A DNA stretch of 64,000 nucleotides from the NCBI GenBank assembly GCA_964188305.1, contig OZ076894.1, one strand, 5' to 3'. Below, piece after piece: positions 1-64,000 of the stretch; positions within the stretch are counted from its first letter, which is position 1, and every line of letters begins with the position of its first letter. This stretch comes from Podarcis bocagei (taxonomy: Eukaryota). The notes under the pieces are model-generated. The model saw nothing but the letters and a program-made list of their open reading frames with translations. It made no database searches and had not been told where the DNA came from. Both the position numbers and the translations under genes were made by a program.

Positions 1-949
1 ATCTGCTTGTGATACCATGGAGGTGGCCTTTTTCATGGGTGGCACCAGTGTTGCAGAATGCCCTCCCTTTGAGATCAGAGGGACATTGCCCTGACTCCTG
101 AAGACACTGAATTCAAGATTATGTTGTCTTAACAGGTTTTTTTTTACCTATTTAAATTGTTTCGCTTCTTATCTGCTTATTTTGTTGTGTATTTTAATTA
201 AGAATGTTTTGATGTTACTGTGTAATTAATTATGGACTGATTTCACAGCTGGGCAGTTTTTGCACCCTTCCCTCTGTGCACCTAAGGAGGAAAGAGTCCG
301 TGTCCACAGGCCGGACTTAGGGAGCCGCTTTGCCTTCCTTGCCACTTGAAATCAGGAGCCTTGAAGGGGCACCAGCCACACACTTTGCCCTGCAGGGCGG
401 AGTCTGCATAGTTTGGGTCCAAAAGCAGCACTCTCCGCCCAAGCCGCTGATGAATGTTCAATTTCTGTTCCCATCAGCCTCCAGAGCGGAGCTGTTGTCT
501 TCATTCACACAAATTGTGCCTCGGACAACCCCACTATCCTTTGCTCCAGGGTCACTGTGGCCCTTTCCAGCAGCTCCGTTGACCTTCAGAATGACGAGTG
601 TCTCAGTTTCACAGAATCTTAGAAGGGCAGAGTTGGAAGAGAACTCCAAGGGTCATCTCGTCCAGCCCCCTGCAATGCAGGGATCGCAGCTAAGGAATCC
701 CTGACAAGTGGCACCCATGTCTTTGCTATGGGGGGGGGGGCTTCCCCCCGGATACATTTCTACTTCTGGCTCACAAAGGGGTCTGTTTTCTTTCATTCGT
801 TTAATCAGATTTCTCTGCCCCTGAATCATCTTAGAGATTGCCCCAGGCCACACACTGGCCCGGCCCTTGTTGGGACCTGGGCTGGAAAGGGGCCTTCCAA
901 AATAGCCCCCGACCTTCGGAACGAGGCAGCCCCGAGGGGCAGCGGGGGC

Positions 950-1900
950 TTCATCGGCTCAGGCCCGTGAGCCCCAGGGCGGGGGGTGGGGTCCAAATCC
1001 GGCCGGGGTGGGGGAACAGAAGCAGCAGCAACCCCCAGCCCCCCAAGAGGGCCAGTCCTGCCAGGAAGCCCCACTGGCTAAGCCCGGGGGGGCGCCACGC
1101 CCTCTGCACATGCTCGGAGGCGTCTTCTCCCGAGCCAGGGCCAACCCGGGAGGCAGAGGAGCATCCCCGCGAGGACGTGCAGCTGCTGCCGGGGCTCCGC
1201 TCGGGGTCGCGCACGTGGCCGGGCCGCCCGCCGAGGCGAAGCCCCGCCCAGGGAAGGCGCGACGCCCCCCGCCCGCCAGTCCGCCCCGGCTCCGCCTCTC
1301 TCGGCCGAGCGCTTCGGCGGCGGCGGCGGCGGCTCGTCCTCCTCGCGGCCGGAGGACCCTCTCGCCGGAGAGCGAGCAGGCAGGCAAGGGGCGCGCAGCG
1401 GGGACGGAGGGGATCCGGATGGCAGGGCGCGGGATTGGCAGGGGTCTTTTTATGGCTGCCATGGGGGGGGGGTCGGCAGCCCCTCTTCCGCGCCAGGGCA
1501 GCTGCTCGGCATGCAGAAGGCTCGCCCGCGAATGGCTTCGCCGGCCTGGCTTCCCCGGAAGAGAGCCGCTGCTGCCAGCCCGTGTCGAGAAGGCTGAGCT
1601 AGGTGGACCAAGCCTCGGCTTGGCTACTCCACACACACACGCACACACCCTGCTACGGAGCCGGGCGGATGCTGCGACCCAACGCCTTTCTGGGTCGCGG
1701 CGCGGCGGCTGGGCGCGCAAGCGGAACGGGGGGCGGTGGAAGCCTTCGGGGAGCCCTTGGAAGCGGGTGGGGGGGGCTAGTCTGTGGCGCCTGTGGGGGG
1801 TTAGATTGCCTCCACCCCCAAAAAACCCTTTGAAAGAGACAGTAAGGCGCCGAGGGTGATCTGTCCTGGGGGTGGAAAGTTTGCTCCGCGGCGCCTGCGG
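950..1900. promoter_or_regulatory. CpG island, probable promoter/5' non-coding exon of the INSYN2-like gene
   Basis: Very high GC and CpG density. Possible donor gtaagg near 1842. Acceptor ctctgcag at 6493 lies upstream of the coding exon. Confidence 0.45.
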
Positions 1901-2489
1901 TGTTTAAGGGAACTTCGGAGAGTCGCCGCTTTCACGTCCGCAACTCCCTTGGCGGGGGGGGGGGGGGGCTGGTGGTGACGATTGTTTTATCCGGTGTCTT
2001 AAAGTTTAGGAGGGGGCCAAAAGTCCTGAGGTCCGGGGGCTGGCTCCGCCTGGCTTTCAAGGGGGGTTCTGGGGATTATTGGAGGGGGACCCCAAGACAT
2101 GTCTGCCCCCCGTCTCCTCCCCCCCCCGCCCTTGCCAGCAGGCCAAGGGAGCAGGGACCAAGGCAGAGGCTTAAAGACCTGCCCCTTCCTTGTGGGATGT
2201 GCTTTCGGGGAGCAGGCTTCATGCTGCCCCAAGAAATGCCCCTGCCATGCAGGTGCTGCTTTGGCTGCATCAGACGCCCAGCTGCCCTTCAGGGGATCTT
2301 GGAAGGGGGCGGCAGCCAGAGACCACCTTCTTCGGGGCTTGCCACTCCTTCCTTCTTTGCAGCTTGGACCCTGGATCTCTCCCCCGCCCTCTGGACTCTG
2401 GCTGGGAGCTCCTGAGCCGCTTCTCTGCTTGTGTGTGAGACCCTGAGGCAGGGCTGGGCTGGTGCTCCCTCTTGGCGCTGGCTTGACTT

Positions 2490-2700
2490 AGAATAATAGA
2501 ATCGTAGAGTTGGAAGGGACCCCAAGGGTCATCTAGTCCAACCCCCTTGCAATGCAGGAATCGCAGCTGAAGAATCCCTGACGTGACCACCAAGCGGCTG
2601 CCTAGAAGCCTCCCCACCTTCTGAGAGTCTGTTCCGCTGTCAAGCGGTTTGTACTGGCAGAAAGTTCTTCCCAATGTTGAGTTGGAATCTCTTTTCCTGC
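2490..2700 (-). repeat. CR1 LINE 3' fragment
   Basis: Reverse complement of the tail ggggttggactagatgacccttggggtcccttccaactctacgattct. Related short tails at about 610-700, 3610-3740, 6325-6385, 8460-8510, 10258-10325, 11280-11410 and 35825-35885. Confidence 0.7.
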
Positions 2701-3104
2701 AGGGGGGGCTTCTTTCTCCCCGGGGGGGGGCACCCTCACACTGGAGCAAGGCCCCCAGTCCATCTGGCTGGCCACTGCTTGGTCTCCCCCTTCCAGGGCG
2801 GCCACCCTAGAGGTTCAGTTTTATGTGGGGCACAGCCAACCAGACTTGAGGCGTGGGCAAGGGAAGCTCTCCTTGGATAGTGCCCACAGCTCCAGCCTGC
2901 CCCTCTCCTGTACTTCTGGCCTCCAGGGCCCCCTGGAGTCTCCTCTTGTGGCCCCTGCCTCACTTTCCCTGAGTGCCTTCCCTGGACTCGCAGGTAGAGG
3001 CCCTGCTCCCACCTGCCTCACTGGGCACCCATTATTTCTGGGGTCTCCGTTTCCAGGCTTGTGGGGGGGGAGAAGAGGGGGTGCTTTTTCCCTCTTGCCC
3101 TTCA

Positions 3105-3350
3105 GAGGAGGGTGACCAAGATGGCGAAGCCTCTGGAAACCGAGCCTGATGAGGAAGGGTTGAAGGAGCTGAGGATGTTTCAGCTGGAAAAGAGGAGACT
3201 GAGAGGAGATGAGGCAGCCACCTTCAAATACCTGAAAGGCTGTTACCTGGAAGAGGCACCTGTCCTGGATCCTTCAGCTGAGATCCCTGCATTGCAGGGG
3301 GTTGGACTAGATGACCCTTGGGATCCCTTCCAGCCCTGCACTTCTAATAT
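3105..3350 (+). repeat. CR1 LINE 3' fragment (RT C-terminus + tail)
   Basis: [17 protein letters not shown]...FKYLKGC is a typical CR1 ORF2 end and is followed by the CR1 tail. Confidence 0.8.
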
Positions 3351-6300
3351 TCTGAGAGCTCTTGAGCTGGATCAGGCCAGAGGTGGCCCCTTCCGGCCAG
3401 CGTCCTGCTCCCACATTGGCCAGCCAGATGCTCCCAGGCAGGACCTGAGTGCAGCAGCCATACTTGGGATGATCTCCTGCGACTTTGCAGTGGTGGGAGA
3501 GCCTGGCCACTGTGTCTCTCAGCTCTCTGTCCTTCTGCTCATTGCCTCTTGGGGCCTGCAGCCCCCAGCCGCCTGCTCCGGCTGGTTGTCTCGCTCTGCA
3601 GAACATTCATAGAGTCACAGCATACTGGTGGGAAGGGACCCTGAGGGTCATCCAGCCCACCCCCCCTGCAAGGCAGGAATCTTGACGAAGGCATCCATGG
3701 TGGATGCTCATCCAACCTCCGCTTGAAGCCCCCAAGGAAGGAGACAGTTCTTTCCCCCCACCTGCCCTCAGGGAGGGGTCCTGCTTGTGATCATGGGCAG
3801 CCGGCTGGGCATTGGGTGTGCTGTAAGCCACGCACAGGCGCACGCCCCCCCCCCCCGCCACTCTCCTCGCCCGGTGTTGCCAATACTAATGAGAGGCCCT
3901 TCCAGTCAGGTCTGGGTCTGGGCACAGCTCCAGGAACAGGAAGGAAATTGCCCAGGTGTCTGCCTGGGTGGCAGGTGGTCCAGAATCCTCAATTCTGCTG
4001 CAGCAAAATGGGTGGGGGGAGCAGGCAGGCAGGCAGGCAGGCTCCCTCCTCCTTCTCCTCCTCCTCCTCCTCCTCCTCCTGGGGTGCTCTGAGGAAGGCC
4101 AGTGATTCGCTCGCTCAGCAGTTGGAAACTTTGCTTGTTAGCAGTGCGGGAGAAAGTCTGGGCGGCTGTGCTGAGCTGGCAACTCCCTTCCTGCTGGGGA
4201 GAAGCGATGGCACAGTGGGGGGGGGGAGGCACTGCAGCTGGGCAGAAGGGGGCTCTTCTGGCCTGGCCCTTTTGCCAGGAGGCATTGGCCTGCCTGGGAC
4301 GCCCCTCCTGCGCAACCCGGAGGCCTCTGCCCTTCATTCTCCCTCCTCTCTGCCAAGTCGGCTGCAGGAGGGGAGAGTGTTGTGCACAGGGCAGGGCTTG
4401 GGGGGCTCCCACCCGGCTAAAGGGCTCTCCTTTGGCTCTCTGGGAATTCCCACCTTACAGAGGGGGCTCCTGGCACCTTCTTTAGGCCTTCTTAGAGCTC
4501 TGCCATCCTGTTCTCATGGCCCCTGACAGTCCTCTGGGACAGGTTCCATTGCATGCTGAAGACACACCATTTACTCTGCCCTCGTGACACCTGGGGTTTA
4601 ATTTCTTTATTGAATTTCCACCCCACCTTTTTCTGCAAGGAGCTCAGGAGGGCAGGTGCATGGTTCTCCCTCCTCCTCATTTAATCCCCACAACAACCCT
4701 GTGAGGTGGGTCAGGCTGAGAGGAGCATGACGGCCCCCTAAGATCCCCCAAGGAGTTTCCTGCCTGAGGAGGGATTCAAACCCTAGTCTCTCCCAGGTCC
4801 CAGTCCAGCACTGACCACTGGCTCTCTGTTGAAGATAGATTCCTAGATCCCACAGTAATTCATCTTAAACTGTTTTTAATACTGCATTTTTAAGTGGCTG
4901 CAACCTTCCTTTCCTTTGCTGTCAGTTTTTAAGCAGAGGTCAGATGGACATTTGTCAGAATCATGGAATCAGTTGTGATTCCTGCAAGGGGGGGGGGGCT
5001 GGTCTGGATGACCTTTCTGTCATTCTGTATCCTGGGACCTTCCGGTGGTGGGCAGGGAAGAAAACCAAGAGCCATTGATAATAATGGCAACCATGTAAAA
5101 TGTTCACAGGCTTGCTACCTTTTGCTTTCTCCCTCCAGTTCCCAAAGGTGCCCCCCCCCCCGGCACAGCCACTTGGAGGTCAGCTGGGAAACTGAGTGGC
5201 GGGGGGGAGGGACGCAGCCGGGGAATGCTCTCTGTGGCAAAGAGAGGCTGTGGCCTCCTCCTGCCTCTGGGCTGGGAGATGGACCCCCTGGTCAGTTTGA
5301 GGGGGCACAGCAAAGGCTCTTGGAGGGTGTCCCCTCCCTGATGCTCCTCTTGGAGGCCGAGACAGGCGGTGGGACGGCTTCTCATCCTCCTCCTCCTCTT
5401 CCTGCTCCCCATGAAGGCCAGGCTGCTATTCTTAGCTGTGGCTTCTGCCTGGCTGGCGTTCCTGGCCTGTTTACGCTGAAGGGCCCCTTCTCTCCCCCCC
5501 CCTTCCCTCTCTCTCTCTCTTCAAACAGAGGCAGCAGCAGCACCAAAGACCAGAGCTTGTCGCTTTGTGTTTTGTGATCCTGCCTGAGACTGGAGGTGGC
5601 AGAGGGGGTTGTGGGAGCCTCCGGAAGGAAACTGGGCACGTTTGGGAGGGGCTTTGCGCACACCAGAAGAGCCTGCTGGGTCAGGCCGGGGGGCCCATCG
5701 AGTCACAGGGGCCGACCTGCGGGAACCCCCCAAGCAGGAGTGGAGCACATGGCAGCGCCCCCTCCTGCCACTGGGACTCAGAAGCCTTGCAGATTCCGAC
5801 TGTGGAGGCAGAGCAGGGCATCCTGGCGAGTGGCCCTCAGTCGATCGCCCTCTCGTCCTCCACGAATGTCTGTTTCCCCAGACCTTGGGTGAGATGGGTG
5901 GGTGACAGGCTTGGGGAGTTATTTCAGAAGAAAAGTGAGTGGAAAGGAAAGGGTTAAGCCCTCCCCCTCAGCCCTGCTCTGATGCAACCCCCCCCCCCGC
6001 TGCTCCTTAATGGTCAGCCCCTTTAGTGGCCTGATCCAGCTGCTACAGAGCTCCCTTTAGGTTCCTGTGATTCCTAAGTGGAGCCTCCATGGATGGCATC
6101 AGTCTACCTTCGAAATGTGGAGAACAAGAGTGGAAGAGGGCTGCTGCTCTTTGGCCAGAGGGGAGCAGGGTGCCTGACTAGGAGGCCCCCCCACTCTGGT
6201 GGCCTCATCCAGCGGCAGACTCTCCTGGGCCACTTGATCTGAGCCTGGGCTAGCAAGGCTGCTTCCTATGACTCCCCTTCTGCTCTGCATGGCGTTAAGG

Positions 6301-6896
6301 CCGGTTTATAGGACAAGTCAGGGATTACGGCATTGCATTGCAGGGGGCTGGACTGGATGCCCTTTGAGGGTCCCTTGCAGCTCTACACTTCTCTTATGTC
6401 TTACTTTTGCACTGTTTTTCTTAGCCCTGGTTGTAGTGTGGAATACAGCTGGAACAGGTTTCCACCCATTCCTCTCCTCTCTTCTCTCTGCAGGTCCGTT
6501 GCCCTGGGAGGCTATGGGCTGGCGCTGTGCCTGCCGGCCCCACAAGCGGAAGCAGCAGCCGTGAGCAGGATGGGCTCCCTTCTCCCCCCTCCCTTCTCCC
6601 GGCCCAGAGAGAGGCCCTCAGAGGCCGGGGACGGACCCTAGAGAGGGGGGAGGGGGGGAGAGCAGGCCATGGGGTTCCTGCCGGCTGGGGGGCAAAGGCC
6701 AGGCCTCCTCCAGCCATGAGGCACCGGCTGCCCCCTTGGGAGTCGCTGAGGCTGAGCCCCAGGCAGCAGCACCCACGGGAGAGATGCTTTGCGCCCCGGT
6801 GGAGGGGGCAGCCGAATCAACGCTTTCTGGGGAACGGCTTGCAGTCATGCGGGGCAGGAGGCTGTGACGCCCCCCTGGAGGGGCAAAGGGGCTGCC

Positions 6897-9800
6897 ATGG
6901 CCAGCCAGGAGGCAGCCCCGGAGGCCGGGCAAGAGAAGGCGGTCGCCGGGGTCCGCTCCGTGCTGCTCAAGCGCGACTCGCCGGGTGCTGAGGACCGCCT
7001 GCAGCGCCGCCGCCGCCACCGCGCCCAGCAGGTGCGCTTCAAGGACCTGGAAGAGGGCGAAGAGGAGCCCCCGGGCAGCCACCGCCCACGTGCCTCTGCT
7101 GCAAACTGCGCCAGGCGGAGCTGGCCCCAATCCGGGCCCCGCCTGCTGCTCGCCCTCCCGGATCCCCACGGGGCGACTGGCATCAGCACCGCCAGCCAGA
7201 CGTCACCCAGCCTGCAGCGGGCCCCCCGCAGCAAGAGCTCCTGCGACCTCGCCCAGGAAGGGGCGCCCTGTGCAGTGGGCCGCAGCCAGGATCCGCCCCT
7301 GGGGGGCACCGCCAGCCTTCCTGCCCTTGGTTGCTCCCTCGCCTTACCCCACGCCCAGCAGTGCCCCAGACTTCCTGCCACCCTGTGCCCCGGGCTGCCA
7401 GCTCCCCAGGGGTCATGCCCCCCGTACCCGGGGCGGGGGGCCCCGTGCCTCTCGGCCAGCTGCTCTTCCCAGCGCAAGCACTGTGCCCCCTCCTCCACGC
7501 AGCCCCATGGCACACCAAGCAGCTGCAGCAGCTCTGGCGCCCCCTGGCTGTGCCCACCCCCCTCTGAGCAGGCCTCAAGAGCCCCTCCCTGTGCCCCCCA
7601 GAGGGGCATCCCTGCCCCCTGCCCCCTTGCTCAGGGCCCCCCCACCGAAGACCCCACCTCTGCCTTCCTGCTTCCCACAGCAGGGCCCCCTAAGTCAGGA
7701 AAACCAGCAGCACCTGCGGCCTCCCCAGAGAGCCTCAGCACCACTCAGGCCCACCCCCCAGCCCCCACGCCTTCCCAGAAGCCTCCGGGCCCCCTTCTGC
7801 CCTCCTCCGGTCCCAGCTGCCCCCCTGAGACCTGCCTCTCCGCCGGACCCGGGGAGACGTTTCCCTGCGGGCAGGACCACCTTCTGCAGCTGGTGTCTGT
7901 GGCTGCCGCGCAGAGGGAGCCCCCGCCAGCATCTCAGGACCTCCCCAGGCGGGGGGGTGACATCCACTCCCAGCTGCAGTCCCTCGAGGGGGTGCTGGAG
8001 ACCAGCCAACGAACCATCAAGGTGCTACTCGACGTCATTCAGGATCTGGAGAAGAAGGAGGCGCAGCGAGATGGGTGAGGCGGGTCTGGGGGGGGGGTCT
8101 GGGTTGCCCAAGGAGCCCCCACTGGTCAGGCCTAGAGCCGCCGTGACCCTTTGGAGCCAGGGATGTTGAATAGATGCCAGGAGAGGCTATATTTATTAGA
8201 TATTCTTCTTCCTCACACTTGTGAGTTCTGCAGAGTGATATCCCTTTTGCTGCTTAGATGGGCTAGTTTTAGCCTTTCCGTTTAAGTAATCTAGGATGTT
8301 TTAAGGCAGATTGGATTCTCCTGATATTTCCCCCTTTTTAAACAATAATCACACAAACAGTCTTGTAAGAGATAAAAATAACATCTACTCAGAGTTTCTG
8401 AGGCAGAATAACAGCAGCTTAAAATGGTAATTCAGTTACAGAGACAAAATTTGTCGAGCCTCTAGGGACCCTGAGGGTCATCTAGTCCAACCCCCTGCAG
8501 TGGAGGAATATGCAGCTATCCCACATGGGAATCAAACCTGTGACCTTTGTTTTCAGCACCAGGCTCCAACCAAATGAGCCAATTTGAGAGGCAGACTTCA
8601 GTTTAGCTTAAAATGGTGTCTGAACATTAGAGCTCAGACTTCGCAGGTGTTCTCCCATTTCTGGCTTGGGGATGAAGAGACAAAAACGAGAGCATGTGCC
8701 CAGGCAGGCAAGAGAAGAGATCTATGGCTGTGCCCTCTGCCCGCCTGGGCACCGTGGGACTGTCTCTCACAGAGTTCTCTCCAGCAAACACACAGGGAAA
8801 TGCTGGGAGCTTCAGCTGTCCAGCAAAACATGACTTTTTGGTTTGACTGCGCTTTAAATGATGGAGCGTTTTTATGGTGGCAGCAGCGGGTTCTTCAGGC
8901 CACAAGCCAGCCTTGGCATCGCCTGGCACTGTACCTGCTCACTTTGGAAGCTGAAGCAGAGCCACTGTGGGGCCAGCCCCCTTGCCTTGGGGCGGCCTCT
9001 GCGCTGTGAGGCCTGAGGGAGTCCTTGCCTGGCTGCCTGCCTGGCACTTCCCTCCCTGAGACCTCCCGGGGGTCTCCTGGCCCCCCAAGCCAGCCCTGAT
9101 GCTTCCCCTCCCCCTGGTCCCTGCTGCTTGACCAGATGCCCTCTGGGCATTGCTGCTTGTGCCCCCCGGCACCAAAGGGGGCCCCTGCAACCAGGCAGGG
9201 AGGCGGCTTCTGGGCCTTCTGCTCATGGGCTCCTTCTGCTCCGTTTCAGGCGGCAGTCCTACCGGACAGGGCAGGACACCACCAACTGCGGGACGTGCCG
9301 GGACTGCGCCTGCATCATCTACAGGTAGGAGGGGCCTGGGTGTGGGGGTGGGGTTTGGGGGTGCCCCCTGGCTTCCCCCACCTCGTCTGCTCTCAGCTGC
9401 CGGCCACAGATCCACTGGCAGCCCAGACATCGGCTCCTGACCTCCACATTTCACATCAACATAAAATGTACGCCTCTTCAGTATGATTGAGGTGATGATC
9501 CTGCGTTTTCTGCTGAGGAGGGCAAAGGGGACTCTGGAGAGAGAGGAAGGCTGTATCGTTGGCCTGGGGTGAAGAGGACCCCCTCCCTAAAGGGCCAGCA
9601 TCTCCCCACCTCCATCAACCCACTTTTAGGCTAAGCCCACCCAGCTCCTTCGTCCTTTGGCTGCTTTCCAGTCTGGGGGTCCTGCTGGGTCTCAGGCAGC
9701 CACTCTTCTTCCTTGCCCAGCAGATTTTCCTCTCGCCTTCTCCCCCCCCCCCAGACCACCCACTTCTCCAGCAGAGCCCCTTCCCTGCTTTGGCCTCTGG

Positions 9801-12077
9801 CTGAAGAGCTGGAGGTGGCCAGGCGTCAGAGGGCCAGTTGCAGGAGGAGGAAGGGCTGCTCTTGAGCCCGGATCCTGCTTGTGGGTTTCCCACGGCATCT
9901 GGCTGGTCACTGGGAGAGCAGGAGGCTGGACTAAGGGAGCCCTGGGCCTGATCCTGGGGCTCCCTGGCACTGCAGGGGCAGTGGATTTTGATGGGGGCAC
10001 AATGGGGCAGAAGCAGACTCTGCAGGGCCTGTGGGGAGCTTGGACCATATCCCAGAAACGACTGCAAGGCTGGGGCAGCCCCACAGGGCCCCGACCCACG
10101 GAGCTGACAGCCGCAAAGGGCTACCAGCCCCATTGGCTGTCTTCTGCCTCTGAACACCAGATACAGGGGCAGACGATGAGGCTGCCCCCAAGTCCGGCTT
10201 AGAGACACTCTGGGCCCTTGCCTAGATGGCCACCTGTCTTGCATGCTCTAGCCGAGATTCCTGCATTGCAGGGGGTTGACCTAGATGACCCCTGAGGTCC
10301 ACTCCAACTCCCAATTCTATGATTCAGTGTTCTTGACACTGACATTTCATACATTCATAGAGTTGGGTGGCACAAGAAGAGTCTGGCTGCTGGACCACCT
10401 AGTCCATCATCGTGCTCTCGCAATGGCCAGCCGGATGCTGGTGGGCTGGGTTCAGCAGGGTGCCCTGGGGGCTGCCAGAGGTCTTGGGTGCTGGAGAAGT
10501 CCCAAGGGAGCTGGCAAGGGCTCCCATGCCTGCCTGCCCGCCTGCCCCAAACAAGTTCTTGAGGGAAGCGGAGGCAAGCGTTTCTGGCAGATGTGATATG
10601 AAGGATGCCTGCAAAGAATGACAGGCCGCCACAGCCTGTCTCCTCCTGCCGGAGATTCTCAGGAGGACAGAGTCCCTGCAGTGGCAGGCCCCCCCCCCCC
10701 CAGCATGGCACGAGAACGGAGGCTGCGTCTTTGGCCCTGCCCCTCCCTCACTTTAGTCCTGGGACTCTGAGTCAGCCAATGACTCCCACTGCCTTGAAGC
10801 TTGGGAGGGATGCCAGGATGCCCCCCCCCCCAGCCCTGGGCACCAATCTATCTATGGTGCCCCTTGCTTCAGTGGGTGTTAAGGAGGGTAGGTAACCATG
10901 TTGGTCTGACGCAGTCAAAATAAATTTAAAAAATTAAAGAATTGTCCAGTTGCACCTTAGAGACCAACTCAGTTTGTTCTGGGTCTAAGTCTTCTACTAC
11001 CTGAAGAAGTGTGCATGCACACAGAAGCTTCTATCCAGAATAAACCGAGTTGGTCTCTAAGGTGCTACTGGACCATTTGTTAAGGAGGGGTTAGAGGAGG
11101 GCTGTGAGCCAGGATGGTGAAAGGGCCTCCATGCCCAGGGAGAGGCGGGTGTCTCTGCCAGTTCCTTGCCGGGGGCAGAGGGGGGCTGAGCTCTGGCTTC
11201 CATAGAATCAGAGTCCTAGAGGGCTCTTGCTCCCAGCCCTGGCTGTTTGGCACAAGGAAGACATCTTCCACAGAAGTCTAGAATCCTAGACTTGCAGAGT
11301 TGGAAGGGACCCCTGAGGGTCTTCTAGACCAGCCCCCCGCAAGCATCCCTGGCAGACGGCCTCCCAATCTCTGCTTAAAAACCTCCAAGGAAGGAGAAAC
11401 CGGCAGCCTCTGCTCCTTGGAGCCTTTTCTCTGGGTCCCCCCCCCCCGTTTCCATTGACCTTCGGAGGCTGTTTCGGGGGTGGGGGGGGGTCTGGCTGGC
11501 TGGCTGTGCAGAGCCTCCCTGGCAGGACTGGGCCTTCTTCCTCTCCCTGCCTGCCTGCCTGCCCGCCGGCTCCTTCTGGCCTCCTGCCTGTGTGCTTCAC
11601 ACAAGGCCTCAGTGCTAATTGGGATTGACGGGTCTGTCTCTGCCGCTGCGGCGACGGGTGAGACATGCCAGGGTCGGCGGAGGCAGGCGGGCTCCCATTG
11701 GCAGCCTCCCCAGGCTCCTGCCAGCTGACCTGCCTCCTCTGCACCAGCTCCCACGGCCCCCCAGGAGGGATGGGGGCAGCCCAGCCAGACCCCCATCTCT
11801 GCCCCCAATCACTAGCGTTGGCTGAGTGGGGTTCCTTGGGAGACGCCTCCCTCTGACTTGCTCCCCGCCTCCCCACAGCGTGGAACATGATTTCCGGAAG
11901 CAGGAGGGGCGTTTGCAGCAGGTGCTGAGCACCATTGAGCCTGAGATGAGCCACAGCCCCCCGGGGGCCACGCGAGCTGCCACGCCGAGCCACCAGGAGC
12001 CGTCGCCAGCGCTGAATCTGCCCGTGGTGAAAGCGGAGCCCAAGAAGTCCCGGCGAAAGTGTTTCTGGTTCCTGTGA
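6897..12077 (+). CDS. INSYN2/FAM196-family protein (inhibitory synaptic factor 2-like), 3 coding exons, ~483 aa
   Basis: Exons 6897-8074, 9250-9324 and 11879-12077, all GT-AG with phases 2/2. Kozak GCCATGG. N-terminal VRSVLLKRDS...QQVRFKD and C-terminal LQSLEGVLETSQRTIKVLLDVIQDLEKKEAQRDG|RQSYRTGQDTTNCGTCRDCACIIYS|VEHDFRKQEGRL...CFWFL match the FAM196 conserved blocks. AATAAA at 12326-12331. Confidence 0.85.
10889..11077 (-). mobile_element. Older Penelope-like copy with inverted 5' part and degenerate hammerhead, 12-bp TSD
   Basis: TSD TGTTAAGGAGGG at 10877-10888 and 11078-11089. Imperfect inverted arms. CTGAAGAAGTGTGCATGCACAC from 11001, with a mutated GAAA box. Confidence 0.75.
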
Positions 12078-14271
12078 TGGTGCCGTGCCCAGAAGGGTCC
12101 GGGGGTCTCCCTCCCCAAGGAGAGGAAAAGGAGCCATGGGGTGAGGGGGCTGCCTCCCCCCATCAGTCCACACCAGTCAACCTGCCACAGAGCCGCAGCG
12201 TGGAGGGATTGCACCAGCCTTTTTATTGTTCAAATCTGTCCAGTTTAACTTGCAGAGCCCCCCACCCCCGATGAAAGGATGGGAGGAGAGAAGGGAAGAC
12301 ACACACACTGTATTGAGGAGGTCGCAATAAACTCCTGTGAGGCGCCTGTTTTCAAACTGCTTCTCCTTCAGAGTCTTTCTTCGGGGGGGGGGGAGGCTGC
12401 TTTATCCCAGAATCAGGACAAGCCCCTCCCCACCCCTGGCAGCAATGTAACTTCCTAGTCTGTGGCTTAGGAAGGGGGGTGCAGGGGGTGCGGTCCGCCC
12501 CGGGTGTCATCACTGAGGGGGGTGACAAAAAATAACTCCCGCACCCACCACACGCCCTTTCCTACGCCACTGCAGAAGCCCAGATAGCTGGGTGAGGTGG
12601 GGGGCACTGGGCGCCACGCCGGGGGGCCTGCAGCCTGCCTGAGCCACGCGTCTCTCCTGAGGGCGAGGCGGCGGGCGGACTGCCTGCAAGCTCCACGCTG
12701 CTTTTTCAAGGGCTTGCGTCTGCCCACCGCCTCAGCCAGCCTACAGCTGAGAGGATGCTGTGGAGACGGTTCGCGCAGCGCGCCCTGTCTTAGCTCGCCC
12801 TTCCCCGCGGGCGGCCTGCTCTGCCCCCGGCTGCAGGGCGTGCGCACCACCCCAGGCACCCGAGTGGCTAGCTATGCTGCTGTTCCAAGTCCCCTGGCAG
12901 AGGAGGGGGGCACTGCAGGACCCGGATTGGGGCACCAGTAAAGTTCAACCAATGATCTTTATTATAAGATACTGACTATTGGGGAAGTGACCCCCACATT
13001 TGGGTTTATTGTTTCAAGCTCTGAAATATTTTGGCCACAACTGATGCAAAGTGTGTAAAATCAAAGACCTACATGGGAATTTAACCAGCAGTTTTTAAAA
13101 TTGTAGCTGGAGTGGGGAGATTCCTCCCCTTCTGTCTCATCTGCTAGAAAAAAATGGGGTGTCGTCACCCAGTGAAGTTGATAGGCCAGAGGATCAAGTC
13201 CTTCTGTGGGCCAGAGGCAAGTGCCTGGGTGAGGAGAGACTTTCTGGTGGCCCCGAGGAACTAAAGGGGAGGGGGCAACCCCTTGCCCTCATCTGCCATG
13301 GCCAGACTTGATCGGGGAGGGTCCCTTTCTGCACCCGCAAGGCCCTCAGGGTGAGCACGAACCTCCAACTTCTTCCTTGCCCAACAGAGTGAGGCTGCTG
13401 GAGCTCTTGGCATGGCCTGGGCATGGCATGGCCCACGTGGGCTCCTGACCTCTGGCTTGGCATCCCCCATGGGCATCTCAAGGGCCTGAGCCTTTCCCAG
13501 GCAGTGGCTGCAGCAGCAGCAGCAAAGGGAGCTTGCGTCCTGCCTGCCCCTTTGCCCCCCATGGAGGGATCCAGTGAGGAAGAGACTGAGCTGCTTGGCA
13601 GGGAAGCTGTCAGCCCCCACGGTCCCAGAGGGGGGGCTATGGAAGGTGCTGGGGGCGCCCAGTAATCAGAGCACAGGAAGAGCCGGCTGGATGAGGCCAG
13701 TGGCCAGCCAATGGGAAGAAGTCCACAAGCAGGACCAAAGCCCAAACTCTGATTCCTTGTGATTCCCAGCAACTGGTATTGAGAGACCTCTGCCTCTGAT
13801 TCTGGAAGCAGGATATGGCCACTGTAGCTAGTGACCATTCCTAGCCTTCTTTTCCACAACCTCGTTTAAAGCCATTCAAGTGGGCTTTTCCCTCTTGTGG
13901 CAGTGAGTTCCACAGGTCTATCGAGGGGCTGTGTGAAGTCCATTCTCCTGCCTGTTCCAAATCTCTGGCTATGATTTCAGCTTCCAAGGATGCATGTCCA
14001 GATAAGCAGCTCTAGTTGCAAGACCAAGGAAGGGAGGAGCTGCCAGTCAGAGTGGGCTATGCTGGGCTCACCGAGGCAAGTGGAACCTTCCTTCGGTTTT
14101 GCCTTGTGCAACAAGGTCAGGATTAGGGAGGCGCCAGGAGAAGGCCAAATGCTGGTCTGCAGCACTCTCTGCTGGTGGCGAGGAGAAGTGCGGGCTCTCT
14201 ATGGAGTGTCAAAAGTTAAAGGATAAATATAGAACATCATGGAAGGGGAAGGGGAAGTCAGTGAATAAATT

Positions 14272-14385
14272 CAGTGCTTTTTTTCTATAAAAAAAATGTT
14301 GAGGGGTACTCTCATTTTGACTCCAGAAAATCACAATTTTATAGTTCAAATCGTACCCCTGCATCCCCCCAGAAAACAAACACTG
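14272..14385. mobile_element. hAT-type MITE
   Basis: Imperfect TIRs CAGTGCTTTTTTTCT / AGAAAACAAACACTG. 8-bp TSD AATAAATT / GATAAATT. Confidence 0.6.
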
Positions 14386-15249
14386 GATAAATTAGATGTT
14401 AAAGTATGTAAACTTTTGAAAACTAAATAGACAAAAATAAGAGCAGTGTGGGGTCCAGCCAGGGACTGGAGAAAAGAGAGGTGCCCCCAGCCAGGCTGAG
14501 AGCAGCAGCTCCCCCCAGCGACATCGGGTGCTCCCCCCAGAGACGGAGGAGGCCTCAATCCAAGGCAGCCCACGCTTCTACCGGTACACAGGAGCCAACT
14601 CCTAAGGTCTGAGGTCCCTTTGGCTCCACCAATAACATATTTGAGGGCGCTTCTTACCCCATGGCATTGCCAGGACATGGTGCCCCTCACTCCACACCCA
14701 AAGCGCAACTACTCTCCCCCATACATTAAAAATAAATGCCTGGTAGACTTTTTTAGGATTTTGAAAAACAGGATTTATTTCGAATGAAGCAACGGCATGT
14801 TCCAGTAGATCAGCTGCCATGCTTTGCTGCAGATTGTCTTTCCAAAGCTCCTTGGATTGGCATGGGGGGGGTAGCGCAACCTCCAGATGTGGCCTTCCAG
14901 ATGTGTCCAGGCTCTAACTCCCAGCTGCTAGCAGGGCCCACAGGAGAGGAGGGGGAGGAAGGGAGCTGCTGCCGCTGCCACTGGAGTCCAGCAACCCAAT
15001 CCCCTCTGCCCCACTGCAGCAGGGAAAGTGGAGAGGGGGCTTTGGGGCTAAGTCCATGACACTCTTTATGAAGGCTGGGCCCCACAGCGGAGGCAAGGAA
15101 GGTTGTGTACACGGAAGTGGGTGGGTGAGGGTATCAGGTTTGATGCCGGGCTCTGCACCGCTTCTCAGGTGGTCTTGGGCAAGATGAGGCCGCGCAGCAG
15201 TTTGGTGGGGAGCTGGGGCGGGGTGTCCCAGCAGGCCCCTCGCGGCTTC

Positions 15250-18007
15250 TCACAGGCTGCTTGATGGAGAGGCAGCCAGACGCTTCCCAATGCAAATGCT
15301 GGAGAGAGGAGAGGAAGAGGGCAGTGAGTGAGGGGCTTGGTCAGGAGAGGCCAGGCCAGCAGCCCCCTCTCTTGCTACGCTCCTCCAGGCAAGTGGGAGA
15401 GGCAAGGGAAGGCTCTGAGCAGCAGAAGAACATGAGAAGAGGCTGCTGGATCAGGCCAGAGGAGACCCATCTAATCCAGCATCCGCTTCTGCAGCAGCCA
15501 GCCAGGTGCTCAGAGACGTCACCGCAGGTCTCTAGACGTTTTGGAGGGGAGGGGTAGGAGACAGGCACTATAGGGGGCTGGCTGCACTGGGCAGAATTAA
15601 GGGTGTTTCCGTAAAGGGAGAGAAAAATCAACCCTGTGAGAGAGGCGCTAACTGTGCCTGGTTCGTTGCCCCCCCCCACTCACCCAAGGCCAAAGGCCAA
15701 GACGTGGCTGAGCAGCAGAGAGGGGATGACCAGAAGCAGCAGCTGGGGGTCCCGCAACCCCCTCCTCCTGTGTAGAACCGGGCTGAGCAGGGGGGCACAC
15801 GCAGGGGGCAGGCAGGCCAGCTCCCTGCAGAGAGACAGACAGACAGAGTCCAAAGTGGGGCGAGAGTCTTGGGGGGGCTGCCTGAAGCCAGGACCCCCGG
15901 GGAAAGCCAGTGAAGAGCCATCCTTACTTTTGGTGCTCAGGGGGGCTGGGCCACGACCAGGGCAGGGTCCCCAGCTGGACAGACCCTTCAGCGTCTTCCC
16001 TCTGCAAAGAGAAAGTGCAGCATCCCATAATTTTTTTTAAGGATGAAGGGGGGCATATCACCTGGGCAACCATCTGGGCATGTCTTGTGGGTGGGTGTGA
16101 ACACACCTGTCTATGGAACTTGCGGTGCTTCATGGGTCAGTCACCACAATGACCCCTGAGATGAAACCTTTCAAGACCCCAGTTTGGTTGGCGCCTTCTC
16201 AGTCTGAGGCTACAAGCCCACAAGCCCATGGCCCAGGTGGCTCCTTTGCACACCTCAGCGTTGACACTCACCTGCCCTGGGCTCTGGTCCTCCACACCAG
16301 GCGCCTTCAGTGCAAGGAAGGAGCTGGAAACACAAGAAATGGAATCTGCTGGTGAGAAATTGCTCTCGCTGTCTGTGTGTTCATGCACAAGAGAGATTTC
16401 GCTGCCATGCTGTTTGTGAGCATGCTCAGAAGCTGCTGTGAAGCCCTTTAGAGGCTGATGCCCTCACTGGACCTAAATCTCTACCAGGCAAGACTTGTCC
16501 ACAGCCCGTGAGGATGCTCAGGTGAGTCCTTCAGAAGGCAGGAGCCTCCTGGGCAGGTGAAGAGGCTGGCCAATGGAGCCCTGCCTCAGACAGGAGAAGG
16601 GAGCCGAGTTATCCCCCACAGAAGCAGTCCAGGTCATCCTTGCAGGGGCTTTTGTGTGTCCTGACTGTGGCAGTCCCTGGAAGACGTCTGGCGGCCACTC
16701 CCAGGCCGGTCTTTCTGGGGGAGCAGCTATAGAAACCAGAGCCCACACAGCAAAGGCTCCTTGTGACTAAAAGCCAGGAAGAACTTTCTGAGCTGTCTGG
16801 CAGTGGAACAGACTCTCTAGGGCGGCGGTGGAGTCTCCTTCCTTGGAGATTTTAATGCAGAGGTTGGATGGCGTCTGTCATGTTGTTGAGTTCCTGCATT
16901 TCAGGGGGTTTGACTAGATGGGCCTTGGAGGTCCCTTCTAACTCTACAACTCTGTGATTCCATGATTCTTCCAGCTCTGGCACATTTATAGTGTCAGGAT
17001 GTGGGGTTCACATCCTCAGGTTCGTGTGGCAAGGTGGAGCCCAAAGAAAATCAGCCAGACGCTCCAATTTCTCAGTGAGAAGTTCAGAAATACAAATCTC
17101 AAAGAGGAGAGGCGATTTGGTTCAAACTTTGACGTTTCAGAGCATCCCAAAAGGGAAGGGAACAGAACCGCGAGTACTGAGTACTGTGCGATAATTACCT
17201 AGCATTAAAAGGAGCTGACCGGAATTTGCTTAGGAGCGCAGTTATGCCAACTCCAGTAAAAGCCTAAGGAGCCCCACATGCAGCCCCATAGCCTGGGGGG
17301 GGGGAAGTCGAGTCAGGCTCACGGGAGGACTTGGAAGGAAGAGCTGGCCTCCCCCTGGGTACGCAGTGGGCCGCCCCCTGGGTACGCAGCCCTGAGCAGG
17401 GGTTAAGGAAGGGGCGAAGAGCCAGGGATGCCCAGTAGCGCCTTCTGACTCTGAGGGACTGATCTGCCGTCCCCTCACCCGAGACCCGGCAGTCCAAGCT
17501 TGGTCTCCCGCCGCCCCCCGGTGTCGTCGCTTCCCGGCCCTTCGGAGCTAGCAGCCGCCGCCCGCTTGTCCACCACAGAGCCTCCCTTTCGCCTGCTGCG
17601 CTCACAGCCAGTTGCAAGGAGTTCCGCCGACCCCGCTGCCCACGAAAGAGTCACCTGCCCACGACCACCTACCCCTCGGCCCGCGGCGGCTCCACCTCCA
17701 GCTGCGCTTCCAGCAGGATCCGTTCCATGTCGCGGTGGGGCGCACAGGCCGGCGTAGGGGGCTCCTCCAGGTCAAGTGGGGGCACCTCCACCCAGGAGCC
17801 TAGGAAGCGGGCAGGCAGGCAGGAAGTCGCAGTTAGAGGGACCGAACTGGATCCCCCCACCGCCTGGGGGACGCTGCTGCAGCTGCTGGGGGGGGGGAGT
17901 CCCAGAACCCCTACCCCAATCTGGCCCCTCAAGGGACCCGGCGCGGGAGCGCGCTTCTCCTCCCTCCCCCACTCACTCTGCAGGGCGTCTTCCCGGGGCG
18001 CCTCCAT
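15250..18007 (-). CDS. BNIP3/BNIP3L(NIX)-family mitophagy receptor paralogue, 6 coding exons, 157 aa
   Basis: Exons 17977-18007, 17673-17799, 16272-16323, 15928-16001, 15684-15824 and 15250-15298. All GT-AG, 474 nt, frame continuous. Protein: MEAPREDALQSSWVEV (LIR)...DMERILLEAQLE...WSWPSPPEHQK...VIPSLLLSHVLAFGLGICIGKRL (TM with SH-xx-A-x-G-x-G dimer motif). Candidate AATAAA on - strand at 14774-14779. Confidence 0.9.
16770..16965 (+). repeat. CR1 LINE 3' fragment in BNIP3-like intron 2
   Basis: aggaagaactttctga...cagtggaacagact...ggagtctccttccttggag...CR1 tail. Confidence 0.7.
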
Positions 18008-18080
18008 CGCTCCGCTGCCTGGGCTCCCTCCCGGTGCCAGGCAGGTGCCCGTCCCATTAGCCAGCCGGCCAGCTGGAGGC

Positions 18081-18090
18081 CACGTGACGC
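18081..18090 (-). promoter_or_regulatory. E-box/HRE/CLEAR-like element upstream of the BNIP3-like ATG
   Basis: GCGTCACGTG(GC) on the - strand about 75 bp upstream of the ATG, within a CpG island. A second TACGTG lies at 19029-19034. Confidence 0.5.
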
Positions 18091-18479
18091 CCAGCCGGCT
18101 CCCTTCTGTAAACAGAAGCGCCGGGCACCCTCGCGCCTTAAAAGGGCGACGCCAGCCTGCTCCGGGGAGGGGTGGGGACCCCAGCCGGCAAGGGACAGGG
18201 GAAGGGGCGCCGCTCCGTATGCCAATATCGGACGGGCTGCTGCTGCCCCAGGAAGACGGAGCCGGCTCATTTCCAGCTGCTCCGGAAGGGAGAACCCGTC
18301 CCGAACCATTGGATCCAAAGGCTAAGGAACGAAATTCTGTCTTTCGACAGGAAGAGCAGCGGAGTCTCTCCCTCGTAGGAGGGATGCTTTGGCAGGGGTT
18401 GGACTAGATGACCCCTGGGTGCTTCCATCTCTGCAATTCTAGGGCTCTGGGGGGAAGGCTTCCTGAACATCACACCGTC

Positions 18480-18920
18480 GAGTCAGAATCAGAATTCAAA
18501 ATGACCGGAACAGATTGGAGAACTGCGCACAAGCTAAGAAAATGAATTTCATTAGGGACAAAGGTGAACAAAGAGAGGGCGGGCAGCGCCGGATTTAAGT
18601 ATAAGCTAAAGAAGCTCTAGCTTAGGGTCCCGCTCTCTTGGGCCCCCCAAAGTTACCATGCAGCATATACTGCATTCAACACAAAAAACAGCGGCAATTT
18701 GCTGTTGACAACGGACAGCTGGGCACATAAAGGGAAGGAGCGGAGGGTCTCATCCAACCGCAATCCGGCCCCGAGGCGGGGGACGCCGGGCTTACTAGCA
18801 GGCAGGTGAAAAGGATCTCGGGGTCTGGCCGGACCACAAGCTTCACGCGAGTCCACGGTGTGATGCAGCAGCAAAAAGGGCGAATGCTATTCCAGGCTGC
18901 ATCAAGAGAAGTCCTAGTCC
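18480..18920 (+). repeat. Degenerate CR1 ORF2 fragment
   Basis: tgtgatgcagcagcaaaaagggcgaatgctattccaggctgcatcaa; matches the reverse-complement copy at 38940-39380. Confidence 0.55.
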
Positions 18921-20646
18921 GGCTGTTTCTTTCGGCCTCGCGCTGCTGCCCGCCGGTATTTCAACGAGCCACGGAAGGAGGGAGCCAACTCCGGGCCGCC
19001 TCCTGTCGCCCCTTTAAGAGTAGCCGGCTACGTGCTCCATGAATGAATGCGCGCCCGGGAGGGGCGCAGCCAGACATGCCGAGCTGCACGCATCTCCCGC
19101 CCGGGAGGAGGAGGCTGACCTGGGCCGACCCCGCGAGCCGAGCAGAAGGGAGCAGCTGCCCGCCCCCCGCCCAGCATCCTCCGGAGCGCGCCGCGCGCCC
19201 CCGTCTCCCGGGCAGCCTTCCTCGCCCCTCTCCTCCTCGCAGCATCATCTGCTCACGACTGAACAATTTAGGCTGCCCCACTGATTCAGAGACCTGGAAG
19301 GGGACCCCCCCACAAGGGACATCTAGTCTAGCGCCCCCCCCCCTTGCAGGAAGCGCTCATCGAAAGGATGCCCAGAATACAGGCAGCAAAGATGCAGTTC
19401 CTCCTGCCACACTCGCAGCCACTGGTTTCTGGCAGGTGTGGGGAGCAGCCCCCTTGCCTCCTCAGGGTCGCCTAAGACCCCCCCCCCCCAGGAACTGCCA
19501 CCTCCCCAGGTGGTCAGGAAGGTTCCCTTTGTCCAAAGCACAGGCAGCCAATCGGACAGAGGGACAGCCACCCACTTTCAACTCCTATGTGATTTTCAAG
19601 GCTCAGGTTGCGTGTAATGGGTCCCCCTCTCAAGGAAAACAGCATGCAGTGGCTGGGCTTTCTTTTCTGAGGGGAGCAGAAGGGCTGGCCCCACAACCCT
19701 CCTCAAGGATCCAAAGGCGTCCCCTTTGGGGCACCTGCTCTGCATTCTGGCTGTGCCTGAATTTTGCGGCAAGACTGCCGCCCCAAGGAGACCAAAGGAA
19801 AGCAGCAGCCATCCTGCTAAGCGAAGAGCAGCTATAAAAGGCCGCCAGGCATGGGAAGGGAGCCCATGAGTCATCTAGTCCACCCCTCACAATGCAAGAA
19901 TCACCCCCAACACTACTATCACCCCCAACCCCACTATCCAGCAGCCCCTTCACTGTAAAGCGCGCAAAGCTAAAGCAGACTCTCACCACACAGAAACAGA
20001 AATTAGAGACACAAGATGGTGAGGACACAAAAACCAGCCACTCAAAAGCACTTGGGACGGAGCTTCGTGTGGCTCAGGCTGGGTCAGGACAGGAGGACCT
20101 GGCTGGATGCAGGAGACAGCTCAGCCCGCCAGCTGAGTGACTCAGGGGCCCACCCCCTCCGGAGCCAGGGCACAGAGGGGAGAGCCAGAGGGAAGGCAGC
20201 CTGCCCCCCCCGGCCCGTCCTAGCAGCAGCTGCGGTGGCGGAACAAGGACCCGTTGTGTCTCCCTTAGCGGGGCTTCTGCTGCCTCTCAAGCAGAGTCAA
20301 CAGCAGCGAAGGAAGGCGCGTCCGAGAGGATGAGAATTAGAGTAACGTTTATTTTGATAGTGAAAGCTTGCCCCCTCCCACCCACCCTCTGAGGCAGGCC
20401 GTCGGTGGCCCTGGCTGTGTGGCAGGGCGATGTGGAGTCCGGGCCTTGCAGCGGGCAGGGTGGGGGCTGGGAGCCTCCCTCTTGCCCTGCGGAAACGTCA
20501 GGCGGGATGGGCACACACCACTCAAGGGCAGCCACGGACACACTGCCAACCCCACATGGGTCCAGCGGGGCGGCAGTGTCTGCAGCAACCCTCCAGAAAG
20601 ATCCAGAGTTGATCAAGCCAGCAGTCCTCAAGAAAACACCAGCTGG

Positions 20647-23600
20647 TCAGTGGCTCCCCTCCTTTGGCGCCATCCCATGCTTCTCCATGAATCTCCTGCG
20701 AAGGCAAGAGGAGCCTCATCAGCACATGGCGGCACAGAGCTGCTCAGCCAGAGCAAGCGTGGATGGGCTGGGGGGGGGTGTCAGAGAGAGACTGCTGGGG
20801 GGGGGGCACCCCTTGCTCCCTCTGCAACAGGGAAAGGGTCCCGGCCTCACCTCCTGGCGTAGTCGTACAGCAGCCGCTTCCGCTCCTGGAGGGACATGTG
20901 CCTTGCCTCTGGGGACCGGGCAAAGAGCTTCATGGGGGCCTGCAGAGAGAGGGAGGAGGAAGGGGGGCAGGAGCTCAGCCTTGAGAAGCCCCAGCACCTC
21001 TTCAGCCCCCCCACATGGCCCCCAGTGCCTGTTCCCTCCCTCCTCCTTGGGGTGGGAGGTGGTGAATACCGGGGTCAGGGGAGCAGAGGCGAGGTAGTGA
21101 GCGCCAGAGATGGACGGGGCAGCCGAGGAATCCTCTGCCTCCGCCTCGCTGGGGATGAAGGGAACCCGCCCCTCCAGGAGATTGGCAATGGTCGCATCCA
21201 CACAGTTCGTCCGAGCTGGAAGAGAGAGACAAGGAGACCAGATCACTGACCACAGGCTGGGTGATCCTCTCTCAGGAGCGCTTCAGTTGGAATGCCTGCA
21301 CTGCAGGGGGCTGCACTAGGGCTGCAATTCTGTGTTTCTACTGCCCTCCCCAACCCTCCTGGGTATGAGAATCCGCCCTCAAGCTCTTACCCAAATGCTC
21401 CCCCCCCACCCGGGAGCCTCTCCCCCCCCCACACACCACGCACCTAGATCCTTGCGGATGACTGCCAGGGGCACGTGGGGCAGGACTTCTTTGACACGCT
21501 GAGCCATGCCACTCCAGCGGACATCCTCTGCAGAGGCGACACTGGGGAAAGCTCGGTCGTGGGACCCCGAAGGCTGGCTTGGAGCTGAAAGGAAGGAAGG
21601 CAAGGGGAAAGGGGGCGGCTGAGGCACAGAGGCCTGGGGGGGGGGACACAGCCCCCATGGTGGCCTGGATCCTCCCTGCCTCCCTGCCAGCCACTGCTAA
21701 GCAGAGTGGGCAAGACCCTCGCCACCCACCAGGAGAGAGCTGGGAGCAGGCAGAGCCCAGGCAGGAGTCACCCAGGGCTTGGAGCTCTGCCAGCAAGCAG
21801 ACCTATGGAGGCAGGGGAGACGAACTGCTTCCGCCCCACTCACCTGGGGGGCTGTAGGGGGCTGAGGGGCTGTGGCGCAATCGCTTCAGGTGCTCGGCTT
21901 TGTCAGCAGCAGTGAGTCGAGTCGACACCACACCCAGCTCCAGGGCCAGGAGCTGCAGGGAGGAGAGAGGCAGGCCAGGGCTCAGCTGGGAAGCTCCCCA
22001 GTCCAGGCTCTGACACAGCCTGAGCGGACAGAGGCAGCGTCTCAGCACGGGCATCACGCCCCCCACCCCACCGCTGAGGAACATGCCAGACCACGGCCGT
22101 GCCAGTCAGTCTTTCATGCCACCCCCCCAAGCCCTCTGCTCCTACCTCCTGAACCCGCAGCGCAAACTCCTCGCGGGTTTCTTCAACTCGTCTGCCGATG
22201 GGTGGAAGCCACCTGGGGAGGAAGGAAGGGAAGAGGGGAGGACAAGCCCCAGGCTACCCAGGTGACCTGCCTCCCCCTTCCCCAAAACAGGGACCAAACT
22301 TCCCCCCTTTGGCAAAGGCAGAGAGAGGGGCTCAAGAGGAGAGGCTGCCTTCCCTTCCGCTCTGAGAGCCTCTCTCCTCTCCTTCCGTCCAGGCCCCCCC
22401 TCCTCCCCCATGCAAGGAAGTAGCAGAGACTGTTAGTACCTTACTTGATAAACAGTGAAGGGCACAAAGAACGTCCAGAGCAGCTCCGTCACCCAGGAGG
22501 CGTCAGCCACACTCTTGGGGGGGGGGGAGAAAGAAAAGAGTAAAAAGCCAAGAGGGGTGGGGGCTGCTGCAAGTGCAAGCCCTGGCCCTTGGGATGGGGG
22601 AGGAAGCACCCATCACAAACACCCATTGCTGGGGGGATGTTCCTTTGGGTTCTGCTTTACAGCAGCAAATAGACAGCCCCCCCCCCACTCACCACAGCGA
22701 CAAAAGGCCTCTGGACTTGCAGAGCCACTGGCTGGACGCTGTCCAAGATGGAGAAGGGCCATGAGCTGGAGAGGGAAGGGTGCAGTCAGTGGGGCAACGC
22801 TCAGCAGGAGACTCCCCCCACCCCGCTGTTTGCGGGCTTCCCCGAGGCACTTGGGCAGCCAAAATCAGAACCAGATTGCAGGCTGGATGGCCCTTGGCCT
22901 GATCCCGGGGGATCTTCTCTGGTGCCTGGCGCCAGGCCAGAGGCTCTGCCCACCTGAAGCGCAGGAGACCCACGCGGCCGTTGGTGGTCGTCTCCTCGGG
23001 GAAGAGCAGCAGGGGCGGGTTGCCCCCCTGGGAGGAGTAGGCCTTCAGGGACTCCAGCAGCTCGGCTCGGCTCTCTGCACCCCCCACCTCCAGGAAGCCC
23101 CGGGACCAGCAGATGAAGCCGGAGGTGCCGTTCAGCACGGGCTGTTGGGAAGAGAATCCGTCAGGGCCTGCCTGGCTCTCCACTGGTGGGGATTGGGACC
23201 TGCAGCCCTGGGGAAGCCAGCCCCCAGGGACCACAAGGGGGCAGCCATCAGGGCTAGAGGCAGGGGGCAGCCATCAGGGCTAGAGCCCGCTCCTCTGCTG
23301 TGAATTTGTCTCATCCACTTTTAAAGCCATCCAAGTTGGTGGCCAGCACAAACTCTTGTGGGAGCTAAATCCATTGTTTAAATTATGTGCTGCATGAAAC
23401 TGTATCCATTATTATTTATTATTATTTCTTAACATTTCATTCTGCCCTATATCTGTAGCAGTTCACAACATAAAGTTCCAGCAGAACATCCCTAGAGAGA
23501 GCATTTCACAAATGGGGAGCCACCACAGAAAAGGCCTGTTCTTGTGTACATGAATACACGTACAATCACACACACGCACAAATGGCAATGATTATTACGA

Positions 23601-24585
23601 TAAGGTGAACTCCCAAAGGTGCACATTCAAGGCTGAGAGTTGGAAAAATCAGGATGAATAAAATAAAGTTATTCTTCATGCAGTGCATAGTTAAACTATG
23701 GAACTCCCTCCTGCAGGAGCCAGTGCTGGCTACCAGCCTAGATGGTTTTTAAAGAGAAGGAGAGAACTGCACTGCTACCACAATGGCTTGGCTCTGCTTT
23801 CACAGTCTGATGCAATAGCACTTCTGGATGGCAGGAACCAGAGGAGGGGCGAGGGCTCTGGTGCCGAAATCCTGCTGGGGCATCTGGTGGGTGCCCGGGA
23901 GAACGGGGGGGGGGGGGCTGATCCAGCGGGTGCTTCTTACCTTGCCAAAGGCTGCGCTAACAAGACCTGCATCTCTCTGAAGCAAGGGGAGAAAGTGCGT
24001 GAGGCCCGGAGGCGGCTGAGCAGGCCGGACCTCTGCACCTTCCTCGGGCAGAAGCGTGCCTTTGCTGTGCCTCCGGCCCCTGGCGCTGCCCCCCGGCCCG
24101 GCCGCCCCTCCTCCCCCCCGCCCGCTCACCGCGTTGCAGGAGGTGAGCAGGTTGAGGACGTTGTGGTCGAAGTGGGTGACGTGGTTGGCGATGAAGACGC
24201 GCGCGCGGAGGCTGCGCTGGCGGGGGTCGCCCTGGCGCACGAGCACGCCCAGCACCGAGCACATCACGCGCACGATGAAGCGGCGCGGGGCGCTGTCCGG
24301 GAGCGCGCAGCTGACCAGGAAGACGTGCAGCCCGAGGAAGAGGCGCAGCAGCAGCAGCGCCAGCCCCACCGGCGCGTAGAGCAGCAGCGAGAGCAGGACG
24401 CGCGGGCCCTCGCCGGGGAGCCTGCGGGGGGGGGAGACGGAGGAGGAGGAGGGCGGTGAGCGGCGAGGAGGGAGGGAGGGAGGCCCGGCCCCCCCCCGCC
24501 CCGCCCCGGAGGGCCCCCTCCCTCACCGGTGCGCGTCGAAGAGCCGGTCGGGCGCCACGGGGGCGGCGGCGGAAGAGGCGTCCAT
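20647..24585 (-). CDS. AUP1: Lipid droplet-regulating VLDL assembly factor AUP1, 11 coding exons, ~428 aa
   Basis: Exons 24527-24585, 24130-24421, 22954-23141, 22693-22765, 22440-22513, 22146-22212, 21844-21952, 21444-21584, 21070-21215, 20851-20939 and 20647-20695. Motifs [37 protein letters not shown] ([14 protein letters not shown]) and G2BR ([20 protein letters not shown]). AATAAA on - strand at 20348-20353. Confidence 0.95.
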
Positions 24586-24774
24586 GCTGCCCGCGGTCCG
24601 GAGGCGCCGCTCAGCGGGACGCGGCCGAGGCCTGACGGGCCGCCGCTGCCATCTTGGTCGCGCCCGCTCCGGGGGGAAGTGCGTCACCGCGCCCGACGCC
24701 GACGCCCCGCCCCTTCCGCCGCCGCCCGCCCGGACTACGTTTCCCGGCGTGCCCCGCGAGGCGGCCCCAGCAGC
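24586..24774. promoter_or_regulatory. Bidirectional AUP1/HTRA2 promoter with ZNF143 SBS-, YY1- and ETS-like sites
   Basis: 189 bp between divergent ATGs. GGACTACGTTTCCCGGCGTGCCCCGCG (24732-24758) fits the ACTAC-TCCC ZNF143 motif. GCCATCTT near 24648 and GGAAGTG near 24675. Confidence 0.75.
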
Positions 24775-27700
24775 ATGGCGGCGGCGGCGGCGGTGTCTCG
24801 GGTGGCGCGGCGCGGGGCGGCTGCGGGGCTGCGGAGCGGGGTCGGGGGCGCCTGGGCGGCGGCGGGGCCGGGCGGCGGCGGCGGGCAGAGGCGGCCTCCT
24901 CCTCCTCCTGGGGGGTGGCGCTGGGGGGCGGCGGGGGCGGTGCTGGGGGGCTGGTGGCTGCTGCGGGGCCGGGGCGAGGGCGAGGGCGGCGGGGCGCGGC
25001 GGGCCTCCCTCTGGCCGGGCCTCCCTCGGCTGCTGGCCGCCGTGCCCTCGCCGCCGCCCTCGCCCTCGCCCTCGCCGCCCCCGCCGGGCTCCCCGCGCGC
25101 CACCTACAACTTCATCGCCGACGTGGTGGAGCGGACGGCGCCGGCGCTGGTCTACATCGAGATCCTGGGCAGGTACGGGGCGCCCGGGCAGCCGGCGGGA
25201 GGGGGGGGTCGCCTTTCCCCCGGCAGAGACTCTAGCCCAGGCCGATGACGGCTCCAATGGGCACCGCTCCAGGCATCGGGGCGAGGAAGCAAGAGTTGAG
25301 AAGCGGGGGAAAGGGGTAGAATTAAAGGGGATGATGATGATGATTTCTTATGTATACCCCGCCCATCTGGCTGAGTTTCCCCAGCCACTCTGGGCGGCTC
25401 CCAATCGAGTGTTAAAAACAATACAGCATTAAATACTAAAAGCTTCCCTAAACAGGGCTGCCTTTAGATGTCTTTTAAAGATAGGATAGCTGCTTATTTC
25501 CTTCACATCTGAAGGGAGGTCATTCCACAGGGAGGGCGCCACCACAGAGAAGGCCCTCTGTCTACTCACAATGAGGGAACCGCCAGAAGGCCCTCGGAGC
25601 TGGACCTCAGCGTCCAGGCAGAACAATGGGGGTGGAGACACTCCTTCAGGTCTACTGGACCACGGCCGTTTAGGGCTTTCAAGGTCAGCACCAACACTTT
25701 GAACGTGCTGAGAGCCAATGCAGATCTCTCAGGACCAGCGTGATGTGGCCACTGCCAGATGCAAGAAGGAGGAGAGGAGGAAGATCCCAACTGTAGAAAC
25801 ACCACCTCACCAGCTTTTCCATTCAAAGCAGTGCATTTCCAAAAGTAGAGGGACAGCCAGCAGGCAGCCAGTCCGGCTTCTCTAGGGAAGGAGTTCCAAG
25901 GGGTCTGGCAGCAGCCACCACCCAGAAGGCCCTGTCCTGTTTACATTTTCCCATGGGGGCACCTGGCCACTGTGAGAACCGATCCTGGCCCTGCTGGAGT
26001 CCTTGACCTGTGCCTGGCTGTGTGTCCCCCTTGCCTGGTCCCCATGTCCCTCATTCCCTCCGGCTTCCCACAGGCACCCATTTTCCGGCCGGGAGGTGCC
26101 CATCTCCAACGGCTCTGGCTTCGTGGTGTCTGCGGATGGGCTGATAGTCACCAACGCCCATGTGGTGGCCAACCGGAAGCGGGTGCGGGTGCGCCTGGCC
26201 AGCGGGGAGCTCTATGACGCCGTAGTGAGGCAGGTGGACCAGGTGGCCGACATCGCCACCATCAAGATCAATGCCAAGGTGAGTGCACTGGGGCAGCGGG
26301 TGATTTGCAGCAGTGCCCCTTGGCTCTGTGAGCTGGGCAGGGAGGGGCAGCGGTGGCATCATCCTAGACCCTGTTGGAAAGTTGAGATTGGTGGGCCAGA
26401 AGCCAAGAGCAGCTCCTGGTTGGGTGGGGGCATGCCGGGCAACCAGCCTCAAGCGGCCATCTAAGCTGCCCAACACCAACTCCTCCCCCCTCCCAAGCTG
26501 GGCTGACGCCAGTCTCCTGATGATTTCCTGACCCCCAGAAGTGGGGCCAGGCTTCTGCCCCTCACCTGTGAATGAGGAGTCCAGATGAGGCCGGAAGGAG
26601 AGCTCAGCTTGGGGGGGGGGGCTCTCCCATGCTGTGTCCTGGTACTGACACCTGTCTCTTTCCTCCTCCTCCCCCCCCCAGCGCCCACTGCCCACGCTGC
26701 CCCTGGGCCGCTCCTCTGATGTACGCCAGGGGGAGTTTGTGGTGGCCATGGGCAGCCCCTTTGCCCTGCAGAACACCATCACCTCAGGCATCGTCAGCTC
26801 TGCCCAGCGAGGGGGCCGGGAGCTGGGCTTGGCAGCTTCGGACATGGAGTACATCCAGACGGACGCAGCCATTGACGTAAGGCCTGCTGGGCATGAGAGC
26901 CGGGAGGGGGGCAACGTGTGTGTGGGGGGGGGGGGCTTTTTGTTGGCCTGTCCCCTGAGTGGCGCAGGTGCTGCCTCTGCCATGCGGGAGGGGCCTGGGT
27001 GGTTCCTGGGCCTCCCTCCTGGCCCTTGTGGTGAGGGGGGGGGCACCCAAAGGGACCAGGGCAGCTCTGGGTCACTCCAAGTGACTTCCTCTCCGGTTTT
27101 CTGCTCTGCAGTTTGGAAACTCCGGGGGACCCCTCCTCAACTTGGTAAGACCCCCGTCCCCTGCATATTTCCTGGGAATGGGGGCTTCTGCTTGCACAGG
27201 GTGGGGGTCTTTGCTCGTTGACTGGTCGGAGCCACAGGGGGCTTGGCTCCTAAGAGCCTGCTGCTGCTGGATCAGGCCGGGGGGGGGGGGTTGGTCCCAC
27301 ATCCTGTTCTCACAGTGGCTGACCAGACGCCACCAAGGGATACCTGCAAGCAGGATCGGGGCCCAGGAGCAACTCTGATCTCCTGCAGTTTCCAGCAACT
27401 GGCATTCAGAAGCAGGGCTGTCTCGGGGGGGGGGGGGCAGAGCCCGGCCAGCCTCCTCCTCCACGCAGTCTCATTCTCCTTTGAAGCCATTTAGGCTGGC
27501 GGCCACCCCGTCTCCTGTGGGAGGGAGTTCCAGTGTTTAACTATGCATTGCGTAAAAAGGGACTTCCTTCTATCAGTCCCGAATCGCCCAGGGTTCATCT
27601 TTGCTGGATGGCTAGGAGTGTTAGGAGGGTGGGAGCAAAGCTTTTCTCCCCACCCCCCCGAAAGCCAACCTGAAGTGGCTGCCCTGGGGCTCCTCTCCCT

Positions 27701-28758
27701 GCCTCCTAGGACGGCGAGGTGATTGGGGTGAACACCATGAAGGTGACCCCCGGGATCTCCTTCGCCATCCCCTCCGACCGACTGAGAGCCTTCCTGGAGC
27801 AGGAGGAGAAGCGCAAGGGTGAGGATCTGCCCCCCTTCCATGGGTGCTGAGCCTGCCAGGGGAGAGAGGTGGGATTGGCCACTGTATGGTGGGGCTGCCT
27901 GAGCCCCCACAACCCAGGGATGTTCCTCCTGGCAGCCTTGAGTCTCTCTTAGGCTGGGTGGGCTTCCAGCATGGAGGGGGCCCCAGGGTCAATGACAGCC
28001 TCTCCTCCCCCCCCTCCAGACTCCTGGTTTGGCAGCACAGACGGCAAGAGGCGCTACATTGGGGTGATGATGCTGACCTTGACGCCCAGGTAGGTGCTCA
28101 GCGCCAGATCCTTCCAGGCCCAAGGGGGGCGGCAGTGCAGGTCTCCCCGGCTTGGGCTGGTTGCTTCCAGAGTGGGCCCTGGTTCTCCCTAAGCTGCTGG
28201 GGCAGAGGGTCTTCTCTGCTGGCCCCAGGAAAGCAGCGCCCCACATCTTTGGGTGTCTGCATAGAGCCTTCCCTCCCCGCCAGCCTGCTGGAATCCTAAC
28301 CTTGTGGCCCCCTCTCCCTCCCCAGTATCCTGTCTGAGTTGAAGATAAGGGATCCTGCCTTCCCCGATGTCTCCTACGGGGTCCTCATCCACAAGGTCAT
28401 CATTGGCTCTCCGGCACATCAGTAAGTGTGACGCCCACCTGCCTTGATGGGGGTTGGACTAGATGACCCCTGAGGTCCCTCCCCACCCTAGAATTCTAGG
28501 CTTTGGGTTCCCAGTTCCCCCTGGCGGGAGGGCAGAGCAAGGAGTCTGGCCTGTCTCTCTGCCTTCACCCCCGTACTCTGCTCTCACCGCAGGGCGGGGC
28601 TCAAGGCGGGGGACGTGGTCATGGAGATCAACGGCCAGGCGTCCCGGCGGGCAGAGGACATCTACGAGGCGGTGCGGAGCCAGAAGACGCTCACGCTGCG
28701 GGTCCGGCGGGGCTACGAGGCACTGCTGATGAACATTGTCCCTGAAGTCACAGAGTAG
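24775..28758 (+). CDS. HTRA2: Serine protease HTRA2, mitochondrial, 8 exons, ~423 aa
   Basis: Exons 24775-25172, 26074-26278, 26682-26876, 27112-27144, 27710-27818, 28020-28089, 28326-28421 and 28593-28758. IAP-binding AVPS (25039-25050), [25 protein letters not shown] and PDZ YIGVMM. AATAAA at 29532-29537. Confidence 0.97.
25340..25745 (-). repeat. L2-type LINE 3' fragment in HTRA2 intron 1
   Basis: Encodes [15 protein letters not shown]...[10 protein letters not shown] and [11 protein letters not shown]. Its 3' tail is also seen at about 47710-47790. Confidence 0.75.
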
Positions 28759-31240
28759 GGGCGGGTGGGGGTCTGGGCAGGAAGACGGACTTTGCCTTGA
28801 GCGTGGAGAGGACTGATCCTGCCCTCTGCCCCCACAGAAGGAGGGGGGCCCAGCGGGTGTCGGGTGGCAGTTCGGTGGGTCTTGCTCCTCTGTGGTTGTG
28901 TGATGTCAGCTGGGGGCTCTCCCTGACTTGGCAGGAAAGGCCCTTTGGGGGGCAGCACTTTCCTTTTTCCCTTTCCCCCTTGGCTATTGACCTGTCCAGG
29001 CCCACATTTTGTGGAGGGTCATCCTCCTTTGTCGCGGTGCTGCGCAAATGGGCATCGAAGGCCAGGCCAGCGGCGGGCTCTGGTTAGCCCCTTGCCCAGC
29101 TGTTTTAAAAGGGGCCAAGAGGGCAAGCCATGGGGCAAGTGGCCATCCCTCTGGGGGGATCTGGCAGCAAGGTGGTCCCTTTGGCTATTCCCCCCCCCAA
29201 CTCAGAATCATGTGGTACAAGCCCAGCGGGGCCCAATCCGCAGCCCCTTCTGCTCCCAGCGGGTGCTGCAGTGAATCAGGAATCCTTAAGGAGGGTCTCT
29301 TGCCACTGCAAGGCGGCAGCGGGGGGCCTGAGGGGTCCGTCTGCAGTGGGTGCCATAAAGGGTGGGGTAAATTAATGGAGGCCGGGAGGGCTTGTGGTTG
29401 CGCCATCCACAGGGTTCTTAAGGACTAGAAAGTTGTTTTTAAACCCTTCAGAGCTAGCCGCTGCTCAGCGCGACCTGTCTTGCTCCAGTACCAGACAGGG
29501 ACGGGCTTTGTGGCTTGGTCCTTTCTGCTCCAATAAAGGGTTCTGCCAAGGGGGCAGCAGCTTCGTCTTTATTATGGGATGCTCGAGGGTGTTTAATTTA
29601 GCAGCTCTGCAGTGCCTCCTGCTGCCCTCATTTGAGGTGGGGGCTGCACAACTGCTGCCCGGGCGGCTCAAAGGACTGGCACATCTGTTGCCTCGCCCTG
29701 GAGGAAGGGGGGGCACTCTTCCTTCCCCCCCCAAAAAACAAGGCTTGCATTGAGGGAGGGAGGGCTACTGGAGGTGGGCACAGAAGAGCCGCCCCCCTGA
29801 CCAAAGAGACGTGCCACCTCAGCGCTTAGCGATGGCGACACAGATTCCTTTCTGCTCTGCCACTGTCCTTGCTCCCAAGTGGGCTGATTTCTGCCGGGGG
29901 TGGTTTGCCTTGGAAGTGGTCTTGCTAAGCCCCAGGAATTTTGGGGGGTGGAGTGGGGGGCTGTTTGCTTTTGAGGGGCTCGGCTGCGTCTCACTGGGAG
30001 GGGTGGTGAGTCCCTCTGTGCCACCACCGGCTGCCCAGACAGGCCTCTCTTTCACCTCCAGCCGTGGAATTTGTTTCTCTGCAGCCCAGCCAGGAAGGAA
30101 AACAGGACAGGGAAAGTAAGGGGGGCGGGGGGGGGGGCTCTTGCAGGAGAATTAGGCCAGGCCGGCCGACTGACCACAGGGCTCCATTAGGACATTTCTC
30201 ACATAGCTCTGAAGTGGCCAAGGGAGGGAGGGTCCCGTGGGGTGGGTGTCCTAAATGCCCCTTTTTCTTGGCTGTCTCCATCTGAGACGCCCCACCCAGA
30301 TTAGTAGGGAGAAATAGAGCAGAGAGAGAGGTTTTTCTCCTACTCTCTCAAATCTCTCTCAAAATTGTGGACATCCAAGAAGCTGGATGTTGGAAGGTTC
30401 AGGACGGGTAAAAGGACGTCACACGGTGGAATCTGTGGAACTCCCTCCCACAGGAGGCAGGATGGCCACCAGCTGGAATGGCTTTAGAGAAAGTGACAGA
30501 TTCATGGAGGAGATTATTATGGATGGCCCTCCTTGGCCAGGACGATGAGTGGGCGTCCCTTTGGGCATCCGATGGGCCACTGTGAGAACAGATTCTACAG
30601 AGTCTTGTGATCTCGCGTAATCCTGGCCCTTTGGGGGCTACAGGACCCTTCCCTCCACCACACTGAGGGGCTGCCCGACCTGGCCCCCTCCCAGGTGCAG
30701 CTGGCTCTGGCCAGGCAATGCAAAGGCCTTTGGGGGGGTGCAGGGGGGGGGGTTGGAGCTTTTCCTGTCTTGGAGCTGAGCTGCCCTTTCCTCACACATC
30801 AGCTGAGAGGCAAGTTGGACAAAAGACATGAACTTTATATAGGAAACAAGAACTGGCCTTGGAGCCTGCAGCACCAGAAGGGGGGGGGGCTGTGCAGGGG
30901 GGCAGAAGGAGCAGCTCCTGAGCAGGCAGGCAGGAGTGGTGTAGACAGCCTTCCTCCTCACCCCCCCCCCGCAATTTCTCCATTGTGTCAGATGCTCCCA
31001 TTTGTGGGAAAGAAAACAGCTTTGAGGGGGGGTTGGCCCTGCAGTTCAGTCCCAGCTCCCCTATGGAGGGGGGGAGCAGGGGGTCAGCAGCCTGCTTTTC
31101 TTATGCCCATTGCCAACTGGCTTCTTTGCACCGTTCAGGGCTGCGCCACGCCAGATGAGCCGCTGTCTGTCTGTCATGGGCTTTCAGGGTTCAGCCCCCC
31201 TTCTGTGGGGCAGGCCAGCCGGTGGCGTTTGTGGTCTGGC

Positions 31241-34200
31241 CTACAAAATCTGGTTATTGAGCTGTCCTGGGTACTGTTCAAAGCGCCTGTTTGCCTCCTC
31301 ACTGAGAGCATCACCTGCAGCAGAAGGACCAGAGGAGGGCATGAGGAAGAGGAGGGGACCCCCAGCAAGCCCCCCCCAAAAAAAACCCTTGGAAAGTACC
31401 TATATGGCAGCTGTGCACCCAGATGCGATGGCCGTCATACTTGCAGTTGCACTTCATGGCGTTGTTGGTGAAGTCGCTCTCCGCCACTTCGTACCGGGGG
31501 TTAATCACCACCTGGAGGAAGGGAGGGAGGCTGAAGGGAGCCCTGCGCCCCACGGGCTGATGGGAAGAAATGGCACCCATCCTGGGGGGCAGGGAGTGCT
31601 CTGAGAGCTGGACGTCAAAGCCCTGAGGAAGGGCTGGAGCGGGGAGCAAGGCAGAAGCTCCACAGGTGCGGCGCCCACTGCCATGCCTGCCCCACTGATT
31701 TCAACAGGGCCTGATTTGGTGCCCAGCTTTGGACGGCTTTTTGCTCGCTGCCAGGTCAGTGTCTATAGAGTTGCAGCCACAGGGCTGGATCAGGCCCTAT
31801 TTACAACAAACTAGGCAGGAAGTGGGATAGAGAGGGAATCGCTTCCTGCCTCTCATAAGACCAGGCTTGGCAGGGACTCACTTAATAGAAATGGAGAGTT
31901 GGAAGGCCCCCCTGTGTGTGTCTCCTCTGGGAGGGAATTCTGTGACGCAATCCCTTGCCCTCCCTGTCCACCATGCTCTCAAGCAATCATGTGCCTGGGT
32001 GCTCCAGACAAACACACCCTGTTCTGAGACTACCAACCTTAAAAGTGTTGCTATGCTTCTACTTTCCTGTATTTGCTGCCTGCATTGAAATGTAAGTAAA
32101 CAATTTTTGTATGTTTGTCTTACTAAAACGTGTGGTACCTTTTCTGCAGCAGGTAGAGAGGAAGGTCAGTGAACCTCAAATAAAGGTATAAAAAGGTATA
32201 ACTGCCTCATTCCTAAAATTCAGGAAGCTGCAAAATGACTTAAGTGTGTTTACTTTGCCAAAAAGGCTTCACAGCCCACCTCAATTCATCTGCCGAAGGG
32301 ACTCTCAGGGCCATATAGTCCAACTCCTGCAGTGCAGGAACCGCAGCTATAGCATCCCTGACAGTTGCCATTCACACAACCTGCAGTTCACCTGCGGAGT
32401 TTGCTGCCCCTCCCCTCCCTCTTCTGGTCTCACCTGCAGGATGTAGTTGCCAGCCTTGACGTCGGTGATGTCTATCCACTGGCAGTCAATGTCGTGGCGA
32501 TAGAGGTCCCAGCAGCCCACCGTGATGCCCTGCTCCCCAAAGTTGGCACATTCATAGCGCTTGCTCACGTCTGTCCAAAGAAGGGGAGGGGGGGTCAAGT
32601 CCTGCCAGGGGGCAGCAAACTCCTCCCTGAACCCCTGGGAAGCTGCTGCCAGTCAGTGTAGGCAACCCTGAGCTCATTGGACTCCTTTAGATCCCATTCC
32701 TATCTGGGCTTCTGAGCCTCAAAGGCAGCCACTGCCCCCTGCTCCCCCCCCCCATGGCCACAGGCACCCTGGCAGCTTCACCCACCCTCGTGGCATTCAG
32801 TGTCCTCCAGGCAGAAGCTGGCCTTGTGTCCCTCTGCGACTTTGGTGCCATTGGAAGTCAGGAGGTCATAGTGGGTGAAGACGTCCATGCTGTGGTAGTG
32901 CCTGGGGTGAGACATGGCGGTGTTGTGCAGTGGTTAGAGCATTGGACAAGGAGAGACCAGGGTCCATGAAGCTCCCTGGGCAACTAGCCTACCTTGCAGG
33001 GTGTTGGGAGTATTTAAATGAAGAGGGCAGAGAGAGAAGCATGCCTTCGCCACCTTTAGTTCCTTGGGGGGAAAGGTGGGATATAAACACAACAGAATAA
33101 AAAGAGCGAGAGACCCAGCCCTGAGCCCAGAGGAGGGTGAGTGCTCACCCGTGACATTCGTGCCAGACCCAGGAGTGGCGCCCTGCCTTGGGGCGAAAGT
33201 CGGCCCGGCCGTTGTTGTGGATCTGCGAGGAGAAGCGCAGGAGGCGGCGGTGGCCGTAGGGCCAGTTGGCATTGCGGGCGCTGCTGGACAGGCAGTTCTC
33301 CTCCGCAGCGCAGTAGAGCATGTGCAGAGGGCGGTCCTCAATGTACGCCGTCTCTTGTACCAGGGGGGCATGCAGCAGCAAGTCCGAGGCAGCTGTGAAG
33401 AGAGAAGGGGAGGGGGCCGGGCCCAGCAGCTGTGGGGCTAGCCCAAGGCATAGGGCCACCTGAAGAGCCCGCCTCTGCTGTGGGGCTGGCCCCTCTGCCT
33501 CTCAGTGACCCCAGTGAAGGTGGGAGGGCATGTCTCTCAAAGGAGCCCCTTCCTCCCCTGACCCCCAACTGGCTTCCAGGTGGGCTTGCTCCCAGGAGCA
33601 GGCCCAGGGGTCTCCTTCTGCCCCCCAGCAGTCCCTCCCCTGCCTCACTTTCTGAGCAGATGACTCCAGCGGCGAATCGGGTGCCCGTCTTGGGGCAGTT
33701 GAGGGTGCTGTGGTGCTGGCAGTGGCTGAGCGCCATCTCGTGCCCGCCACACTTCACTCCGCTCAGCACCATCTCCGTCACGTTGCTGGCATCCCAGTAC
33801 CACGTTTCCTGGGGACAGAGCACAAGAGGCAGGGCAGTGGGGCACCTTCGCCCCTCTCTGTGGCCAGCACAAGCAGAGGCACCAAACAGAAGGGTCTCAG
33901 AAGGGCCCTCCAAGGGCCATCTAGTCCGGCCCCCTGAAATGCAGGAATCGCAACTAAAGCCTCTGGGACAGGGGGCCACCCAGCCTCTGCTACCAACCTC
34001 CTGAGGGAGTCTGTTGTGCTGGTTCCCAAATCCTGTTCCTGCAGTGTCCAACCAGAGGCCAGAGCACCAGATCCAATGGACTCTCCTGCCTTGTTGGAGC
34101 AGAGCAGGTGGCCATCTGCCAGGGCTGCTTCAGCTGCCATACCTGCATTGCAGAGGGTCAGACTAGATGGCCTCTGGCATCCTCCCAACTCCACAGTTCT

Positions 34201-37200
34201 CTTGGCTAGTAGTAGCCCCCCCCTTCTTCTCCACTGGGCCTCTTCTCCTTCACCCAGCTGCCCTCCCAGGAAACCCCTCCCCCTGACTGCCTCCTTCCCA
34301 GCCCCACGGCTGCCCCACACCTACCGTCACGGCATGCATGGCGTAGCCCAGGCCGAGTTGGCGACAGGCCACCATGGCCTCGGTGGTGCTCCAGCCGGTG
34401 CTGCAGACGGTGCCCCAGCGGCCGGCGTGCTTCACCTCCACGCGCCCCTCAAACGCCGTTCGCCCCCCGGCGATGCGGATCTGTGGGGAAGCCCAGCGAT
34501 GAGCTGGCGGCTGTCCCTCCCCATCCTGGCTGGCTACCCCTTCCCACCAGCCAAGGCCAGGAAGGCAGTGGCCGCCCTCAGCCCCAGCCGAGTGGGGGGC
34601 ACGTCATCGTGGCCTCAAGGGTTCCCCAGCCCTGGCGCAAACCAAGCCCCTCCCCCACAGGGGCACTGGGGGTTGCCAGCCCCAATCTGCATAGGGGGAG
34701 TTGTGGGCTGGGAAAAGCCTGCAGGCAGCCTAGTGAAGTTCCCCGTCCTTTGGGAGGAGCTGCTGCTGCTGCTGCTACTACTTGGGGGTGGAGAGAGGAC
34801 AAGGCCCCTCTTCCCTGGGGCCCCCAGTGCTGACCGTGGTTTCGTGGCCCATGTAGGGGACGTTGCAGCGGGCGGCCGCGTCCTCTGTGTGCTTGCAGTC
34901 CTCCTGCGTGATGTTCTTGTGGGGGCAGCTCCAGAGGGACTTCTCAGTGCCCAGGCAGCGCACCTCGTTCAGGTGGATCTGGCCCATTCCTGTGGCAGGA
35001 GAGGAAACGCTGGGCCTCTGGGAATGGCCAGCTGAGAGCCCCTTTTGGGGGGCAGTCTATGGGGAAGGTGGTGGTGGGAGTCAGAGACGGCCTGTGCCCC
35101 CTTTCGTCATCCCAAGCCACCACCCACATTTCCTTTGCCAGGCTAGTCTTTTCTGTAGAAGTATACTTGTTTCCAAAGTGAGCACATCTCTGCCGGTGGG
35201 GGCGCATGCAGAGTGGGGGGACCCCCCATGAACATGGGGTGCCAGGCCTTTCTGGCACCTGTGGCAGTCCAGACGGCTGTGGGGTGTGTGTGGAGGGACT
35301 GTTGGACTGTGGGGCACCCCTGAAGGAGCAGCCCAGGCCCCCCCCCAGCGGCTCACCTTGGCCCATGCGTGCCCCCGTCAGAGCCTCCTTGGCGCTCCCA
35401 AAGCCAAGCTCCCGGCACACAACACTGGCGGATGCCAGGCTCCACCGGTCATCGCAGACGGTGCCCCACTCGCCGTTCTTCAGCACCTCGACCCGCCCCT
35501 CGCCGGGCTTGGCCCCTCCCTTCAGCCGTACGCGCTGCTGTGGGGAGCAAAGGGCAGTTGAGACGCCCAGGAGGTGGTGCCCTGAGGCTGCCCCACTCCA
35601 CAGTCCTCAGAGGTAGTGCAGTGCAGTGGTTTGAGAGCTGGGACCTGGGAGAGACTCCACCACCCTGGAGCTCAGGGGCCGATCTTTGGGCAGCTGCCAT
35701 CTCTCAGCCTGACCTGCCTCCCAGGCTTGTTGCAGGACAAAATGGGAAGAGGTGCCAACTTGCGCTCCATTTGGAGGAAAGGAGGGATGTTGAGGTCATA
35801 ATAAACAGCTGTGTCCTGCGTTCCAGGGGGTTGGACTAGACGACCCTTGGGGGTCCCTTCCAATTCCACAATTCTAGGATTCTGTGAAATCGCTGGCAGG
35901 CTGGGCAAGTGCCCCCTGCTCCCTCCTTCCTCGCTCACCTGCCCCGCCTGCTGCCGCTGCCTCTTCTTCTTCTGGGCGTTCCCGGTGGCAAACAGCGGCC
36001 CAGGGACGCAGCTGACCACGGCCGGCATCCCCGCCCTGCAGACGCCCGTGGCGTTGCCCTTGTAGAACTCGAAGGAGCAGAGGGAGAGGTGCACCTCCGT
36101 CCCCAGGCAGGCCACCGAGTGCAGGCGGTAGTTGAGCGGCTGCCGCTCCAGGGAGAGCCTGCAGGGAATAGGAGGGGGTCAGAGGGCAGGGCTGGAAGGA
36201 GCACACAGGTGGGGCACCTGTGGGGCAGCCGTGCATCATAGCATCTGCCCCCCCCACTGTCCCCTGCACTCCCATACCAAGCAGGGCCCTCGGCTTCTCT
36301 GGACCTGGAATGACGGCTGCAGAGGAGCCTCTGGCAGCCGGGTGCCAGTCCTGCCCTCAGACTCCCAGGGACTCACAAGGCCCCATTACCTCTTGGTGCC
36401 CCTAAAGTCCTCCCTGCGTCTATGTTTGGGGCGAGACCTGGAGACCGGCCTGGAAGACAGACAGACAAGGTGAGGGACGGAGCCCACCATGCACCCCTCC
36501 CTCCCTGGGGCCGGATCCTTGCAAACTCTCTGCTCATTTGCACTGCTCCGGGATGGATCAGGCCGCACAGGCCAGCCCAGGCTTGTCAGAAGCAAGCCTG
36601 GCATCCACTCCCCCAGGACTCATGCCAGCAGCCCCAGCCCCACGCAGAGAAGCCATGCAGCCCCACACCGGCAGTCAAGCATTGCAGGGAGGAGGTCTCT
36701 TCCAGCTCTGCAGTTCTGTGGCTCAATGTCTCATTTCTGCCTTGGGACTCTGAAGAACAGGAGAATGCCCCCTCCCGCCCTCGCTGGGCATCCAAAGCCT
36801 CCCTCTAGCCCACCCCACTGTGCCCCACAGCACCACGCAAAGTGCTGTGAGAAACCTCAAAGCTGATTGCAGTCCCCATTTTCTCCCCAGCAGCTGGCAC
36901 ATGTAGGATGGTAGAGTGCTTCTGTAAAAGGAGGCTCCATTTAGCCAGGAGGGATCCTAGCTCAGCAGCAGAGGACATGGTGCTATGAATGCAGAAGAGC
37001 CCAGGATACCCCCCCCCCAAAAAAAATCTCTCGCACACACTCAAAATAAGAAAATTCCTTCCAGTAGCACCTTAAAGACCAACTAAGTTAGTTCTTGGTA
37101 TATACCAAGAACTAACTTAGTTGGTCTTTAAGGTGCTACTGGAAGGAATTTTCTTATTTTGACTATGGCAGACCAACACGGCTACCTATCTGTAACTGGA

Positions 37201-40200
37201 ACACACTCAAAAGGCTGGGAAAGATCTTTTTCCCACCTGGTGGGACCTTTGGGGAGTCATAACAGAGAGCTCAGGACCGGATGGGCCAGGGAATGAGGCA
37301 GGGCAAACCCACTTCCTCTGGCCTTCAGGAATTTGCCTAATTCCCTTCTAAAGAGGCCCCCGTCTGACTTGTGGCAGCGGATTCCAGGTTCTGCAATGAA
37401 GAACTGCCTTTTTGCCCACTGGAACTCTCCCAACATTGGATCACTTCCTGAGTCCTGGAATTATGAAAGAGAGAGGAGCCCCCCCCCCAAAAAAGAAGCA
37501 TTTTCTGAGTGCTTTTATAAACCTTCCTCCTATACCTCCTTTTGCCCTCAGGCTGAGCTGAAGAGCCTCCCAGAATTTGCCCTTTTAGGGAAGACTCAGA
37601 GAGGAAACTGATGATGCCACACAGTGGACCCAGGTTACACGGTGCCTGTGTTGCGGTGGGACCTGGGTGCTCAGCTCCCTTGCAGCCCACCTTTGCTTGC
37701 CTGCCGGCAAAGACGCCTCTTTCTTCCCAGCTGAAGGCACACAGAGGTGCCCTCAGCCCAGCAGTGAGTCACCGCTCAGACATCCCTGGACCAGACAGAG
37801 CACACACTGGCGCCTTTGTCCAAAGTCCTCCGCGGCCAGACGCCCATTCACATGGCTCAGGTGCTGCCCCACTCTCCTCTCCCCCCGCCCTGCCCGCTCC
37901 TTTCCTCGGAAACATTCCGGCGTCTTCCCGTGCCATTGACACACCAGCTCCCCAGGCCAAGTCAGGGTGATGGAGACGGGCAAGGATCCATCGCAAGGCC
38001 AGAGGGCTTCTCTCCTGTCTGTCTGTCAAATGACCCTCAGGTCCCTTCCAACTCTATAATGCTATGATTCCAACTCTGCATAGCGGGGGGGGGGGGCTCC
38101 AAAGGGTCCTATCAAGACAAATGCCGCCCCCCCAACTCTCCATGTTCCTCAGTGCCAGCCCCCGTCCGCACAGCAGAAATGGCTCAGCTCCAGGGCAGCC
38201 CAAGGCCACGAGACACTCATGCCCCTGGCAAGACAAGAAACGTCATCCGCCCCTGGGGAACGCCCCAGAGAGAGGTGCTGCCCCACTGAGAGGCAGAGGA
38301 GGCAGAAAGCAGAGAGCTCAGCCCTCCAGCAGCGCCTCTGAGTCCCTGGTGAACCTCCTGCCCTCAAACCTGGAGGGGAAGCATTGCGGCGGAAAGGGGT
38401 GCTCGGTTTGGGGAGGAGGTTCACCACCTCCCCTTCTGGATCCACAGCCAGTGAATCCGGACTGAGCAGGACAGCATGGCCCCCTGTCAGGTGGGGGGTG
38501 GGGCAGGACTCAGGGGCGGGGGGCCAGGGTCCGCCTGCTGCACAGAAGCAGGGGCCTCCTGGCTCCGTTACCTCTTCCGGGGGCCTGGCTTCCTCCGGCC
38601 CTTGGCAGCTCGCTTGGCCCGCCTGCGGGAGGAAAGTCAACAGGGCCTCTTCAGGAAGACAGGCGAGGGGCCAGGCGGGGGGGGGAGCCCCCAGGGCAAC
38701 ATCTGGCCAAGTTGGTCCCCAATCTTCCCGTTCTCTAGCTGCAAGAGCTGGAGGTGCTTCCACTGAGCAGCTTCCCACCTCCCACCCAGACACCCTCCCC
38801 AAATCTAACCATCTGAATTCAAAGCAGCTTAGCTGGCAAGACAGGAAGGTCCAAGGCAAGACAGCAACTCCTCCAAAGACCCTGGCTCCTTGCAAGGCAA
38901 GATAGACATTGCTAGGCGGGAGCTGTAGGATAGCTCAGCTCCAGGGTGGTGATGTCATTTACAGCAGTCCAAACCTATACATTTTGGTGCCCAGAACTGG
39001 ACATGGGACTCCAGGTGGAGGCTGACCAAGACAGACTAGAGCAGACTCTGACTTCCCTTGATCAGGACACTAGACTTCTGTTGATGCAGCCTAGAATTGC
39101 ATTAGCCTTTTTTGCTGCTGCATCACACTGTGGACTCATGTCAAGCTTGTGATCGAAGAAGACCCTGTGATCCTTTTCACATGACCTGCCGTCAAGTCAG
39201 GTGTCCCCCATTCTATATACAAAGCTGGTTATCCCTGCCTAAGTGTAGAAACTGAAATTTGTCCCTATTAAAATCCATTTTGCCAGTTTTAGCCCAGTTT
39301 CCCAATCTGTTAAAGGTCATCTTGAATCCAGATTCTGACCCCTGTGTCATTTGTGACACCTCCCAGTTTGGTGTAATCCTTGACAGGAATTTGCACTCAG
39401 GGGGGCAGAGCCTTAAAGGGGTCTTGACACATGGCTATGATGATGACGACAGTATCCAAGACTTAAGTGCAGAGAGCCCAGAGGTCCTCTCCTGATTTCC
39501 CAACAGATGACCGCAGTGCCTGGAGACAGACAGTGAGGTCATGCTGCTATAGCAGTGACCAGAGGAGGAATGACCACTGGTAGGAGCGCAGAGAGAAGAA
39601 ATGCCATGGTGCGACTGACCACCTTTCTCTGCCCCAGCTGCAACAAAACATGTCTCTCCCCTATCGGTCTCTCCAGTCACAGCTGGAACTCTTCAACAGC
39701 CTGGCTTCACCCCCAAAGACACCCTCCTCCATTGTCTCCAGAGACAGACAATGTTAACCAGCAATTTCCCAGCATGTGATCAGTCCATTCCCCCTCCCCC
39801 ATGGAGGTCAGTGGCAAGACTGTCCTCCAAGGGTCTGAATGGGGGGGCATCTCGGTTCTCCCCCCTCCACGCAGTCACTCACTTGTAGAAATTGCGGTTG
39901 ACCTTCTTCTCAGCAGGGAAGCCCAGCATCCCACAGATGACGCGGCTGTTGCGGCTGCTCCAGTTCTCATCACAGATCTGTGCCCAGCTGCCCCGGTGGC
40001 GGACTTCCACAATGCCCTCTGCCACGGGCAGGGGCCGCTTGGCGTGGGAGACCACGGGGCGCAGGCGCAGCTCCTCCACCTGGTTCTGCTCTGTCTGGAG
40101 GGAGGGAGGGAGGGTCAGCCCCCGGCAGAGACCTCTGCCCCACTGCATGGCCTGGCAGGGGACTGGGTTCCATCCCGAGAAAGGATGCTTGAGTTGTGAT

Positions 40201-42929
40201 TCCCACATTGCTGGGGGTTGGGAGAGGGTTGCAAGGAGGAGGAGTTGGAGGCTGGAAGGTGGGACCTGTCTGGTGGGAGCCTGTTGGGAAAACAACTTTT
40301 AACACCGCACCCCAACACACACAGAAAACCAGCAGGGTCTCCAAAGTGGGGGGAGGAGGAGGAAGAGGGCAGAGACTCTTTTGCTGAGAGGAAGGAGGCG
40401 GCTGGGGCTCGGGTGGAACCTCCTGCTGTTGAGAAAAGAATCCCTGGACCCAAAAATGCAGCCACAGGGGTGTGGGGCCTGCTTAATAGAAAGCAGCATG
40501 GCTTTGCTGTGGCCAAGTGACGCCAGGCGGCCCCCACTTTCCCCTCGAGTGACGAGTCACAGAACGGAATGCTGTGGGTGTAAAACGCCTCTGGCCTCCT
40601 GCCCAGCTGGTTGGTGCCCCAGTTCCAGGGCTGACGTCACCCCCGCCAGCTGGAGACGGGAGGCCGTCAGGGCGGTGTGAGGAGGAAGCCCTGAGCAGAG
40701 GAAGGAAGAGCCAAGGGGGTCTGTGTGGAGTGAGGGGTCTGTTGTAGCTTCCCAGGAGGACTTCCTGACTGGGGCCTGGCCTGCTGGGAAATGCTTGCAG
40801 GGAAGCCCAAAACTGGGGGTGGGGAAGAGTTCACCCACCTCAAAATTCTCCAGAATATAATATGGGCAAACTGGCAATGGAAAAATGGAAGGAATGTGGC
40901 CCCAAAGCAGCCCTGCCAGGTCTCCCAGGGACACCTCAGGCTAGGCCCCCTCTTGCCCCCCACTCCTTCCCCGCTTCCACAGTGACCCCCTTACACCCGC
41001 AGGGCTAGATCCCAGACTGTGCTAACAGTGACGTTAAAGCCCCACATAGGAATGCGCCTGGAAAAGTCTGTGCGCTGGAGCCACGAGACATTTTTCCTGG
41101 AAAATCACCCTCCAACTGAACATTTGCTCTCCCTTCGTGGAGGAAACGCGTCCCAGCCATCTGGCCACAGGCAGCTGCAAGAGGAACATCTGGCCAGAGC
41201 TGCCTTGCTCTCGCTTACTCTTTCCTACTCTTTTTCGCCTGCCATAGATGCATAAACACCCACACCTGGGCAGCCCATGAAGCTGAGGTTGGAAGATTCA
41301 GGGTAGCTGAATCCTTCCTCAAGAGGGACTGAGCCCCAGGCAACAGGCCCAGGCACGAAGGCAGGGCTGGCCCAGCTGGGGGCCCTTCTTCCTTCCTTCC
41401 ACCCCCCCCCCCGCCTGGGCCTCCTCCAGTCTCTTTCAGGGAACATCCTGTGCTCTTCCAAGCCTTCCACGTCTGACTAATGCAGCCTTGTTGGGACCCA
41501 CATGCTTAGGGAGCAGTTGTCTGCAGCAGGAATGGGGATCCCCCTAGCTCCCACTGCCTCTGCTGCCACAGGCACAGCAGCCCTGCCAGCCTCCCCCCCC
41601 CCACTGCCCCCAAGCAAACATCTCCCCACCCACCTCAATCACATTGGAGTCCACAAAGCCAGGGATGCGCTCGTCTTTGCAGATGACACCGGCGTCTTCT
41701 TCATGGGAGCAGTCGCTGTTGCCCCAGCCCCTCGACCGGCAGTCCGTGATGCTCTTCTCACTGCCCCCACAGTTCACGTTGTCCAGCCAGATGCGCCCTG
41801 CAAAGCCATAGCCAGGAGGANNNNNNNNNNNNNNNNNNNNNNNNNNNNNNNNNNNNNNNNNNNNNNNNNNNNNNNNNNNNNNNNNNNNNNNNNNNNNNNN
41901 NNNNNNNNNNNNNNNNNNNNNNNNNNNNNNNNNNNNNNNNNNNNNNNNNNNNNNNNNNNNTGAGAGCGACTCTAGCCAGAGACTTTTCCTTAGTCAATCT
42001 TGGATGCCTGCTCCTTAGGACTGGCTGTGCTTACCCAGCAAAGAGGAGAAATGCTCTCTGCATATGCTTAAATGCAAAATCTTTTAGTATTCTCCTTCAC
42101 TGGTTCTGCAAGATTGTGGCCTAGAAAGCTGTGGAAAGCGAGGAGCCAGTGTGGTTTTGTGGTTAGAGTGTCAAACCAGGAGAGACCAGGGTTCAAGTCT
42201 CCATTTGCCCATAAAGCGCACTGGGTGACCATGGGCCAGTCCATGCCTTTCAGCCTTACCCACCTCACAGGGTTGTTGTGCAGATTAAATGAGGAGTGGG
42301 AGAAGCACGTGGTCCACTGTGCGCTCCTTATTTAAGTGCAATAAACAATTAGATAATATTATGTATTTAAACAATCTGTGGCCTTTTAAACTGCATGGCG
42401 TGTTTGTTACTATGTTATGTATTTTGTGATTTTTATATTGTGAAGCACCCTGGGGTCTTCTAGAAATTTAATAAATTCAAATGTGCAGCCTGGATCAGAT
42501 CAAGGCTGCAGCTTATGAGTGTCTCCTCTTCTCAAGGACAAAACAGTGCAGGGGCTGCCCCGCCCCCGCCCCCGCCCTGCCCCATCCCAGCGCCCCTTGC
42601 CCCGGCCCTCGCTGCTCACCGATGCCTTTGCCATACTTGGCGCTGTGAGTCCAGCCGGTGGCGGCCACAAAGCCCAAGTGGCGGCAGAGAACGTGGGCGT
42701 TGGCCAGAGTGAAGTCGTCGTCGCAAATGGTGCCCCACTCCTGGCCGTAGAAGACCTCGATGCGCCCCTCGTTGTGCTTGCGGGGGTAGCCAGCCAGCCG
42801 GAACTGCAGCTTGGGGCGAGCCGGGGTGCTCTGCACTGTGGGTGCCGCTGGGGTGCTCTGCTGGGCGGCGCCCACCCCCAGCCAGACACCACACAGCAGC
42901 CCAAGCACCTCCCACAGGGCAAGACCCAT
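31241..42929 (-). CDS. LOXL3: Lysyl oxidase homolog 3 (4 SRCR + LOX domain)
   Basis: Exons 42620-42929, 41634-41797, 39883-40094, [38572-38622, 36390-36449 optional], 35939-36158, 35357-35537, 34835-34989, 34325-34480, 33649-33808, 33149-33392, 32786-32901, 32434-32570, 31400-31511 and 31241-31314. Signal peptide, WGTICDD SRCR motifs, Cu-binding [11 protein letters not shown] and [19 protein letters not shown]. Lies between HTRA2 and DOK1 as in mammals. Confidence 0.95.
37041..37200 (+). mobile_element. Penelope-like element copy forming a perfect 122-bp palindrome, 12-bp TSD
   Basis: 37041-37101 is the exact reverse complement of 37102-37162. TSD ACACACTCAAAA at 37035-37046 and 37201-37212. 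Confidence 0.85.
38940..39380 (-). repeat. CR1 ORF2 fragment
   Basis: ttctgttgatgcagcctagaattgcattagccttttttgctgctgcatcacactg is typical CR1 RT-region sequence. Confidence 0.7.
39490..39760 (+). repeat. RTE-type LINE 3' remnant
   Basis: Encodes a [20 protein letters not shown]2H2-like C-terminus typical of RTE elements. Confidence 0.5.
41821..41960. other. Assembly gap (140 N) in a LOXL3 intron
   Basis: Run of N. Confidence 1.
42135..42335 (+). repeat. tRNA-derived (MIR/CORE-like) SINE
   Basis: A-box/B-box-like gtggttagagtg...gggttcaagtc followed by cctcacagggttgttg. Related copies at about 4600-4820 (-), 32920-33100 and 35615-35800. Confidence 0.6.
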
Positions 42930-43299
42930 CGTCCTGGCTGCCTGGACCTGGAGGGGAAGAGAGGGAGCTTGAGCGGGGAGAACCCCCGGGCCCAGGCAGG
43001 CAGGCAGTCGCGGCCCTGCAAGGTCAGCCTCGCGGTCGTCCTGCCCCAGCGAGGCCATTCCTCCACCCGGGAGCGCAGAGCCAGTCCCCGCGGCCATCCT
43101 GTGCCCTTGCCCAGGACCAGAAGCGCCCCGCCCGCTTCTCCGGCTGAACTGGCGCGGATGCTGCTCCCAAGGGCTCGGAACAAGTCCCCCCTCCGCCTAA
43201 GAAGCCTCTCGTCCGCAGGAGCCCCTTCCGCTGGCCAGGTGGGCGCCACTTGGGGATCGAGTCACCCTGCGGAACTGTCGAGGGGCTTTTAACTTTCGC

Positions 43300-44250
43300 A
43301 AAAAGGAGGGTTGCCGGTGGGCAACCTGAGACGCGCGGAGGGCCCGGAGAGGGAAGGCGGAGGCGGCTTTGGCCCCTCCTGGGCCGGGCAGAGAGCCCTT
43401 CGGGCGGAGGAGGCAGCCGGCGGCCGCATTGGCCGAGCCGGGACTTTTAAAAGGAGAAAGTGGTCGCGAGCTGGGAGAGCGAGATGGAGCCTCCACGGGC
43501 AGAGGCCGTCTACCTTCTCCCGTCGGGGCCTTGCGAGAGGAACCGCGGCCCGCCCGCCCGCCCGCCCCCGCGAGGAGTCCTGGCCTCCAGTGGCCGGGCG
43601 GGGAGGCGTCTGGAGGCCCCCTTCCTCCCCCGTCCCGCCTCCCAGCTGCCTCGGGATGCCGCGGGGTCCCACGCAGCCGCCCCCCCCGGAGCTCCCCCGG
43701 AGCTGGGCAGGGCTGGCCAGCCAGGCAGGCTCGGGGGCGGCCTCTGCCATGGGCGCCTGCTTCCGAGACGGCGCCGCGTCTTCAAAGTTCCCCCTCCCGC
43801 TCGCCCAGCTCCATCTCTTCCCGAAGGAGCGGGCGCCTCCGCTGCGCTCCCCGCCCGGGGTCCCCGCTGACCTCGGCTGAGCTGCGCCGCCTCCACTGCG
43901 CCGCGCTGCCCCGCTGTTCAAGGCCAGGCGACTAACGGGCCGCCCCCGGCCGGCCTCGCCTTCACCCCGCCCCCGGCCGGCCTGCTCGCGCTTGGCTCGG
44001 GCCGGCGGGGCGGGCGCAGGCAGCAGCCCCCGGGCAGCGGGAGAGGCGCAGGCGCGCCGCCGCCGAAGAGCATCGGGGGCTCCGCTTCGGACGGGGCGGG
44101 CGCAGGGAGGGAGAAGCCTGGCTGGAAGGTCCCTCCCTACTTAAGGCGGGACGGGGAGCTCCCGGGAGCCGAGAGGGGTCTCGAGCCAGCAGCAACGGCA
44201 AGAGGAGGCGCGCAGGGTGATCCTATAGCGGAGACCAATGGCTGGGCCAC
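43300..44250 (-). promoter_or_regulatory. CpG island, LOXL3 promoter/non-coding first exon
   Basis: CpG-dense with GC boxes. Candidate - strand donor near 43870, upstream of the acceptor at 42947. Confidence 0.55.
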
Positions 44251-44891
44251 GGCAGCCTGCTTTCCGCCGGAAAACCTCCTTGGAGGCACATCTTGCAGTC
44301 GAAGGAAGGAGCCCTCTCCAAGGAGTGGGGTGTGGTCGGGGCTCAGCTTCAGACCCCACAGGGGGCGTCTCCTCTAGGGCCTTCGACTAGCTCTGGGCCA
44401 GGAGAGGATGCCGGATTAAGCACTGGAACTCCCTGCCTCAGGATGCAGTGATGGCCACCAACTTGGATGACTTTAAAAGAGGATTCGGCAAATTCATGGA
44501 GAAGTCTGCTTGATTTTTTTCTGGTATGCAGTGCATTCCCCTAGAGCATATCCCCCCGTTTTCTTCTTCCCCCACAAACCCCCACCCCCAAGAAACCAAA
44601 ATAAAAAATGAGTTTTTGGCAGCTTTAAAACTGATTGAGGGATGAAAGCCCCAGAGTAATTCAGTCCTGGAAACATGCCATAGTCCCCCTGATCCAAATG
44701 CTCAAGGAGACCTTGACAGGATGGATGAAATCAAGGAAGCATCCAAAAGCAGAGGCGCGGACGCAATGGGCGACTTCCGCTACGCTCACCTAGGCGGGCT
44801 GCATGTGGGTTCCGGGCACGACGAAGAGGCCGAGTTTCTAGGCATCCTAAATGCGCTGGAGCAGCTGGTGCTGGAGCCAAGCAGGGCGCAA

Positions 44892-44905
44892 GCGCCCTCT
44901 AGTGG
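44892..44905 (-). promoter_or_regulatory. CTCF consensus site
   Basis: CCACTAGAGGGCGC on the - strand is a near-perfect CTCF core, located between the LOXL3 and DOK1 promoters. Confidence 0.6.
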
Positions 44906-45039
44906 GGAAACAACAGCCCTGCCCTGCCGCCTGCTACTGATTTCAGAGGACTCTGTAGGAGCAGGGACGTCGCTTGTGGGGACTGTACTTTTTGAGGCTC
45001 AGGTGACCCGAGTGCCGTGGAAACTGGGAAAACCCTAGA

Positions 45040-45580
45040 TCAGCTTTGCTGGTGACCCAGCTGCATCCTTATCTGGACAGGGACAGCCTAACTTCCATTG
45101 TCTATGCTCTCCCCCTCTTAGATTACTGCAAGGCATTATACGTGGGGCTGCCTCTGGAGACAGTTCGGAAACTTCAGCTGGTGCAGAATTCAGAAACCAG
45201 GTTGCTCACCAGGGCAAGAGGCTTGGAGAATATGACACTGATCCTGGTCTAACGGCACTGGCTGCCAATGAGTTTCTGGGCCCAATTCAAAGTGCTGGTT
45301 TTGACCTATTAAAGCCTTAAACAGCTCAGGATCGCAATACCTCAAGACCCACCTCCTTCCATATGACCCTACTTGGACCCCGAGATCATCTTCTGAGGCC
45401 CTTTGTTCCCTTTCAAGCAGGCCTTCAACGATACTCTCTTAAGTGTGGTGGGGAGCGGGTTATTGGCTGGTTGGGTTTTGTTCTTGTTTTTATTGCATAT
45501 TTTGTGTTTTTCTCTTTTATTTTATGTTGTGATTGCCCCAAAATCTAGGGATGAAGTGTGGTATACAAACAAACAAAATA
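45040..45580 (+). repeat. L2-type LINE RT fragment
   Basis: PYLDRDSLTSIVYAL...LDYCKALYVGLPLETVRKLQLVQN, a degenerate L2 ORF2 C-terminus. Confidence 0.7.
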
Positions 45581-46350
45581 AAATAAAAATTCCATACTCC
45601 AGATGCCTCTCAGCTGAGAGGCCCTGGGCTTCAGCAGAAACCCCCTTCCCATGCCAGCCCCCCTCAGCCACGCAGCTGCTGCAGGAGCTCTGCCCGCCTC
45701 CTCTGGGCTCCAAGGGCAGGAGAGGCTTTGGCCCCGCCCTGCTGGGATCCTAAGCTGGATGCCAGGCCTTCTTGAGGGCCCAGGTCAGGCCGTTGTCTGC
45801 GCTGGGAGGGTCAGTCCCCGGCGGCATTTGCGTTCCCTCCTCTAAAGCATCCATGATGGCATGGAAAGGGAACAAGAGCCCTGTGGCTGCTGCTGCTGAA
45901 TCACCCCAAAGGGGACCCCGCTCGTCCAGCCTCCTGGCTGCCCCCCCCCATTGCCAGCCAGATGCCCATCCTGGGAAACCCGCCCGCGAGTCCAGAGCGC
46001 GACAGACCCCACTCCTCTCCTGCGGCTTCCCCGCCCGGGCCGACTCCGCATTGCGACCGAGCAGCTCTTCGGGGCTCCAGGACAGACCTGCAGCGCGGGG
46101 CTCCTCCCGCCCACGGACACGCGCTCCCACCCGAGACCTACGAGCTCCGGAGTCACGAAGCGAAAGTTTCGACGACGTTTCTGACGTCGCAGCCAACCCC
46201 CCGCCCCGGGGGACTTGCCACCACGCTTCAAAATACAAACGCGCTTCTTTCTTCTGCGTCGGTTGGGGATTATTTTTCCCTTTAAGGTGGCCTCTCGCCT
46301 GAATGTCCGTTCTAGAAAGCGGACTGTTTTCTCAAACTAGTTTTGGTCCC

Positions 46351-46479
46351 TGTGTATCTGAAGAAGTGTGCATGCACACGAAAGCTCATACCAAGAACTA
46401 ACTTAGTTGGTCTTTAAGGTGCTACAGGAAGGAATTTTTTTATTTTGACTATGGCAGACCAACACGCCTACCTATCTGT
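46351..46479 (+). mobile_element. Short Penelope-like retroelement copy with minimal hammerhead ribozyme, 16-bp TSD
   Basis: AACTAGTTTTGGTCCC at 46335-46350 and 46480-46495 flanks a ~130-bp insert homologous to 37102-37200 and 10889-11077. Confidence 0.8.
46354..46391 (+). ncRNA. Minimal type I hammerhead ribozyme
   Basis: GUAU-CUGAAGA-A-GUGUG CAUG CACAC-GAAA-GC-UC/AUAC. Stem I is GUAU/AUAC, both catalytic boxes are present, stem II is perfect, and stem III is the palindromic AGCU. Confidence 0.75.
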
Positions 46480-46886
46480 AACTAGTTTTGGTCCCGTCGA
46501 ACTTTTGATGTTTCTGGTCTTGTAACGTCCCAAACGCAGAGGCAAACTTTGAATCGCGAAACCAGTTCGCTTCGAAGCTTTCCTTGCCGGTGGCCACGCC
46601 GTCCGGGATGAGGCCCCCGAGCAGAGAAAGGGCCCGCCGGGCTGGCCGTCCTTCGAGGCTGCTTCCGGCCAGAGGGCGGCCCGAGCGCGGCCGCCTGCCC
46701 CCTCCGGCCCGCCCCTTCGAGGCAGGGCTGAGCCAGGCCAGCGCCCCCATCCCTGGCCTGGGGGCGGAGCCGCCCCTCCCCGCCCGGCGGCTTCCGCTCC
46801 CTCGGCGAAGCCCCTCCCCGCGCCGAGAGGCGGCGGCGGCGCTGACAGATCCGGAGCGGCTGGGCTGCCCGCGGCGACTCTTCCGG

Positions 46887-49800
46887 ATGGACCCGCCGGT
46901 CAAGGCCGGGCCGCTCCTGCTCCAGCAGCCGTCGGGGCTGCGCATCGGCGCCAAGGTAAGGGCGTCCTGCCGCGGCCGGGGCTCCTCGGCGGGGGTTGCT
47001 CCCAGCGCCTCACGCCCGCCCGCCCGCCGGCGCTTCCGGGATGGGGCGCTGCCGGCAGCGCGGTCTCTGCGCGGGCGGCCGAGGGGCGACTCTCCTGGAC
47101 CCGGCGCGGCCCGGAAGCGCGGCCCCTTCGGGATGGGGGCCCCGTGGGCTGCCCCGGCCCCCTCCCTGCCCGAGGCCCATCCGGGACCCGCTCCTGGGCT
47201 GCTTGGGGCACCTCCCGTGCTCTCCCTTCTTCTGACGCCCCGTCGAAGCCAGAGGAGCCGCGCGCGAAGGAAGCGGGGGCGGCGGCAGCAGCGTTCATTC
47301 CTGCCGCTCGGGCGCCTTGTCTCGCCCTCCGGGGCCGCCCGTCCAGCTTTCAACTCTGGGTCCGGTCCCGGCGACGGGCTCTGCTCTCTTCTCAGGGCTT
47401 CCCGGCCCTTTCCACACACGCGCGCCAGACGAGCGCATCCCCCCCCCCAGCGCCCCGGGGTGCTAATAGGGGTACCTGGTTTGGCCCAGACGGGGCGGGG
47501 CGTCGTGGACGCTGCCGGGAGCAGAACTGGACCAGGCCGGATTGACCGCTCTTCGCCCAGGCCAGCCTCCTTCAGGGAGGGAAGACAGGAGGGTCTTTCC
47601 ACCACTTCTCCCCCCAAGTGGAGCACAGGAACCACAACACCTCACTGAGGGAGGGGAAGCCCCGTGTAGGGACTTTCTTAATCTTTGATGCTTTACTCTA
47701 TGGCTTTTTTATATTTTGATGGAAGCCGCCCAAAGCGGGTAGGGCAGCCCAGCTAGCTGGGCAGGATATAAAGAAATAAAAGCATTAATATGATTAAGAA
47801 GTGGCCTGCTTCCTCCTACATGACTGGAGCCCCTCCCCAGAGAAAGAAGCGAAAGCCTCTTAAGCCCCCATTGGGGCGCAAGGGGATCGGCTCCTGCAGG
47901 GGGAGCCAGGGGGGCCTCCAGGGACTGGTTGGACTGCACTTCCCATCAGCCCCTGCTCAGCAGGGATGGGGGCTCCATGTTGGCCACGGGGGGGGGGGTG
48001 CGTGTGCATTGGGTTCTCCTCGAACCTGTTGGGCCTCTCATATGCCAGCTGAAGGCAGCGAGGGGAGGGCAGACCCTTCCCTGGTTATGTGCAAATTCCC
48101 TGCTTGCAGAAAGGTGTGTCCCTGCGGCTCCTCTGGCCCCATTTCCCCTCTGCCTCTCGTTGCAGCGATGGAAGAAGAGCTGGTTTGTGCTCTACCCGGC
48201 CAGCCCGCATGGCGTGGCGCGCCTGGAGTTCTTCGACGGCAAGGAGGGTCCTGTGCCGGCGGAGCGCGTGGGCACCAGGCGCCTGGACAAGAAGATTGTG
48301 CGCCTGGCGGACTGCGTGAGCGTGGCCCCCGCCCCAGAGGGCAGCCCCAAGGAGGGCCTTTCCGCCTTCCGCCTGGAGACCAGCGAGCGCAGCTACCTCT
48401 TTGCCGCTGAGCCCCACGAGGCGGCCGACTGGATGGCCAGGCTCTGCGAGGCAGCCTTTCTGGTGAGCCCTCCCTGGGGTGGCGGATGGGGGGGGGGGTC
48501 TCAGCGCCTTGCAGGGAGAGGCCCTTGCCTGAAACCCTGCTCAGCTGCTGCTGCCAGCTAGTGTAGACAATACTGTGCTGGCTCTGCATAAGGCAGCTCC
48601 CGATGTTCCAGGGACGGTGGAGGGCTGGTCAGCCTTGGCTGGTGGGAAGAGCCCCCCACTTCACTCCTTGGCCCCCCCCGGCCGTGCTCAGGGGCGGCAG
48701 GGGTGCTGTGCATGCCGGGGGTGCCCTGGACGCCCCCTGCAGCAGAGGAGCTGCCATTCCTGGGAAGGGCTGGGGGTGTCTGCTGATGGTCTTCTCTCCC
48801 GGCAGAGCAATCCTGGCAGAGCAGCACAGCCTGCAGCCGACTGCGCTGGGGGGCGATCCCTGGAGATGGCCATGAACGCCATTTATTACTCCCGAGAGGA
48901 AGGTAGGAGGCGCTCCGGAGCAGAGCTGGCTCCACCCTGTCCCCGTCCCCCCCCCCCGTAGTTTGGGTGGTGGGGCAGAGGGAGTGCCATAGGAAGTCAC
49001 GGCTGCTGCAGGACAGAATTGCATGCTGGGAGTCCCCCGCTTTGGAAAATGCAGCTTGGCTGCCAGGGCTGCGGATTCTGGGGTGACGGCTGCTGGGCGG
49101 GTGCCTGCCCCCCCCCGGAGGGTCCCTGGGGTCTCCTGCTCTGACTCTCTCCCTTGGCCACAGTCAGCGAGTTCTGGGTGACGGTGCAGAAGACGGAGGC
49201 TGCTGAGCGCTGCAAGCTGCAGGGGGTCTACGTGCTCAAGGCGTCCGGCGAGGGCCTCATCCTTGGGGACCCCCACTCCAACCAGCCCCTCTTCACCTGG
49301 CCCTACCGCCTGCTCCGCAGATATGGCCGGGACAAGGTGGGTCCAGGAGGAGGGGTGCATGTGGGGGGGGGGGAGGCTGCATTACTGGGGGCCGGACCAT
49401 GGGGGCAGGATCATGGAAGCCCAAGGAGTGATTTAGTTGAGATTCCTGCTTTGCGGGGGGGGGGGACTAGATGCCCCTCAGGGGCCCTTTCAATTCTGCA
49501 ACTCTGTGAACAGGAGGAGCTGCTCTTGCTGCCTGTCTGCCAAAGAGCTGCCCTGGGAGAGCTGGTGATGGGGGCTGGGCTCCCTCAGTGGTTGAGGAGG
49601 TGCCCAGCTGGCACTGGGTGGGGCAGTGGGGAGAAGCCCCCGGCCTTCTGTGCTGCCCAAGGGCTTTACAGCCAGCTCAGAAGCTCTCTTGCTGGCCCTG
49701 TGGGGTTCCTGGCTGGCGGGGCTTGTGCTCAGAGTGGGCAGAGCAGGGGCAGGGGAGGTTCCTGTGCCCCTCAAAGGGTCCTCTTGGCCCCCGGCGCTCC

Positions 49801-50882
49801 TTTGCGGCCCCTGACTGTGCCCGCTCTCTGCCCCGCAGGTGATGTTCTCCTTTGAAGCCGGCCGGCGCTGTGAGTCTGGGCCAGGCAACTTCACCTTTGA
49901 GACCAAGCAGGGCAACGAGATCTTCCACGTGGTGGAGGCGGCCATTCAGGCGCAGAAGGCACAGGTGGTTGAGCATCGCCACAGCACCTGCTCCCTGGAC
50001 GCCGAGGTGGGCCAGCTCCCGGGCGCCCTGGCCGGCTCGCTCAGCCTGGAGGGGGAGAGCCTGGCGCCCGCTCTGGCCCCCGAGAGGCCCGGCCTGCGCC
50101 CGGCCCTGGCCAAGCTCAGCGCTGCCACTGCTGCGGAGGAAGAGGAGGCGGTGGCCCCCGCCAAGGGGCTGGGCCTGCGGGACCCTCTGGCCAAGTGGCC
50201 CAGCACTCCCCCCCGTTCCCCACTCCCTGAGGTGCCAGGACACGCACTGCCCCCCGAGGACGCGGGCAACGTCTACTCCGAGCCTCTGGACGCGCTCAGG
50301 GCCCCTCACCCCCGGCCGGACGCCCTCTATGCGGAACCCGTGGACAGCCGGCGCGAGGGGGGCAAGGAGCGTTGCCCTCCCCAGAGCAAACGGCTGTATG
50401 AGGAGGTGGGGCCTGGTGGCGGCCAGGACAAGCACATCTACGACGAGCCGGAGGGGCGGGCCCAGTGGCCGACCCCCACCCCCACGGCCATCTACGACGA
50501 GGCCCGCCTCCCCTGCGAGGCCTGGCGGACGCAGGGCATGGAGAGCCCGGCTGGCTACGAGCTGCCCTGCGTGCTGGGCATGGGGGAATATTCAGTGCCG
50601 GCCTTCCCCCCGAAGCAAGGCCTCTCCAAGCCCCCCAAGCCGTGCCCTGCCCCCAAGCCCCCCCGCACCCACAAGAAGCCCCCCCAGCCTGGAGCCCCCA
50701 GGCCGGCCCCCGGCAACAGCAACAACAACAACAGTGGCCGCGGGGGAGAGGAGCCCCTCTACAGCAAGGTGGTGAAGCCGCCCCTGGCCAGCCCCGGTCG
50801 CTCAGGGGGGGGCAGTCGGGAGGAGCAGTCGGTGGACGAGAGCCGGCCGGCCTCCGTCTACGAAGACCTGGGTGAGATCTGA
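46887..50882 (+). CDS. DOK1: Docking protein 1 (PH + PTB + pTyr tail), 5 exons, ~559 aa
   Basis: Exons 46887-46955, 48166-48462, 48806-48902, 49164-49336 and 49839-50882. [48 protein letters not shown], YxxP repeats (YSEP, YAEP, YDEP, YELP, YSVP) and YSKV. ATTAAA at 50979-50984. Confidence 0.93.
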
Positions 50883-51781
50883 TGGCTCCCAGGGAAGTGG
50901 GGGGGGGGGCAGGGGACCCCCTTGGGTCCTTGCAGGATCCGTCTTGGGCGATATTTTTCTACAGATGTCTATTTTCATATTAAAGCATTTTGTTTCAATG
51001 GAGCTGAATGCATGGTGGGGCGGCTGAGTGCCCCAGGGGGCAAGGGGGGGGCTGAGCAAAGCAGGTTTTTGGAGCTGCTTTGGGAGGCTGCAGTTTGGAT
51101 CAGGCCAGGAGAGGGGAAGCGGAGCCCTGCCTTCTGCTCCTGCCAACCGTCAGGGGGGTGGGTCCCCCCCCATCTCCCCCTGGTCCTAAGGGCTCCTCCA
51201 ATGTGGGGTGTCCTGCTTCAGAGCATTGGACTGTCTTTTTTCTGGGTGGGGGGAGAGACGCCCCTTTCCCAGCCCCTGAACTGCCTGAGAGTGATGAGCC
51301 CCCCCCGCTTCCTTCCACTAGTCCCAGGCAGAACTCCCCCCAAAAGATGCAGCCTGGGGGTGCCAAGGCGGAAGAGGCCCAGGGAGCGGCTGCAGCCCCC
51401 GCCTCCTGCGCTGCTTCCTCCTCTGTGGCTTCCCAGCAGCTTCCCTCTTCTGTCTTCCCCACAGCTGGGGGGGGGGAGTGCCCTGCTCTTGCGGGGGGGG
51501 GGGGGACAGAAGGACACAGCTCAAGGTTTGGTGCAACAAAGACAAAAGTTTATTGAAGGGGGTCTCCAGAAACTGGGGAGGGGGCTTCCAGCCACGCTCG
51601 TCCCCAGACAGAGATCCAGGCATTGCTGCAGAGGCTCCAATTTTGCCACACGAAGGGGAGGGACAACTCCAGCCCCCCCCCAGGTGCTCAACAGGGTGCT
51701 TGTCTGGGTTGGGCTCCTCTTTTTGTGGGAGCTCTGGCTCAGCAGGGCCTCCATGGGGCGAAGGGAGTGGCCCCTGCGGTG

Positions 51782-54700
51782 TCACATGGCGTCCAGGAAC
51801 TCTTCTTCGTCTCCGGAGAACAGGGAGAAGGCGGGTGGGCGGGGGGCAGCGGGTGCCATGCGCAGGGGGGCCACCATGGCCCTGGCCTTGCCCAGGTGGG
51901 GGCGGGTGCCCTGCTGTGGGCAGAAGGAGGAGGTGGAAGAGGCAGTGTGACCCCCAGGCGAGGGCTGGTCCCCCTTTCCACTCCCGGGGGGCACCGGTTC
52001 CCTTTGCATCTCAAGCGGTCTGGCACAAGTGGGGTGGACCTCCGCCCCCCAACAGCCACTGGGGTGGCCCTTTGCAGCCCTGTCCATGGGGTGAGGGTGC
52101 CTGCCATACCTACCTGACGGGGCAGGTGCCGCTCTGCCTTGCGCTCGGGCCGGGAGGGGGGTGGGCGCCCCAGGCTGCTCCTCAGGGCTTGGTACAGGGG
52201 GGCCCCCCCACCCAGGGGACTGTAGGCCGGCTCCAGCTCCAGGCCGTCCAGGAGGTTCTGCCGGGAAGGAGCCAGCGGGAAAAGGTGGTTTCATCATGGA
52301 ATCAGAGGCAGCATCCCAGGCCGCTGGCGCCCAGCCAGGCCCCTCCTGCCCCCCACCCGCCAAAGCCCCTCCCAGCAAGGATGAGGTGCAAGCCCTGCCC
52401 CTCCACACCCCCAGGGCAGGAGGGTTGAAGGCAGGCAAAGCCTGAGGGTGGGACCTCTCCCGGGACCCCCCCCTCGTGTTTTCTCTCTGGTGGGCCAGTG
52501 CCGGCGTCCTGGGTTGTGGGTGGGGTGTGCTGCCTGGCTACTTGCCTCCATCTGGCTGAGCGTGGCCTGGGGAGGCTCGGCTGGCAGGAGAGGGAAGCTG
52601 CAGGGCAGGAGGAGCTCCCGGCCCACCAGGGAGCAGAGCAGCAGCGAGGCGGCCCCTTCGGAGGGCAGGAGGACCTGGAGGGGGCTCGGGCAGTGGGGAC
52701 CCCAGCCGGGACCGGGGGCCACTGGTGGGCTCTCATATTTGGCCAGCAGCAGCCAGTTTCGCTTCTGAAAGAGGAAATTACAGTCTCAGGCACCCCCCTC
52801 CCGGGGGGGGGGGAGGGATGTGTGGGTCTCCTTCCTCTTTCCCAGGGACCCTGTGCCAGGGAGAAGGGGGGTGCCCTCTCCTGAAGGCAGGCACCGTCAC
52901 ATGGCGGGGGTCACTATGGCTTAGCCCTGCAGGCGTGGAACCTCCCCCCCCCATAACTCAGCGCCTTGCGACTCTGCACCCTCCACCCCAACTCACCCAC
53001 AGACAGTGGCAGAGGGCCCGGAAGAGTTGCTGGTTGGCCTCCAGTTCATCCCAGTTCATCCGCCAGCAGCTTGTGGGCCGGATGACCAGAGGCAGCCCAT
53101 AGAGCAGCGAGGTGCACAGGCCTTTGGCCTCCAGGGCCCTGCAAGAGACGGGGGGCGGGGCCTTGGTCGGGGGGGGGGGCAGAGCCTGCCTCCAGCTCCC
53201 AGGCAGCACCCAGGGCCCCCCAGGACTGGGAGTGATCTAGGGGCAAGTGGCTCCCCAGTGGAGGAAGGTTGCCGCATGTGCAGCTTTTTAGTTTGCAGAA
53301 AAGGCAAGTTTTAGACAGCATCAAAGTGTATAAAGCAATGCTTGGCATGGAGAGAGTGGATGGAGGAAAGATTTCCTCTCTGAAAACCATGGAGTTGGTG
53401 GACATGGCAGAAAGCTGAACGTTGGAAGACTCTGGACAGATAAAAGGAACTTCTTCCTGCAGAGCAGAGTTGACCAGTGGAACTCCCTCCCTCAGGAGGC
53501 AGGGATGGCCACCAGCTTGGAAGGCTAACCAAGAGGATGAGCCTAGTCCTGGGCCCCAGGGCTCTGGTCTGCCTCCGGGGCCCCAGGCAGCCGTGCCTCT
53601 GATTCCCAGGGGCTGGAAGCCCTTGGAGCCCTTGGGGGCATCAGGATTCTGGGCTGGAGAAGCCACTGTCTGGACCCTGCAGGCTCAGCAGAAGAACTGG
53701 AAGGGAGAGGGGTTCTCAGAGGGACCATTTCTGCAAAGCAGCCTGCATTTCCTGGCAGGATGTCCTGCGCCAAAGGGGAACCTGCAGCAGCCTGGCTGTC
53801 AGCAACTGCGAGAACAGCCAAGAAGGGGAAGCTGGTCTTGCCGTCTGTGTGCCTGTCAGCTGCCTGCCTGCCTGGCAGCTCCCTGCGGGGGGGGGGGGGG
53901 GCGCCAACCAGCCTCTGCCCTGCCATGGCACTTTTGCAAGCAGTGCACTCCCTCCCACCCCGCAATGCACAGCTTGCCACCAACTGGGGTTACATCAGCA
54001 GACAAAAAACCAGGCCACTTGACAGGCCTGTGACTTGCCCAGTGTGGCTCCAGGTCTTCTATGACACCCACTCCTCTGCCCCCTTTGTCCACCTGCCCAT
54101 GCCCCTGGGGGGGGGGGAAGGAGAGCTCTTAAGGTGCTCCTGCATATGGCAAGGGGAGCGAGGGGGGGGGGCTTCCTGGCCTGCCAGAGCCTCGCAATCT
54201 GTGGCTGCACCTCCTGACACACTTTGTCCACGTTGGTGGGGGCACTTGGCCCCCTCCCCCCATGCAGATGGGAAGTGGGGAGCAGGGAAGAGGCTGCATT
54301 TAAAAAGGCAAAACAGGAAGTGGGTGGGTGGGTGAGTTGGGGTCTCCTTCCTTCAGTCAGGAACAGCCTTGCTGGGCTTCCTCCAAGCAGCCATTTGTTT
54401 GTTGCTATTTTTCAGGCTTTGTGTTGCGTCTTCTGCCTCAGGCTCTCCCAAGGGAGGAGGATCCCCCCCCCCAGGCTGTCTGCAATTGTGGAAGCCAGTG
54501 GGGGCTGCTGCTTGTCCTCCTCAAGCGCCCCTGAGCCAGGCAAGCCAGAGCAGGTTCAGGGGAAGGGAGCAGCCGGCCCAGAACAGGAAGCGCAGGGGGG
54601 GGGGGGGGAAGGACAGCGGCAGAGAAGCACACTGGCTCCAGCACAGCAGCTGCCCTGCCCCCCCCCCCCACCTGAGGGGCCCTTTGGCCAAAAGGTCCTG

Positions 54701-57700
54701 TAGCCCAGAGAGTGAGTGGCCAAAGCCAGATTTCCTGAGTTTTAACAAGAGCCCCTTTTGGGGTTAAGAGTGCACCTAAGCATGGACAGAGTGCTTCTCG
54801 CTGCAGTCACACCTCTTGAACATGGGACAGGGCTCCCAGGGCAGCTGACGTGGCCACAACACAATTTTCCCATTGGAATCTGGGAACTGGGGAAGGGCTG
54901 AGGGGCACGGCAGGCTGGCCCTCTTCTCAAAGGGGCCCTTGGGGGCGCTCCCAGTGTCTCTCCCCCCCCCCCGCCCCGCTCAGATGGCTCCTGGGCAGGT
55001 ACCTGAGGATGTGGAGCTTGCGTGGCGCCAGGCCTGGGCCAGCTGCCATCCAGAAGGGGCCACTGGCATCCTCCCGTTGCGCGGTTGGGCCATCTCCGCA
55101 GGCGGAAGTAAGCAGAGCGGGGTTGAGGAGCCTCTCCTGGGCATCGCATTTCACGCACACTGCAAGGGCAGAAGGCAGCAGGTCTAAGGGGGCGCAGGGC
55201 ATGCTCTGCCAAGCCATGGCAGCTGGGGACCCCTCCAGCTGCCAAGGACCCAGAGCCACTGCCAGCCAGAGCGGGCAGGACTGCCTGCCCAGGATGAATC
55301 TCAGGGCAGAGGGCGAGGGCTGTGCCAAGGACTGGAGAGGTCAGGTTTGTGTCTTTGGGCCGATGTCCAGGGCAGAAGACCCTTGGAGAGGCTGCCCTGG
55401 CCTGGTACAGCTCCAGGCGGGGGACGGGGCAGGGGGCAGCTCAGCCTGGGGCCTTGGGCACAGCCACCGCCAGGCCCCGTCCAAATTCAAGGCACCACTC
55501 TTGGCATTTAATGCCCCCAAGGACTCTCCCCTCACAGACTACAGCACCAACACTCTGGAACTCAGTGCCGATGGGAACGATGCTAGCACTTTTGCTGCAG
55601 CACTTTGGAGACCTAATTATTATTATCATTTGCTTCAGTAAGCTTACCCATGTATGTAAATTTGATATTGTCAGAGCTGCTTGAAGATCCTAGCTCACAG
55701 AGGATCACGCTAGCCAGCGATCATTAAGTAAAAGTCTTTATTGAATTACAGTTTCCATTCTCACGCTGCTGCGCGCAAACTCTACGTCTAGTAGCTAGAT
55801 CGGCGAAGCTCCGTCTGAGTCTCCGCCCCGTGTGCACCAACTTAATATCCTAGCCTTGCTCCACCTTTTCCGCCTGACTGTCCTCCTCTGGGTCCCTCTA
55901 CCCCCCGGGGCTTCTTCCTTCCGGGATTCTTCTGACGCTGACCCGGACCCTCCTGCCTCCTTGCGCCGGGCTTTAGGACCTGGTTCCCTTTCGGGGCTGC
56001 TTACTGCGCCGCCTTCCTCTGCATTTGAACTTGGCGCGCGCGCCCAACCTTCCACTTTCCTCTTAACCGTTTCTTCGCTCCCCGATGGAGGCGTGGCCAC
56101 TCCTGACTCCTGCCCTCCCTCCTGTGGTGAGCTGCCAGCGCTTCCCCCCTGGCTCCCTTTCTCTTCCCTGCTTCCTGGCGGTGACGCTGGTCCCGATTTC
56201 CAGCTGCTCCCCCCTGAGTCCCCTCTGGCTCTATCTTCCTGGGGTGCCCCCCTAGACTCCCCCCTTGCCCTGGCCACTGGTGCTCCTTTCTGTGAATCCT
56301 CTGATTCACTGGAAAGACTGGGAGATCTCGGGTCGTCGTCATCACTCATCTTTTCTTCTGCCTCCTCCCCTTCGCTCTCTGTCTCCTCCCTTGCCCGTGC
56401 CTCTGCTCCTAAACCCCTGACATCCATCCCCCCCTCGAAGCCCCCCAGTCCCCCCTCCCCTCCTTCCGGTGCTGGAGCTGGGGGCTGCTGTTGCAAAGGG
56501 ACGAACGTCGGATATCGGTCGCTTCCCGTGGCGGGCCTCCATCTGAACTCTTCCGGGTCTTCCTCCCTGCTCTCGTCGACGACGGTCACCTCCGCTTCCA
56601 TCTCTGTGCCGCCGTGCTCGAAACCAGGGTCGTCCCCGAAAATGTCCATGTCCGTCTCTCCCTCACTTCCTCCTGGCGGCGTTGCTCGTCCTGAGCAGTC
56701 CAGCCACTTTCTGCGGAACTGCTCCTCTGGCCTATCGTCCCACCAATACGAGGGTTCTGAGACAGATCCCGAGGGTGACCCCTCCGGGGAACGGACGTCT
56801 CGTGTTGGTTCCTCGTCCGAGTCGAACCCCCGGAACGTGCTGGCCGAAAGCGTGGGCGTGAAAAGCCAGTCGTCGAAAAAGTCTGCTGGCATAGGTCTAT
56901 GTGGGAAGAGGGCATGAAACTCGTCTTTGAGCAGAGGTTCGTCTAAGGCGTATCCCGGCACCCAGCTGTTCGCACTGGCCGGGGTGCCCTCCTTGGCGAG
57001 AAAGTATTCTACCCCCTCTTCCCCCCATCTGGAGTCCAAAATCTCCGTGACTTCGTTGATGCGTTCCTTCTGTGCTGCTCCCGCGTGCCCTGTTCTGTCT
57101 CTGGCCGGACTCGGCGCCGTTCCGGGTTCCTGGAACCTGTGCGGTGCCTTGTAGGGAGTGAGCACCGATCTGTGGAATACCGGATGCATTCTGGAACCCT
57201 CCGGAAGTGCCAGTCTGAAAGCTACCGGGTTGACCTGCTCTTCGACTTGGTAGGGCCCCAGTTGTTTATGCCCTAGTTTCTTCTTGGCCAACGACCTGGC
57301 CGGCACTGCGTGGGCCGCTAACCAAACCCAGTCTCCCACGTGGAGCTCTTCTCCAACCCTTCTGTGCTTGTCTGCTTGTACCTTGTATGCGTGCTTGGCC
57401 AGCTCCAGGTGGCGCCTCAGCTGATCGTGGACTTCCTGCAGCTCCGACGCGAACGCATCTGCTGTCTGCGGCTCCCCCTCCCCCATTCTTTCCAGGCCCG
57501 GGAAGGTTCTGGGGTGCCTCCCGTTGTTGGCGAAGAACGGCGTGACCCCCGTGGATACGTGCTTCGTGTTGTTGTAGGCGAACTCTGCAAGCGGCAGGTA
57601 ATCCACCCACGTCGCAGGCTGTTGATTTGCATAACATCTCAGGTACTGCTGCATGATGGCATTGACCCGCTCCGCTTGCCCGTTGGTCTGCGGGTGTCTC

Positions 57701-60700
57701 GCCGACGCCAGGTTGATCTTGACGTTCAGGAAGCCCATCAGCTTCTGCCAGAAGTTCGAGATGAACTGCCGCCCGCGGTCGGACAGAATAGACCGTGGCA
57801 GACCGTGAACCTTGAACACGTGGTCTATGAACAGTTTGGCGGTTTGCTCCGCCGTGGCCACCTTAGCACACGGAATGAAATGCGCCATCTTGGAAAACAG
57901 GTCCACCACCACCAGCACTGCCGTCTTGCCCCTTGAGCTGGGCAGATCCGTGACAAAGTCCAGGGCCACCCTTTCCCAAGGTTCGACCGGAGTTTGCAGC
58001 GGCTCCAACAGTCCGGCCGGCGGTTTGTGCACTGGTTTGGCCCTCTGGCAGGTGTCACACCTCGCCACGTAGTCTGCGACCTCCCCTCTCATTCCAGGCC
58101 ACCAGAAATCCCTGGCTACTAATTCCACCGTCTTCTCCTTGCCAAAGTGCCCGGCCGTGGGCGCGTCGTGCAGCTGCTGCAGCACCTTGGCTCGAAGTTC
58201 GTCTCCCGGCACGTAGATGGCCCCTTTACGGATGAGCAATCCATCTCTTAGCTGGAAACCGTCGGCCGCTGCCTTGCCCCTTTGCACCTCTGCCATATTT
58301 GCTTGTGCGAAGGAGTCCCCCTGCAACGCTCGCCGCACTGCCTCTAGGTCCACGGTCGCCGCGGCGCACGCCCACACTGTCGGTGCGAAGATGTGCATGG
58401 CGGCCGCTGGTGTTGCGTCCTCCAGATACTGTGGCTTACGGGAGAGAGCGTCTGCCATGATGTTGGTGTCCCCCGGGACATACTCTATTCGGAAGTCGAA
58501 GTTCGCAAAGAACTCAGCCCAACGTATCTGCCTCTGGTTCAGGAACTGTGCCGTGCGCCAGTGCTCTAGATTCTTGTGGTCCGTGCAAACCTGCACCGTG
58601 TGCTTGGCGCCGATCAGAAAGTGCCTCCACGCCTTGAACGCTGCATGAATTGCCAGCAACTCCCTGTCCCATATGGTGTAGTTCTGCTCGGACTTGCTGA
58701 GCTTCCTGGAGTAAAACGCTCCCGGTCGCCACACCCCCTGCGGGTCTTTCTGCAGCAGGACCGCCCCCACGGCTCTGTCCGAAGCGTCTGTCTCCACCCT
58801 CATCGGCTTGCTGGGGTTGACATGAAGCAGCTGCTCTTCCGACGCGAAGAGACGCTTGAGTGCCTGAAAGGACTGCTCCGCCTGCTCTGTCCAAATGAAC
58901 TTCTTTTTCTTGGAGCTAAGCGTGTCAGTGATGGCCGCCGTCTGCATCGCGAAGCCCTTGATAAACTTGCGATAGAAGTTCGCAAAGCCGACAAACCGTT
59001 GGACCTCCTTCCGGTTGCGCGGGCTCTTCCAATCCAACACCGCTCGAACCTTGGCGCTGTCCATGGCGAGCCCCTTGTCAGACAGCTTGTAGCCCAGAAA
59101 ATCCACCTCCGTCACGTCAAATTGGCACTTCTCCAGCTTGGCGTAGAGCCTATGTTGCTTTAGCCTGCTCAGCACTTCCTTGACGTGCTTGTCATGCTCC
59201 TGCTGCGACTCCGAAAAGATCAGGATGTCATCTAAGAAACAGACGCACGTCTTGTAGAGAAGTCCCGCCAACACGTGATGCATAAATGCTTGAAAAACGT
59301 GGGAGCCATTTTGCAATCCAAAAGGCATAACTCTATATTCGTAGGTCCCCAGGGGCGTGAACATGGCTGTCTTCCACTCATCACCCTCCCGCATGCGAAT
59401 GAGGTTGTACGCCCCCCGCAGGTCCAACTTGGTGAACACTCTGCCCTTCCGTACCTTCGCGAGGAGGTCGTCAATTCGGGGCATGGGGAAGTCCGATGGC
59501 CTAGTCACACTGTTCAAAATCCTGTAATCCACTACGAGTCTCTTTTGGGGCGTGTCCCGCTTCTTAACAAAGAATACGGGACTGCCCCCCACTGCCTTGG
59601 ACTCCCGGATGAAGCCGCGCTGCAAATTATGATCAATGAACTCCTTGAGTTCTTGCAGTTCGTCCTCTGACATGGAATACAGTTTCCCTTTAGGCAGCGC
59701 CGCCCCCGGCAGCAGGTCAATTTTGCAGTCATATGGTCTGTGAGGGGGTAGCCTGTCTGCCTCCTTCTCGCAGAAAACTTCCAAAAATTCAGCGTACTTG
59801 TGGGGAATCGCTTGCAGCGTGCCTAGCAGCAGCTGTGACTCCTCTTCCTCTCCTTCCTGCCTGGGCACGATGCAGTGTTCAGCACAAAAGGAAGAGCCGA
59901 AGGTCAGCTGCCTCTGGTACCAAGCCATCGTTGGGCTGTGCTTGTCCAGCCAACTCATGCCCAATACAACGGGCGTGTCAGATAGTTGAGTGACGTTGAA
60001 GCTGATGATTTCTCTGTGATTCCCAAGTCGCATCACCATTGGTGGCGTCTGCTTCACCACTTGCCCCCCGAGCAGCTCCCTGCCATCCACCGTGACAACC
60101 TGCAGGGGCAGTGTGGCCGGCAGCAACTGCACAGCGTGCCTGTCGACAAAGTCCTGCCCTATAAAGTCCGCATTGCTGCCTGAGTCGATGGTGATTGGCA
60201 CGTCTATGGTGATTCCATTGGGCAGCTGGAGAGATGCTGTGAGCCTCACTACTGGTTTGGGCGGGAGGGGGTTCACGGGCTGTAAAATCTCTGGGGACTG
60301 CGTCACTAACACGTCTGGCTGGGCCCCAGTGCCTCTTCCTCCAGCCAGACTGCGTCGTTTCCCTGCTGTGGTCCTCCTTGCTGCGTTGCTGCAGTCACCA
60401 TTGCTGAGGCTGCAGTGAGCTTGTGGGGCCTCTGGGGACACTCTTTTGCCATATGCCCTGGTTCCTCACAGACGTAACACTTCCTGTTCCCTCTAGGAGG
60501 CTTCGCTTTCACTGCTGCCGGTGCTAGGGCTCTGGTTGCTGACTGAGCCCTTGCACCTCCAACCTCCATAGGTTCGGCTCCTCCTCCTGGCGGAGGCGTG
60601 GATTGCGCCCGCGCTGCTTCTCTGGGAAGGAAGGAGGGGCCCCCGGCTGGTTCGCGCCCTCCACGCCCTTCTTCCCTGCTCCACGGACGTCCTTCCAGCC

Positions 60701-62916
60701 TCACCCCCACTGCCAGTGCCCTCTGAACGACCTCCTGGGTGGTTCGGGGTCTCTCCCCCCTCGCGATCTCATCTTTAATCGAGTTGTGCCGCCCCTCCCA
60801 AAAGAGGTCTCTTACAGGAGCCGAATCTCTGTCCCATTCCAGGGCACTGACCAAGGCGAAAAAGCGGGCATGATACTGCCTGACGCTGGCCCTCCCTTGT
60901 CTCAGCCCATGCACCTCCTTCCGTGCAAGATCCACGTCAATACTTGATAAAAAGCACCCATCCATTGCTTTAATAAAGGCATCCGCATTCTGGAGCGCCG
61001 GATCCTTATCTCTCCATAAATTGCGTAGCCATGCTTTCGCATCCCCATGCAAATGAGACATGATGAACCCCACTCTCTCTTGTTCATCTCTAAAGTCTTT
61101 ATGCAGCAGTTGCAGTGCGCACAGTACGTCGGCTCTAAAGTTGGGATACTGTTGCAGGTTCCCATCGAAGTGAGAGACTAGCCCGCCTGTCCGTCTCGCC
61201 AACCCAATTCCCTCCTGCCGGGGTGTCTGCTTTGTCAGCACGTCTAACCTGACCTGGAGATCCCTGCAGGCGGCAGCTGCCTCCTCCTCTCTCTTCCTGG
61301 ATGCGAGAACCTCGGCGTTCAGTTGTGCCACTGCTTTTCTGAGGTCCTCTACCTGCTGCTCAGCCGTCATGTCGTCTGCCGTTCGTGAGCTCGCTAGTAG
61401 GCACCTGTTTCTCTCCCCTCCTCGAGGCTGTAGATGCCCACAATGACGAGACGGAGCTTACTGTCAGAGCTGCTTGAAGATCCTAGCTCACAGAGGATCA
61501 CGCTAGCCAGCGATCATTAAGTAAAAGTCTTTATTGAATTACAGTTTCCATTCTCACGCTGCTGCGCGCAAACTCTACGTCTAGTAGCTAGATCGGCGAA
61601 GCTCCGTCTGAGTCTCCGCCCCGTGTGCACCAACTTAATATCCTAGCCTTGCTCCACCTTTTCCGCCTGACTGTCCTCCTCTGGGTCCCTCTACCCCCCG
61701 GGGCTTCTTCCTTCCGGGATTCTTCTGACGCTGACCCGGACCCTCCTGCCTCCTTGCGCCGGGCTTTAGGACCTGGTTCCCTTTCGGGGCTGCTTACTGC
61801 GCCGCCTTCCTCTGCATTTGAACTTGGCGCGCGCGCCCAACCTTCCACTTTCCTCTTAACCGTTTCTTCGCTCCCCGATGGAGGCGTGGCCACTCCTGAC
61901 TCATGCCCTCCCTCCTGTGGTGAGCTGCCAGCGCTTCCCCCCTGGCTCCCTTTCTCTTCCCTGCTTCCTGGCGGTGACGCTGGTCCCGATTTCCAGCTGC
62001 TCCCCCCTGAGTCCCCTCTGGCTCTATCTTCCTGGGGTGCCCCCCTAGACTCCCCCCTTGCCCTGGCCACTGGTGCTCCTTTCTGTGAATCCTCTGATTC
62101 ACTGGAAAGACTGGGAGATCTCGGGTCGTCGTCATCACTCATCTTTTCTTCTGCCTCCTCCCCTTCGCTCTCTGTCTCCTCCCTTGCCCGTGCCTCTGCT
62201 CCTAAACCCCTGACAGATATGTATTCAAATATATGGTTTTATTTTTTCAAAACCATTGGGTTTATTTAAATTTTGATTCTTTTTTTACGTCAGCTTCCTT
62301 GTAACATTTCATTGTATCAGTCATTATAGTACGTGTGTGTATTTATTTGTGTAAATAAGAATTTCATTTATGAGTGGCTTCCCATGAGGGGTGCCGAAGC
62401 AACTTACTATGCAATAATTTATATGAAACAAATACGGAAATAGCAAGAACAACTGCACACAGGGAAACAATTTAAAAAACCAAAACATTTGTAAATGTAA
62501 AGGGAGTTTAGAATACTGGACAAACACTGAATGGGACAGAGATGTTTAGCAGGGGAGGCAAGAGACGAGGGCACCCGTCTCTCTCCCACAACAGCAAGGG
62601 GTCCCAAAGGGTAGGTGCTGGGTGTGGTGTCAGCAGGCTCACAGAAGCAGGGAATCGTAAAGTTGGAGAGACTCCCTGAAGAGGAAGCTTTCGGTCTGGG
62701 TGAAGAAGCAACACAGGAATCCCATTGGCTCACACTTACCCGGGCAGCTCTGGGCTGCAGTAGGGGGGCAGAGCGCTCCAGCGGGCAGGAGGAGGTGGAG
62801 GTGCTCCTGGTCTGGGCTGTGGTCGTGGAACCAGCCCTTGAAGAAGGTCTCCAGGGCCACCACATCATTCTCCACAGTCTGGAGGTCAAGGACTGCGCCC
62901 AGGGTCACAGCGCTCT
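51782..62916 (-). CDS. M1AP: Meiosis 1 arrest protein M1AP, last 6 coding exons (5' part outside window)
   Basis: Exons 62740-62916, 55003-55159, 52997-53138, 52546-52764 (GC donor), 52114-52257 and 51782-51913, phases consistent. Motifs DLQTVENDVVALETFFKGW, KCDAQERLL, YGLPLVIRPTSCWRMNWDELEANQQLF, KRNWLLLAK and KARAMVAPL. Tail-to-tail with DOK1. AATAAA on - strand at 51549-51554. Confidence 0.9.
55669..56422 (-). repeat. 3' LTR (754 bp)
   Basis: Copy of the 5' LTR, preceded on the - strand by the PPT. AATAAA at 55737-55742. Confidence 0.95.
55795..60441 (-). CDS. pol: Retrotransposon Pol (PR-RT-RNaseH-IN-degenerate chromodomain + long acidic/basic tail), expressed by -1 frameshift near 60360
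   Basis: IDSGS protease. LDLRGAYN/MPFGL/FLDD RT. TDAS...ELLA...TDHKNL...ADALSR RNase H. HHCC and D,D-35-E integrase, GPY motif, chromodomain-like EILDSR...YFL...NSWVP. No internal stops. Confidence 0.95.
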   Translation of the reverse strand: MSPEAPQAHCSLSNGDCSNAARRTTAGKRRSLAGGRGTGAQPDVLVTQSPEILQPVNPLPPKPVVRLTASLQLPNGITIDVPITIDSGSNADFIGQDFVDRHAVQLLPATLPLQVVTVDGRELLGGQVVKQTPPMVMRLGNHREIISFNVTQLSDTPVVLGMSWLDKHSPTMAWYQRQLTFGSSFCAEHCIVPRQEGEEEESQLLLGTLQAIPHKYAEFLEVFCEKEADRLPPHRPYDCKIDLLPGAALPKGKLYSMSEDELQELKEFIDHNLQRGFIRESKAVGGSPVFFVKKRDTPQKRLVVDYRILNSVTRPSDFPMPRIDDLLAKVRKGRVFTKLDLRGAYNLIRMREGDEWKTAMFTPLGTYEYRVMPFGLQNGSHVFQAFMHHVLAGLLYKTCVCFLDDILIFSESQQEHDKHVKEVLSRLKQHRLYAKLEKCQFDVTEVDFLGYKLSDKGLAMDSAKVRAVLDWKSPRNRKEVQRFVGFANFYRKFIKGFAMQTAAITDTLSSKKKKFIWTEQAEQSFQALKRLFASEEQLLHVNPSKPMRVETDASDRAVGAVLLQKDPQGVWRPGAFYSRKLSKSEQNYTIWDRELLAIHAAFKAWRHFLIGAKHTVQVCTDHKNLEHWRTAQFLNQRQIRWAEFFANFDFRIEYVPGDTNIMADALSRKPQYLEDATPAAAMHIFAPTVWACAAATVDLEAVRRALQGDSFAQANMAEVQRGKAAADGFQLRDGLLIRKGAIYVPGDELRAKVLQQLHDAPTAGHFGKEKTVELVARDFWWPGMRGEVADYVARCDTCQRAKPVHKPPAGLLEPLQTPVEPWERVALDFVTDLPSSRGKTAVLVVVDLFSKMAHFIPCAKVATAEQTAKLFIDHVFKVHGLPRSILSDRGRQFISNFWQKLMGFLNVKINLASARHPQTNGQAERVNAIMQQYLRCYANQQPATWVDYLPLAEFAYNNTKHVSTGVTPFFANNGRHPRTFPGLERMGEGEPQTADAFASELQEVHDQLRRHLELAKHAYKVQADKHRRVGEELHVGDWVWLAAHAVPARSLAKKKLGHKQLGPYQVEEQVNPVAFRLALPEGSRMHPVFHRSVLTPYKAPHRFQEPGTAPSPARDRTGHAGAAQKERINEVTEILDSRWGEEGVEYFLAKEGTPASANSWVPGYALDEPLLKDEFHALFPHRPMPADFFDDWLFTPTLSASTFRGFDSDEEPTRDVRSPEGSPSGSVSEPSYWWDDRPEEQFRRKWLDCSGRATPPGGSEGETDMDIFGDDPGFEHGGTEMEAEVTVVDESREEDPEEFRWRPATGSDRYPTFVPLQQQPPAPAPEGGEGGLGGFEGGMDVRGLGAEARAREETESEGEEAEEKMSDDDDPRSPSLSSESEDSQKGAPVARARGESRGAPQEDRARGDSGGSSWKSGPASPPGSREEKGSQGGSAGSSPQEGGQESGVATPPSGSEETVKRKVEGWARAPSSNAEEGGAVSSPEREPGPKARRKEAGGSGSASEESRKEEAPGGRGTQRRTVRRKRWSKARILSWCTRGGDSDGASPI
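60306..61370 (-). CDS. gag: Retrotransposon Gag (coiled coil, capsid, CCHC zinc knuckle), 354 aa
   Basis: LRQG major-homology-like segment, EPMEVG and CYVCEEPGHMAKEC (CX2CX4HX4C). Confidence 0.93.
   Translation of the reverse strand: MTAEQQVEDLRKAVAQLNAEVLASRKREEEAAAACRDLQVRLDVLTKQTPRQEGIGLARRTGGLVSHFDGNLQQYPNFRADVLCALQLLHKDFRDEQERVGFIMSHLHGDAKAWLRNLWRDKDPALQNADAFIKAMDGCFLSSIDVDLARKEVHGLRQGRASVRQYHARFFALVSALEWDRDSAPVRDLFWEGRHNSIKDEIARGERPRTTQEVVQRALAVGVRLEGRPWSREEGRGGREPAGGPSFLPREAARAQSTPPPGGGAEPMEVGGARAQSATRALAPAAVKAKPPRGNRKCYVCEEPGHMAKECPQRPHKLTAASAMVTAATQQGGPQQGNDAVWLEEEALGPSQTC
61462..62215 (-). repeat. 5' LTR (754 bp)
   Basis: TATTAA at 61635-61640, predicted TSS about 61609, AATAAA at 61530-61535 (all - strand). 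One visible mismatch to the 3' LTR. Confidence 0.95.
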
Positions 62917-63768
62917 CTGCAGGGAGAGGAAAGGAGCCCCATCTGCACATGCCTGGGTATCCCCCCCCCCCAACAATGGCTCAGCCTGGGCATCCCAACA
63001 GGTTCCTGCCACCCCCCAGAACAAGGAGACAGCTCCCTTAGAGCAGGCCCCCTGCCCGAAGCCCACAGCTCCTGGAGGGTCAGCGTGTCCTTTGAGTGCC
63101 CCACTCCCAGGCCTCAGGAGGAAAGGAGCTGCCAGCCTGGCCAGCCCATCCTGTGCCACCCTCCAGGGCCATGAGCTGCCTGCGTTCTAAGTCATCCCAC
63201 TTGGTGGCTGCCGTCTCTGCCTCTTCTGGGGGCCAAATCTGTGCTTCGTGTCCTGAGCCTCCCAGCCTCCAGCTTCCTTGGAGGCCTCTGGTTCCAGCCT
63301 TGTGAAACGCTCTCGCTCCACTTTCTCCGCACCAGGTACCCTCCTATAAGCTATCAGGTCCCCCTCCTCCCCCAAAGCCTTACTGTTTTTCTGAACAGCC
63401 TCCTCCTCCGAACATGAGAAGCGCCCGCTGGATCAGGCCCGTGCCCATCTAGTCCAGCACCCTGTTCTCGCAGGGGCCAAGGGGATGCCCCAAGGGACCT
63501 GGGCGCAAGAGCAGGACTCTGCCCCCTCCTGGGCTTTCTGGCATTCACAGGCCTGGCTGTCTCCGAGGGTAAAGGCAGAGCAGAGCCCTGGCCAGCCCTC
63601 TCCTCCTAGGAGGGTCACTCCAGCCCAGGGATCACGTTGGCTGCCCTTTCCCGGGCCAAATGTTGTCTCTTATTGCAGCTCTGCTCTATCTTTTCTGAGG
63701 GGGACAAGAGGAACTGCCCAGAGTAGGCCAAGCACAGATGCAAAACATTTAGGAAGCACTTTGAATGG

Positions 63769-64000
63769 TGTCAGGGGTTCAGGAGCAGAGGCAAGGGCAA
63801 GGGAGGAAACAGAGAGCGAGGGGGAGGAGGCAGAAGAAAAGATGAGTGATGACGATGACCCGAGATCTCCGAGTCTTTCCAGTGAATCAAGATTCACAGA
63901 AAGGAGCACCAGTGGCCAGGGCAAGGGGGGAGCCTAGGGGGACACCCCAGGAAGATAGAGCCAGAGGGGACTCAGAGGAGAGCAGTTGGAAATCGGGACC
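63769..64000 (+). mobile_element. Second, diverged LTR of the same family in opposite orientation (truncated by window end)
   Basis: Starts TGTCAGGGGTTCAGGAGCAGAGG. About 11 substitutions and a 2-nt deletion against the intact LTR over 232 bp. Confidence 0.92.

Follow-up and report, generated by a model that had tools for sequence, protein, structure and literature searches.

Within the window, a stretch of 64,000 nt of Podarcis bocagei DNA (assembly GCA_964188305.1, contig OZ076894.1), a BNIP3-family gene adjoining AUP1 was found on the minus strand (15250-18007). Its six exons join into a CDS of 474 nt, with 157 codons for a protein of 157 aa and one terminal stop (Table 1). All five introns are of the GT...AG type, each with a pyrimidine-rich acceptor, and no single ORF spans the CDS. 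The intact product of six small exons, which the earlier note had described as not visible as a single ORF, is thus recovered in full. As listed in Table 1, a candidate promoter element and a candidate polyadenylation signal flank the gene. The GTCACGTG motif lies at an equal distance upstream in P. raffonei, while none is present within 600 nt upstream of the gene in Anolis or cuckoo. An Rfam search of the window gave no match.

Table 1. Exons of the BNIP3-family gene and candidate flanking elements, with positions in the window
Feature	Position	Strand	Description
Exon 1	17977..18007	-	31 nt; ATG at 18007, G at -3, G at +4
Exon 1 product			MEAPREDALQ and the first base of the following codon
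Exon 2	17673..17799	-	127 nt; LIR SSWVEV and minimal essential region DMERILLEAQLE
Exon 3	16272..16323	-	52 nt; short linker in place of the Ser-rich region of BNIP3/NIX (alignment A3)
Exon 4	15928..16001	-	74 nt; PWSWPSPPEH, degenerate counterpart of W-x-W-SSRPEN
Exon 5	15684..15824	-	141 nt, 47 codons; basic juxtamembrane stretch and most of the membrane helix IPSLLLSHVLAFGLG
Exon 6	15250..15298	-	49 nt including the stop; end of the helix and short tail ICIGKRLAASPSSSL, then TGA
GTCACGTG, E-box / CLEAR- or HRE-like core	18080..18095	-	candidate promoter element, 79 nt upstream of the ATG
AATAAA	14774..14779	-	candidate polyadenylation signal, 470 nt downstream of the stop

The exon lengths are the same in P. 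raffonei and the Anolis orthologue also has six exons, indicating that the gene model is not a chance product. Exons 1 and 4 are 100% identical to those of P. raffonei, the N-terminus is also the same in the NCBI proteins P0125 and P0126, and the last exon of 49 nt is common to P. raffonei, Anolis and cuckoo. A word search with exon 2 returned a Podarcis protein with 98% identity. NCBI already holds models of the gene in P. raffonei (LOC128421019, XP_053259194.1) and P. muralis (LOC114604515, XP_028600487.1), both named 'BNIP3-like isoform X1' and 157 aa long. These Gnomon models have the same six exons and length as the window model, at 98% identity; P0125 and P0126 (157 aa) differ from it by three residues each. 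The X2 isoforms (P0001 and P0002) lack exon 5 and encode a protein of 110 aa. Since we take the X1 and X2 isoforms to reflect RNA data, they suggest that the lizard gene is expressed. The Gnomon names are automatic: the X2 isoform is labelled 'uncharacterized', the Anolis and current Pogona orthologues are labelled 'BNIP3', and none of the annotations of the Podarcis, Anolis and Pogona orthologues marks a separate third lineage. Word searches with exon 2 or the 110-aa X2 protein gave almost nothing outside Podarcis; the wider relatives were found by a profile search and an exhaustive search. Intact orthologues are present in lacertids (Podarcis, Lacerta, Zootoca), agamids (Pogona, Phrynocephalus), Anolis, Sceloporus and Hemicordylus. 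Among the 47 matches of the exhaustive search, most of them without a species name, no mammalian member was recognised.

The motifs named in the earlier note (a LIR, a DMERILLEAQ block and a transmembrane dimer motif) are all present. The LIR SSWVEV occupies residues 11-16, and alignment A3 shows no variation at S12, W13 and E15. It is accompanied by the minimal essential region DMERILLEAQLE, whose counterpart in NIX is MEKILLDAQHE. In NIX, residues E72, L75, D77 and E81 are required for WIPI2 binding together with the LIR (PMC12339401), and in alignment A3 the lizard protein has E, L, E and E at these positions and WVEV as the LIR. The single membrane helix SLLLSHVLAFGLGICIG is C-terminal and carries a dimer face of Ser-His and A/GxxxGxxxG; its hydropathy peak at residues 123-141 is followed by 16 more residues. 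An orthologue matches the BNIP3 membrane-helix dimer 2J5D in the PDB (E 1.4e-6), and also 2KA1. In the search against the Pfam BNIP3 family (PF06553), P0125 was used in place of the joined window model, with which it shares 98% identity, and scores 45.8 bits with a gathering cut-off of 26. Taken singly, the window exons stay below this cut-off (15.0 and 13.7 bits), with weak matches for exon 2 (E 0.02) and exon 5 (E 0.05). The C-terminal tail KRLAAS is common to the third lineage of fish, coelacanth and caecilian and is found in neither BNIP3 nor NIX. Compared to these two proteins, the central blocks (Ser-rich region, SSRPEN-PPKEF block) are degraded in alignment A3, and the function may therefore be changed or weaker.

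Comparison with P. raffonei shows that the gene is under purifying selection. The exons are 97.5% identical without indels, while the introns are 84% identical with many indels. Within Podarcis-like lizards, three nonsynonymous and nine synonymous changes give a dN/dS of 0.11-0.13 (binomial p 0.0006), and against Anolis the ratio is 0.2-0.4. The dN/dS check proposed in the earlier note thus gives values clearly below 1.

In the careful ML tree, support is 100/98 for BNIP3, 100/98 for BNIP3L and 100/100 for BNIP3+BNIP3L, and the sauropsid genes fall outside all three; bootstrap support for the BNIP3 and BNIP3L clades is 100% each. In the best tree, squamates, birds, caecilians and a salamander, coelacanth, ray-finned fishes and cartilaginous fishes form one third lineage, which branches in species-tree order. 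No tree scored better than the one that unites all third-lineage rows in a single clade, which exceeds the free search by 3.27 lnL; the two constraints that lead to it give identical trees. In sauropsids, the branches are long and their composition is biased, and the free ML search placed the invertebrate outgroup between squamates and birds, a warning of long-branch effects. The coelacanth row (Latimeria, P0028) matches the Lcm_BNIP3L2 stretch in the alignment of Wu et al. (2017, PMC5526904). Taken together, this is most likely a functional protein-coding gene that represents, in the lizard, a third BNIP3-family lineage of vertebrates ('BNIP3L2') distinct from both BNIP3 and BNIP3L/NIX. By phylogeny, this lineage also persists in coelacanth and ray-finned fishes, and probably in caecilians, a salamander and cartilaginous fishes.

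The third gene is kept beside AUP1 in squamates and birds. The order in P. raffonei (HTRA2-like, AUP1-like, third gene, FAM196) is collinear with the window, and in cuckoo the orthologue lies between AUP1-like and DOCK. DOCK is arranged tail-to-tail with the gene in cuckoo, paddlefish and Callorhinchus, and a DOCK exon search within the window gave nothing convincing. An Iso_dh gene adjoins the Scleropages and paddlefish genes, with a PRADC1-like PA-domain gene also adjoining the former. AUP1 was not seen beside the third-lineage gene in any fish examined, and the Anolis locus has no called neighbour within 10 kb; no contig record came up for Latimeria P0028, Rhinatrema P0023, P0161 or P0145. 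With FAM196, AUP1, HTRA2, a LOXL gene and a DOK gene, the window locus is a 2p13-like block. The gene is part of an old lineage found across vertebrates, which would be expected of the retained ohnologue that the earlier note had proposed. Humans are not known to have BNIP3-family genes other than BNIP3 (10q26) and BNIP3L (8p21); the human AUP1 locus presumably lacks a BNIP3-family gene and has DQX1/TLX2 as its neighbour. The canonical BNIP3 neighbourhood, PPP2R2D-JAKMIP3-DPYSL4 (PMC6142374), is not matched at the lizard locus, where FAM196, AUP1-like, HTRA2-like, LOXL and DOK genes are found.

Long branches could also expel a fast copy from its own clade, and the lizard gene might then be a fast-evolving squamate orthologue of BNIP3 or BNIP3L that moved beside AUP1, leaving no extra paralogue. 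The 'BNIP3' labels that NCBI gives to the Anolis and current Pogona proteins would fit this reading, as would the list of Wu et al. (PMC5526904), which contains no Anolis BNIP3 or NIX. However, forcing the sauropsid genes into BNIP3 makes the tree 24.0 lnL worse, as does forcing them into BNIP3L (24.0 lnL), and the AU test rejects the union with either clade (p-AU 0.0014 in both cases). The two constrained trees differ by one zero-length branch only, the joining branch being of zero length. Moreover, birds have a true BNIP3 in addition to the AUP1-adjacent orthologue of the third gene, and the KRLAAS tail links the gene to the third lineage and not to BNIP3/NIX. Among squamates, where the evidence on BNIP3 and BNIP3L comes from snakes only, vipers have their own BNIP3L in the BNIP3L clade. 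Assembly GCA_000516915.1, which we take to be a snake, encodes a protein of the BNIP3 clade next to a WD40 gene. A displaced BNIP3 or BNIP3L is therefore rejected as very improbable, and the paralogue distinct from both that the earlier note had claimed is upheld. Equally little weight can be given to a decaying remnant with an intact-looking frame, no longer expressed or no longer acting as a receptor. It would account for the long sauropsid branch, the loss of the Ser-rich region and SSRPEN-PPKEF block, the low Pfam scores and a dN/dS above the 0.081 reported for BNIP3 and NIX. On the other hand, birds and at least eight squamate genera keep the frame intact with conserved exon phases, dN/dS lies clearly under 1, and indels are absent from the exons and numerous in the introns. 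In addition, the parts that are kept (LIR, minimal essential region and helix motifs) are those known to matter. The pseudogene reading is thus rejected on the intact frame across squamates and birds and on purifying selection.

The earlier note had further suggested orthology to zebrafish bnip4, the odd-named one of four named zebrafish family genes, and this part is not supported. Translated, the published qPCR primers of bnip4 give SWVELH and TSSHCS, which occur together in only one of the 184 proteins, P0140; its assignment as bnip4 depends on these two 6-residue translations. Since P0140 lies inside the BNIP3 clade with fish BNIP3 (100/97), the orthology is unlikely, although forcing P0140 to the third-lineage side costs 7.3 lnL, which the AU test does not formally reject (p-AU 0.067). 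An alias of bnip4 is bnip3b (PMC4201762), and the BNIP3 synteny block is present on two zebrafish chromosomes (PMC6142374). According to Wu et al. (PMC5526904), the zebrafish member of the third lineage is NP_991133.2, and the third-lineage protein of Scleropages carries the zebrafish-style name zgc:73226, for which a literature phrase search returned no paper. The bnip4 reading was therefore set aside, with BNIP3L2 (NP_991133.2) as the fish counterpart instead.

Based on its conserved motifs, the lizard BNIP3L2 protein is probably a mitochondrial mitophagy receptor. The product of 157 aa would be tail-anchored, presumably in the mitochondrial outer membrane. About 120 disordered N-terminal residues would lie in the cytosol, and a single C-terminal helix would lead into a tail of about 10-16 residues. 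Dimers would form through the helix face with Ser-His and A/GxxxG, the LIR WVEV would bind ATG8 proteins, and the LIR together with the DMERILLEAQLE stretch would recruit WIPI proteins; the protein might thereby serve as an additional mitophagy receptor. In sauropsids, divergence is strong in the middle of the protein, i.e. in the Ser-rich region, the SSRPEN-PPKEF block and the juxtamembrane KKGGIFS, so its regulation is likely unlike that of BNIP3/NIX. With the LIR, WIPI-binding stretch and helix kept but the central and juxtamembrane segments lost, it may be a differently regulated receptor. A broader and rather doubtful scenario is that sauropsid BNIP3L2 escapes e.g. the usual turnover control of BNIP3/NIX, that the helix-less form without exon 5 acts as a soluble competitor, and that birds and reptiles would have three receptors where mammals and apparently frogs were cut to two.

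BNIP3 and NIX are treated as a complete receptor pair on the basis of the mammalian complement. The third gene is still present and selected in lizards and birds, and probably in caecilians and salamanders as well, so that its loss would have come later, on the branch leading to mammals. The conflicting names ('BNIP3', 'BNIP3-like', 'uncharacterized') can lead orthology-based work in chicken, lizards and fish astray. As a natural minimal variant with the LIR, minimal essential region and helix only, the protein could help to test which receptor parts are needed.

Compared to the hypoxia-induced mitophagy receptors BNIP3 and NIX, the lizard protein has the same Pfam BNIP3 domain, serine-preceded N-terminal LIR, minimal essential region and dimer helix with Ser-His and A/GxxxG (2J5D, 2KA1), and its gene likewise has six small exons. 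However, it belongs to a separate clade, has AUP1, HTRA2 and FAM196 as neighbours and not PPP2R2, DPYSL and JAKMIP, lacks about 40-60 middle residues and carries a juxtamembrane HRRRGLRDPQ instead of KKGGIFSAEF. Zebrafish bnip4 is also an oddly named BNIP3-family member of a non-mammalian vertebrate, but its primer-matched protein groups with fish BNIP3 and not with the third lineage. The closest known system is BNIP3L2, which Wu et al. (2017, Front Physiol, PMC5526904) restricted to coelacanth and ray-finned fishes in what is the one phylogenetic study that we found; zebrafish NP_991133.2, coelacanth XP_006005304.2 and gar XP_015215528.1 are members. Like these, the lizard gene lies outside BNIP3+NIX, the best tree groups it with the coelacanth and ray-finned members, and an LLEAQ-type minimal essential region and the KRLAAS tail are shared. 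The fish BNIP3L2 proteins keep the central SSRPEN-PPKEF and Ser-rich blocks, whereas the sauropsid proteins have lost both and are shorter (157-185 aa). The lineage itself and the automatic 'BNIP3-like' annotation were already known; in the present tree, BNIP3L2 also includes squamates, birds, caecilians and a salamander.

The BNIP3-type locus is a real gene. No long open reading frame for such a protein occurs at 15250-18007 of the window, but six minus-strand exons join in one frame into a coding sequence of 474 nt that encodes 157 aa and whose only stop codon is the terminal one. GT...AG boundaries and pyrimidine-rich acceptors are present in all five introns. Around the start codon, position -3 is a purine and +4 a G; an AATAAA lies 470 nt 3' of the stop. 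The product carries SSWVEV, DMERILLEAQLE and PWSWPSPPEH, a hydrophobic helix, IPSLLLSHVLAFGLGICIG, whose hydropathy peaks at residues 123-141, and a short C-terminal tail, KRLAASPSSSL. The earlier note had described an intact protein spliced from six exons, with a LIR, a DMERILLEAQ block and a helix, and this description is accurate. The start codon is preceded, 79 nt upstream, by GTCACGTG (E-box, CLEAR- or HRE-like). The motif is conserved in the P. raffonei locus (L001, -79 of the ATG); a search of the 600 nt before the Anolis and cuckoo orthologues did not find it.

Coordinates of features in the window and in the loci compared
Feature	Location	Strand	Basis
Exon 1	18007-17977	-	joined frame
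Exon 2	17799-17673	-	joined frame
Exon 3	16323-16272	-	joined frame
Exon 4	16001-15928	-	joined frame
Exon 5	15824-15684	-	joined frame
Exon 6	15298-15250	-	joined frame
GTCACGTG	~18080-18095		
FAM196	6756-8075	+	Pfam
FAM196/INSYN2-type gene	6756-12100	+	
HtrA protease exon	25976-26461	+	Pfam
Lysyl-oxidase and SRCR exons (LOXL)	32350-43196	-	Pfam
N run (140 bases)	41821-41960		
DOK-type IRS/PTB exon	49145-49852 (noted to 50879)	+	Pfam
1556-codon open frame	55798-60465	-	
Flanking repeats	55799-56914 and 61592-62266		
Cuckoo (Phaenicophaeus) locus	L004 12962-21971		
Paddlefish locus	L005 45411-46485		
Callorhinchus locus	L006 29536-33730		

The gene is already auto-annotated by NCBI. Database searches with the window model used single exons, full-length searches used database proteins (P0125 and others), and the joined window protein was used for the frame check, tree placement and dN/dS. 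Exon 2 alone retrieved a Podarcis raffonei protein with 98% identity. The window aligns collinearly with the P. raffonei locus (88-93% nucleotide identity), and its model differs by three residues from each of two 157-aa proteins that bear the name 'BNIP3-like isoform X1', XP_053259194.1 (P. raffonei LOC128421019) and XP_028600487.1 (P. muralis LOC114604515). The window therefore belongs to a lacertid closely related to, yet distinct from, these two species. Lacerta agilis and Zootoca vivipara have longer models. In the X2 isoforms, exon 5 (141 nt, in frame) is skipped and the membrane helix is thereby missing; this form, predicted by NCBI in two Podarcis species, Lacerta and Zootoca, might be a soluble variant. 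For Pogona, a shorter isoform X3 named 'uncharacterized' is listed, and the X2-type or X3 proteins P0001, P0002, P0004, P0123 and P0171 are all called 'uncharacterized protein'. As the NCBI pipeline normally issues alternative isoforms only with transcript support, these are a hint of expression, its sole and indirect sign.

Family membership was assessed on P0125, a 157-aa Podarcis database protein, which passed the Pfam BNIP3 threshold of 26 with 45.8 bits; none of the single window exons reaches it. The last 38 residues match the BNIP3 transmembrane dimer structures 2J5D and 2KA1/2KA2 (E 1.4e-6), with the Ser-His and A/GxxxGxxxG positions of the helix retained.

Trees were built with 81 and later 66 rows from the homologues found by an exhaustive search (47 hits) and a profile word search. 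The careful tree supports BNIP3 (100/98), BNIP3L (100/98) and the two combined (100/100), and the sauropsid genes fall outside all three. In a free search, squamates and birds are separated by the one long invertebrate outgroup, a typical artefact of long branches; constraining squamates and birds together gives a tree 3.27 lnL better. This tree unites all vertebrate rows other than BNIP3 and BNIP3L in one clade that follows the species tree: squamates and birds, then caecilians and Ambystoma, then Latimeria, then ray-finned fishes (including one unnamed protein), then cartilaginous fishes. Placing the lizard gene in the BNIP3 or BNIP3L clade is rejected: forcing the sauropsid genes with either costs 24.0 lnL (p-AU 0.0014) and collapses the joining branch to zero length. 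The proposal of a third paralogue is supported. True BNIP3 or BNIP3L copies exist in other species: birds have a BNIP3 besides the AUP1-adjacent gene, and BNIP3L is present in Vipera and Crotalus. In assembly GCA_000516915.1, presumably king cobra, the BNIP3-clade protein P0151 adjoins a WD40 gene, which fits the BNIP3 locus, since PPP2R2D is expected there. All frog sequences in hand lie in the BNIP3L clade, and among the amphibians sampled, which were not an exhaustive set, only caecilians and Ambystoma showed third-lineage members; this suggests a possible loss in frogs.

The lizard gene belongs to a lineage already known from fishes, the 'BNIP3L2' of Wu et al. 2017 (PMC5526904). The Lcm_BNIP3L2 stretch of their alignment corresponds to our Latimeria row, and their medaka N-terminus to our teleost group. 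The paper restricts BNIP3L2 to ray-finned fishes and coelacanth; its species list includes chicken, zebra finch, alligator, turtle and Xenopus, and its BNIP3-family lists hold no squamate proteins. No report of a tetrapod BNIP3L2 was found in the literature searched. The new point is modest: sauropsids and some amphibians still have BNIP3L2, which contradicts the statement of Wu et al. Orthology to fish bnip4, raised as possible in the earlier note, is probably wrong. In zebrafish, bnip4 is also called bnip3b (PMC4201762), and the BNIP3 synteny block occupies two chromosomes (PMC6142374). The bnip4 qPCR primers of PMC8268848 translate to SWVELH and TSSHCS, found together in only one of the 184 proteins in hand, P0140. 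Because this protein groups with fish BNIP3 in the BNIP3 clade (100/97; forced to the third lineage, 7.3 lnL worse, p-AU 0.067), the fish counterpart is most likely BNIP3L2 (zebrafish NP_991133.2) rather than bnip4. Third-lineage genes are named 'BNIP3' in Anolis, Pogona, stickleback, sturgeon and Callorhinchus, 'BNIP3-like' in lacertids, sharks and caecilians, and 'zgc:73226' in Scleropages; orthology transfer by such inconsistent names would go wrong.

Intact orthologues occur in Lacertidae, Agamidae (Pogona, Phrynocephalus), Anolis, Sceloporus and Hemicordylus. The P. raffonei exons have the same lengths as those of the window (31, 127, 52, 74, 141, 49); Anolis also has six exons (67, 133, 46, 80, 126, 49), and the cuckoo gene likewise ends in a 49-nt exon. 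Between the window and P. raffonei, exons are 97.5% identical without indels, and introns 84% with many. The 12 coding differences (3 nonsynonymous, 9 synonymous) give a dN/dS, a check suggested by the earlier note, of 0.11-0.13 (binomial p 0.0006 against neutrality); Podarcis-like versus Anolis comparisons give 0.2-0.4. The gene is clearly under purifying selection, though looser than the 0.081 of BNIP3 and NIX (Wu et al., PMC5526904).

The human 2p13 order is AUP1, HTRA2, LOXL3, DOK1, and the window neighbours follow a 2p13-like order. In P. raffonei, the order is HTRA2-like (Trypsin+PDZ), AUP1-like (CUE, 431 aa), the BNIP3-type gene and FAM196. Human BNIP3 lies with INSYN2A and DOCK1 at 10q26, and BNIP3L with LOXL2, DOK2 and DOCK5 at 8p21. 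The joint presence of BNIP3-, INSYN2-, LOXL- and DOK-type genes fits this paralogon and therefore supports the proposed ohnologue origin. A DOCK exon search of the window found none. A full-length DOCK (1834-1856 aa) stands tail-to-tail with the third-lineage gene in cuckoo (orthologue P0135, beside an AUP1-like gene), paddlefish (an Iso_dh gene upstream) and Callorhinchus; in Scleropages, the gene lies between an Iso_dh gene and a 192-aa PA-domain (PRADC1-like) gene. In the window, the FAM196/INSYN2-type gene (Pfam FAM196, E 7e-17; 488 aa in P. raffonei) is tail-to-tail with the BNIP3-type gene. Since both mammalian INSYN2 genes lie within DOCK1 and DOCK2, it may be a remnant of a fourth DOCK/INSYN2 unit. 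Elsewhere in the window, the 1556-codon frame, whose two flanking repeats share one translated text, resembles an LTR retroelement that carries a long ORF of pol type, and the sole N run falls inside the LOXL gene.

From its sequence, the lizard protein is predicted to be tail-anchored, with the mitochondrial outer membrane as the presumed site, and to form dimers via its helix. Its LIR could bind ATG8 proteins, and LIR and minimal essential region together could recruit WIPI proteins, whereupon autophagosome formation would start on mitochondria. NIX-WIPI2 binding requires E72, L75, D77 and E81 plus the LIR (PMC12339401); in the lizard protein, these positions hold E, L, E and E, and the LIR is WVEV. 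Its middle part is divergent, which suggests that its regulation may differ from that of BNIP3 and NIX. Compared with these, sauropsid proteins have lost or degraded the Ser-rich SSHCDSP region, most of the W-x-W-SSRPEN-PPKEF block and the KKGGIFSAEF juxtamembrane stretch.

Follow-up and report, generated by a model that had tools for sequence, protein, structure and literature searches.

Within an intron of a minus-strand lysyl-oxidase-like gene with SRCR domains, the window (the whole 64-kb stretch of DNA analysed here) carries a perfect palindrome of 122 bp at 37041-37162, with arms of 61 + 61 nt and a spacer of 0. Direct reading, a repeat search and a script all identify 37041-37101 as the exact reverse complement of 37102-37162 (61/61), and since a perfect inverted match of 61 nt is too long to arise by chance within 64 kb, the structure is real. 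The palindrome belongs to an insert of 154 bp bounded by a 12-bp TSD, the 12-nt ACACACTCAAAA being present at 37035-37046 and again at 37201-37212. The left ACACACTCAAAA copy overlaps the palindrome by 6 nt: its last letters, TCAAAA (37041-46), are at once the palindrome's outer end and, by script, the reverse complement of positions 56-61 in the element. The forward arm extends to 37200 and is 97% identical to a sibling copy from 46388 onward; its first base is the one that follows directly after GAAAGCTC in the sibling. Element position 52 is C in both focal arms (37050 and 37153), a variant that accounts for ~1-5% of family depth, so the arms come from one template or from one subfamily. 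An earlier, sequence-only reading had described the spacer-less palindrome, the TSD-flanked insert, the TCAAAA microhomology with the TSD and the intronic location; each is borne out, the insert as a retro-insertion with an empty site in two related species. The palindrome also gives the pre-mRNA of the lysyl-oxidase-like gene a perfect hairpin of 61 bp. Coordinates of the features are collected in Table 1.

Table 1. Features of the focal insertion and of the two other family copies in the window
Feature	Position	Strand	Basis or remark
Left TSD copy, ACACACTCAAAA	37035..37046	.	Repeat search, script; empty-site joint
Inverted arm, element positions 61 to 1 (ATACC = 1), outward end TCAAAA	37041..37101	-	Exact reverse complement of 37102-37162
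Forward (primary) arm, element positions 1-99, from predicted cut to family 3' end, without poly(A)	37102..37200	+	97% to sibling
Right TSD copy	37201..37212	.	Repeat search, script, empty site
Sibling copy, about one full unit	46351..46479	+	16-bp TSD at 46335-46350 / 46480-46495
Predicted minimal hammerhead motif of sibling, predicted cut 46387/46388	46358..46387	+	Sequence reading; MFE fold; min-HHR description (PMC4209133)
Older composite, primary arm; full 3' end adjoins left TSD 10877-10888, 5' end <=~8 nt from predicted cut	10889..10994	-	Copy comparison, script
Older composite, inverted arm; starts ~7 nt upstream of CTGAAGA, includes hammerhead core, internal end beside right TSD 11078-11089	10995..11077	+	Copy comparison, script

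Contigs of 1816 nt and 1505 nt from two related species (organisms E and F) join 37034 to 37201. This joint skips 166 nt, with 12 letters ambiguous, and represents the empty target site. In the best-matching species (organism A), sequenced in an independent run of another study, a left-flank contig (36500-37066) enters the inverted arm by 26 nt and a second contig passes from 37177 into the right flank; none of the contigs listed for this organism bridges the hinge. The empty site in organisms E and F, together with both flank junctions in organism A, largely rules out an assembly artefact, and the focal insert is a young, lineage-specific retro-insertion. The same type of hinge is found at other loci of organism E, which is without the focal insertion: a 56-nt contig from these loci, at ~4x single-copy depth, covers 37073-37129 with 0 substitutions and 1 gap.

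The focal insert is a 5'-truncated copy of a short element from a very abundant family, with a summed contig depth of ~5e5-2e6 versus 8-30 for the single-copy flanks and a size of roughly 10^4-10^5 copies. Three copies lie in the window, all of them dispersed single units with TSDs of 12, 12 and 16 bp and 3' ends devoid of A-tails; in the family contigs, 3' ends with random flanks fall at 37196/7 and 37200/1. An inverted adjacent 5'-truncated copy accompanies two of the three. In the older composite the arms agree at 40 of 45 positions, and the inverted arm contains the hammerhead and ~45 nt missing from the primary arm. The family contigs hold ~40 other inverted joints, at many positions. Some are nearly loopless fold-backs at element positions 18-20, with loops of 0-3 nt (for example, left 19 and right 19 with AGT between them, or 18/19). 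The breakpoint peak at CUC/AUAC that the sequence-only reading looked to is not seen at element position 1 among the family joints listed. A 26-nt core of the element has no exact match in metagenome or viral contigs, four element motifs of 9-15 nt have no match in the PAc supplement (PMC11167929), and the 64-kb window contains no PLE sequence. By its insertion features and its hammerhead motif, the element is a short non-autonomous retroelement, most likely mobilised by PLE machinery.

Upstream of position 1, the sibling carries a putative minimal hammerhead composed of CTGAAGA (46358-64), a bulged A (46365), helix II (46366-79), GAAA (46380-83) and GCTC (46384-87). Helix II is a 6-bp stem (GTGTGC/GCACAC) with the bulged A46365 on its 5' side. 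It is present in the MFE fold, and the monomer MFE retains both helix I and helix II. Upstream of position 1, the family contigs and 258 RNA reads have these 30 nt of the motif as their consensus. The tetranucleotide AGCT (46383-86), its own reverse complement, precedes a C, and on paper a helix III between two copies is possible; in an unconstrained two-copy cofold, the helix II strands pair between molecules instead. Helix I in the sibling comprises GTAT/ATAC only (4 bp, or 3 bp with the family 3'-end sequence upstream) and is without pairing in the older copy. The Rfam hammerhead models (RF00163, RF00008 and RF02275-7) give no match at the gathering score across the whole window and none at E<=10 on 46250-46550, 46340-46420 or 10950-11100. 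Sub-threshold Rfam matches, among them microRNA-precursor models on the hairpin-shaped older composite, were taken as chance. As read from the sequence, the combination of CTGAAGA, bulged A, 6-bp helix II, GAAA and palindromic AGCT would fit the min-HHR of metazoan PLEs. The hinge of the focal palindrome coincides with the canonical predicted cut of this motif, after GAAAGCTC (46387/46388 in the sibling), and the earlier placement of the hinge at the predicted cleavage site is upheld, the insert starting on the canonical first base of the 3' product.

The reading preferred here, with a probability of about 0.7, is that the locus holds a young insertion of a PLE-mobilised min-HHR element, in which priming from both target strands and joining of the two cDNAs produced a head-to-head inverted 5' duplication. 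The target was opened by staggered cuts 12 bp apart, as the TSD and the empty site show. The minus-strand 3' end at 37200/37201 would prime a cDNA from the usual 3' end of the family. At the plus-strand 3' end, TCAAAA matches element positions 56-61 as an exact complement; this end could anneal to the same RNA, or to an RNA of the same subfamily, and prime a second cDNA. Both cDNAs would stop at element position 1, and their ends would then be joined, the simplest route being a template jump of one cDNA 3' end onto the other, which would leave a palindrome without a spacer. For both cDNAs to halt at position 1, the template must have had a defined 5' terminus at that base or presented a strong stop. 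Since this is where the hammerhead is predicted to cut, processing of the template by the ribozyme is the leading candidate cause. Dual-strand priming explains both the focal locus and the older composite, whose inverted arm, with sequence missing from the primary arm, needs two separately primed cDNAs; the focal TCAAAA microhomology fits this route. Against dual priming, the same 61 nt of one short RNA must be copied twice, and no contig listed from an insertion-bearing species runs across the hinge. The near-loopless fold-backs at 18-20 and the ~40 other inverted joints also count against it, since another turn-around mechanism with symmetric hinges at any stop may exist.

A compatible refinement of dual priming, which can be advanced tentatively, is that the template had already been cleaved by the hammerhead in vivo and that the hinge is the genomic record of this event. 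The hinge lies exactly on the canonical cut, and if the two cDNAs were separately primed, both ended on that base. In the older composite, the primary arm also stops within ~8 nt of the predicted cut, and the same type of hinge recurs at the other organism E loci. However, in RNA reads of organism F, 258 + 134 pass uncut over the predicted site, and there is no excess of read starts or ends at any place in the raw reads, the predicted cut included; this run comes from a species without the focal insertion, and ordinary RNA-seq is weak at detecting cleaved ends. In the anole PLE, too, RNA ends at the ribozyme site were looked for and not found, and cleavage is not needed in vitro (PMC11167929), and min-HHRs cleave poorly in vitro, and then only as dimers (PMC4209133). 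The 3-4 bp of helix I, the lack of an Rfam hammerhead match at E<=10 and the lack of a peak at position 1 among the family joints listed weigh in the same direction. The 'record of in vivo self-cleavage' put forward in the sequence-only reading is a tentative claim: the hinge position at the predicted cut stands, but its sole basis was that one positional coincidence, to which inverted junctions at many other positions, uncut RNA reads and the missing Rfam match are opposed. The ribozyme as maker of the hinge end is plausible, the cut site being a predicted one. More doubtful is the general proposition that hammerhead-processed RNAs are real in vivo templates of PLEs, with spacer-less palindromes arising when dual-primed cDNAs run off a ribozyme-made 5' end and are then joined.

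The snap-back step of the sequence-only reading, in which a single cDNA stops at position 1, folds back, copies itself to position 61 and joins the target via TCAAAA, is an unlikely origin for the focal copy. It would make the symmetric hinge automatic, the family does contain fold-back joints with 0-3-nt loops (19/19 with AGT; 18/19), and the rare C at position 52 is found in both arms. Yet a hairpin without a loop has no template for its own first bases, and only fortunate untemplated additions would give a perfect centre. Snap-back also leaves the older composite unexplained, the inverted arm there holding sequence missing from the primary arm. It is rejected as a general mechanism because of that composite and retained as a rival for the focal copy; dual priming, which covers both loci, makes it unnecessary, and it cannot account for the older inverted copy at 10889-11077. 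Considerably less probable is the retrotransposition of a transcribed copy that was already palindromic, its left end being an ordinary 5' truncation joined by microhomology. The hinge type shared by ~4 copies in organism E, which is without the focal insertion, and the minor-subfamily variant in both arms speak for such inheritance, but it requires RT through a 61-bp perfect RNA hairpin and only shifts the question of how the hinge arose to an earlier copy. A similarly low probability is given to RT stalling at the foot of a folded, uncleaved ribozyme (at helix I or at an inter-copy AGCU helix), where the hinge would mark structure and not chemistry. Helix I begins with position 1, which adjoins the AGCU dimer helix, the monomer MFE has helices I and II, and the RNA is overwhelmingly uncut; however, the helices are short and weak, and copying passed right through the motif both in the sibling and in the older composite's inverted arm. 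Finally, an assembly artefact or two independent adjacent insertions can be rejected as next to negligible, for although no contig listed from an insertion-bearing species spans the hinge, the inverted arm adjoins the left flank in an independent run, a single 12-bp TSD surrounds the whole insert, the empty site is short by exactly 166 nt, and the arms are 61/61 identical with a rare variant in common.

The function of the hammerhead in PLEs has been called unclear (Craig et al. 2021, PMC8557442). Taken alone, the focal locus is one well-documented case of a known insertion architecture, the mirror layout being the usual PLE scar. If 5' ends and hinges across the family were to pile up at the predicted cut, templates processed by the ribozyme would for the first time have left a trace in vivo, and dual-strand priming in vitro would be linked to inverted scars in genomes. 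If templates are indeed processed by the ribozyme, genomes would hold a countable record of cleavage, and the PLE hammerhead would have its first demonstrated role.

Among known systems, LINE-1 twin priming, reportedly described by Ostertag and Kazazian in 2001, is said to involve a second target strand that pairs by microhomology with an internal site of the RNA, from which an inverted 5' segment is primed, all within a single TSD. The focal copy is similar in its internal-priming microhomology, TCAAAA, with the target 3' end; LINE-1 inversion occurs with little or no duplication, whereas the focal copy duplicates 55-61 nt in inverted form. Animal non-LTR retrozymes are likewise short (~100-400 nt), non-autonomous and hammerhead-bearing (type I), are related to PLE terminal repeats and are found in reptiles (Cervera and de la Pena 2020, PMC7229834; bioRxiv 10.64898/2026.07.22.740005). 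However, tandem arrays and circular RNAs are what defines a retrozyme (PMC7229834), and the three lizard copies are dispersed single units. The min-HHR of metazoan PLEs (Cervera and de la Pena 2014, PMC4209133) shares with the lizard motif the CUGANGA and GAAA core, a 6-bp helix II with a 5' bulge, the absence of a helix III in cis and a palindromic AGCU that on paper could form helix III between two copies; the lizard motif differs in its helix I of only 3-4 bp and in having no Rfam hammerhead match, and its cleavage is a predicted one.

In overall layout there is a parallel with PLE insertions (Evgen'ev and Arkhipova 2005; Craig et al. 2021, PMC8557442), in which a 5'-truncated insert and an adjacent inverted 5'-truncated copy form an inverted repeat, the inverted copies being a stated PLE hallmark. 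Also shared are variable TSDs, the lack of a poly(A) and the position of a hammerhead motif within the terminal region (PMC8557442). In contrast to these, the lizard element is a non-coding derivative of ~100-145 nt and its arms adjoin directly, the junction falling precisely on the predicted ribozyme cut, an arrangement of which no description was found in the PLE literature examined. The anole Poseidon PLE (PAc), whose ORF starts within its hammerhead, was found to have no role for ribozyme cleavage in a study whose analysis did not extend to inverted genomic junctions (PMC11167929). In vitro, the protein of this lizard PLE cuts both target strands and extends both (Frangieh et al. 2024, PMC11167929), and such dual-strand extension would give head-to-head copies.

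The inverted arm of the focal insert is the exact reverse complement of 37102-37162 (61 + 61 nt, spacer 0), as found by direct reading, by repeat search and by a script. A 12-mer, ACACACTCAAAA, flanks the insert at 37035-37046 and 37201-37212, and the left copy overlaps the outer end of the palindrome by its final six bases. Beyond the palindrome the forward arm extends to 37200 and is 97% identical to a sibling copy of the same short element, counted from 46388 on. The base matching 46388 is taken as position 1 of the element (ATACC = 1). A short palindrome within the element itself occupies positions 9-21. The sequence-only reading had described a spacer-less palindrome within a TSD-flanked insert, and every feature of that description was found where it had been placed. 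As single-stranded DNA the palindrome has a folding energy of -67.7 kcal/mol. Exons of the minus strand encoding Lysyl_oxidase and SRCR domains surround the insert, which is therefore intronic in a LOXL-type gene, as had been proposed; a perfect hairpin of 61 bp would be part of the pre-mRNA.

Coordinates of the element copies and of the host gene exons
Feature	Coordinates	Strand	Element positions	Remarks
Inverted arm, focal copy	37041-37101	-	61-1	
Forward arm, focal copy	37102-37200	+	1-99	
Sibling copy	46351-46479			16-bp TSD
Older composite	10889-11077	- (primary arm)		same family; 12-bp TSD at 10877-88 and 11078-89
Lysyl_oxidase exons	31311-33459	-		domain in three pieces
SRCR exons	33338-35486 and 39879-40295	-		both sides of insert

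The focal insert is a real, young insertion. Contigs from three DNA runs and raw RNA reads from one run were aligned to 36500-37700. In two sequenced relatives, organisms E and F, one long contig each (1816 and 1505 nt) links 37034 straight to 37201 and omits 166 nt (12 ambiguous letters); the target site is empty in both, and the 12-mer occurs there once. For organism A, the best match to this stretch, two contigs come from a run that belongs to another study than the top run: one of 1248 nt crosses from the left flank into the inverted arm and covers its outer 26 nt, and one of 890 nt extends from 37177 into the right flank. The former shows the inverted arm adjoining the left flank in independent data, so that an assembly artefact and two separate insertions can both be set aside. 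The hinge (37101|37102) is bridged by none of the organism A contigs listed; this is not counted against the palindrome because contigs from short-read graphs would normally break off within a perfect palindrome.

The element belongs to a large family. Contig depths over the insert add up to ~5e5-2e6, compared with 8-30 for the flanking sequence; this points to roughly 10^4-10^5 copy equivalents, a figure derived from depth and not an exact copy number. Three copies lie within the window (focal, sibling and older composite), and a poly(A) tail is present in 0/3. Contigs from three species place the 3′ ends of the family, beyond which the flanks are random, at 37196/7 and 37200/1, 4 nt apart. 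These two ends are possibly two adjacent reverse-transcription start sites, comparable to the two reported for the anole Penelope-like element (PLE), which are 30-40 nt apart. The sibling is about one unit long, and its 5′ end (TGTGTATCTG...) and 3′ end (...CCTATCTGT) have TATCTG in common. The CTACTAC preceding CTGAAGA in the older composite resembles the family 3′ end CTACCTAT. Read together, these sequence features suggest a template of more than one unit, which may have been a tandem, a terminal repeat or a circle. About 90 RNA reads per arm (run X23, organism F) exit the element at position 50/51 (37051, 37152) into one common sequence, with ~0.7 agreement, which looks like the signal of a single variant copy or subfamily that is well expressed in that organism.

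In the sibling, position 1 is preceded, from 5′ to 3′, by CTGAAGA, a bulged A, a 6-bp helix II, GAAA and GCTC, and the same 30 nt are the consensus of the family contigs and of the RNA reads extending upstream of position 1. The AGCT of this motif is self-complementary, and helix I is just 3-4 bp. The motif fits the description of the minimal hammerhead (min-HHR) of metazoan PLEs, which comprises the core only, with a large helix II bearing a bulged 5′ base and no helix III in cis; it is believed to work as a dimer and has poor activity in vitro (PMC4209133). The Rfam hammerhead models gave no match to the motif, either at the gathering score or at E<=10. By canonical numbering the predicted cut falls after GCTC (46387|46388), where the sequence-only reading had also put it.

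The older composite helps to explain how such inverted copies arise. Its primary arm runs from a normal 3′ end to ~8 nt short of the predicted cut. The inverted arm begins ~7 nt upstream of CTGAAGA, spans the entire motif and has an internal end; the arms are 40/45 identical. Since ~45 nt of the inverted arm are absent from the primary arm, it is not a fold-back copy of the primary cDNA, and that route is ruled out. Two cDNAs, one primed per target strand and then joined, explain the composite, whose layout requires that both target strands acted as primers. Sub-threshold Rfam matches of the composite to microRNA precursors reflect hairpin shape only. Each inverted insertion is preceded, at a distance of 9 bp and ~40 bp respectively, by a C10-12 run followed by an A run (37003-37026; 10824-10835), and a similar C/A tract (37474-37497) occurs again 471 bp farther downstream from the first; the TSD of the focal copy itself starts with (AC)3. 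These tracts may represent a PLE-like low-complexity target preference, or chance.

The protein of the anole PLE cuts both strands of its target and extends each of them (Frangieh et al., PMC11167929), and the focal copy fits the same two-strand priming route as the older composite. The target plus-strand 3′ end TCAAAA, which complements element positions 56-61 exactly, could base-pair with the element RNA and so serve as the primer for the inverted arm; a template jump from one cDNA end to the other, a step that we infer, would then produce a palindrome without a spacer. Both arms have C at position 52 (37050, 37153), where ~95-99% of the family depth is T, and therefore derive from one template or one minor subfamily. 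The shared C also keeps alive the alternative that the palindrome was inherited from an already palindromic source copy. An intramolecular snap-back of the cDNA, as the sequence-only reading had it, is hard to reconcile with a spacer-less palindrome because a hairpin needs a loop. Fold-back is excluded for the older composite; for the focal copy, the microhomology part of that proposal stands and the snap-back is a less likely rival.

That the focal palindrome records in vivo ribozyme cleavage is plausible but less likely than not, with a probability of about one in three. In its favour, the hinge and the predicted cut coincide to the exact base. Under dual priming two cDNAs ended on this same base, which implies that the template either had a fixed end there or strongly blocked synthesis, and the primary arm of the composite ends near the same predicted site. 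A 56-nt contig from organism E, which lacks the focal insertion, crosses the same hinge with 0 substitutions and one gap, at ~4x single-copy depth. The same breakpoint would result if the reverse transcriptase stalled at the base of the folded ribozyme without any cleavage. A single exact match among many palindromes is weak evidence. The inverted junctions of other family copies, 42 other joints between two arms (15 of 42 displayed), fall at many positions, and several are deeper than the position-1 hinge. Those displayed include, as left/right element positions, 30/12 (all three species), 32/15, 28/6 and 36/53, as well as the nearly loopless 19/19 (+AGT), 19/20 and 18/19. The 30/12 fold-back joint (inverted arm from 30, forward from 12) has a 3-nt microhomology and 2-7x single-copy depth in three species, and represents a hot spot or else a composite that was amplified. 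Also against cleavage, 258 + 134 raw RNA reads from organism F run uncut across the site into hammerhead sequence, and no excess of read starts or ends was found anywhere in these reads. In the anole PLE study, too, RNA ends were absent from the cut site, and ribozyme mutants inserted normally in vitro (PMC11167929).

Published examples of short elements that carry a hammerhead and descend from PLE terminal repeats exist for vertebrates, including reptiles (PMC7229834; bioRxiv 10.64898/2026.07.22.740005). The focal copy is a new, well-documented insertion of the PLE type, accompanied by an inverted 5′ copy; it derives from a short element bearing a putative min-HHR, and its architecture is a known one.

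Follow-up and report, generated by a model that had tools for sequence, protein, structure and literature searches.

In the lizard Podarcis bocagei, the Pol frame of an intact, very young sushi/Tf1-type Gypsy element runs through the polypurine tract (PPT) and the whole U3 of its 3' LTR, and U3 is almost certainly under selection as coding sequence. The element lies on the minus strand of the window, by which we mean the whole 64,000-nt stretch that was analyzed; its two LTRs differ at 1 of 754 nt. The read-through claimed by the earlier note was confirmed: Pol encodes 208 aa inside the 3' LTR, and its stop at LTR nt 626 lies 19 nt beyond the start site that self-priming predicts. We favor the reading that the resulting tail works as part of the integrase (IN) in nuclear entry or chromatin targeting, and give it a probability of roughly 0.7.

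By Pfam, Pol contains a protease (PR), reverse transcriptase (RT), RNase H (RH), IN zinc finger, IN core, and Tf2-type SH3 domain, the last scoring above its cut-off (Table 1). The PR-RT-RH-IN order, two TG...CA LTRs, target-site duplication (TSD), primer binding site (PBS), PPT, and lack of env are those of a Ty3/Gypsy element, and the PBS is complementary to the predicted 5' end of the element's own transcript, as in Tf1/sushi self-priming. Sushi/Tf1-type chromoviruses have a self-priming PBS, a gag-pol overlap with G GGA AAC, and an IN end with SH3/GPY and chromodomain, which the window element shares, though its chromodomain is degenerate; the heptamer presumably acts in frameshifting as in sushi/PEG10-type elements. 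The start site was placed at ~55816 from the pairing of the 11-nt PBS with LTR nt 607-617. This match was found in 20 of the 23 LTRs that precede a PBS, and in lineage E both sides of the pairing have changed together, imperfectly. Podarcis homologues in the database match at 84% over the last 517 aa of Pol and have the same end point.

Table 1. Features of the window element and of the second element at the window's edge (positions in the 64,000-nt window).
Feature	Position	Strand	Remark
5' LTR, TG...CA, 754 nt	61462..62215	-	one mismatch to 3' LTR
Self-priming PBS, 11 nt	61449..61459	-	complementary to LTR nt 607-617
gag: capsid, CCHC knuckle	60306..61370	-	counted from first Met; Pfam and ORF
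G GGA AAC slippery heptamer, gag-pol overlap	60357..60363	-	predicted -1 frameshift
pol frame, 1556 aa stop to stop, PR-RT-RH-IN-SH3-chromo-like-tail	55795..60465	-	ORF and Pfam
Degenerate chromodomain	56893..57057	-	Pfam Chromo 19.3 bits, cut-off 25.1; W of LVxW strand is K
FFDDWLF-TPTLSAST-FRGF: aromatic segment, 8-residue S/T linker, FxGF	56824..56880	-	putative TIM/IBM-like
PPT, in-frame (…EGGMD…)	56423..56436	-	
3' LTR, 754 nt, U3 = 606 nt	55669..56422	-	one mismatch to 5' LTR
LTR-encoded 208 aa of Pol (whole U3 and 19 nt of R)	55795..56422	-	omega 0.345
Basic clusters KRKV (56064-56053), KARRK (55974-55960), RRTVRRKRWSK (55887-55855)	55855..56064	-	predicted NLS or chromatin contact
ILSW motif	55837..55848	-	overlaps TATA-like TATTAA (55847-55842)
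Predicted 5' end of R, also coding	55806..55816	-	start site ~55816, from PBS complementarity
AATAAA	55737..55742	-	53 nt downstream of Pol stop
TSD ATATC	55664..55668; partner 62220-62216	-	flanks both LTRs
Start of 5' LTR of second full-length element, lineage B (locus L031)	63769..64000	+	extends beyond window

The chromodomain in the window scores below that of a related family (L250), which reaches 43.8 bits. In a by-eye alignment to a canonical chromodomain (P0006), the three aromatic cage positions read N, K, and T; in group I, cage-intact chromodomains these are Y, W, and Y, as described in PMC3605345. We class the window chromodomain as degenerate and, on these residues, not as a member of group I. 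Behind it, Pol continues for ~366 aa, in agreement with the ~370 aa given earlier. The tail has the acidic, serine-rich composition that had been reported, being rich in G, E, S, P, and R and net acidic until the last ~60 aa, which are basic. An open frame of this length exceeds chance expectation both for U3 (P = 0.009 in 5000 dinucleotide shuffles) and for the whole tail (P = 0.0006). The base composition of U3 is 10% T, and the avoidance of T is strongest at codon position 2.

The claim of purifying selection had rested on a comparison with an "older LTR" at 63769, in which 6 of 11 substitutions, and 5 of the first 6, were synonymous. These counts were reproduced exactly. The sequence at 63769 belongs, as the 5' LTR, to a second full-length element (93% identical). 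This second element has an open Pol of 1568 aa with the same kind of read-through. At LTR nt 120 its 5' LTR has lost 2 nt, a private deletion that the earlier note does not mention; the 3' LTR is intact.

To sample the family more widely, the genome was searched five times with the best 40-52 candidates of each search scored, which yielded 191 full LTRs, or 149 once flank duplicates were removed. After 9 chimeric or lone divergent copies were left out, the lineages were counted; the eight sampled lineages have LTR identities of 72-92%. In all eight, real copies are open to a stop at TSS+19 (TSS+10 in one lineage). The U3 lengths of the eight representatives, which were picked for an open frame, are 606, 609, 609, 591, 678, 654, 636, and 636 nt, all multiples of three. 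Frame preservation was judged from these net lengths because global DNA alignments split some gaps into compensating pieces in distant pairs; the anchoring of indels by exact words was noisy. Young copies are open: in lineage A, the young family, 30 of the 30 best LTR matches carry at most two substitutions and no indel, and in lineage B the stop is at the homologous codon in 29 of 30 3' copies. Among old copies, broken frames are common; most are due to 1-nt changes in G runs, and a few of the frameshifts are shared by both LTRs or by two to three copies. Private U3 indels are mostly not triplets (24 of 30).

The eight-lineage data are far stronger evidence for a coding LTR than 11 substitutions could give. 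In 181 gap-free U3 codons, the numbers of invariant nucleotides at codon positions 1, 2, and 3 are 106, 89, and 38; of 59 invariant degenerate residues, 48 are encoded by more than one codon. In DNA-only alignments of U3, the NG86 omega in the Pol frame is 0.18-0.42 for all 28 lineage pairs, and 0.66-3.1 in the two other sense frames, which contain 3-11 stops per lineage. The maximum likelihood omega, computed for U3 only, is 0.345 and thus not near 1 (2dlnL = 114 versus omega 1; GY+F3X4, 198 codons, protein-guided alignment). The antisense in-register frame (55799-56917 in the window) is open in 6 of 8 lineages with an omega of 0.27-0.56; as a candidate for the selected frame it was rejected, having stops in lineages D and E, a higher omega in 27 of 28 pairs, and no early Met.

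Private variants were considered as a neutral control. They are 41% synonymous and fall 93/102/161 on the three codon positions; because this third-position excess remains, they were rejected, and the differences between the two LTRs of one insertion were adopted in their place. Both LTRs were present in 36 of 61 fetched regions, and 33 LTR pairs with matching TSDs formed the control set. Changes in this set are flat over codon positions (54/51/66, p = 0.33), with 3 new stops and with 12 of 14 U3 indels not multiples of three. Four independent lineage pairs give 86/121/201, which differs from the LTR-pair control (p = 0.014, or p = 0.003 without two probably recombinant pairs). When private variants serve as the reference, single lineage pairs often fall short of significance (A-B, p = 0.36). 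Since the neutral LTR-pair changes themselves have an NG86 omega of 0.60-0.66, the calibrated value for U3 is about half of neutral, and selection on U3 is moderate. Elsewhere in Pol, the NG86 omega is 0.01-0.16 for the IN core, 0.04-0.10 for the chromodomain, and 0.29-0.69 for the spacer; the constraint on U3 is much weaker than that on the IN core or the chromodomain and similar to that on the spacer.

A Pfam SH3 search of the same genome gave 150 matches, of which 30 loci were read; for distant families, 20 regions were fetched and 18 parsed. The distant families have ~50% identity in the IN region and LTRs of 411-437 nt that cannot be aligned to the window LTR. After passing the same …DVR… junction, their Pol extends for ~100-110 aa inside the 3' LTR and ends ~22 nt past the self-priming site. 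The Pol of a sister family (L242/L254/L256), unlike that of the window element, ends with the chromodomain ~40 nt before the PPT, and its PPT and LTR are non-coding. In the tree, from which L275 was left out by the segment filter, a 100/100 branch separates all 14 tail-bearing rows from the 4 tail-less ones, which fits a single gain of the tail. Two database proteins share the same layout. As to the range of the clade beyond lacertids, the read-through is so far known from this genome and from database proteins.

Directly behind the window chromodomain, the tail opens with an F-x8-FxGF motif, which arises in shuffled tails with P = 0.002. In the window family this motif is nearly invariant as protein, with 17, 17, and 11 of its 19 codons invariant at codon positions 1, 2, and 3. 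Host TIMs consist of a helix, a linker of 8-16 aa that is acidic or phosphorylated at S/T, and FxGF, which is essential for binding to LEDGF and HRP2, as described in PMC9987994; the IBM consensus is D/ExExFxGF, as given in PMC8022399. At the level of sequence, the window motif fits the pattern of linker plus FxGF, with the aromatic segment as a putative helix. It is single, its linker TPTLSAST has S at both acidic positions, and D/ExExFxGF is not matched; this linker would suit the acidic consensus only if phosphorylated. In the distant open tails examined, the motif is acidic and doubled: 9 of 9 have two F-x8/9-[FL]xGF motifs and 6 of 9 match D/ExExFxGF, whereas neither of two tail-less loci has any FxGF-type motif. 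Only the spacing is informative in the 23-row motif alignment, because its rows were drawn from segments pre-filtered for [FL]xGF.

The likeness to host TIMs and IBMs extends to the aromatic segment, the acidic or S/T-rich linker of 8-9 residues, and to FxGF sites that lie, often as tandem copies, in disordered regions (PMC9987994, PMC8022399, 10.1101/624023). Unlike those motifs, this one sits on a retrotransposon integrase, where it is a candidate binder, and in the window family it is without the acidic residues of the IBM consensus. The lizard genome encodes a LEDGF domain. A complex prediction for the lizard LEDGF IBD (P0034, 400-484) and a 32-aa window motif, made with no alignments and by a method unproven for peptides, gave a score of 0.01 and a mark of 0.34, values that speak neither for nor against binding. 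Searches of PDB sequences with the FxGF motif returned nothing meaningful, and an ESM Atlas search with the P0001 tail returned no usable match. We regard binding of FxGF to LEDGF/HRP2-type domains as a tentative proposal, somewhat less probable than its opposite. The LEDGF contact of lentiviral IN is made by the folded core and not by an FxGF-type motif.

The motif lies upstream of the PPT, and it therefore gives no reason why U3 itself is coding. The LTR-encoded part of the tail has conserved serine/acidic blocks, the three basic clusters, and a terminal ILSW, which is LLxW-like and reads LLCW in distant families, on different DNA. The suggestion that the tail is disordered agrees with its composition and with an AlphaFold model of chromodomain and tail (11 rows, mean pLDDT 38); this model, however, left the chromodomain unresolved as well.

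Insertions are non-random in placement or retention, lying near chromosome ends and older copies. Over five lineages, 22 of 108 insertions are within 0.5 Mb of a chromosome end versus 1.3% expected, a count that leaves out C19 and the unplaced contigs and includes the window's own two elements. The enrichment is present at both ends of several chromosomes; the youngest lineage has 4 of 23 insertions within the same distance. For the tail-less family the count near chromosome ends is 0 of 36, but its copies have a greater age (74-90% matches), and the two sets are not matched in this respect. Telomere-type repeats directly border about 11 of 149 LTRs. Of 59 young copies, 10 lie within 1.45 kb of another piece of the family, and 5 of these 10 are on one unplaced contig. 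The GC content of the flanks does not clearly separate tail-bearing (0.44-0.48) from tail-less (0.45) families. LEDGF tethering is known for a gene-body pattern, which differs from the placement seen here at chromosome ends, arrays of telomere repeats, and older copies. Contigs from three runs guessed to be RNA span the element, leave out the host flank, and show no start or strand; none in these three runs bridges the PPT junction by 31 nt.

In the mechanism that we propose, the genomic RNA would extend from the 5' R to the 3' R; because it is predicted to start and end there, U3 would be read once, at the 3' end. Gag-Pol would be made by -1 frameshifting with the U3-encoded part as its end, and the protease would free IN with the tail still attached. 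The basic end of the tail may then mediate nuclear import or nucleosome contact, and the FxGF motif may dock on a host TFIIS-N-domain reader such as LEDGF or HRP2, which would bias insertion. The probably disordered 370-aa tail of IN would take the place of a chromodomain whose cage has been lost. The targeting or NLS role that the earlier note had ascribed to the tail is plausible, and the TIM-like motif and the insertion bias sharpen it. A more speculative extension, which we hold to be possible but doubtful, is that the clade swapped methyl-lysine reading by the chromodomain for mimicry of host FxGF/TIM, and that a promoter repeat was recruited to code for the NLS and a second motif.

Transcripts with long 3' UTRs are subject to decay, and the frame might be kept open for the sake of the RNA, with a 3' UTR of <100 nt escaping decay and the amino acids mattering little. 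This agrees with the position of the stop, which in unrelated LTRs lies 19-22 nt beyond the point where R begins and which is 53 nt before AATAAA, with frame-preserving indels, with a tail that is largely low-complexity and turns over, and with a calibrated omega only about half of neutral. Stop avoidance, however, gives neither an omega of 0.345 nor the use of different third positions for 48 of 59 invariant residues; ILSW/LLCW is kept across different DNA, and the tail-less sister family manages without read-through. We consider this explanation unlikely on its own, although avoidance of RNA decay may be a contributing benefit. Slightly less likely still is that the U3 frame encodes an accessory protein of its own, of the nef/sag type, which would function independently of integrase, made from an internal ATG, from spliced RNA, or through protease release, and also expressed from solo LTRs. 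Protease release of the tail is conceivable, each lineage has some ATG near the LTR start, and a database entry (P0009, a gene call) starts at the homologous Met. The internal ATG noted earlier is present (62142 in the 5' LTR, 56349 in the 3' LTR), but it is not conserved: 3 of 8 lineage representatives have the Met at codon 25, and others have one at codon 14 or 36. The LTR's own predicted start site is downstream of U3, and in none of the families examined is the frame separated from Pol. The 184-aa peptide that had been suggested for solo LTRs is unsupported because its Met is unconserved and upstream of that start site. HIV nef and MMTV sag are coded across the PPT and U3 as separate genes with their own mRNAs, unlike the in-frame Pol extension in the window, whose own start codon is not conserved; the analogy drawn in the earlier note is thus weak.

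A T-poor, purine-rich U3 could also be open by accident, with the conserved residues a shadow of PPT, promoter, and R. The low T content, the open antisense frame, the overlap of ILSW with a TATA-like site, and the use of the last codons as priming target are in keeping with this. It is largely refuted by the stops in the other two sense frames, the avoidance of T at codon position 2 above all, the codon-position asymmetry, the triplet U3 lengths, the flat neutral control, and an antisense frame that is interrupted in two lineages and has no early Met; we regard it as very improbable. Among these rivals, avoidance of RNA decay ranks above a separate accessory product, and accident ranks last.

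The earlier note called the arrangement unusual for Gypsy elements. This is only partly so: in plants, all CRM group A chromoviruses, as described in PMC3059260, and some Bingo families of Beta vulgaris, as described in PMC3605345, also extend Pol into the 3' LTR. The literature outside subscription papers, Repbase, and supplements yielded no vertebrate or reptile Gypsy element with Pol running into the LTR; a retrotransposon FxGF motif was likewise not found there. In CRM group A the LTR encodes the CR motif, proposed to be a targeting domain of the IN C-terminus (PMC3059260, PMC3605345). The window element is like these elements in being Ty3/Gypsy, in a Pol that crosses the PPT and enters the 3' LTR, and in a 5-bp TSD. 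CRM group A elements have a tRNA-Met PBS, TGATG/CATCA termini, a single ORF, and a CR motif replacing the chromodomain. The window element, in contrast, has a self-priming PBS, TGTCAG/CTGACA termini, separate gag and pol frames, a degenerate chromodomain upstream of the PPT followed by 366 aa, an extension that spans the whole U3 up to R, and a vertebrate host. Judged without a CR-motif profile, no CR motif was seen in it. By these features it is not a CRM member, and its CRM-like arrangement is convergent. The passages drawn on from a review of extra ORFs in plant retroelements (PMC7264820) describe separate genes and not Pol running into the LTR. A long disordered IN C-terminus is also found in Ty1, there with an NLS and a short targeting motif (PMC8487063, PMC7459421); as far as these sources describe it, Ty1 differs in its Copia order, in a tail that is internal to Pol and not LTR-coded, and in its partner, Pol III. 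New here are the F-x8-FxGF motif that opens the tail, doubled and acidic in distant families, and the LLxW-like end.

In this vertebrate element, one LTR is at once promoter, priming target, and selected protein-coding sequence, and the arrangement has been maintained across a clade so old that the LTRs no longer align. It is a second, independent origin of the arrangement found in centromeric retrotransposons of plants, and suggests that encoding integrase tails in LTRs is a recurring way of acquiring new targeting modules. Repeat annotation that treats such LTRs as non-coding, or that calls "genes" in solo LTRs, misreads them. The FxGF motif offers a sharp and cheap handle on the site choice of a currently active vertebrate retrotransposon. 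If it does bind LEDGF or HRP2, then a retrotransposon would be using the host's own motif and not the lentiviral interface, and would have reached HIV's tether by a different route.

In lineage E of the family (copies L169 and L170), both the PBS and the 5' end of R differ in a concerted way from their lineage A counterparts, and 10 of the 11 pairs were kept. This joint change supports self-priming, in which the PBS pairs with the 5' end of R in the element's own transcript. The R bases that changed with the PBS in lineage E are coding too.

The antisense open frame over the Pol tail (see the table) was rejected as the frame under selection. It was judged to be a shadow of codon use; stops interrupt it in two of the eight lineages, and an early Met is absent.

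Features in the window and in the Podarcis bocagei genome (G000)
Feature	Location	Strand	Description
Inverted repeat	window 37036-37167		66 nt, near-perfect, spacer-less
Copies related to the inverted repeat	window 46355-46483; 10934-11083		
Antisense open frame	window 55799-56917	+	372 aa; overlies the tail, in register with Pol
LTR array L019-L021	G000:C9:46888898-46893523		three identical young LTRs, spacing 1937 nt

The inverted repeat and its related copies are a small foldback/MITE-like repeat family. Judging by their translations, host exons at window 23800-62900 appear to resemble AUP1, HTRA2, LOXL3, DOK1, and M1AP; both Gypsy elements presumably lie within introns of M1AP, with the end of the contig some 190 kb away. 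An N run of 140 nt (window 41821-41960) has no bearing on the LTR-coding finding.

Dozens of family copies on the 96-Mb chromosome C19 share identical flanks, a segmental amplification; C19 looks like a repeat-rich sex chromosome. A younger family member often lies inside or abuts older copies, within 6.6 kb (loci L184, L188, L196, L200, L206, L207, L214, and L218), and this nesting appears to be far above chance. The L019-L021 LTRs, the middle one of which has a PPT as well as a PBS, are an internally deleted tandem array.

The family has a strong target-site preference. In the flanks of independent insertions in the genome, the third base outside the TSD is A or T (117/119), a pattern with which telomere repeats are consistent. 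The TSD CTAAC/GTTAG was found repeatedly among these insertions.
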